A stretch of 34,025 nt of DNA from a virus (Duplodnaviria; Caudoviricetes): positions 1 through 34,025 of the IMG/VR virus record IMGVR_UViG_3300030433_001888. One strand, 5' to 3'. The number at the start of each line of letters is the position of its first letter. The stretch's first letter is position 1. Under the pieces are notes generated by a model. It made no database searches. It was not told the origin of the DNA and was given only the letters and a program-made list of their open reading frames with translations. The position numbers and the translations under genes are program-made. Positions 1-34,025 of the stretch are shown one piece after another.

Positions 1-238
1 CACTGCCGGCTTCCATGTTGGCGCTCGACCGGCCTTCATCAAGCCTGGACAAAACCCCGCGCGCTTCAATCTTTTCGGTCTCAGATGCTGCTGCGTTTTT
101 GAGAACAGCAAACGCCTTGTCAACCAATGGCCGGACGTGTGATTTCTCAAAAAAATCTTTGGCACGATCCTTGTTCCTGGGATTGCTGTGGTGGAAATAG
201 TTGTGTCGGACAGCCCAGGATGGCGCGGTGTGTAGCAT
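1..238 (-). CDS. N-terminal part of PD-(D/E)xK exonuclease, allele A (runs off window)
   Basis: MLHTAPSWAVRHNYFHHSNPRNKDRAKDFFEK... aligns without gaps to the N-terminus of 32713..33654 (30 mismatches in 240 nt, mostly synonymous). Confidence 0.85.
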   Translation of the reverse strand, partial: MLHTAPSWAVRHNYFHHSNPRNKDRAKDFFEKSHVRPLVDKAFAVLKNAAASETEKIEARGVLSRLDEGRSSANMEAGS

Positions 239-240
239 GA

Positions 241-317
241 ATATGTACCTCTGAAGTGTACATATAACGCTAATGTGTCGCGTATTTTACGTCAATGTTA
301 TTGACGAGTTTTCCACA
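241..317 (-). promoter_or_regulatory. Leftward early promoter/operator region of the recombination operon
   Basis: Minus-strand TTGACG-N17-TAGCGT (295..267); palindromes CGTCAA-N5-TTGACG (290-306) and ATATGTAC-N9-GTACATAT (241-265); TTTTCCACA at 309-317; all conserved in the copy at 33657..33733. Confidence 0.6.
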
Positions 318-325
318 AAATTTGA

Positions 326-1042
326 TTACATAAAATTGTTCAACCGACCGTGTGTGCTGCTCAAAACGTCGTCAACCGATTGTGTCGGCATCATATTTGC
401 GCTAAGCACAGGCGTTGCCCATTTCAAAACCTTGTTTTCAATGGTTCCCAGGCCAAAAACATTTACCAGAGTATGAGTTCCGTCAGGGTTTGGATAAACC
501 AGAGCCTGCACAATGTTTGTTACCTCAACTGTGCATTTGTGCGCGTCATACAGCTCGACATAACAAAGCCGACCAGCGCACTGTTGCGGGGAGACATACT
601 GCTTTTGAATTGGCTCCAGCAGAACAAGCTCAATTATATTCTGCATAAAGTTGAAGCGGCCAGTGTAAGTTTTGTCGATTTGGGTGTGCCAGGCTCCAAC
701 GCCGTCAAGCCCAGACGTGAGACCAAGGGGAAAGTATTGCTTGCCTTCATTTGTGAGCTGGCGCTGCCATTTAAAGCCTTCTTTGCTTTTTTTACCACCG
801 GCATCATTTTCGAGCAGCAAATTGGTTCCAACGATATCGATTGGTGCGCTTGCAAAAAAAACTTCTTGGGGGGTACAGCCTAATATCTTGGCATATTGTT
901 CTGCATCATTTAGCGAGATGCCAATCTTACCAGATATGTGTCGGCTCAATGTCTCTGGGGTGACGCCCTTGATGGCTGCCACCTCGCGCTTGCTCATGCC
1001 TGAGCGCGCAATCATTGCTTGGAGATTGTTGTGCATAATCAT
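326..1042 (-). CDS. CI-like repressor: N-terminal XRE HTH plus C-terminal domain (start 1042 or 1036)
   Basis: NNLQAMIARSGMSKREVAAIKGVTPETLSRHISGK...AKILGCTPQEVF is an XRE HTH; divergent from the cro-like gene. Confidence 0.8.
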   Translation of the reverse strand: MIMHNNLQAMIARSGMSKREVAAIKGVTPETLSRHISGKIGISLNDAEQYAKILGCTPQEVFFASAPIDIVGTNLLLENDAGGKKSKEGFKWQRQLTNEGKQYFPLGLTSGLDGVGAWHTQIDKTYTGRFNFMQNIIELVLLEPIQKQYVSPQQCAGRLCYVELYDAHKCTVEVTNIVQALVYPNPDGTHTLVNVFGLGTIENKVLKWATPVLSANMMPTQSVDDVLSSTHGRLNNFM

Positions 1043-1055
1043 TTGAATGTACCCC

Positions 1056-1152
1056 GTGTCGGTTGCGGTCACAATTGAAAACACCCTAATTTATTAAGAC
1101 AGCATCCGTCAAGCCCCTAGCTTTTTAAGCCGAAGCAGAGTAGTTTTAAGCG
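1056..1152. promoter_or_regulatory. cI/cro divergent control region with two operator-like sites
   Basis: GTGTC-N7-GTCAC (1056-1072), AAGAC-N7-GTCAA (1096-1112); minus-strand TTGACG-N18-TAGGGT; homologous elements conserved at 33768..33864. Confidence 0.55.
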
Positions 1153-1313
1153 ATGACTTTAGATACATTTAGAAAAGAAAAGGGCTGGTCATTTGCGCAT
1201 CTTGCGCGCCAGCTCGGAGCCTCACATGCAACAGTAGCGCGGCGCTGGTGCCTGCCGCGCGATCACAAAAACCGGCTAATTCCCAGTCCAGTTTATATGG
1301 ACAGAATTATTGT
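1057..1313. repeat. Direct repeat of 33769..34025; last 77 bp (1237-1313) identical
   Basis: Ungapped alignment at offset 32712. Confidence 0.95.
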
Positions 1314-1365
1314 GATTTCGAGCGGGAAAGTAATGCCGAATGACTTCTACCTTAACCGAAGCTGA
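1153..1365 (+). CDS. Cro-like HTH regulator
   Basis: 70 aa, MTLDTFRKEKGWSFAHLARQLGASHATVARRW...IPS...GKVMPNDFY; first gene of the rightward operon. Confidence 0.8.
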   Translation: MTLDTFRKEKGWSFAHLARQLGASHATVARRWCLPRDHKNRLIPSPVYMDRIIVISSGKVMPNDFYLNRS

Positions 1366-1726
1366 CCTGCAAAAACAGGTCGTGGACTGGCTCAAGATTG
1401 CGCTGCCGCCCGGCTGCGTGTTCCACCATAGCCCCAACGAGGGCAAGCGCCATGTCGCATTCAAGAAGAAGTTGAAGACTATGGGTACGCAGGCTGGCTG
1501 GCCTGATCTGGAAATATTTATCCCCGGCGACCAGGCGGTGCATAGCATAAGCACAAGCGTGTTTATTGAGCTGAAAAAGCCTGGCGGCAAGCCACGCATG
1601 AGCGGCACACAGCTTGAGATGGCTCAGCGCTTGATCCTGGCCGGTTGCCACTACGGCATGGCCCAAAGCTTGGGTGAGGTGTTTGATATTCTTGATCCGC
1701 TTGTGCGGTTGAAGGCAGGCACATGA
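1340..1726 (+). CDS. VRR-NUC family nuclease (putative Holliday junction resolvase)
   Basis: E.DLQ..V, HSPNEG, GWPDL, FIELK motifs. Confidence 0.8.
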   Translation: MTSTLTEADLQKQVVDWLKIALPPGCVFHHSPNEGKRHVAFKKKLKTMGTQAGWPDLEIFIPGDQAVHSISTSVFIELKKPGGKPRMSGTQLEMAQRLILAGCHYGMAQSLGEVFDILDPLVRLKAGT

Positions 1727-2535
1727 GCAATCCATACACCCTGCCGGAAGGGAATGTGCAGATAAGCTTTAGCGGTGGGCGCACGTCTGGGTTTATGTTG
1801 AACAACATTATCCATGCAAACGGCGGCTTACGCAGCGATGTCGCGGTGACCTTTGCAAACACTGGGCGCGAAATGCCTGAGACTTTGGATTTTGTGCAAG
1901 AGTGCGCAGACAAATGGGGCATTGAGATAGTCTGGGTCGAATACGATCCAGACTATAAATTTAAGATAGTGACGCGCAACACTGCCAGCCTCGACGGAGC
2001 GCCTTTTGACCAACTTATAAAAAAATATAACCGGCTGCCCAATCCTAGACAGAGATTTTGCACTGGAAAGCTTAAAATACAATCAACAAACGCATATCTA
2101 AAAAGCATTGGTTGGCAGCGTTGGCATAACGCTATCGGCATTCGTTACGATGAGCGCCATCGTCTTAACAAAAATGAACTAAAATACATACAAAATTGGC
2201 ACCCTATGTCTGGCGCAAAGCACACGCAGGCGCACGTTCACGAGTTTTGGCAAGCAAACAATTTTGATTTGCGCCTTGCGTCCGTTAACGGAAAAACCAT
2301 CAAAGGAAATTGCGATTTCTGTTTTCTAAAATCTGAAGCGGCGTTGGCGGGAATGTACCGCCAGTTTCCAGAGCGTGGACAGTGGTGGTCACAAAAAGAA
2401 CAGCAAACAAATATGGATTTTAAACAAGGCAAAACTTTTGCTGGGTTGTTTGATTTTGTAGATCGACAGGGCGACTGGATTTTTGATGACGACGCTTTTT
2501 TGTGTCAAGCGAACGACGGAGAATGCACGGGATGA
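1723..2535 (+). CDS. PAPS-reductase-family (PP-loop) protein
   Basis: ISFSGGRTS PP-loop, FANTGREMPETLDFV, RFCTGKLK, GIRYDE, GNCDFCF. Confidence 0.85.
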   Translation: MSNPYTLPEGNVQISFSGGRTSGFMLNNIIHANGGLRSDVAVTFANTGREMPETLDFVQECADKWGIEIVWVEYDPDYKFKIVTRNTASLDGAPFDQLIKKYNRLPNPRQRFCTGKLKIQSTNAYLKSIGWQRWHNAIGIRYDERHRLNKNELKYIQNWHPMSGAKHTQAHVHEFWQANNFDLRLASVNGKTIKGNCDFCFLKSEAALAGMYRQFPERGQWWSQKEQQTNMDFKQGKTFAGLFDFVDRQGDWIFDDDAFLCQANDGECTG

Positions 2536-2822
2536 GCAGGCGCGAGCAAGCTGTCGAGATGGCCGACGCAGAGATCAGGCGATTGTTCGCTGCCGGTTAC
2601 GGCATATTCCGCATAGCCGAGCTGTACGGTATCCCGCGGGTTAGGCTGACGAGCGACATTGCGCAGATGTTTGACCTGGACTGGATGGAGCTACCGCCCA
2701 CGCTGCGCGATAGCGGGGCAGGGATAATGACTGAGGGCTATCTGCGTGAGGCTATGGCTGATCAGATAGAGGCCGTCATAGAGGGCCATGAGGGGGCCGA
2801 AGTTATATGCCTGACAGGGTAA
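2532..2822 (+). CDS. Hypothetical protein (possible HTH)
   Basis: ATGA overlap with upstream gene; fills the operon. Confidence 0.6.
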   Translation: MSRREQAVEMADAEIRRLFAAGYGIFRIAELYGIPRVRLTSDIAQMFDLDWMELPPTLRDSGAGIMTEGYLREAMADQIEAVIEGHEGAEVICLTG

Positions 2823-3088
2823 GGCAGAAAAGCAAATGGGGCGCGGTGCGTGACAAGCCGACGCCTGGCAAGCGCCGGTGCGACGCCTGCGCGAAGGAAC
2901 ATGAAGTGGCCGGTCACACATGGCTGGTGCTAATGTCTGGCCACTTTGTGTGTGACAACAACAGATGTCACACAGTGATGACCAACTGGCTCAAAGGAGA
3001 TCAAGATGCCAAGACAATGGACACCCGAGCAGCGCGCCGAGCTATCCAGAAGGAAGAAAGCCGAATGGGCAAAGCGCAAATCCGCTGA
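2807..3088 (+). CDS. Small Cys/His-rich hypothetical protein
   Basis: CDAC...H...C..C motif; overlaps upstream stop. Confidence 0.55.
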   Translation: MPDRVRQKSKWGAVRDKPTPGKRRCDACAKEHEVAGHTWLVLMSGHFVCDNNRCHTVMTNWLKGDQDAKTMDTRAARRAIQKEESRMGKAQIR

Positions 3089-3143
3089 GCTGACCCTGTG
3101 GGGACACGTTAAAAACATCCTCGCAAAACGCCTGGGCATTTGA
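3006..3143 (+). CDS. 45-aa basic protein (not in the ORF track)
   Basis: AAAGGAGA RBS at ~2993; MPRQWTPEQRAELSRRKKAEWAKRKSAELTLWGHVKNILAKRLGI*. Confidence 0.6.
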   Translation: MPRQWTPEQRAELSRRKKAEWAKRKSAELTLWGHVKNILAKRLGI

Positions 3144-3144
3144 C

Positions 3145-3397
3145 TTATCCACAACGGGGCTTGACATGATTTCGGATCACGATAAACTCGGCTCTGCCGC
3201 AAAAAAGAACGGTGCTATAGCATGCGACCAGCAAGCTATAGCTGATAGCTCGCAACGAAGCAGAGCAACACAAATCCAATCTTTGATTACTAACTTAGCC
3301 AAGCGCAATAGCATGCAATATAAGCAAGCTATAGCACGGAGCGATGCCAACCCGTTTGACGAGCAGCAGCGCAGGGTTTTCCGCAAGCTTATCCACA
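3145..3397. promoter_or_regulatory. Candidate replication origin
   Basis: Perfect DnaA boxes TTATCCACA at 3145-3153 and 3389-3397; TTGACA-N16-TAAACT promoter at 3161-3188; GCTATAGC palindrome x3 (twice as GCAAGCTATAGC) between them. Confidence 0.5.
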
Positions 3398-3519
3398 AGC
3401 ACTCACGCGAAGAGCTGGCAATGATCCAGCAGGCGGTCGATGCTATGTCACCGCTTGAGCGACACGATTGGTTGGACAAAACCGAGCGCGAGCTACGCGA
3501 GCTTGACGCATGGACATGA
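3166..3519 (+). CDS. Hypothetical protein overlapping the candidate origin (start uncertain)
   Basis: Open frame coupled to the downstream gene; helical C-terminus. Confidence 0.5.
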   Translation: MISDHDKLGSAAKKNGAIACDQQAIADSSQRSRATQIQSLITNLAKRNSMQYKQAIARSDANPFDEQQRRVFRKLIHKHSREELAMIQQAVDAMSPLERHDWLDKTERELRELDAWT

Positions 3520-3893
3520 CCCAGCTCAACGATCTTTTTTTGGAAGCAGCGGAAACCGAGCGCAAGCTACCGGCAGCCATCCGCAAGCAGAAGCTCAGTA
3601 GCTGGCCGGATCATGTGCAAGATTGGTTTGGCTATGGTTACCATGCTGCGGAGACGCCCAGGCTGACAGCAACGCCTGAGCAGGTCTCCAGGCTGGACTA
3701 TGCCATTGAGCTGGGCATCACCGGCATGGACGTTGAAGACAGAAAGCTTGTGTGGGCTGTTGCACACTCGGCAGCGTTTCGTGAGCGTGGGCCAGCCTGG
3801 ACGAAGATTGCACGGATACTGGGGCTGAGTGATGGTAGGGCAGTGAAGCGGCGCTATCAGGACGCGTTGGTGCGGTTGTATTACCGCATATGA
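3510..3893 (+). CDS. Putative late-gene activator/antiterminator, C-terminal HTH (DUF6362-like)
   Basis: LFLEAAET.RKLP...WP and DRKLVW...WTKIARILG...VKRRYQDAL; last early gene before the late promoter. Confidence 0.65.
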   Translation: MDMTQLNDLFLEAAETERKLPAAIRKQKLSSWPDHVQDWFGYGYHAAETPRLTATPEQVSRLDYAIELGITGMDVEDRKLVWAVAHSAAFRERGPAWTKIARILGLSDGRAVKRRYQDALVRLYYRI

Positions 3894-3902
3894 AAAGGGC
3901 GG

Positions 3903-4232
3903 CTAATATTTTACAACGGTATTTGCGTACCAAACTGCGCAGGGCTGCGAACAGAAATGACCGTATTTTTGGACGTAGGTTTCTCCGTCCCACAGAATAT
4001 GTTCGTACCGCCGCCAGTAGACAGGGTCATCATTATTTAGATAGTTGTTTTTTAGGCCTGGATTTGACGCCCATTGATCGACTGAACGGATCAACAACAT
4101 ATTGCCATCATAAGGATCGTTAGAAAAAATCTGCGTAGTTTTCTTTTTTGCAGGGCGAAAACAAACAGGGCACTCTTGTCGCTCAGTGAACGTCTGCTCA
4201 CCGACACGGGGTGGCTTGGGGTATTTAGTCAT
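3903..4232 (-). CDS. Counter-oriented moron, putative Zn-binding protein
   Basis: AAGGAG RBS before ATG 4232; CPVC...FCSQPC; AT-richer than flanks; own promoter. Confidence 0.65.
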   Translation of the reverse strand: MTKYPKPPRVGEQTFTERQECPVCFRPAKKKTTQIFSNDPYDGNMLLIRSVDQWASNPGLKNNYLNNDDPVYWRRYEHILWDGETYVQKYGHFCSQPCAVWYANTVVKY

Positions 4233-4253
4233 GGTTTCTCGCTCCTTGGTTAC

Positions 4254-4282
4254 AATGCAGACATAGTGACCGATACGGTCAA
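4254..4282 (-). promoter_or_regulatory. Moron promoter with overlapping palindrome
   Basis: Minus-strand TTGACC-N17-TGCATT; TGACCG-ATA-CGGTCA palindrome at 4267-4281. Confidence 0.45.
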
Positions 4283-4314
4283 CATCAAGGGGCATAACGT
4301 ATTATGTTTTGCGT

Positions 4315-4344
4315 TTGACGCGAATGCACCAAATGTTGTAGCGT
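4315..4344 (+). promoter_or_regulatory. Putative late promoter
   Basis: TTGACG-N18-TAGCGT, same hexamers as the leftward early promoter. Confidence 0.5.
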
Positions 4345-4392
4345 TTTAGATACGCTGGCACGATATGTCGGCGCTTCCCAAATTCAGACAGA

Positions 4393-4423
4393 GCAAGCTA
4401 GGCGGGTCGGTCGCCTAGCTTGC
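4393..4423 (+). terminator. Strong leader hairpin upstream of terS (attenuator-like, no U-tract)
   Basis: GCAAGCTAGGCG-N7-CGCCTAGCTTGC, perfect 12-bp stem. Confidence 0.45.
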
Positions 4424-4437
4424 ACCATGTTGGACAC

Positions 4438-4854
4438 ATGACAAAACGAACCAGAGTAACCAAGAAGCAGATGGAAGAAATTTGCGAGCAGATATGCGAG
4501 GGCAGAAGCCTGACGCGCATCTGCAATGAGGCTGAGCATCTTCCAAGCTGGCGCACCGTGCTGCGCTGGGTGCGCGAAGACGAGGGCGCTTACACGGCGT
4601 ACCGTCAGGCGCGAACCCTGCAATGCGAGGTTATGCGTGACCAGATCATTGACCTGGTTGAAGCGCCATTGCCAAATGATCCTAAGCTCGCCATGGCCGA
4701 GGTGCAGCGGCGTCGCCTAGAGGCTGACCACAAGGACAAGCATATCAGGCAGATGCAACCGCTGGGCTTGCGTGACAAGGCTGAGGACAACAAGCAGACG
4801 AGCGGCAAGGTTACGCTGGTCTGGGGTGATCAAGCTGTGGCTGTGGGTGAATAG
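4438..4854 (+). CDS. terS: Terminase small subunit (Sf6-like)
   Basis: EICEQICEGRSLTRIC....PSWRTVLRW...Y..AR motif; upstream of terL. Confidence 0.85.
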   Translation: MTKRTRVTKKQMEEICEQICEGRSLTRICNEAEHLPSWRTVLRWVREDEGAYTAYRQARTLQCEVMRDQIIDLVEAPLPNDPKLAMAEVQRRRLEADHKDKHIRQMQPLGLRDKAEDNKQTSGKVTLVWGDQAVAVGE

Positions 4855-4960
4855 TGTTGGTGACGAGGCTGCGTGGCAGGGGTCGCGCGCGCGAGGCAAG
4901 CTGCACATGCGACGCAGTCGCAAGCATACCCCCCAAGCCTTTTGATTTTCTGCGCAGCTC

Positions 4961-4978
4961 GGCATGCGTTTGGCATGC
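4961..4978 (-). repeat. Remote copy of the attP arm-type repeat pair
   Basis: Reverse complement GCATGCCAAACGCATGCC is identical to 29289-29306. Confidence 0.85.
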
Positions 4979-5133
4979 GAAAGGCTGTGACCGGCAGAAA
5001 CGCTGGGGCTGGTTGTAGGACAGCCTACTGTCCAGGGGGGGGTGCCTGTTTCCTGGCGCGCACCCCCACCCACCCCCAGAGCCGGCCGCCGTGTCTATAC
5101 GTATATATATCCTGACAAGAGCCTGTCTCTCAC

Positions 5134-6414
5134 ATGAACATCGAAATCCCTTACACACCACGACCTGGTCAAGCCCAGCTCCATGCCGAGCTGCAAACCA
5201 AGCGCTGGGGCGTAGTCGTATGCCATCGACGCTGGGGCAAAACCGTCATGGCTATAAACCACCTGCTGCGTGAAGCCGTGCTGAACCCCAACACGAACCC
5301 GCGCTGCGCATACATAGCCCCGACATACCGGCAGGCCAAGGCCGTGGCGTGGGACTACCTGAAGCAGTTTGCAAGCGCCATACCGATGGTCAGGTTCCAT
5401 GAGACAGAGCTGCGAGCTGATCTGCCCAACGGTGCGCGGATACAGCTTCTAGGCGCTGAGAACCCCGACAGCCTGCGGGGCATATATCTGGATATGGCTG
5501 TTCTGGATGAGATGGCTGACATGCCGGAGAGTTTGTTTCCAGAGGTCATCAGACCGGCCCTGAGTGATCGGAAAGGCAAATGTGTGTTTATTGGTACACC
5601 AAGGGGCCACAACGCCTTCTATGAGCTGTTCTGTGACGCTGAGACCCAGGACGACTGGCACACCGCGCTGTTTAAGGCTAGCGAGACCGGCATACTGGAT
5701 GAAGAGGAATTAGAGGCTGCTCAGGCTATGATGACGCCAGACCAGTTTGCTCAGGAATTTGAGTGTAGCTGGGTGGCCAATGTGCCGGGCAGTGTTTTTG
5801 GCAAAGAGCTTCAGGAAGCTCAGGAAAAGGGCCGCATTGCTTCAGTTCCCTATGACCCAACCTGTAAGGTCGATACCTGGTGGGATTTGGGCGTCGGGGA
5901 CAGCACAGTTGTCTGGTTTACGCAAAGCGTAGGCCGCGCTGTGCATGTTATCGATTTCTATGAGAACCGTGGCGAAGGACTGCCGCATTACGCAAAGATG
6001 CTTTCTGAAAAGGAATATTTCTACGGCAGCCACAACGCCCCGCATGACATTGAGGTGCGCGAGCTGGGGAGCGGCAAAAGCAGGCGCGAGGTCGCATGGG
6101 ACTTGGGGCTTAACTTTAGAGTGGTTCCAAAGCTGCCGCTGGAAGATGGCATCCATGCTGCACAAATGCTGATCCCGCGTTGCTGGTTTGACAAAGGCAA
6201 TTGTGGGCCAGGGCTAGAGGCCCTGCGCCAATATCACCGCGCATACAATGAGCGCCTGCGATCATTTAGGAATACGCCCGTGCATGACTGGTCTAGTCAT
6301 GCAGCCGATGCGTTTCGCTATCTGGCCGTCGGGCTGAAAGAAACACGAAGCTATGACCGGCCACCACAGGCCGTTGCTGACAGCAAATACAACCCTTTGG
6401 GAGTTAGAATGTAA
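5134..6414 (+). CDS. terL: Terminase large subunit
   Basis: Walker A HRRWGKT, Walker B AVLDE, GTPRG, nuclease WDLG..D and HAADAFRY. Confidence 0.95.
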   Translation: MNIEIPYTPRPGQAQLHAELQTKRWGVVVCHRRWGKTVMAINHLLREAVLNPNTNPRCAYIAPTYRQAKAVAWDYLKQFASAIPMVRFHETELRADLPNGARIQLLGAENPDSLRGIYLDMAVLDEMADMPESLFPEVIRPALSDRKGKCVFIGTPRGHNAFYELFCDAETQDDWHTALFKASETGILDEEELEAAQAMMTPDQFAQEFECSWVANVPGSVFGKELQEAQEKGRIASVPYDPTCKVDTWWDLGVGDSTVVWFTQSVGRAVHVIDFYENRGEGLPHYAKMLSEKEYFYGSHNAPHDIEVRELGSGKSRREVAWDLGLNFRVVPKLPLEDGIHAAQMLIPRCWFDKGNCGPGLEALRQYHRAYNERLRSFRNTPVHDWSSHAADAFRYLAVGLKETRSYDRPPQAVADSKYNPLGVRM

Positions 6415-6674
6415 TGGGATTTTTGAGACCTAAATCACCGCCGCCGCCACCGCCTCCTCCTCCACCCCCGCCGATTATCACGCAGCCCGACCCAGTGATT
6501 AGGCCGGCCACAGTTGTCGAGGCAACGCAGCAAAAAGCGAAAGATCAAAAGCGGGTGAACCCGAAAACCGCGATTGCAACAACGCCGAGGGGCGTTCTGG
6601 AAGACACCCCGCTGGAATATAAAAGCCTGCTGGGTGGTGGCACCCCGCGTAAAACCAGAAAGCCAGGAGCTTAG
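6414..6674 (+). CDS. Small Pro-rich virion-associated protein
   Basis: Located between terL and portal; C-terminal RGVL...KSLLG. Confidence 0.65.
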   Translation: MGFLRPKSPPPPPPPPPPPPIITQPDPVIRPATVVEATQQKAKDQKRVNPKTAIATTPRGVLEDTPLEYKSLLGGGTPRKTRKPGA

Positions 6675-6676
6675 TC

Positions 6677-7042
6677 ATGGGCGGCATTGTAAAATCAGTC
6701 GGCAAAAAACTTGGAATTATTAAAAAGCCTCCAAGACAGGCACCGCCGCCGGTTACCTACACACTCGAAGATGTAAACCAGCGCACTACCAACATGGTAG
6801 CAGGTATAAACTTTAGGCGCAGCCTGCAAGGTTTGCCGCCCTTAGAAACCTCAACCGGCTCGGGCCCGACTAGCGTCGAGCCTGCTGAACCAATAAACCC
6901 GCGCGATGTGGTCTACGGCGATGAGGGCGAGCAGGCCCGTCGTGGAAGGCGTCGCCGCACACGTCGCGGCACCATGCTGACCGGCGGCAAGGGTGTGCTG
7001 GGCGATGCGCCCGTTGAAAAGAAAACACTGCTGGGTAGCTAG
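6677..7042 (+). CDS. Small virion-associated protein (T7 gp7.3-like position)
   Basis: RRGTMLTGGKGVLGDAPVEKKTLLGS; directly before portal. Confidence 0.65.
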   Translation: MGGIVKSVGKKLGIIKKPPRQAPPPVTYTLEDVNQRTTNMVAGINFRRSLQGLPPLETSTGSGPTSVEPAEPINPRDVVYGDEGEQARRGRRRRTRRGTMLTGGKGVLGDAPVEKKTLLGS

Positions 7043-8653
7043 ATGGCCGACGAAACCGCACAGATATTGCTGAAGCGATTGGACAGTCTTGTTGTCCAAA
7101 GGCAGACCTGGGAAAGCCACTGGCAAGAGGTGGCTGACTATGTCGTGCCGCGAAAGGCCGATGTCACAAAGAACAGATCAGCCGGTGACAAGCGCTCCGA
7201 GCTGGTATTCGACGGCACGGCAATCCATGCCGCCGAGCTGTTGGCTGCATCTCTGCACGGAATGCTGACCAATGGCAGCACAAGCTGGTTCAGTCTGCGA
7301 TATTCAGACCGCGAGCTGAACGGCGATGATGAGGCTATGGAATGGCTGCAAAGCGTCGAAGACGTAATGTATCAGGCATTCAATCGCTCTAACTTTCAAG
7401 AGCAGATTGCGGAGCTTTACCTTGATCTAGTGACCTTTGGCACGGCAGTCATGTTTGTCGATAAGGATGAAGATCAGCAAGTCAGGTTTTCGACACGGCA
7501 CATTCGCGAATGCTTTTTGTCAGAGGACGATAAGGGGCGCGTCGATACTGTCTATCGTAAATTTAAGATGCCGGCGCGCGCTGCGATGCAGCGATTTGGG
7601 GACGAAAAGTTCGATAATAAAATTCAACAAAAAGCAGCAAAAAATCCCTATGAAGAAATCACACTGGTGCATGCTGTTTTCCCACGCGAAGAACGCGACG
7701 CCACCAAAGTCACAGCAGAAAACAAACCTTTCGCATCCGTTTACATTGAGCCGGATCAAAAAGTGGTGCTTTCCGAAAGCGGCTTTGACGAGTTCCCATA
7801 CATGGCGCCGCGATTTACCAAGGCCAGCTCCGAGCTGGGCTATGGGCGCAGCCCATCCATGACCGCGCTGCCGGACATTAAAATGCTGAACAAGATGTCT
7901 GAGGTGACTATCCGTGCCGCGCAAAAGCAGGTTGACCCACCGCTCTTGGTGCCAGACGACGGCTTCATGTTGCCGGTCAGAACCATACCAGGCGGCCTGA
8001 ACTTTTACCGCGCCGGCACACGCGACCGCATCGAACCGCTGAACATTGGCGCTAATAATCCGCTGGGCCTCAACATGGAAGAGCAGCGGCGGCAAGCCAT
8101 CCGCGCTGCATACTATGTAGACCAGCTCATTCTAGGCACCGGGCCGCAAATGACTGCAACGGAGGTTGTCCAGCGCACCGAAGAAAAAATGCGCCTGCTT
8201 GGCCCCCTGACCGGCCGGCTCAGCCAGGAGCTGCTGCAACCGCTGATTACGCGGGTCTATAGCATCCTGTCGCGGCAGAAAGCATATGAACCCGCACCGG
8301 AGTTCATGGTGAACCAGAACCTCGAAATCGAATATGTCAGCCCGTTGGCCAAAGCGCAGCGCCAGGGTGACATCCAGTCAATGACGCGGCTGCTTGAGCT
8401 GATGGCTCCTCTGACCCAGCTCGACCCGACAATCATGGACTACGTCGATAGCGACGGTATCTCCAAGCACCTCATTAAAATACTGGGTGTGCCGGCGACA
8501 GCCGTGCGGGGCGACCGCGAGGTAGCTCTCTTGCGCGCAGATCGCGAAGCACAACAGCAGGCAGCAGCCGAGCAAGCCGAGCTGATGCAAACCGCAGAGG
8601 CAGCAGGCAATGCAGCGCCGATGGTGCGCGCGATTGATGCGGTGCAGTCGTGA
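7043..8653 (+). CDS. Portal / head-to-tail connector (T7 gp8-like)
   Basis: 536 aa; WQEVADY, SNF, YGRSP, MTATEV..R.EE motifs. Confidence 0.95.
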   Translation: MADETAQILLKRLDSLVVQRQTWESHWQEVADYVVPRKADVTKNRSAGDKRSELVFDGTAIHAAELLAASLHGMLTNGSTSWFSLRYSDRELNGDDEAMEWLQSVEDVMYQAFNRSNFQEQIAELYLDLVTFGTAVMFVDKDEDQQVRFSTRHIRECFLSEDDKGRVDTVYRKFKMPARAAMQRFGDEKFDNKIQQKAAKNPYEEITLVHAVFPREERDATKVTAENKPFASVYIEPDQKVVLSESGFDEFPYMAPRFTKASSELGYGRSPSMTALPDIKMLNKMSEVTIRAAQKQVDPPLLVPDDGFMLPVRTIPGGLNFYRAGTRDRIEPLNIGANNPLGLNMEEQRRQAIRAAYYVDQLILGTGPQMTATEVVQRTEEKMRLLGPLTGRLSQELLQPLITRVYSILSRQKAYEPAPEFMVNQNLEIEYVSPLAKAQRQGDIQSMTRLLELMAPLTQLDPTIMDYVDSDGISKHLIKILGVPATAVRGDREVALLRADREAQQQAAAEQAELMQTAEAAGNAAPMVRAIDAVQS

Positions 8654-8874
8654 GGCAGCCGGAAGATACGGTCGAGCTGTATAAGCAAGTTTTTGACACC
8701 GAGGACGGCGACAAAGTTCTTTACGATTTGGGTCTTAGATTTTGCGAGCAAAGCTCGACATTTTCGACCGACCCATGCGAGACAGCCTACCGTGAAGGCC
8801 AGCGCACGGTGGTGCTATTTATTAGATCAATGCTGCGCGACAAACCAAACGAAGAGGAAACCGTTTCGATATGA
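8650..8874 (+). CDS. Bbp19-like small protein
   Basis: YKQVF.TEDG.KVL.DL...TAYREGQR.VV. Confidence 0.75.
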   Translation: MRQPEDTVELYKQVFDTEDGDKVLYDLGLRFCEQSSTFSTDPCETAYREGQRTVVLFIRSMLRDKPNEEETVSI

Positions 8875-9698
8875 GTGATGAACAGGTAGCTGAGGTCTCT
8901 GCTGATGCAGAGGTAGCCCAGTCTGTTGCTAGTCCAGAAGACTGGCGCACTGGTATACCCGAAGAAATTCGGGGTCATAAATCTTTAGAACACATTAGCG
9001 ATGTAGGGGCTTTGGCTAAATCCTATGTAAATGCGCAGTCCATGATTGGCGCAGACAAGGTTGCCATCCCCGGCAAGCATGCGACGCCGGAAGACTGGGA
9101 CGAGGTCTATCGTCGGCTTGGGCGACCTGACACGCCCGATGAGTACGAGCTGGTCAACGAGGTGCCGGACGGCGTCGCAGTCGATGACGACCTTGTGAGC
9201 TGGTTCAAAGGGGCGGCGCATGAGGTGGGGCTGACAGAAGGCCAGGCCCAAAAACTGCTCGCAGGTTATAATGAGATGCTTGGCAACAGCGTCGCAATGA
9301 ACGACGGACAGATTGAGCAGATCAGAACCGAAACGGAAATCGAACTTAAAAAGGAATATGGCGCGGCTTTTGATGACCGGCTTGGCAATGCCAATGCTGT
9401 CATGGATGAATTTGCAGTCGAGGGTTTGACCGAGCTGCAAATGGCCGATGGCACATTGCTGGGCGATCACCCAGAGGTTATTCGCATGATGGTCAACATA
9501 AGCGAGTTTATAAACACCAAGATTGGTGAGGATAGCCTTGAGGGCATGAAGACATCCGGCGAGATGACCACAGCCGATGTGCGCGAAAGGTTGTCAGAGC
9601 TAACTGCTACGGGTTCACCGTATTGGGATCAGAAACACCCAGAGCATGATTTCTTTGTGACCGAGGCATTACGTCTACGCGAAATGTCAGATGTCTGA
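8871..9698 (+). CDS. Capsid scaffolding protein
   Basis: Acidic; LAKSY, LGRP.TP..Y, GLT..QAQ, LGDHP; located between portal and capsid. Confidence 0.85.
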   Translation: MSDEQVAEVSADAEVAQSVASPEDWRTGIPEEIRGHKSLEHISDVGALAKSYVNAQSMIGADKVAIPGKHATPEDWDEVYRRLGRPDTPDEYELVNEVPDGVAVDDDLVSWFKGAAHEVGLTEGQAQKLLAGYNEMLGNSVAMNDGQIEQIRTETEIELKKEYGAAFDDRLGNANAVMDEFAVEGLTELQMADGTLLGDHPEVIRMMVNISEFINTKIGEDSLEGMKTSGEMTTADVRERLSELTATGSPYWDQKHPEHDFFVTEALRLREMSDV

Positions 9699-9864
9699 CC
9701 GAGAGTTCCGGCTTGAGGTCTTGCGGCTGACGCTGGAGACAGCCTCGGCAGCCATAATACAAAACCCGCTTGCTCAAGCGGATAAGAATTTGCAGTGGTG
9801 CTTGCAGCCCCTTGATAAGCCAGTGGCCCAAGGTAAAAAGGCACCCAGCAAAAAATCCAGATAA
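9691..9864 (+). CDS. 57-aa hypothetical protein (not in the ORF track)
   Basis: 8-bp overlap with the scaffold stop; MSDREFRLEVLRLTLETASAAIIQNPLAQADKNLQWCL... Confidence 0.6.
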   Translation: MSDREFRLEVLRLTLETASAAIIQNPLAQADKNLQWCLQPLDKPVAQGKKAPSKKSR

Positions 9865-9967
9865 CCATTCGGCCTGGTCGGCGCAACCGTCATTGCAAAA
9901 CCTTTTCGTCCACCATTCTGGTGGGTAGCGAACCCTAAACGCAATCGTGATGAAAGGAGGTACTCAA

Positions 9968-10831
9968 ATGAGTACACAAATCACAACTGCGTTTTCACAA
10001 CAGTTCAGCGCTAACGTGCAACTGCTTTCCCAGCAGATGGGTTCCATCCTAAGAGGTGGCGTATCTGAGGAAGCAGTGACCGGCGAAAAAGCATTTTTCG
10101 ACCAAGTCGGTAGCGCCGCTGCTGTAAAACGCACCAGCCGCCACGGGGACACCCCCACGGTGGACACACCCCATAGCCGCCGCATGGTGACTATGGACAG
10201 CTACGAGTGGGCTGACCTTATCGACGATGCCGATAAAGTTCGCATGCTCATTGATCCCACATCAACCTATGCCAGAGCTGCTGCCGCAGCCATTGGCCGG
10301 TCAATGGATGACAGCATTATTGAAGCTGCTATTGGCACGGCGAAGACCGGCAAGTCCGGCGGGACAAGCACAACCATGCTTTCTGCAAACCAGATTGCAA
10401 ACGGTTCTGCCGACCTGACCCTGGCAAAGCTCATTGAGGCCAAGAAAATTCTTGACCTTGGCTCGGTTGACCCGTCGATCCCACGTCATATCGCCGTGGG
10501 GCCAGACCAGATCGAAGCCCTGTTGAACTCCACGACTGTAACGTCGTCAGACTTCAACACGGTCAAAGCTCTGGTTCAGGGTGAGATCAATAGCTTCATG
10601 GGCTTTCAGTTTCATGTCACCACACGTTTGACTAAATCAGGCAACATCCGCTCATGCTTTGCATGGGCCGAGGACGGCATCAAGCTTGCCGTTGGCAAGG
10701 ATGTCCAAAGCCGGATTGATGAACGTGCCGATAAATCATATTCGACGCAGGTGTACTACTGCGCTTCTTTCGGGGCGACCCGCATGGAAGAAGCTAAGGT
10801 GGTTCAGATTGACTGCGACGAGAGCGCATAG
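9968..10831 (+). CDS. Major capsid protein
   Basis: AAGGAGG RBS; MSTQITTAF.QQFS.NV.LLSQQ.GS.LR, HSRR, DKVRMLIDP, GATRMEE. Confidence 0.9.
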   Translation: MSTQITTAFSQQFSANVQLLSQQMGSILRGGVSEEAVTGEKAFFDQVGSAAAVKRTSRHGDTPTVDTPHSRRMVTMDSYEWADLIDDADKVRMLIDPTSTYARAAAAAIGRSMDDSIIEAAIGTAKTGKSGGTSTTMLSANQIANGSADLTLAKLIEAKKILDLGSVDPSIPRHIAVGPDQIEALLNSTTVTSSDFNTVKALVQGEINSFMGFQFHVTTRLTKSGNIRSCFAWAEDGIKLAVGKDVQSRIDERADKSYSTQVYYCASFGATRMEEAKVVQIDCDESA

Positions 10832-10844
10832 GAGGGCTTGAGAA

Positions 10845-11309
10845 ATGGCTACTGTTTATAGCACTCAGCGCACGACGCTGACCCAGGACGACCCCTCTGA
10901 TTTCGTGAAAGCCAACGAGCTTAGCGGCGAGGTGCGTGTTGCACACGGCACATATGAGGCATCCTCTTTGGCATCAGGCGATGTCATTGAGATGTTTGCA
11001 TTGCCCAATGGCGCGCGCATTCTGCAAGGCCAGTTGGCGCACGACGCACTGGGTTCGTCTACCACGTTGTCTGTTGGGTTTGCAGCCCACACCAACTCTG
11101 CCGGCACCGCAGTTTCTGCGTCTGCCGCAGCGTACAAAGCTGCCGCCGCTTCAACGTCAGCTCAGATCGTGGACATTGCTGCCACGCTCGCTTTGCTAAA
11201 TGGTGAAGAGGTTGACGCCAACGAAGACGGCAAGGTCGTAACTGTGACGATGGGAGGTGCCGCCGGCACTGGCTCAATCGCAGTGACGATGCTTTACGTC
11301 ACCAACTAG
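10845..11309 (+). CDS. Putative capsid decoration/minor capsid protein
   Basis: Strong RBS, beta-rich, LP.GARI motif; follows capsid and precedes a terminator. Confidence 0.65.
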   Translation: MATVYSTQRTTLTQDDPSDFVKANELSGEVRVAHGTYEASSLASGDVIEMFALPNGARILQGQLAHDALGSSTTLSVGFAAHTNSAGTAVSASAAAYKAAAASTSAQIVDIAATLALLNGEEVDANEDGKVVTVTMGGAAGTGSIAVTMLYVTN

Positions 11310-11311
11310 GT

Positions 11312-11348
11312 GAAGGGGGGCGGCTCCGGCTGCCCCCTTTTTTTTCTT
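11312..11348 (+). terminator. Rho-independent terminator
   Basis: GGGGGCGGC-TCCG-GCTGCCCCC followed by a T-run. Confidence 0.85.
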
Positions 11349-11360
11349 TGGGGATATAAA

Positions 11361-11951
11361 ATGGCAAGCATTGTTGACATTTGTAACAGCGCGCTTAATC
11401 AGATTGGCGCGTCCAACATTATTGATTTGACCGAGGATAGTAAGGCCGCGCGCATATGTAATCAGCGGTTCGCCTTTGTGCGCGACAGCGTGTTCCGCGC
11501 GCACCCATGGAACTGCCTGACCACACGCGCGTCGATATCGCCCGACGCCGAAACACCAGCATTCGAGTTTTCACAGCAGTTTACACTGCCGACCGATCCG
11601 TTTTGCCTGCGCGTACTACAGCTCAGCGACACAGACATCTTATACAAGATTGAGGGCCGCAAGCTCTTGTGCAACGAAAGCACCATCGAAATGATTTACA
11701 TTGGGCGGGTGCTGGATGGCAATCAGTATGATCTGCTTTTGACCGAAACCATTGCTGCCGCACTCGCAGCCGATCTAGCCTATCCCTTGGTGGGCAGCTC
11801 GGCGCTCACGTCCAATATGTATTCGCTTTATCAAAACAAATTGACTGAAGCGCGTTTCGTTGATGCGACGGAAGATAACGATATAAACACCTCAGTTATT
11901 TCTGACAGCCGGACGGTTGCTGCCGACACCTTCATCAATTCGAGGTTCTGA
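11361..11951 (+). CDS. Tail tubular protein A / adaptor (gp11-like)
   Basis: MASIVDICNSAL..IGA, HPWN, LP.D.LR. Confidence 0.85.
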   Translation: MASIVDICNSALNQIGASNIIDLTEDSKAARICNQRFAFVRDSVFRAHPWNCLTTRASISPDAETPAFEFSQQFTLPTDPFCLRVLQLSDTDILYKIEGRKLLCNESTIEMIYIGRVLDGNQYDLLLTETIAAALAADLAYPLVGSSALTSNMYSLYQNKLTEARFVDATEDNDINTSVISDSRTVAADTFINSRF

Positions 11952-14224
11952 TGGCGAAGGCGTCACCAGCGTTTACAAACTTTACTGCAGGCGAGCTGTC
12001 GCCTCGGCTGGATGGCCGGACAGACCTTGCAAAATACCAGAACGGGTGTAAGACGCTTCAAAACTTTATTGTGCATCCGCACGGCGGCGCGAGCCGCAGG
12101 CCAGGCACAACTTTTGTGCGCGAGGTCAAAAACAGCGCAAATGCCGCCAGGCTCATACCTTTTGAGTTTAATGTCACACAAACATACATTCTTGAGTTTG
12201 GTGACCAGTATTTTCGCATTCACAAAGACGGCGGCACGGTTGTGTCGAGCGGCAGCCCGGTCGAGGTGACAACACCATATGCGCACACCGATCTGGATAA
12301 GCTGAAGTTTACACAAAGCGCGGATGTGATGTACATCGTCCACCCAGATTTTGCGCCGCGCAAAATTACTCGGACAAGCCACACGGCATGGACAATCACA
12401 GAGGTTGATTTTTTGCGCGGCCCGATGGGTGAGGCCAACACAAGCTCGACAACTTTGCTAGCCAGTGGGCGCACCGGCTCAGTGACAATCACAGCCAGCG
12501 CAAGTGTTTTTGTCAGCACCGACGTGGGGCGCTTGGTGCAACTGCATGAGGGCTTTGCAAAAATTACAGGCTTTACCAGCGCAACGAGCGTAACAGCCAC
12601 TGTGCAAGATAATGCTGAGGGGCGCGCGGAGCTGACGCCCAGCTACACGGCGACGACAATATCCGCGCATGAGGGCGACCCCAGCGCCACCGGCCTCGAA
12701 CACAATGACCGATATCAAGACACGGCCGGACAGTTTGTCGAGCAGGGTTTCAAGGTGGGTCAAAAAGTAGTTGTGACGGGCTTCACGTCGGCGGCAAACA
12801 ATGAGACCAGCGCAATTATTGTGCGCGCCACTGACGATACGATGCTGCTTGCACCCAGCTCTGATTTGGTTGATGAGGCCGCCGGTGACAGCGTTACCAT
12901 TGCAGGCAAGCTTGAGGCATCAACAGAGTGGGCCTTGGGCGCGTTCTCAACCGCAACGGGGTTTCCGGCAGCGGTCACGTTTTACGAACAGCGCCTGGTG
13001 TTTGCTTCTACAACGTCGCAGCCCCAGACGTTGTTTTTCAGTGTGGGCGGTAGTTTTGAGGATTTCGCAGCAGGCACTGATGGCGATGATGCGCTGACAT
13101 ACACGCTCGGCTCAAACCAGGTAAATATCATTCGATATCTGCAGGCCGGTCGTGTTTTGCTGGTAGGAACAAGCGGCGGCGAATTTGTTGTAACCAGCTC
13201 GGAAGACGCGCCGCTGTCGCCGACAAACGCTGTGGTGAAGCGGCAGGCTACCTATGGGTCGGCAGACATACAGCCGGTGCAGGTCGCAAACGTCACGCTG
13301 TTCGTGCAGCGCGCAAAGCGCAAGCTGCGCGAGCTGGTGTTTGATCTGAACACTGACAGCTATCAGGCACCCGACATGACCCTGCTCGCTGAGCATATTA
13401 CCGAAAGCGGGATCAAAGAGATGTCGCTACAACAAGAGCCGGACAATGTCGTCTGGTGTGTCCTTGAGAACGGCAAGTTTGTCGGAATGACATACCGGCG
13501 TGAAGAAAACGTCGTGGCCTGGCATGAGCATTTGCTGGGTGGTGCTTTTGGCTCCGACGCCTTTGGGCATGCCGAAAGTGTTGCCACCATACCTGGCGAT
13601 CTGAACGAGGACGACACCTATCTGGTGGTCAAACGCACCATAGGTGGCGCGACGAAACGCTTCATAGAATATTTTAAGACGTTTGATTTTGGCGAAGATG
13701 TCGAGGACGCATTTTTCGTAGACAGTGGCGCGACGTATTCAGGATCGGCGGCTACAAACATTACCGGCCTGGATCACCTGGAGGGGCAGACCGTTAGCAT
13801 ATTAGCCAATGGAGCTGTCCACCCAGACAAGGTTGTAAGCAGTGGCGCTGTAACTCTGGATTTTTCTGTGACCAAGGCGCATATCGGCCTCAACTTTACC
13901 AGCACTTTGCAGACCATGCGCATCGATGCCGGCGGGACAGAAGGCACCGCACAGGGCAAGACGAAGCGCATACATGAGGTCGTGTTGCGCTTGTTCCGCA
14001 CAGTCGGCGTGTTGGTCGGTTCGTCAGAAACAGAAATAGATCGAATACCGTTTCGCTCATCTGCCGGTGCAATGACCAGCGCAACTTCGCTTTTTACTGG
14101 CGACAAAGAGATTGAATTTCGCGGCGGCTTTGACACTGACGGGTTTATTGTTGTGCAGCAGAACCAGCCTCTGCCGCTGACAATCATCGGCATATTCCCA
14201 AGGCTGATTACATATGACCAATGA
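11951..14224 (+). CDS. Tail tubular protein B / nozzle (gp12-like)
   Basis: NFTAGELSP.L.GR.D, GG..RRPGT, QSADV, EQRL, AWH, HLEG. Confidence 0.9.
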   Translation: MAKASPAFTNFTAGELSPRLDGRTDLAKYQNGCKTLQNFIVHPHGGASRRPGTTFVREVKNSANAARLIPFEFNVTQTYILEFGDQYFRIHKDGGTVVSSGSPVEVTTPYAHTDLDKLKFTQSADVMYIVHPDFAPRKITRTSHTAWTITEVDFLRGPMGEANTSSTTLLASGRTGSVTITASASVFVSTDVGRLVQLHEGFAKITGFTSATSVTATVQDNAEGRAELTPSYTATTISAHEGDPSATGLEHNDRYQDTAGQFVEQGFKVGQKVVVTGFTSAANNETSAIIVRATDDTMLLAPSSDLVDEAAGDSVTIAGKLEASTEWALGAFSTATGFPAAVTFYEQRLVFASTTSQPQTLFFSVGGSFEDFAAGTDGDDALTYTLGSNQVNIIRYLQAGRVLLVGTSGGEFVVTSSEDAPLSPTNAVVKRQATYGSADIQPVQVANVTLFVQRAKRKLRELVFDLNTDSYQAPDMTLLAEHITESGIKEMSLQQEPDNVVWCVLENGKFVGMTYRREENVVAWHEHLLGGAFGSDAFGHAESVATIPGDLNEDDTYLVVKRTIGGATKRFIEYFKTFDFGEDVEDAFFVDSGATYSGSAATNITGLDHLEGQTVSILANGAVHPDKVVSSGAVTLDFSVTKAHIGLNFTSTLQTMRIDAGGTEGTAQGKTKRIHEVVLRLFRTVGVLVGSSETEIDRIPFRSSAGAMTSATSLFTGDKEIEFRGGFDTDGFIVVQQNQPLPLTIIGIFPRLITYDQ

Positions 14225-14667
14225 GAATAATCGATTACCAGCAAGACCATCTGCATGACCTGATGGATGGGCCTCTTAATGACGGCGCGGTAAAAAACAT
14301 TGGCTATATGAAGGACTGGGCAGAAACGCTGCAACAGCCAGGCTGGTCGTTCACATTAATCGAACACGGTCACATTATATGTTGCGCAGGCATCGTAGAT
14401 ATGTGGCCAGGCGTCGGCGAGGCGTGGTTTATCGCCAGCAATAAAATACACGACTACCCGCGCAAATTTATCCGCTTTGCCAGGACGGATGTAATGCAGA
14501 GGGTTATTGACGAAAACGGATTGTGGCGCGTCCAGGCAGTCTGCAAATCAGACTGGCCGGTCGCGCTAAAGTTTGCGCGCTTCATGGGTTTCGAGGTCGA
14601 GGGCGTGATGCGCAAATACGGGCCGGAAGGCATGGACTACACACGAGTAGCATGGGTGAAAAAATGA
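14221..14667 (+). CDS. GNAT-fold protein (T7 gp13-like position)
   Basis: GVGEAW, RVQA, FARFMGFEVEGVMRKYG. Confidence 0.7.
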   Translation: MRIIDYQQDHLHDLMDGPLNDGAVKNIGYMKDWAETLQQPGWSFTLIEHGHIICCAGIVDMWPGVGEAWFIASNKIHDYPRKFIRFARTDVMQRVIDENGLWRVQAVCKSDWPVALKFARFMGFEVEGVMRKYGPEGMDYTRVAWVKK

Positions 14668-15110
14668 GCTTTTTGTTTCCAATCGCAGCGGGTCGCCAAG
14701 AGCAGGCCGCTTATAATTACAATGCAGATATTAACGAGCGAAATGCAAAGGTGGCCGAACAAGAGGCAGCCCAGCTTGTTTTTCAAGAAGAGCAAAACAT
14801 TGTCCAGTTTCGCGAGGACATTTCTGATCTGCAAGACGCTACGGGCCAGGCGTTTAGATACAACGGCTGGATTGCTGACGAAGGCACACCCTTAAAGGTG
14901 GCCTTGGCAAACGCCCAAGAGGCTGACGAGGAAATAGCTATACGACGTTACAATGCGCAAGTTGGCAGGCGGGAATATTTAGAAGGCGCAGCCCAAGAAC
15001 GCATGCAAGGCACACTGAACAGGATGTATGGGCAGGCCGCTCGTCGGGCTGGTCAATATGGTGCGATAGGTAGCCTTCTAGGCTCCGCTTCTCGTGTGGC
15101 TCAAGCCTAA
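14664..15110 (+). CDS. Internal virion/ejection protein (gp14-like)
   Basis: ATGA overlap; Ala/Gln-rich helical with GTPL motif. Confidence 0.7.
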   Translation: MSFLFPIAAGRQEQAAYNYNADINERNAKVAEQEAAQLVFQEEQNIVQFREDISDLQDATGQAFRYNGWIADEGTPLKVALANAQEADEEIAIRRYNAQVGRREYLEGAAQERMQGTLNRMYGQAARRAGQYGAIGSLLGSASRVAQA

Positions 15111-16894
15111 TGAAGGTGCCAACGTATCAGCGCCAGACACAGCGCACTGCGTCAACAGGGGCTAGAAATTTTTCCGTTCGCGCAAATCCAAGTGCCTTAT
15201 CGGCTGACATTAGAGCGCTTGGTGGGGCCGTGGGTGTTGTTGAAAATATCGGCCTTGATTTTTACGAGCGCCAAAAATCCGAGCAGCGCGATGCTGAGGT
15301 TACGGACAACGAAAATAAATTTAAGGTTTTTGCTCAGGAATTGCTTTTCGGGTCAAAGAGCGAAGACCCTACGACGGTGCTGCAAGGAAACCGCAACACA
15401 CCAAGCTTTGAGGATCGCCTGGAAACCCAAATACAAAAACAGGCAGCCGAAATAAGCGACACAAAAACTCGTAAAAAGTTTTTGACTGTGGCGCGCGCCT
15501 CAGCGCTTGGCACCGTCATTTCGGCAAATCAGGACGCTCGCAATCGACAAATTGATGGGAACAAGGCAATCGAGCTTGAGCGAGCTGATGTCTTAATAAA
15601 GCAAGCTTTCAGTGGAAACAGATACGAGCGAGAGATAGCCTACTCGGAGTTATTTGGCATTGGTGAGCTGCCCGGTCTTTATGACACTATGGCTGCGCGC
15701 GGCCATATAACCCAGACCCAGGCAGTTACCTTTAAAAGAACGGCGCGGGGCCGGATTGCTACTGGTGATGTGCAAAGCCGGATACTGGACGCCAGCGTAA
15801 GCAAAGACCCAGCGCGCGCAAGACAATTATTTGAGCAGCTATCAAGCAGAAAAGAATTTCCTGATTTGAAGCCGGAAGATCGCGACAGGTTTCAGAGGCA
15901 GGCTTTAAGGCTTGAAGAAAGTTTGTCCAATGAGCAGGTGCGCAGATTAGAACAACAAGACAGACTTGATAAAAAAGCGCGCACAGATCGCCACAGAACT
16001 AACGCCAGTGATTTGCATCGCCGCATTGTATCAGCCCAGCAAAACCCAAGTGACGCAAAAGAACAGGCCGGCATGCCAACCGAACTGGAATTGGTGCAGA
16101 AGCTAGAGAATGATGAAATTAGCCAGGACACCTATAACTATACTCTGAAAATATTGCGCGGTGGCGAGGTTACAGAAGACAAGCGGCTGATTGCGGAGAT
16201 TAACGCCGACATTATGTCAGCCGAGACCACAGAGGAAATCGAGGCAATCAACCAGCGATTGGACGCTAACCAGGGCATCAGAATTGGCTTTGAAAAGGTT
16301 GAGCAACTCAGAGAGCGCGCAGCGCTAAGGGGGGGCAAGTCTCCACTCTCACGAGAAATCAAGCGGTATCATGACACTCTAAAGGCTCAGATAGGGCTGA
16401 CACAAAAAGTAACCGCAGCTGGAATACTGCCTCAAGATCCGTTTGAAATAGATTTGGCTGACGATGCTATAGAGACATATTTCGATCTGACCACGAACCT
16501 TGGTGATATAAACGCAAACCTCTCGCCGAAAGAGGCATATCTTCAAGTGCGCGAACAATTCACCCGCGCGCAGGACGAAGACCTGGAGTTTTTGGTGCCG
16601 TTGCCCTTTGTTGTTGATTATCTCAGCGATGAGGCTACCGGGCTTAAAAAAGTTAAAGAACTGACATTGCAAGACATTATAGAGGGCCGCGAAAGAATAC
16701 AGAAAAACAAAAACCTGTCTCAAATGCAACGCGCGCTTGAATTAGAAACGCTTGGATTTATAGCGGAAAGAATAGCTAGAAAATCGGTAGAGCCACCGCC
16801 AGTGCCAAAAGAGAACGATCAGTCTGACCAAGATTACTTTAACTTTTTTACCAACTTTTTAAACCGCTCTGAGCCGGACTACGAGTTAAAATGA
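15110..16894 (+). CDS. Internal virion/ejection protein (gp15-like)
   Basis: MKVPTY start, 594 aa, helical; synteny. Confidence 0.7.
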   Translation: MKVPTYQRQTQRTASTGARNFSVRANPSALSADIRALGGAVGVVENIGLDFYERQKSEQRDAEVTDNENKFKVFAQELLFGSKSEDPTTVLQGNRNTPSFEDRLETQIQKQAAEISDTKTRKKFLTVARASALGTVISANQDARNRQIDGNKAIELERADVLIKQAFSGNRYEREIAYSELFGIGELPGLYDTMAARGHITQTQAVTFKRTARGRIATGDVQSRILDASVSKDPARARQLFEQLSSRKEFPDLKPEDRDRFQRQALRLEESLSNEQVRRLEQQDRLDKKARTDRHRTNASDLHRRIVSAQQNPSDAKEQAGMPTELELVQKLENDEISQDTYNYTLKILRGGEVTEDKRLIAEINADIMSAETTEEIEAINQRLDANQGIRIGFEKVEQLRERAALRGGKSPLSREIKRYHDTLKAQIGLTQKVTAAGILPQDPFEIDLADDAIETYFDLTTNLGDINANLSPKEAYLQVREQFTRAQDEDLEFLVPLPFVVDYLSDEATGLKKVKELTLQDIIEGRERIQKNKNLSQMQRALELETLGFIAERIARKSVEPPPVPKENDQSDQDYFNFFTNFLNRSEPDYELK

Positions 16895-16913
16895 GCAAAG
16901 AACAGGTAACACA

Positions 16914-19028
16914 ATGGATTTGGCCCAATCATTAGCAGAGCGCAATGCCGCGCGCTACGAGGGTAACAACCCGCAAACGCGATACCTTGAAGAAAACTCG
17001 CCCGTGCCGGTGGACGGCAGCTATATTGTAAAGAACAATATACAGGACTTGCCAGACAGCGAAGAGGTCACAGAGGCCGAGCTGGTTGATCTGGAAAGCG
17101 ACCGGGGGCAGGTCTGGGCCGCAGCCAGTCGCGTCATTTATGACGCTATGTATGACAACGTCAATGCACTCACTATCAAGAAGCCCGAAAGCGAACAGGA
17201 TTTTGCGCGCTTTGGCGTTGAGTTTATGGGGCAGTTTGAACACAACATTTCGCAGATGGGCTACAATGTGGCAAAGCTGCAAAACGTCGATGATCGAACC
17301 AAGGCCGCCATGTATCATTTGCAGAGTGAATTTGGCAGGCTGCCCATGTTTACATGGAACGGTGTGCGACGTTTCACAAAGGGCATTTTTACCGACCTCA
17401 CAACTTACGCAGCACTAGGATCAGTGGGCCTTGGGTTTTTTGGCCGCGCGGGTGTGAAGCAGGCTACCAAAGAGGGCTTCAAGGGCATGCTGCGCAAAGG
17501 CATTGCCAACCCCTACACGATTGCTGCAATAGAGGGCGGTGCATATGGCGGTCTCTATGATTATTTTACGCAAGAGGTTGAGCTTGAAGCAAACATGCGC
17601 GACAGCATTGACCGGGGCAGATTAGCAACTTCTACGGCCATAGGCTCGGCTGCCGGGCCAGCTCTTGTCGGTGCTGGCGAGCTGGCTGCTAAGGGAATAC
17701 AGAGAGCGCGCCGCACTCGGCGAAACCGACAAGCACAGGACAATGAAACAGGCGATTTGTTTGATGACCCTGACGATGCCCCAACCCAAGCCCAAGACAC
17801 TCAAATGGATGCAATGGCGGGAGCGCGTATATTCGATGCCGATAATTATCAGCCGCCCACATCTGACAACCCTGTCTCAGTCGTCAAACCAAAAGACGAT
17901 GAACCAGGAATAATTGCCTTCCACGGTTCTGGCGCAGATTTTGATGAATTTAAGCTAGAAAAAATTGGCACTGGTGAGGGTGTGCAAGCTTATGGGTATG
18001 GGCTTTATTTTTCTGAAAGCGAGGATATAGCTAACTTTTACAAAGAAAGCATGGTTGCTCGTCAAGAATTTATGGGTTTGCCGATAAAGTATAAAGGACA
18101 AAAGTTTGCAGAATTTGAGGATTCAGCAGCAGCAGAGGCAGAGCCTCTTAAATATCAAATGATCGGTCAGTTGGGAAAAGAAATTCAAAGATTGTCTTAT
18201 AGCCCAGAATTAAGGCAACCAGCCAAAGCAAAGCAACAGCTTTTAGCTTCTTTTGATAAGCAGATTGAGGAGCAGCGCGCAACTTTTAAAAACGAAAGCA
18301 GCTCAGTCAAGGAAACTATGGAGCAAACATTTGTTACACCATTGATTGAAAAACGAGAAGCTTTAGAAAAAATTGACCCCGCTGACATAGAGCTAAATTT
18401 ACCAGAGGGCAAAACATATAAAGTTGGCTTGGCCCCTAAGCCTGACGAATTGCTAGATTTTGACAGACCCTATGAAGAACAAAGCCAAATCGTGCAAAAA
18501 CAACTTAAAAAGGCAGGGTATACGTCTGATCCTAAAACAAATACGTCAGGGCAGGCAATCATTGAAACTTTGATGACTAAAATTGCGCAAAACCTAAACA
18601 CCGAACGCGACAAACGGCTTGCAGAAATAAATATGGAGTTAGGCATTTTGTCCAAAATTATGGACGAAGATAGCGATGGCTATAGGCAAAATATGTCTCA
18701 GCGGGGCATTGACGCAAGCAATGAATATGATCGCCTTATGGAGGAAAAAGCCTCTTTGCCCAAAATGACAAAAGATGAAGCACGACGGCTTGCTTCTCAA
18801 AAACTTGCCAATGCTGGCATTCCTGGCATCAGATACAGCGCTGGACAGCAGACGCCGAACACGCCAATAAAAATACCTGCACCAAAAAATTATGTAATTT
18901 TTGATGATCAAGCTATCAAGGTTCTTGAAAAATACGGCATTGTCGGCCCAGTAGCTGTAAGCGCATTATCTGCAAATATGTCAAAAGATGACGATACCGA
19001 TGTAGCCAACGCATCTAAAACAATGTAA
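16914..19028 (+). CDS. Ejection protein with C-terminal ADP-ribosyltransferase-like (ART-PolyVal-type) domain
   Basis: Gly/Ala-rich membrane-type segment, then FHGSGADFDEF...IGTGEG.QAYGYGLYF...YKV...GIPGIRY...NYVIFDD. Confidence 0.7.
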   Translation: MDLAQSLAERNAARYEGNNPQTRYLEENSPVPVDGSYIVKNNIQDLPDSEEVTEAELVDLESDRGQVWAAASRVIYDAMYDNVNALTIKKPESEQDFARFGVEFMGQFEHNISQMGYNVAKLQNVDDRTKAAMYHLQSEFGRLPMFTWNGVRRFTKGIFTDLTTYAALGSVGLGFFGRAGVKQATKEGFKGMLRKGIANPYTIAAIEGGAYGGLYDYFTQEVELEANMRDSIDRGRLATSTAIGSAAGPALVGAGELAAKGIQRARRTRRNRQAQDNETGDLFDDPDDAPTQAQDTQMDAMAGARIFDADNYQPPTSDNPVSVVKPKDDEPGIIAFHGSGADFDEFKLEKIGTGEGVQAYGYGLYFSESEDIANFYKESMVARQEFMGLPIKYKGQKFAEFEDSAAAEAEPLKYQMIGQLGKEIQRLSYSPELRQPAKAKQQLLASFDKQIEEQRATFKNESSSVKETMEQTFVTPLIEKREALEKIDPADIELNLPEGKTYKVGLAPKPDELLDFDRPYEEQSQIVQKQLKKAGYTSDPKTNTSGQAIIETLMTKIAQNLNTERDKRLAEINMELGILSKIMDEDSDGYRQNMSQRGIDASNEYDRLMEEKASLPKMTKDEARRLASQKLANAGIPGIRYSAGQQTPNTPIKIPAPKNYVIFDDQAIKVLEKYGIVGPVAVSALSANMSKDDDTDVANASKTM

Positions 19029-19040
19029 TTTCATTTAACT

Positions 19041-19062
19041 GGCCGCCCTGCGCGGCCTTTTT
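19041..19062 (+). terminator. Intergenic terminator-like hairpin
   Basis: GGCCGC-N5-GCGGCC-TTTTT. Confidence 0.55.
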
Positions 19063-19066
19063 CTAT

Positions 19067-22000
19067 ATGGCAATAAATTCAAACGTACCAGATAGGCTGG
19101 CGCGCGAAGCGCTGGCCACCGGCGGCATGCGTCGGCCTTTGCAAGGGCAAGACGTGCTAGAGACAGACCCACGCCAACTTGACCTTGAGCTGCTGCCCAA
19201 GGCTGAGCTGGATGCCATAGAGCAAGTGACGCCAACGGACACGGAAGAGATCGAGGTTGCTGTGCTTGGCCATGCAGGGCCGCTTGCCAATAAGGTTTTA
19301 CAGGGTGGCAAAGAGATGGTTGGCCGCGCTCTGTCGCCAAAAGAGGACGTATTCAATAAATCTCAAGAGGTACTGCAACGCCTTAGAGAAGAAGAGCTGG
19401 TGCCACCAGAGCAAGCCCCGCCAGTTTTGGAACCAGATGCAGCGCCTGCCACCGGCGATGACCTCAATGCCGAAATGGAAAGCATGGGTTTCAATCAAGC
19501 CTATGACGATGATCAAGCCCAGGGTTATGAGGCGTTTCAGCAAGGCTCCGTTGTTGATCGCGACACAGAAGACCAGGTGCGCCGGATACTAGATGAACCC
19601 GCCCAGGTAGACAGCAAGGGCATGCTGGATGATTTCCGTGCGGTAGGCGCGGCAGGTGACGCTAAAATCCCTGATGAAGAAGGGGTGCTCTCATCAATCC
19701 AGGCAATAAGCAAAACATATGCCGGCAAGATAACCGAAGAAAAGCGCGGCACTATCACGCTCGAAGCGACGCGCCAGCTTGCTGATTTGGTTGGCGTGGC
19801 CCCAGAGCGTTTGCAGGCCACAATTCTTGGCCGCCAGCGTGGCGGTGTAATCATTGACCAAGAGGGTGGTCTGGGCCTTGCCGAAAGTATGGTGGCCGCG
19901 CGCGATCTGCTAGTTGCAGAAATGAAGAGGCTGGATCAGCTCGCAAAAAAAGCTGAATTCGGAACTGATGAAGACGCGCTAAATTTTCGCGCACAGCTTG
20001 AGCTGGTCGCGCAGTTGCAAGCGCAAATAAAGGGCGCTCAAACAGAAATAGCCAGAGCGCTTAGCTCGTTTCGCATTCCAGCGCGAGATGCTGGCCAGGG
20101 TGAAGAAATGCGAGCAGGCGACGTGCAGAACCTGCTGGAGCAGTTTGGCGGGGCCGACGATGCCAAGGACATGGCAAAAGCCTACAACCAAGCCGGCAGC
20201 AACCCGGCGGCTAAGGCAGCAGTGGCAAGGGGCTTCTCCAAAACCAAGCGGTTCAGTGACGCTGCTTACGAGGTGTGGATCAACGTGCTGTTGAGCAGCC
20301 CCGTTACACACACAAAAAACATTGTGGGTGCCTTTCTGACGACATTTGCACATTTACCGGAAACATATGCAGCCGCAACTGTAGGCGCTGTGCGACAGAG
20401 GCTCGGCGGCCGCCAAGCTGCTGTGTCTATGGGCGAGGCAAATGCGGCATTGTTTGGCACGGTAATGTCCATGCGAGAGGCTTTCGGCGCTGCCGGCAAA
20501 ACATTTAAAACCGGCGATCAAGCAATCGCTGGTAGCAAGCTAGAGGGGCATCAGGGCAGGCGCAATCCTAGAGCATTCAGCGCTCAAGGTCTGCAAGCTC
20601 AAGGTTACGGCACAGCCATCGACATGCTCGGCAAGTTTATGACGCTAGGCCGGTTGCCCACCCGCGCCCTAGAGTTTGAGGACACGTTTTTCAAGGTGGT
20701 TGCACAGCGCCAGCTCCTGTATCAGAACGCCTATTCTACAGGCGTAGCAAAGGGCTTGCGTGGCGACGAGCTTGCCACACACATTGCTGAGTTTGTATTT
20801 GACCCACCTGCAAGCGCTTTAGAAAAAGCAGATGCACATGCTCAATATGTAACGCTACAAACAAACTTGGACAGCGTCGGCAAAAGCATGAAAAACATCC
20901 GGGACAAAGTTCCTGGCATGAGATATTTTTTGCCGTTTCTTAAAACGCCATATAACGCATTTAAATATGCGTTCATAGATCGCGGCCCTATCGGGTTGTT
21001 TTACGGAGAAAGCAAGGCGGCCATAGATAAAGCGAAGCTGCCAGGCGCGACAATGGCTGACAGGGCTGCGGGTGATGCAGCCATTGCACGATTAAGTATG
21101 GGCAACGCCACCCTATTTACCATGGCAGGGCTTGTGGCGGCTGGTCAGGTAACTGGCAAGGGGCCAAACGATAAGGGCATCCGTGACAATCTGCGCCAAA
21201 CTGGCTGGCAACCTTACAGCGTAAAGGTAGGCAATCAATATGTAAGCTATGTCGGAATGGAACCGTTTAGCTCCGTGATGATGCTTGGTGCTGATGCTGC
21301 CGAAGTTTTGATGAGCGGTGCCGTTGATCAAGACAGCGCTGAGGAACTGATCGCCGGAGTGGCGGCGGCCTTTGCTTACCAGCTTACCGAAAAAACTTTT
21401 ATGTCTGGGTTTTCAAGCCTGGTAAATACTCTAAACGATCCTACTCGTTATGCTGGCAACACCATTGAAAGCCTGGTTGGGTCTTTTGTCCCGCGAATAG
21501 TCGCGCAGATTGAGCGAAATGTTGATCCAACGGTGCGCGCTGCTGAAGGCGTTTTGGAGCGCATAAAATCACAGGTGCCGGGTTGGAGTTCAACCCTGCC
21601 GCCGAGGCGCAACCTTGCAGGTCAGGCCATTGTGTTAGACGGAGCATACGGCCCTGACGTATTCAGCCCATTATACTCAACGACAACTGGGCCAAACAAA
21701 TTTGACCCGGACAAAAAGCGCGCGCAACGCGCGTTTGATATGTTCCAAGAGCTTATTGACGTGCGGTTTAAAAGCACTCCGCACCCGGACACATTTAATT
21801 CGGATATTAGTCTGTCGCCAGAGGCAACAGACGTTTACCACCAGTATGCCGGCAAGCGCACTCTGGACTATTTAGAAAAACTTTTTGCTAACGATGAATA
21901 TCAGCGAGTAAGGGCCAACGCTTTGAACGGCGACCTGACGGCGCGTGAAATATTGCACAACAGTATCCGCAGGCAAGTTGCCGCAGCGCGAAAAGACGCC

Positions 22001-22108
22001 AAAGAAGACCTGCAGAGAGATCCTGAATATGGACAAAAACTGAACGACCTGCTTGAGAGGATCGGCGAAGACAAAAAAGAAAAATATAGGAAGGCGATTG
22101 AACGCTAA
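19067..22108 (+). CDS. Large internal virion/ejection protein (gp16-like)
   Basis: 1013 aa; ED.FFK, PF.KTP.N, G.VTG.GP, GWQPYS motifs typical of podoviral core proteins. Confidence 0.75.
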   Translation: MAINSNVPDRLAREALATGGMRRPLQGQDVLETDPRQLDLELLPKAELDAIEQVTPTDTEEIEVAVLGHAGPLANKVLQGGKEMVGRALSPKEDVFNKSQEVLQRLREEELVPPEQAPPVLEPDAAPATGDDLNAEMESMGFNQAYDDDQAQGYEAFQQGSVVDRDTEDQVRRILDEPAQVDSKGMLDDFRAVGAAGDAKIPDEEGVLSSIQAISKTYAGKITEEKRGTITLEATRQLADLVGVAPERLQATILGRQRGGVIIDQEGGLGLAESMVAARDLLVAEMKRLDQLAKKAEFGTDEDALNFRAQLELVAQLQAQIKGAQTEIARALSSFRIPARDAGQGEEMRAGDVQNLLEQFGGADDAKDMAKAYNQAGSNPAAKAAVARGFSKTKRFSDAAYEVWINVLLSSPVTHTKNIVGAFLTTFAHLPETYAAATVGAVRQRLGGRQAAVSMGEANAALFGTVMSMREAFGAAGKTFKTGDQAIAGSKLEGHQGRRNPRAFSAQGLQAQGYGTAIDMLGKFMTLGRLPTRALEFEDTFFKVVAQRQLLYQNAYSTGVAKGLRGDELATHIAEFVFDPPASALEKADAHAQYVTLQTNLDSVGKSMKNIRDKVPGMRYFLPFLKTPYNAFKYAFIDRGPIGLFYGESKAAIDKAKLPGATMADRAAGDAAIARLSMGNATLFTMAGLVAAGQVTGKGPNDKGIRDNLRQTGWQPYSVKVGNQYVSYVGMEPFSSVMMLGADAAEVLMSGAVDQDSAEELIAGVAAAFAYQLTEKTFMSGFSSLVNTLNDPTRYAGNTIESLVGSFVPRIVAQIERNVDPTVRAAEGVLERIKSQVPGWSSTLPPRRNLAGQAIVLDGAYGPDVFSPLYSTTTGPNKFDPDKKRAQRAFDMFQELIDVRFKSTPHPDTFNSDISLSPEATDVYHQYAGKRTLDYLEKLFANDEYQRVRANALNGDLTAREILHNSIRRQVAAARKDAKEDLQRDPEYGQKLNDLLERIGEDKKEKYRKAIER

Positions 22109-22126
22109 GGAAGAGGCTAGGAATAT

Positions 22127-25018
22127 ATGACAGTATCTACAACAACATCAAAGGCATCCGCGAGTGCAAACGGCACACAGCACAGCTTTGCCTATGGGTT
22201 CAAAATATTTGCCGATGCCGACCTGCAAGTAATTGTGCGCGCCGCTGACGGCACTGAAACATTAAAGACGCTCAACACACATTATATTGTGACTAATGCA
22301 GGCAGCTCAAGCGGCGGCAACGTCTTGTTTAAATTCAATACCGGCACCAGCTCTGACGCCCATTTCAGCAGCACAGACCAGCGCCCTCAGTCTGGCGAAA
22401 CCGTTGTTATTAAGCGTGAGCTGACGCTGACCCAAGGCACAGACTATGTCGCAAACGATCCCTTTCCAGCAGAAAGCCATGAGGATGCGCTCGACCGGCT
22501 AACCTTTATAACCCAGCAGCAACAGGAAGAGCTTGACCGCACGATCAAGGCGTCCGTGACTAACACCATTAGTGGGGCAGAGTTTGCTCTGTCAGCGACC
22601 GACCGCGCAAACAAAGTTATGGCGTTTGACGGCTCCGGCGATCTCAGCGTGACGCAAGAGCTTGGAACATTCAAAGGCAACTGGGCTGCAAGCACTGACT
22701 ATGTTGTGCGGGATATTGTCAAAGATAGCGGCACCAATAACATCTTTATAGTGAACACCGCGCACACATCCTCTGGCTCGTTGCCACTGACAACAAACAC
22801 CAACAGCGCAAAATATGATCTCATAGTCGATGCGGCCACAGCAACAACAGCTCAGACGGCTGCGGCGTCCAGCGCTTCAGCAGCCAGCACCAGCGCAAGC
22901 ACGGCAACCACAAAGGCGTCCGAGGCTGCAACCTCTGCCACAAACGCTGCGACCAGTGCCTCGACGGCGACAACAAAGGCCAGCGAGGCATCAACATCTG
23001 CCAGCAATGCCAGCACCAGCGAGACAAACGCCGCAGCCTCTGCAACTACTGCATCGACACAGGCATCGACTGCTACCACTAAGGCAAGCGAGGCAGGCAC
23101 CAGCGCAACTAACGCAGCAGCGAGCGCCTCGACGGCTACGACCAAAGCAAGTGAAGCGGCTACCAGTGAAACAAATGCCGCAGCTTCTGCAAGCACAGCC
23201 ACGACAAAAGCGTCTGAGGCTGCGACAAGCGCCACCAACGCCGCGACCTCTGAGACCAATGCGGCAACAAGCGCAACCGGCGCAGCCAGCTCGGCAACGG
23301 CAGCCGCGTCGTCTGCAACTGCGGCGGCATCTTCACAAACTGCGGCAGCGGCCTCTGCGGCAAGCGCGGCCTCGGCATTTGATAATTTTGATGATACTTA
23401 CCTCGGAAGCAAAACTAGCAATCCAACAGTCGATAATGATGGCGATGCACTTGTGGCAGGTGCGTTGTATTTCAACAGCACGGCCAATGAGATGCGTGTC
23501 TATGATGGTGCAAACTGGATTGCCGCAACCTCGGCTGGCAATGTAAGTTTGATCCTGTACGAATACACTGCTACGTCTGGCCAAACTACCTTCTCAGGCA
23601 GTGACGATAACAGTGCCACACTGTCCTACACAGTAGACAATCTTCAGGTTGTGATGAATGGCGTGGTGCTTGATCCAGCAGATTTTACTGCAACCAATGG
23701 CACCAGTGTTGTGCTGGATAGCGGAGCTACGCTTGGCGACCAAATAAACATCTATGCTTTTAAATCTTTTACTACAGCAGATATGGTTTCCAAAACCTCT
23801 GGTGGTACGTTTAGTGGTGCAGTTGGATTTAGTGGTGGCATCACAGGTGATGTAACTATCGATGACAAAATTGTTCACGCTAGCGATACCAACACCGCCA
23901 TCCGCTTTCCAGCTAACGATACGGTCACAATAGAAACGGCTGGCTCAGAACGTGTGCGTGTTACTGATGCTGGAAATGTTGGTATTGGCGCAACGCCAAA
24001 TGCTTATACGGGTTTTACAGTTCTTACTCTTGGCGGTTCAGGTAGTTCTGACTTAGATTTTGAAAAAAATGGTACTGTCATTGCTTCTCAATATACAACG
24101 AGTAGCAATGACAAGTTTTTTATCCAATCAGTTCAGGATGGAATGGTTTTTCAAACGGCTGGAAGTAATGACCGTATGGTTATTGACAGTTCGGGCAATG
24201 TGCTGGTGTCGAAAACGTCAGCCAACACTAGCACTGTAGGCGTGGAAGCAAGAGAAAATGGACTGCTTGTCGCCACTAGGGACGGCGGTCAACCATTATT
24301 GGTTGACCGATTAACAGATGATGGCAACTTAGTTTTATTGCGCAAAGACAGCGCAGGTGTTGGGGGCATTAGTACAAAATCAAGTGACATCATCATTGGC
24401 ACGGGTGACGCAGGAATAAGTTTCAACGATGGCAATAACGCTGTTATTCCTGCGAAATTTGGCACTAATGAATTTAGTGATAATTTTCTTGATTTAGGTG
24501 CATCAACCAATCGCTGGGATGATGTCCGTGCCACCAACGGCACTATTCAAACATCAGACGCAAATGAAAAACAACAAATTGCCAGCCTAACTGACGCAGA
24601 AATTACTGCCGCCAAAGCAATCAGCAAACTGTTCAAGACCTTCAAATGGAATGACAAGGTTGAAGCCAAAGGCGATGCCGCCAGAACGCACACTGGCGTA
24701 GTTGCCCAAGAGGTGCAGTCGGCTATGAGCGATGCAGGGCTTGATGCAACCAAATACGCTTTCTGGTGTTCTGACACTTGGTGGGAAAAAGATGTTGAGG
24801 TGCCAGCCCTGGAAGCTGACGAAGAAAACGGCATTGAGGCACAAGACGCATACACCCGCACAGATACGTATCACACAGCCGAAGAAGCACCTGAAGGTGC
24901 AACAGAGCGCACCCGCCTTGGTGTTCGCTATCCTGAACTGCTGGCGTTCATCGGTGCGGCGACAGAGCAACGATTGGCTGACATTGAAACACGATTAACT
25001 GCACTGGAGGCTGGATAA
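22127..25018 (+). CDS. Tail fibre with T7 gp17-like N-terminus, Ala/Ser/Thr stalk and C-terminal S74-type autochaperone
   Basis: E.ALDRLT...QQ anchor; TSDANEKQQI, HTGVVAQEV, GVRYPEL, RLTALE. Confidence 0.9.
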   Translation: MTVSTTTSKASASANGTQHSFAYGFKIFADADLQVIVRAADGTETLKTLNTHYIVTNAGSSSGGNVLFKFNTGTSSDAHFSSTDQRPQSGETVVIKRELTLTQGTDYVANDPFPAESHEDALDRLTFITQQQQEELDRTIKASVTNTISGAEFALSATDRANKVMAFDGSGDLSVTQELGTFKGNWAASTDYVVRDIVKDSGTNNIFIVNTAHTSSGSLPLTTNTNSAKYDLIVDAATATTAQTAAASSASAASTSASTATTKASEAATSATNAATSASTATTKASEASTSASNASTSETNAAASATTASTQASTATTKASEAGTSATNAAASASTATTKASEAATSETNAAASASTATTKASEAATSATNAATSETNAATSATGAASSATAAASSATAAASSQTAAAASAASAASAFDNFDDTYLGSKTSNPTVDNDGDALVAGALYFNSTANEMRVYDGANWIAATSAGNVSLILYEYTATSGQTTFSGSDDNSATLSYTVDNLQVVMNGVVLDPADFTATNGTSVVLDSGATLGDQINIYAFKSFTTADMVSKTSGGTFSGAVGFSGGITGDVTIDDKIVHASDTNTAIRFPANDTVTIETAGSERVRVTDAGNVGIGATPNAYTGFTVLTLGGSGSSDLDFEKNGTVIASQYTTSSNDKFFIQSVQDGMVFQTAGSNDRMVIDSSGNVLVSKTSANTSTVGVEARENGLLVATRDGGQPLLVDRLTDDGNLVLLRKDSAGVGGISTKSSDIIIGTGDAGISFNDGNNAVIPAKFGTNEFSDNFLDLGASTNRWDDVRATNGTIQTSDANEKQQIASLTDAEITAAKAISKLFKTFKWNDKVEAKGDAARTHTGVVAQEVQSAMSDAGLDATKYAFWCSDTWWEKDVEVPALEADEENGIEAQDAYTRTDTYHTAEEAPEGATERTRLGVRYPELLAFIGAATEQRLADIETRLTALEAG
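22855..23380 (+). repeat. Coding heptad repeats (SASTATTKASEAATSATNAA)n
   Basis: About 5 imperfect 21-aa units in the fibre; codons diverged. Confidence 0.8.
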
Positions 25019-26118
25019 TGACTAGCAAAGCAAGACAACTAGCACAATCTGCAAGCGCACCTGATGGTCGTAAGAATATTGTAATAAATGGTGCAATGAA
25101 CGTCTGTCAAAGAGCAACTTCAGTATCTGGTTTGGGTGATGTATCGAATAGCGGATATCACGTTCAAGATAGGTTTGATATGGTTTTTAGCACTTCTGGA
25201 CGTTTTACTGTGTCTCAAGACAGTGATGCGCCAGCAGGGTTTAGTTCAGCAATGAAGCTGGCTTGTACAACTGCTGATACTTCTATTGGGGCTGATGAGT
25301 TTGGGCTTATTTCTTATCAAATAGAGGGTCAAGATTTGCAACATTTGCATAAAGGAACTTCGAGCGCAAAAGAACTGACGTTGTCTTTTTATGCAAAAGC
25401 AAATGCCTCAAAAACTTATGTAGTTGAAATGAGAGACTATGATAACAGCAGAATAATGTCCAAAGCATTTACGGTTGGAACAAGCTATAGTCGCATTGAG
25501 TTGACTTTCCCTGCCGACACAACAGGAGAGCTTGATAATGATAACGCCAGAAGTTTTGCAATTAATATTTTTATTCATGCTGGCAGCACTTATTCCAGTG
25601 GCACTTTAGGCACAACGTGGGCAGCTTCGGTCACAGCCAATCGTGCGGCGGGAGTTGAAAGTTTTTTTAGCAGTACAGACAACACATTTTTCATAACAGG
25701 CATCCAACTTGAAGTCGGCTCAGTAGCCACTGAGTTTGAGCATCGCACTTTTGCTGAAGATTTGCAGTTGTGTCAGAGATATTTTATTCGTTATCCAAGT
25801 TTGGCTGATGCGTCCACAGCAGTGTACCTCGCATTAGGTATGATACACAATTCGGCTATTGCTTATTTTCCACTGACATTACCTGTGCCTATGCGAACAG
25901 AGCCAGATTTGTCTATTTCTGGAACAGCAGATTTTCAAAGCATTGATAGTGGGACAATAAGAAACTTAACAAATCTTACACTTCTGGCAGATGGTTCTAT
26001 AGACAACAAAGTAATCGCTTTACAGGGTGCAGGAACTTTTCCCAACGAAGATAGGCCATCCATCTTGAAGGGCGATGGTACTTCAGGTGGTCACTTTGCT
26101 TTAGATGCGGAGCTTTGA
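25018..26118 (+). CDS. Second fibre/receptor-binding protein, carbohydrate-binding-like fold
   Basis: KNIVING.M.V.QR, TLSFYAK, ITGIQLEVGSVATEFEHR...LQLCQRY. Confidence 0.75.
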   Translation: MTSKARQLAQSASAPDGRKNIVINGAMNVCQRATSVSGLGDVSNSGYHVQDRFDMVFSTSGRFTVSQDSDAPAGFSSAMKLACTTADTSIGADEFGLISYQIEGQDLQHLHKGTSSAKELTLSFYAKANASKTYVVEMRDYDNSRIMSKAFTVGTSYSRIELTFPADTTGELDNDNARSFAINIFIHAGSTYSSGTLGTTWAASVTANRAAGVESFFSSTDNTFFITGIQLEVGSVATEFEHRTFAEDLQLCQRYFIRYPSLADASTAVYLALGMIHNSAIAYFPLTLPVPMRTEPDLSISGTADFQSIDSGTIRNLTNLTLLADGSIDNKVIALQGAGTFPNEDRPSILKGDGTSGGHFALDAEL

Positions 26119-26120
26119 GT

Positions 26121-26303
26121 ATGGATGAGATGAATATTACATCAGCAAAGTTTATTGCAGATATGGATGGTAACAACACATCTATTCAATGCACAATAAA
26201 TGGAACGATATGGTGCGTTCTAATGAATAACGATAGCACCCGATATCAAGAAATTTTACGACAAGTAGAAGCTGGCACACTTACAATTGTGGATGCTGAC
26301 TGA
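26121..26303 (+). CDS. Small fibre-associated protein/chaperone
   Basis: YQEILRQVEAGTLTI.DAD; follows the fibre gene. Confidence 0.6.
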   Translation: MDEMNITSAKFIADMDGNNTSIQCTINGTIWCVLMNNDSTRYQEILRQVEAGTLTIVDAD

Positions 26304-26470
26304 TGACGAGACCAACAGCAGCAAGCGTCCAAGCCCAGCTTGATACACATGAGGCCGTGTGCGCTGAGCGGTGGGCCGAGACCATTGCCAGGATCAAGAG
26401 GATCGAGCTTCTGATTATCACAAGTGCCGGTGGCAGCATTGCGCTGCTGCTTTCGCTGGTTCTGACGTAG
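26303..26470 (+). CDS. 55-aa coiled-coil plus TM protein, XhlA-like (not in the ORF track)
   Basis: MTRPTAASVQAQLDTHEAVCAERWAETIARIKRIELLIITSAGGSIALLLSLVLT*. Confidence 0.7.
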   Translation: MTRPTAASVQAQLDTHEAVCAERWAETIARIKRIELLIITSAGGSIALLLSLVLT

Positions 26471-26479
26471 GCACCCAAA

Positions 26480-26923
26480 ATGCTCGGCGAATTGGCGGCA
26501 GCTAACGCGGCCTTTGCAATCATTAAACAAGCTGTGCAAAACGGACGCGAGCTTGCCGATGCCGGAGCGGCTATCACAAAATATGTTGGTGCAAAAGAGG
26601 AATTGTCACGACGGGCAAAAAAGAAAAAACGCCGAGGCGTAGACAACAGCGACCTCGAAGAGTTCATGGCGCTTGAGAAACTGAAGCAACAGGAAGATCA
26701 GCTACGGGAGACAATGATCTGGTCGGGCCGACCCGGACTATGGCAGGACTGGCAGGCATTTCAAGCGCAGGCGCGTAAGTCTCGTCGTGTCCAGGAGCAG
26801 CTCGCCAGGAAACGCCGCGAAGAATTTGTCCGCGCATTTATGATTTTTCTCGGCATTGTAGTCGGCATCGTCGGCGTTGTTGGGCTGATTGTCTGGGCCT
26901 TGTTCTTACGAGCTTTACAATGA
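26480..26923 (+). CDS. Membrane-anchored hypothetical protein (lysis region)
   Basis: Helical, with C-terminal TM segment. Confidence 0.7.
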   Translation: MLGELAAANAAFAIIKQAVQNGRELADAGAAITKYVGAKEELSRRAKKKKRRGVDNSDLEEFMALEKLKQQEDQLRETMIWSGRPGLWQDWQAFQAQARKSRRVQEQLARKRREEFVRAFMIFLGIVVGIVGVVGLIVWALFLRALQ

Positions 26924-27147
26924 TGGACGTGTTTTTGTTGCTGGTTTATCTGGGCGTCGGTGAAGACCGGCGCATGGAAAGCAACAAGATGCATTTTCGT
27001 GATTTAACAGAGTGCAACTTTTTTGCGCGCAATCTGAGCAAGCGCTACGGCACACATCGCGACATGCGATACATCGACAAGCGAGATCGGGTCACTGCTT
27101 ACTGCGTACCGAAGCGCGTCGATCCCAAAAGAGTAAGGGTCTATTGA
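26920..27147 (+). CDS. Small exported hypothetical protein
   Basis: Hydrophobic N-terminus, F..L..C...AYCVP; ATGA overlap. Confidence 0.6.
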   Translation: MMDVFLLLVYLGVGEDRRMESNKMHFRDLTECNFFARNLSKRYGTHRDMRYIDKRDRVTAYCVPKRVDPKRVRVY

Positions 27148-27275
27148 AAATTTATAGGTATCAGCGGCTAAACAAGATGCGCGCTTACAACCTTGCGCGG
27201 AAAAAAGAGCGCAAGACCAACAGCACAAACTTTCAGATTTATAAACGCAACAATCGGGATAATATCTATGCTTAA
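27144..27275 (+). CDS. 43-aa basic AT-rich ORF (TTG start)
   Basis: TTGA overlap upstream and 8-bp overlap with the holin start. Confidence 0.4.
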   Translation: MKIYRYQRLNKMRAYNLARKKERKTNSTNFQIYKRNNRDNIYA

Positions 27276-27633
27276 TTTATTGCAGCCCATTGCCGGTCTG
27301 GCTGGACAGTGGATGGCAAATCGCGCCGAAAAGGCAAAGGCCAAGCAAGCTCTGGCCGTCGCTAAGATCGAAGCCAAAACCAAAAAGGTACAGTCCGATG
27401 CGAATTGGGAAGAGCAGGCCATGTCTGCCAGCCAGGATAGCTGGAAGGATGAAGCCTGGACGCTGACCTTTATCGCCCTCATATTCGCCTGCTTTATTCC
27501 AGCGCTCCAACCCTACATTGCCGACGGCTTTAAGTTCTTGCGAGAGGATTGCCCCGAATGGCTAACCTATGGAATTTTGGCAAGTATCGCTGCAAGCTTT
27601 GGCCTAAAAAGCATTGGCAAGCTGAAGGGCTAG
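27268..27633 (+). CDS. Holin-like membrane protein
   Basis: SWKDE motif, two TM segments, directly before the endolysin. Confidence 0.7.
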   Translation: MLNLLQPIAGLAGQWMANRAEKAKAKQALAVAKIEAKTKKVQSDANWEEQAMSASQDSWKDEAWTLTFIALIFACFIPALQPYIADGFKFLREDCPEWLTYGILASIAASFGLKSIGKLKG

Positions 27634-27641
27634 ACGCAGAC

Positions 27642-28091
27642 ATGAAGCTCAGCAAAAATTTTAGTCTGCGCGAAATGACCAAAAGCCAGACCGCCTTGCG
27701 CATGGGTATCAGCAACACGCCAACGATTGATAAAATACAAAACCTGAAAGCTCTGTGTGAAAATGTTTTGCAGCCGGTGCGTGATCATTACGACCGGCCA
27801 GTCACTATCACGAGTGGCTATCGGTGCGAAGAGCTGTGCCAGGCTATTGGCTCGAAGGTCACAAGCCAACACGCACTCGGTCAGGCGGCTGATTTCGAGA
27901 TTGCCGGAATAAGCAATTATGGCGTCGCTGAGTGGATAGCAAAACACTGCGTGTTCGACCAGCTCATCCTAGAATTTTACACAGGCGGCAATACGGGCTG
28001 GGTGCATTGCAGCTACGCCCCAGACCCGCGCGGTCAGACGCTGACATACGACAAAGAAAACGGATATCGGAAAGGATTGATCGATGCCTGA
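27642..28091 (+). CDS. Endolysin, peptidase M15 family
   Basis: LSKNFSL.E, SGYR, SQH..GQAAD, WVH. Confidence 0.9.
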   Translation: MKLSKNFSLREMTKSQTALRMGISNTPTIDKIQNLKALCENVLQPVRDHYDRPVTITSGYRCEELCQAIGSKVTSQHALGQAADFEIAGISNYGVAEWIAKHCVFDQLILEFYTGGNTGWVHCSYAPDPRGQTLTYDKENGYRKGLIDA

Positions 28092-28242
28092 AGCACTGGA
28101 GAAAAGCCTGATGGCTCGCGCTCGAAAAAAGGGACTGAAGGGCAAAGCGCGTGACAGATACGTCTATGGCACCCTGACCCGCATCGCTGGGCCAAAAGGC
28201 TCCGAACGAGCTGGCAAGACCGGAGCGGTGCGTCGTGGCTAA
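28084..28242 (+). CDS. 52-aa basic protein (not in the ORF track)
   Basis: MPEALEKSLMARARKKGLKGKARDRYVYGTL...; overlaps both neighbours by 8 bp. Confidence 0.6.
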   Translation: MPEALEKSLMARARKKGLKGKARDRYVYGTLTRIAGPKGSERAGKTGAVRRG

Positions 28243-28534
28243 GACACCAGCTTGGCAGCGCAAGGCAGGCAAGAACCCAAAGGGCGGTTTAAACGAAGCC
28301 GGTCGCCGCTCAGCTCGCGCCCAGGGCATGAACTTAAAACGCCCTGTCAAATCGGGTGACAATCCTCGCCGCGCATCCTTTCTTGCGCGCATGGGAAACA
28401 TGCCAGGGCCGGAGCGCAGAAACGGCAAGCCGACACGATTATTATTATCCTTGCGAGCGTGGGGCGCGAGCAGCAAGGCAGATGCCAGAGCAAAGGCAAA
28501 ATCAATCAGCGCTAGAAACAAACGAAAGGGGTAG
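28235..28534 (+). CDS. Basic protein (DUF6321-like)
   Basis: PAWQRKAGKNPKGGLN..GR...RRASFLARM. Confidence 0.7.
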   Translation: MAKTPAWQRKAGKNPKGGLNEAGRRSARAQGMNLKRPVKSGDNPRRASFLARMGNMPGPERRNGKPTRLLLSLRAWGASSKADARAKAKSISARNKRKG

Positions 28535-28536
28535 TT

Positions 28537-28665
28537 ATGCCTAGTCATTACGGCGGTGGACGCAAAAAATCTGGATCAATGATGAAGATGGCTCGCATGA
28601 AAAAGCAGGCGGCGACAGCGATGGCGATGAAGAAAGCCGGAAAGAAACCCAAGCGCCGTGGCTAA
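28537..28665 (+). CDS. 42-aa Lys/Met-rich protein (not in the ORF track)
   Basis: MPSHYGGGRKKSGSMMKMARMKKQAATAMAMKKAGKKPKRRG*. Confidence 0.6.
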   Translation: MPSHYGGGRKKSGSMMKMARMKKQAATAMAMKKAGKKPKRRG

Positions 28666-28843
28666 GAAAAAATCTACGGTCAACAAGGCCGGTAATTATA
28701 CCAAGCCTGGCATGCGCAAGCGCATGTTCCAGTCGATCCTCGGGCGCAATGTTCAAGGCACTGCGGCCGGCAAGTGGTCTGCTCGGAAAGCTCAGCTTCT
28801 GGCCAAGCGCTACAAGGCAGCCGGTGGGGGGTATCGAAACTAA
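28658..28843 (+). CDS. Basic protein (DUF5872-like N-half)
   Basis: NYTKP..RK...GKWSARKAQLLA..YK..GGGY. Confidence 0.7.
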   Translation: MAKKKSTVNKAGNYTKPGMRKRMFQSILGRNVQGTAAGKWSARKAQLLAKRYKAAGGGYRN

Positions 28844-29082
28844 TGCATAATCCACAGCACAGTCTGCGCCAGTGGGGCAAACAAAACTGGCGCACGAAGT
28901 CTGGCAAGAAGTCCAGCGAGACCGGCGAGCGCTATTTGCCTGCCGCTGCGATTGCCAGCCTGACCCCTGCCGAGTACGCGCGCACCACCGCTGCAAAGCG
29001 CCGTGCCAAGAAAGCTGGCAAGCAATTTTCAAAGCAGCCTGAAAGCATAATGAAAAAAACGCGCCGGTTTCGCAAATCCTAG
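28843..29082 (+). CDS. Basic protein (DUF5872-like C-half)
   Basis: Q.SL..W.KQ.WRTKSGK.S..TGERYLP. Confidence 0.7.
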   Translation: MHNPQHSLRQWGKQNWRTKSGKKSSETGERYLPAAAIASLTPAEYARTTAAKRRAKKAGKQFSKQPESIMKKTRRFRKS

Positions 29083-29084
29083 CC

Positions 29085-29128
29085 GCATGCCAAGCGCATG
29101 CCAAGCGCATGCCAAGCGCATGCCAAAC
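29085..29128 (+). repeat. Four tandem 11-bp repeats GCATGCCAA(G/A)C, putative integrase arm-type sites
   Basis: Direct repeats ~90 bp left of the att core. Confidence 0.8.
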
Positions 29129-29217
29129 ACCACGAATAACCCGCAACACGGGTCACAACTTGTTGTTCGTATGTACCGGTTTTGTTGGTTTGTGCGCGTG
29201 GTGGTACAAAAAATACG

Positions 29218-29242
29218 GGTTCAAGTCCTACCGGGGTCGCCA
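29218..29242 (+). mobile_element. attP core: 3' end of a host tRNA (probably Arg)
   Basis: GGTTCAAGTCCTACCGGGGTCGCCA = T-loop, 3' T-stem, acceptor stem and CCA; lies between arm repeats next to int. Confidence 0.85.
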
Positions 29243-29288
29243 TCCACCCCCTTGATATCATTACATATTTTCTGAAAACACCCTTTCT

Positions 29289-29310
29289 GCATGCCAAACG
29301 CATGCCAAAA
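29289..29310 (+). repeat. Two tandem arm-type repeats
   Basis: GCATGCCAAAC GCATGCCAAAA. Confidence 0.8.
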
Positions 29311-29315
29311 AGGGC

Positions 29316-29359
29316 TTGTAATTGCTTTTCTGGGTCTCTACGTTGACGGTATAAGTCAA
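29316..29359 (+). promoter_or_regulatory. int promoter and operator-like palindrome
   Basis: TTGTAA-N17-TACGTT; TTGAC-N7-GTCAA at 29343-29359. Confidence 0.5.
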
Positions 29360-29377
29360 ATTTATGGAGACCGACCC

Positions 29378-30517
29378 ATGGATATTTCAGTTACACAACA
29401 CAAGACGCAACTTAAAAAAGGCTGGGCAAGTTTTTGCGTTGACACTCGCTCAATCGTTGAAAATGGCAAACGAAATTATTTTGTTACGCGCGAGGAAGCA
29501 CAAGCTTTTGCTGACAACCTTAAAAAAGAACTGACCCCCAACCTCGCAGAGGCGTGGGACTGGGATTTTAAAACACTGCAAGATCGATTTGAACGGCATT
29601 TGGAAAATCAATATCGGGACGGCGATATCGAGCTGGCAAATTTGCAGGGCAAGAAGCGACACGTCCAAAATTTTGTTAATCTCAATCTTGGGGGTGCGAC
29701 CTTGCTAACGACCAAAGTTCGCGACCTTACTGCTGGGCAAGTGCGACTAGAGTTGATGGATCAACTTAGAACAAACAGCAGAGATGCAAAGCGTCAGAGA
29801 ACACGCAAAACTGTCCTAAATATTATTATGGACGTGCGCGCGATGTTTGACTACGCGATGGATGCCGGTTGTCGCAACACCAATCCAATGGACGGTGTAA
29901 AACCGAAGGGCGCAAAAAAAATGGGCAATGGTAAACACAAGCGCATACAGCCCGACATTATCGATGCCATTATTGCAGCAATGCCTGAGCATTGGGCATT
30001 GCGCGCACGGTTCGCAGCAACGACTGGCCTACGCCAGGGCGAGCAGCGCGCGCTGCGATGGGCGCATGTTGATTTAGAAAGTGGATTTGTTCGCGTCACT
30101 GAGGCGGTAAAATCACGCGCTGGCGTTGGAGATACAAAAACCGTGAAGGGCAATCGCAGGGTGCCGCTGACGCCAGACGTTAAAAAATTATTGCAAGAGT
30201 TATACCTGCGCACAGGTCGGCCCGATGATGACCAGCTAGTGTTTCCAAGCGCGACTGGACATATGTTAAGCCAAACCAGGTTTCTTGTGGCAATACACAG
30301 AGCATGCGACGCAGCCGGGGTAGAACGTATTCGCTGGCACGATCTGAGGCACTACTATGCAAGCCGTATTCTACAAGCTTTTGATGGTGACTGGTGGGCG
30401 GTTACTAACCTTATGGGTCATACGTCCATCAAGACAACGACGGACACCTACGGTCATTGGCTAGAAACGGCAGAGCAAAATCAGCGTGTTGCAGACACGA
30501 TCAGTCAGGCGTTCTAG
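29378..30517 (+). CDS. int: Tyrosine integrase
   Basis: GGAG RBS; TGLRQGE, TKT, HDLRH, LMGH, TYGH catalytic set. Confidence 0.95.
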   Translation: MDISVTQHKTQLKKGWASFCVDTRSIVENGKRNYFVTREEAQAFADNLKKELTPNLAEAWDWDFKTLQDRFERHLENQYRDGDIELANLQGKKRHVQNFVNLNLGGATLLTTKVRDLTAGQVRLELMDQLRTNSRDAKRQRTRKTVLNIIMDVRAMFDYAMDAGCRNTNPMDGVKPKGAKKMGNGKHKRIQPDIIDAIIAAMPEHWALRARFAATTGLRQGEQRALRWAHVDLESGFVRVTEAVKSRAGVGDTKTVKGNRRVPLTPDVKKLLQELYLRTGRPDDDQLVFPSATGHMLSQTRFLVAIHRACDAAGVERIRWHDLRHYYASRILQAFDGDWWAVTNLMGHTSIKTTTDTYGHWLETAEQNQRVADTISQAF

Positions 30518-31292
30518 CTTGCACCTGCCTGCGTAAATTTTTTATTTGTTCCAATATTTCGTCCCGCTCATTACGAGGTGGAGCGCTTGAAAGAGTTATT
30601 GGCACGGTGGAAGCGTTGGAATAAGTGCTGTGGTAGGTTATACCCGATGACGCGCTGGTGGTGTATTGGCTATGCACTGAGCTTTTTATGTTCCGAAGTT
30701 TTTCTTCTAAGCTGCTAATTTGTTTTTGCAGGTCGAGCGTTTCGTTGTCGTACAGGATGCGCTCAGAAGGCGTGGCATTTTTATACCAGCGGTTCAGTTC
30801 TCTTCTTTTGCGTTCCTGTCTAAGTTTTTCAATACGGGCGCGCACTGCCTTTATGTTTTCTTGCCGCTTATCTTCCAGCTCCTGTAAGCGCCGCGCTTCC
30901 ATCCGCTTGTAGTGCCGGTGCTTATCCATTATTTTTCGCGTCAACGGTACGCGCTTGCCCGTTGACGTAACAAGCGAGCAGGTATTCGAGGCAGGGTTGA
31001 CGCGCTGCACAGCAAGATCAAGCTCGTTGTCTGCACCAATGACATGGCCGGTCAAAAAGTAGAAGTGATCATCGTCCGTGTCCCACAAAAGAGACCCGTT
31101 AATTTTATATGCAACATTGCGCGCAATGTTTGCGTCGCGGATGCTTTTGAAAAAAGCTACCCCGTTTGGTTCTAGATTGAGCAGTGTGGCAGCCACGTCC
31201 AACACGCGGGGTCGGGGATACAGCTTTGTATCTTTAAACAAGGTAATGTTCGCCAGCGCTTTGGCCTTGTCGTCACTGTTGTCGGTCATCAC
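30501..31292 (-). CDS. Hypothetical coiled-coil protein
   Basis: 263-aa ORF; charged helical centre; converges on and overlaps the int 3' end. Confidence 0.65.
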   Translation of the reverse strand: MMTDNSDDKAKALANITLFKDTKLYPRPRVLDVAATLLNLEPNGVAFFKSIRDANIARNVAYKINGSLLWDTDDDHFYFLTGHVIGADNELDLAVQRVNPASNTCSLVTSTGKRVPLTRKIMDKHRHYKRMEARRLQELEDKRQENIKAVRARIEKLRQERKRRELNRWYKNATPSERILYDNETLDLQKQISSLEEKLRNIKSSVHSQYTTSASSGITYHSTYSNASTVPITLSSAPPRNERDEILEQIKNLRRQVQARTPD

Positions 31293-31425
31293 ATTTTCTC
31301 GTTTCGATTGCGGCCTGATGAAACCGCAGCGCGAGCTGGTCGAGCTGCTCGGCGGTCAAAGATCGCGAGACAAAGGTTTCGTCAATCAGGCAGTTGATCC
31401 GGCCCCTGGTCGGGTACACTATCAA
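31273..31425 (-). CDS. ~50-aa hypothetical protein (TTG start inferred)
   Basis: Fills the gap between the xis-like gene and 31292. Confidence 0.4.
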   Translation of the reverse strand: MIVYPTRGRINCLIDETFVSRSLTAEQLDQLALRFHQAAIETRKCDDRQQ

Positions 31426-31600
31426 GACCGACAGCGGCGTCGATGGCAGAGCGCTGGACGTAGATACGTCGCCCGACCGTGATCTCTTGCAGCTTGTGCT
31501 TTTTGATAAGATTGCGCGCGCGGTAGTAAGCGTCGCGGTTTTGATTGTCAAAAAGATATTCCGCAACTTCTTTAATGGTGAGTAGCTTGGCATTTGTCAT
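31382..31600 (-). CDS. xis: Excisionase-like winged-helix protein
   Basis: LLTIKEVAEYL...VGRRIYVQRSAID. Confidence 0.75.
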   Translation of the reverse strand: MTNAKLLTIKEVAEYLFDNQNRDAYYRARNLIKKHKLQEITVGRRIYVQRSAIDAAVGLDSVPDQGPDQLPD

Positions 31601-31989
31601 CAGATACCCCCATCGCCAAACGGATCATCAAACGGGTCGGCTGCAAGCGGTGGTGGTGACGAGCTGGGCGCGGCTTGAGCATCCGGCTCATTAACGATAA
31701 GCTTGAACTGCATGACCTTTGGATACTCACGCACATTGTCGCTGCCGTTGCGTTGCGTCAGGGTGATGCCGATCTCGGCGCCCACCTCAGCAAAAAGCCG
31801 ATGCAGCTCGTCGCACTTGGCCTGCTGCTCGGCAGTCAATGGCACATAGCTTTTCGACAGGTCGTTCCACTCTTGCTTAAATTGAATGTAACCGACCGCG
31901 CGATATTCTTGCGGCGCGCCGTTTGGCGCAGTTGCAAGCACGTCCTGTTTTGGTTTGATGCGCGCATATGAAAAGTGTGGTTTAACCAT
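31600..31989 (-). CDS. Putative ssDNA-binding protein
   Basis: Follows the SSAP; Pro-rich linker and acidic DPFDDPF tail. Confidence 0.5.
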   Translation of the reverse strand: MVKPHFSYARIKPKQDVLATAPNGAPQEYRAVGYIQFKQEWNDLSKSYVPLTAEQQAKCDELHRLFAEVGAEIGITLTQRNGSDNVREYPKVMQFKLIVNEPDAQAAPSSSPPPLAADPFDDPFGDGGI

Positions 31990-32716
31990 CTCTTTCTCCG
32001 TTGTTTAATGTTTGCAATGTTTCCGTGTATTGCTGCACGAGCAAATTCCACTGATCGACGCTGGCCGCTCTCAAGTCGTTGCGCGTTCTGGCTGTCGAGT
32101 TTCTCCAAGCCCCAAGCCGTTCCATTGTGGTTATGCTTTTTATTTGATTGCACTGTTCCTTGACCCAGGCAGCCCAGTCGTCCGTGTCAAACGGTACGTC
32201 CTCGACGGGTGGGGCGGCGGGCTCGGTTTGTTGGGGGACAGGGGCAGAGGCAGGGGCAGGTGTTCCTTGCGCGACCACATCTTCCATTTCGTTTGCAGAT
32301 GCGTATTCGGAACCAGCAAGCCCTATGCTCGCCAAGGCGCGACCGATTGCTGCTGTTTCCGTTTTTTCCAAAGCTGCGCGACCGCGCGGCTTTTCGGCGT
32401 GGCCTGTTCCAATTATTTGTTGGACGACCTCACTTCCAACAATCGTGTCTTTGGTCACGACGGCTTTTACTCTAAGGCTGGCGTCGTCGCTGCCCTCGAC
32501 AAATGTTTGTACGCTGTACCGGTGGCCAAAATACTTGCGAAATATTCCGACGCGGTGATGCACCATTGTGTATTTTTTGCCGTTTAACTCGACGCCAAAG
32601 CGCTCGTTAATTTCGTTAAGCTCATTCACCGCAGCTTGTATTGTCGCGCTGTCGTCCCAGGCTTTTGGTTTGTTGTAGCCAGGATCGCCTGGCTGAATGT
32701 CTAACCGCTGTGTCAT
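31982..32716 (-). CDS. Single-strand annealing recombinase (Rad52/Erf-like)
   Basis: GKKY..V..RV, GTGHAE, LEK.ET.AIGRALA..G...EYAS..EM. Confidence 0.75.
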   Translation of the reverse strand: MTQRLDIQPGDPGYNKPKAWDDSATIQAAVNELNEINERFGVELNGKKYTMVHHRVGIFRKYFGHRYSVQTFVEGSDDASLRVKAVVTKDTIVGSEVVQQIIGTGHAEKPRGRAALEKTETAAIGRALASIGLAGSEYASANEMEDVVAQGTPAPASAPVPQQTEPAAPPVEDVPFDTDDWAAWVKEQCNQIKSITTMERLGAWRNSTARTRNDLRAASVDQWNLLVQQYTETLQTLNNGERDG

Positions 32717-33654
32717 TGTGACCCCCAAAACTTTTTCGCTTCTTGAATGAATGTGACCGGCTCATTCCAATACATTGCGCGCCAATCTGGACTAACTAGG
32801 CTAAACAACTCATGCTTGCATGTGGCCGTGCGCAGAATGTTTTCTGTCGTCTTTTCACGCATGGCAATGTCAGCCACCACGTCATGCAGATAATCATCGC
32901 GCAGCTCTGGTGCGTTCTCTGGCGTAAACACCCGATAGTCTGACGCATTGGCGTACACAATGAAGGGTGGCCGGTGACCATTCAGCGCCCAAAAGCCAGC
33001 GGCCTGGTACACGTTGTTCATGTCGAACATGCCCGTGAGGCTGTTGGGCAGGCTACCACTCTGCCAGCCGCTCTTGGCACGACTGCTGGGCCTAGACCAT
33101 TTTGTCTTGAGATCGCCTCGGTTGGCATAATCTGGTTTGGTGTTGTGGGGCAGGGCGCAGCCAGGCAGCGTGTCCAATAGCTGCATCTCACCAAGGATGC
33201 GATTGTCGCCTGCCATTGCCTCTCTAAGGCCCTTTACAGCGTGTTCTACGACCTTTGGTAGCTCTATGAGGTATTGCTCACGGCGCAGCTCATCATCGTC
33301 GTTTTTGGCCTTGTAACTGGCGAGCTGGTCAACGCCTGCGCGTGTAGCCTCGGCCATATCATAGGTCTTGCCCTGTTGGTCAGGCACAAGGGCCATGTCT
33401 GTGGCGGTCTGAACAGCTCTGCCAGCTTCCATGTTGGCGCTCGACCGGCCCTCGTACAGCCTGGACAGAACCCCGCGCGCTTCAATCTTTTCGGTCTCAG
33501 ATGCTACTGCATTTTTTAAAACAGCAAACGCCTTGTCTACTAATGGCCGGACGTGTGACTTCTCAAAGAAATCCTTGGCGCGGTCTTTGTTGCGCGGGTT
33601 GCTGTGGTGGAAATAGTTGTGTCGGATAGCCCAGTCGGGCAAGGTATGTAGCAT
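32713..33654 (-). CDS. PD-(D/E)xK exonuclease, allele B
   Basis: GR.VQ, E, KPDY, GDLKT, YQAAGFW; upstream of the SSAP. Confidence 0.75.
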   Translation of the reverse strand: MLHTLPDWAIRHNYFHHSNPRNKDRAKDFFEKSHVRPLVDKAFAVLKNAVASETEKIEARGVLSRLYEGRSSANMEAGRAVQTATDMALVPDQQGKTYDMAEATRAGVDQLASYKAKNDDDELRREQYLIELPKVVEHAVKGLREAMAGDNRILGEMQLLDTLPGCALPHNTKPDYANRGDLKTKWSRPSSRAKSGWQSGSLPNSLTGMFDMNNVYQAAGFWALNGHRPPFIVYANASDYRVFTPENAPELRDDYLHDVVADIAMREKTTENILRTATCKHELFSLVSPDWRAMYWNEPVTFIQEAKKFWGSQ

Positions 33655-33864
33655 GAATATGTACCTCTGAAGTGTACATATAACGCTAATGGGTGGCGTA
33701 TTTTACGTCAATTCTTTTGACGTGTTTTCCACAATTTTTGGTGTGGCAAATCTTAAATTTGGTCTTGATGTCGGTTCCGGTCACAATCTAAAAAACCCTA
33801 ATTTAATGGAACGGTATACGTCAACCCCCTAGATTATTCCGTCGAAGCAGTGTAGTTTTTATTG
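33655..33864. promoter_or_regulatory. Repressor-less version of the switch region
   Basis: Homologous to 239-324 and 1057-1152, joined by 28 unrelated bp. Confidence 0.85.
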
Positions 33865-34025
33865 ATGACTTTAGATACGTTTAGAAAAGAAAAGGGCTGG
33901 TCATTTGCGCACCTGGCACGCCAGCTCGGAGCTTCACACGCCACAGTGGCGCGGCGCTGGTGCCTGCCGCGCGATCACAAAAACCGGCTAATTCCCAGTC
34001 CAGTTTATATGGACAGAATTATTGT
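33865..34025 (+). CDS. Cro-like regulator, allele B (truncated by window end)
   Basis: Same amino-acid sequence as 1153..; synonymous differences only. Confidence 0.9.
   Translation, partial: MTLDTFRKEKGWSFAHLARQLGASHATVARRWCLPRDHKNRLIPSPVYMDRII

What the first reader, a model, noticed from the sequence alone, without database searches (positions are those of the whole stretch)
33417..34025. Two alleles of the lysis-lysogeny switch: one with the repressor gene, one with it cleanly absent but operators kept
Seen: 1-324 aligns to 33417-33740 (~88%) and 1057-1313 aligns to 33769-34025. Between these blocks the left copy has 732 bp that is almost exactly the cI-like gene (stop at 326, start ~1042), while the right copy has 28 unrelated bp. 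Both leftward promoters and the palindromic sites are kept in the repressor-less copy despite divergence in their spacers. Int, attP and xis next to it look intact. Inference, model (a): a tandem dilysogen A-att-B, since the gene order across 29218-29242 is exactly what such a junction gives; B has no repressor and would be silenced in trans by A's CI. Model (b): a 32,712-bp circular repressor-less but integrase-positive phage, co-assembled with a cI+ relative. Either way a diverged lineage appears to retain integration machinery and operators without its own repressor.
Basis: partly seen in the sequence, partly recalled or inferred. Interest (0 to 1): 0.82.

Follow-up and report, generated by a model that had tools for sequence, protein, structure and literature searches.

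The report
Wild marine phage missing its repressor
This contig is an assembly of two related marine phages: a real circular one whose predicted repressor gene is cleanly replaced by 28 bases while its integrase is intact, likely a young lytic offshoot of a temperate phage, plus a short fragment of a repressor-carrying relative; such offshoots are a known kind.

Summary
The repressor-less junction is real: contigs bridge it in 6 of 7 runs laid, and an independent contig runs from the integrase through the junction into the body with 0 mismatches. The window is a lasso: a 32,712-bp circle (allele B) plus a dead-end, low-depth cI+ fragment (allele A) joined by a 77-nt exact overlap. Model (b) is supported; the tandem dilysogen (a) is not. 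The lost gene folds like a phage 186/lambda CI, and no second repressor was found. Among relatives with the integrase slot covered, 50 of 50 cI+ loci have an integrase and 7 of 7 cI-less loci lack one; B is the only cI-less, integrase-positive case, probably an early stage of a repeated temperate-to-lytic shift. Kept operators are not evidence of trans-repression: B's sites nearly equal those of cI+ kin, and 14 of 16 cI-less relatives keep one too. The precedent is mycobacteriophage D29. Att-site relics point to PS1-clade Alphaproteobacteria as host.

The parts
2..238 (-). Allele A: 5' part of the exonuclease-like early gene, cut by the contig start (dead end)
   Evidence: label 'exo' is inferred, the full-length B copy has no Pfam or PHROG hit
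326..1042 (-). Allele A: CI-like repressor, 238 aa, N-terminal HTH plus a 186-CI/LexA-like C-terminal domain
   Evidence: Pfam HTH_26 1.3e-8, phrog_3 repressor 4e-10; model pLDDT 85; Foldseek lambda-186 hybrid E 1.4e-6; VIA 2fkd Z 8.8, rmsd 3.0, 105 aligned
1057..1152 (.). Allele A: divergent cI/cro control region
1153..1365 (+). Cro-like HTH gene; first 53 aa identical in A and B
   Evidence: (weak HTH hits below cut-off)
1237..1313 (.). 77-nt stretch identical to the contig end; the point where fragment A is joined to the circle
1314..34025 (.). The 32,712-bp circular repressor-less phage genome (allele B + body): HTVC010P-like podophage head, tail and lysis genes, no DNA polymerase found
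29084..29309 (.). attP region: 11-mer repeats (29084-29126, 29288-29308) around a 25-nt core (29218-29242) equal to the 3' end of tRNA-Arg(TCT)
   Evidence: arms 89-90% identical to a relic beside tRNA-Arg in a PS1-clade genome
29343..29359 (.). Perfect operator-like palindrome TTGAC-N7-GTCAA just upstream of the integrase ribosome-binding site
29378..30517 (+). Tyrosine integrase, 379 aa, catalytic R, K, H-x-x-R, H and Y motifs present
   Evidence: Pfam PF00589 6.6e-22
30501..31289 (-). 262-aa accessory protein of unknown family between int and xis; no sign that it is a repressor
31382..31600 (-). Excisionase-like HTH_17 gene, 94-97% identical to cI+ kin
   Evidence: (below cut-off)
32713..33654 (-). 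Allele B: exonuclease-like early gene, 313 aa
33655..33740 (-). Allele B: leftward early promoter region (-35 at 33706-33711, -10 at 33683-33688, read by eye) and a palindrome at 33657-33681 that likely is an RNA leader hairpin over the ribosome-binding site
33741..33768 (.). 28-nt filler that replaces the cI ribosome-binding site, coding sequence and stop codon
33768..33864 (.). Allele B: retained cI promoter (-35 at 33819-33824, -10 at 33795-33800, read by eye), operator-like site 33768-33784, and cro promoter region
33865..34025 (+). Allele B: 5' part of cro; continues on the circle at 1314

Best explanation
The window joins a real 32,712-bp circular marine phage genome, in which 28 bases replace the predicted CI repressor gene while int, attP and xis stay intact, to a short low-depth fragment of a cI+ relative, and the circular phage is likely a recent, obligately lytic (clear-type) offshoot of a temperate lineage that has not yet lost its integration module. 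Shown: the junction, the circle, the lasso join, the CI-like fold of the missing gene, intact integrase motifs, and coupling of cI with int in relatives. Inferred: on infection all operator-bearing promoters (early left, cro, int, and the now empty cI promoter) fire; with no CI only Cro can turn them down, so lysis follows. The sites persist because they overlap those promoters and likely bind Cro. B would still be repressed on entering a cell that holds a cI+ kin prophage (clear, not virulent), and could lysogenize only with borrowed CI, as D29 does.
For: Junction bridged in 6 of 7 runs laid; leaving out the two possible source runs, 4 of 5, including studies P3 and P4. L146 and L169 match with 0 mismatches and link attP-int-junction-body. 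A's cI is in pieces at depth 2.8-6.6 against 6.85-24.9 for B contigs; its cluster's longest other contig is 1,974 nt. No second repressor: the CI profile hits only 329-1090 among 652 frames; 72 leftover frames give only the cro HTH. Family: 88 of 104 distinct cro-exo loci are cI+; of 57 with the int slot covered, 50 of 50 cI+ have int, 7 of 7 cI-less lack it, and all 7 reach the late genes. The exo tree needs 5 changes, 4 forced, and puts B beside cI+ L001/L002 (support 100). 14 of 16 cI-less loci keep an operator-like site. Precedent: D29 (PMC5712189 passages).
Against: No culture, transcript or read-level data: all laid runs are contigs, and depth is not copy number. Recency is not shown: B differs from its nearest cI+ kin at 19-38% of synonymous sites in exo and 21-32% in cro, the filler has no traceable origin, and B appears in runs released from 2014 to 2022 with an intact integrase, which also fits selection to keep it. 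The runs were found with the B stretch, so B's excess over A is biased. The 262-aa protein has a low-confidence model (pLDDT 66.5), so a regulatory role is not excluded. The tree is the quick one; the careful search did not finish.
Confidence: 0.72

Rival explanations
1. Passenger prophage: B is kept by selection as a repressor-less phage that integrates at tRNA-Arg(TCT) and borrows CI from a co-resident or co-infecting cI+ relative.
For: Recognition helix 12 of 12 identical in A, L001, L002, L065 while the C-terminal domains share 57-89%; B's control regions nearly equal those of L065/L002; kin use other tRNAs (L002 core = tRNA-Lys), so co-integration is possible; one PS1 genome has att arms at three places; A pieces co-occur with B in X1, X2, X3, X5, X7, X8; D29 can lysogenize when repressor is supplied.
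Against: No B prophage or att junction was seen; no CI-family gene in 58 genomes of the likely host order (incomplete genomes, weak). An operator-like site sits at the int promoter, so resident CI would likely shut int off. Integrase-less relatives also keep operators. Near-identical integrases lie on contigs of the same length as cI+ contigs (32,561 nt; link inferred from lengths), so shared ancestry or recombination explains an intact int.
Confidence: 0.12
2. B is still temperate by a CI-independent route: Cro, the 262-aa accessory protein or a host factor holds it quiet, or integration serves a transient step of lytic growth.
For: int, attP and xis are intact; the 262-aa gene is absent from all 76 exo-anchored loci and has no known family.
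Against: No HTH by Pfam, PHROG, Atlas or Foldseek. Its homologues sit on contigs of 33,577 and 34,549 nt, the same lengths as cI-bearing contigs (inferred from lengths), so it does not appear to replace cI. Other cI-less lineages lost int.
Confidence: 0.09
3. Tandem dilysogen A-att-B in one chromosome.
For: The gene order across 29218-29242 would fit such a junction.
Against: The same order is what a circle gives. B joins the body directly in X1 and L146. A is several-fold lower in depth and fragmented. The contig has no host DNA and no full tRNA, and ends on an exact 77-nt overlap.
Confidence: 0.03
4. The junction is a misassembly.
Against: The same 28-nt filler appears in separate assemblies: 6 of 7 runs and 3 metagenome contigs, one with its own SNPs in the flank (X6, 2 in 433 nt). 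A 28-nt novel insert is not what repeat collapse makes.
Confidence: 0.02

Closest known systems
Mycobacteriophage D29 (also MissWhite): natural repressor-deletion derivatives of temperate Cluster A2 phages
   Same: Repressor lost, integration apparatus kept, operator sites kept, close temperate kin exist. PMC5712189 (passages) states that D29's integration apparatus is functional and that it forms lysogens if L5 repressor is supplied; PMC6550527 (passages) lists MissWhite as int+, delta-rep; PMC9262239 (passages) calls such phages relatively common.
   Different: Here the swap is exact (RBS to stop, 732 nt, for 28 nt) rather than a 3.6-kb multi-gene deletion; the phage is uncultured, marine and alphaproteobacterial; it is seen as a standing allele in wild samples from several studies. 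Lytic phenotype and immunity are untested.
HTVC010P-type pelagiphages (Du et al. 2021, PMC8477408; passages and section 19)
   Same: Major capsid 56-70% identical to 22 listed pelagiphage records; about 33-36 kb; divergent early and late regions; no polymerase found; M15 peptidase; lytic and temperate subgroups, with int and an HTH regulator travelling together.
   Different: GC 52%; host likely PS1 clade, not SAR11; no blastn match of the early region and no tblastn match of CI among 50,697 phage records. The passages seen describe int-plus-regulator or neither, not a clean cI loss with int kept.
Coliphage 186 CI / lambda CI-Cro switch
   Same: HTH plus a C-terminal domain of the 186-CI/LexA type; divergent cI and cro; leftward recombination operon with xis.
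   Different: No invariant Ser or Lys in the C-terminal domain across 47 sequences, so likely not self-cleaving (186 CI being non-cleavable is recalled, not from a call). One palindrome type and recognition helix are shared widely across the family. The int promoter carries an operator-like site.

Membership tests
D29-type natural clear derivative of a temperate phage | Repressor gene absent from the genome | tested here: met
D29-type natural clear derivative of a temperate phage | Close relatives carry repressor and integrase at the same loci | tested here: met
   L001, L002, L065
D29-type natural clear derivative of a temperate phage | Integration module intact in sequence | tested here: met
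   attP arms match host relics
D29-type natural clear derivative of a temperate phage | Cannot lysogenize alone (clear plaques) | not testable with these tools
   needs culture
D29-type natural clear derivative of a temperate phage | Still subject to kin immunity; lysogenizes if repressor is supplied | not testable with these tools
   predicted only, from helix and site identity
Phage CI-type repressor (326-1042) | N-terminal Cro/C1 HTH | tested here: met
Phage CI-type repressor (326-1042) | C-terminal 186-CI/LexA-like oligomerisation domain | tested here: met
   2fkd Z 8.8, rmsd 3.0, 105 aligned; LexA 3k2z Z 7.7; Foldseek E 1.4e-6 to 1.6e-4; moderate scores
Phage CI-type repressor (326-1042) | Divergent from cro and coupled to integrase presence | tested here: met
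Phage CI-type repressor (326-1042) | Binds operators and maintains lysogeny | not testable with these tools
   needs EMSA or reporter
Self-cleaving (RecA-induced) S24 repressor | Conserved Ser-Lys dyad | tested here: inconclusive
   no invariant or near-invariant S or K in the C-terminal domain of alignment A1; no Pfam S24 hit; active site not mapped on the model
HTVC010P-type phage group | Homologous T7-like head and tail module, no polymerases, divergent early and late regions | tested here: met
HTVC010P-type phage group | Whole-genome clustering with the group; SAR11 host | tested here: inconclusive
   no phylogenomic test run; GC 52% and att relics point to the PS1 clade
Tandem dilysogen | Equal depth of both prophage alleles and host flanks | tested here: not met

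The most novel reading that the evidence does not exclude
B is a wild repressor-free passenger phage: because this family shares one operator type and recognition helix, B integrates at its own tRNA and rides on CI made by kin prophages in PS1-clade cells, switching to pure lysis when no kin is present. The int-positive, cI-less state would then be a stable social-cheater strategy, not a passing stage.
Probability: 0.12. Interest if true: 0.75.

Novelty: new member of a known kind. Interest (0 to 1): 0.4.

Why it matters
It is a field example of the first step from temperate to lytic life in an abundant type of marine phage: repressor gone, integrase still whole, with finished cI-less, int-less lineages and cI+ sisters beside it in one family. 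It shows that an integrase alone can mislabel a marine phage as temperate. It also gives a likely host (PS1 clade) for an uncultured phage group and a small, testable switch (CI, Cro, one palindrome type). The class itself is known from D29, so the surprise is moderate.

Tried and rejected
Anchor-pattern scan of viral contigs: 0 matches. Same scan of metagenomes: 102 loci, of which 3 are the B junction; 97 are one unrelated 56-nt match, many in gut assemblies, and 2 are other unrelated matches; all 99 were dropped because blastn showed no similarity to the window. No other filler allele was found. Filler as a relic of the cI 5' end: not above shuffles. Filler as a terminator or mini-ORF: no terminator called on the leftward strand, no ATG-started frame between the cI promoter and exo. 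262-aa protein as substitute repressor: no family, no Atlas hit, 10 sequence relatives among representatives, no Foldseek match at E <= 0.001 on a weak model; this leaves it unassigned, not excluded. Named phage records: no match for the early region or CI. Integrase in G001: no match; CI profile in 58 genomes of that order: 0, uninformative because the genomes are incomplete and no positive control was present. X5's B junction with A-like cro letters may be a graph chimera through the 32-nt shared run at 1168-1199, so it is not counted as recombination. The operator pattern scan of the window gave 15 matches against a mean of 7 (2 of 100 shuffles as high), but palindromes count twice, so it is weak. 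The count of 21 of 46 int upstream regions with the site includes mis-placed starts and one mis-cut row. Earlier scan notes: nothing. Paper searches for a marine cI-less, int-positive case showed none in their listings; the library is partial, so this does not show it is unpublished. Supplements were not read.

Full report
Observation. The two blocks align as described: 286 of 324 and 228 of 257 identical. Allele A has 732 nt between them, allele B 28 nt. In three close cI+ loci the slot is 730-732 nt and runs from the cI stop codon to its ribosome-binding site, so B lacks exactly RBS, coding sequence and stop. The last 77 nt of the window equal 1237-1313, and base 1 has no exact partner. The window is the whole record and holds no tRNA gene. 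That is a lasso: a 32,712-bp loop (1314-34025) with a tail.

Is the junction real? Of 24 runs listed, 8 hold at least half of the words of 32700-34025; I laid 7 of them, all as contigs. Contigs bridge the junction in X1, X3, X5, X6 and X2, X7; X8 shows only 16 loose letters of it. X1 and X2 may be the source; without them it is 4 of 5, including studies P3 and P4. X1's 3,876-nt contig runs from 31946 through the junction to 3109; its 18 and 35 differences from A are exactly the B-versus-A differences. Metagenome contig L146 matches 29948-34025 and 1314-3254 with 0 mismatches, and L169 matches 28513-33991 with 0; these may share samples with the runs. A's cI appears as short pieces at depth 4.1 (X1), 3.9 and 6.6 (X2), 3.0 and 3.5 (X7), 2.8 (X8), against 21.6, 24.9 and 6.85 for B contigs. 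Depth here is no copy number and the runs were chosen with B, but equal depth and a host flank, which model (a) needs, are absent. cI+ alleles are not rare overall: the L065-type and L002-type CI clusters have 14 and 29 members.

What the phage is. A podophage with T7-like portal, capsid and tail genes, lysin and integrase; its capsid protein is 56-70% identical to HTVC010P-type pelagiphages. The att core equals the 3' end of tRNA-Arg(TCT) in 30 of 30 genome hits, named Alphaproteobacteria or unclassified Pseudomonadota. In one, a PS1-clade genome, the tRNA is followed by both phage att arms at 89-90% identity, fused at the 11-mer-like repeat: a prophage scar. A second genome of that order has three arm copies at tRNA-Lys, the target of close relative L002. 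The host is thus likely PS1 clade (inference).

What was lost. The 238-aa protein has an HTH and, in a model of pLDDT 85, a C-terminal domain like that of 186 CI and LexA, with no conserved Ser or Lys. No second copy exists in the circle. The 262-aa gene beside int shows no repressor features, though its model is weak.

Family survey. Scans with exo (76 loci) and cro (80 kept of 93) gave 104 distinct loci spanning both genes: 88 cI+, 16 cI-less. For 57 the int slot was covered (int seen, or at least 3,500 nt beyond exo; the other 47 were left out of this count): 50 of 50 cI+ have int, 7 of 7 cI-less do not. All 7 reach the late genes and give no int hit in a permissive search. These rows are not independent: the 7 fall in about four lineages. 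The quick exo tree (97 rows) needs 5 label changes, 4 forced by strong branches, and places B with cI+ L001 and L002. B is the only cI-less, int-positive case found. This matches the int-plus-regulator coupling described for HTVC010P-type phages (PMC8477408, section 19).

Operators. Relatives share a TTGAC-N7-G(T/A)CA-type palindrome at the cro promoter, before the cI RBS and at the early left promoter, with N6 in some sub-lineages; a perfect copy lies before int and in 21 of 46 int upstream regions. These sites contain the -35 hexamer (read by eye; the strict scan did not call the promoters). B differs from L065 at 2 of 86 and 5 of 96 intergenic sites and has 0 and 4 private changes; cI+ pairs are as conserved (L002-L065: 3 of 86 at exo pS 0.35), so nothing shows selection after the loss. 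14 of 16 cI-less loci, including int-less ones, keep such a site. The palindrome at 33657-33681 folds as an RNA hairpin over the exo RBS (-14.3 kcal/mol, no shuffle control), and other relatives have a different hairpin there, so it is likely a leader structure, not an operator.

Mechanism. Best reading (0.72): a clear-type lytic derivative. Without CI only Cro can damp the early promoters, so infection ends in lysis; int stays because the loss is young or because B exchanges DNA with cI+ kin. All 8 members of the integrase cluster are full length and 94-100% identical, and matching contig lengths suggest some sit with cI (inferred). The recognition helix is 12 of 12 identical in four close CIs, so B is predicted to stay sensitive to kin immunity. 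Against: the loss is undated, B's coding flanks differ from kin at 19-38% of synonymous sites, and B persists across runs released 2014-2022. Rivals: selected passenger lysogeny (0.12), CI-independent lysogeny or a lytic role for Int (0.09), tandem dilysogen (0.03), misassembly (0.02).

Known and new. D29 lost its repressor, kept working integration and lysogenizes when repressor is supplied (PMC5712189, passages); similar cases are called relatively common (PMC9262239, passages; PMC6550527, passages). This is a new member of that kind. What it adds is a precise one-gene swap seen in wild populations, within a family that shows both ends of the transition. Interest 0.4.

Noticed in passing
L209:349-607 (G001:C20): Prophage scar in a PS1-clade genome: tRNA-Arg(TCT), then the phage's right and left att arms fused at the repeat, ending in a core with a different tRNA 3' end. 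The same genome has arms at tRNA-Asp (L211) and on C14.
   Followed up: yes
L227:5220-12630 (G035:C4): tRNA-Lys followed by two cargo blocks bounded by three copies of this phage lineage's att arms, with no integrase or other phage gene found; cargo includes an McrB-N/NucS nuclease and a trypsin-like protein. Could be integrase-less cassettes moved by phage Int in trans, or eroded prophages; worth its own look.
   Followed up: partly
window 29218-29242 vs L002, L004, L013, L031: Close relatives keep near-identical att arms but swap the core (tRNA-Arg here, tRNA-Lys in L002); more distant ones carry other cores. The integrase N-terminus has two variants within one cluster.
   Followed up: partly
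window 326-1042 and L001, L002, L065: CI N-terminal domains are 81-95% identical with an identical recognition helix, but C-terminal domains only 57-89%, while cro is 97-100%: the likely sensing domain diversifies, not the DNA specificity.
   Followed up: partly
window 3894-4313 and 1722-2532: Other gene slots vary the same way: in X7 and X8, 418 nt are replaced by a 20-nt filler, and some contigs skip the PAPS-reductase-like gene.
   Followed up: no
L061-L064, L265, L056-L058, L072-L075: The slot between cro and exo holds an unrelated short gene in some cI-less loci (82 aa in L061-L064; another in L265) and an extra gene before cI in others.
   Followed up: no
window 4961-4978: An 18-nt exact inverted copy of the att-flanking repeat (29289-29306) lies between the terminase genes; role unknown.
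   Followed up: no
window 16914-19028: Large virion-region gene with a weak ART-PolyVal ADP-ribosyltransferase hit, E 1.4e-4, below cut-off.
   Followed up: no
window 30501-31289: Orphan 262-aa protein with a conserved N-terminal domain and long coiled coil; a 12-nt deletion variant occurs in X3, X6 and cluster members.
   Followed up: partly
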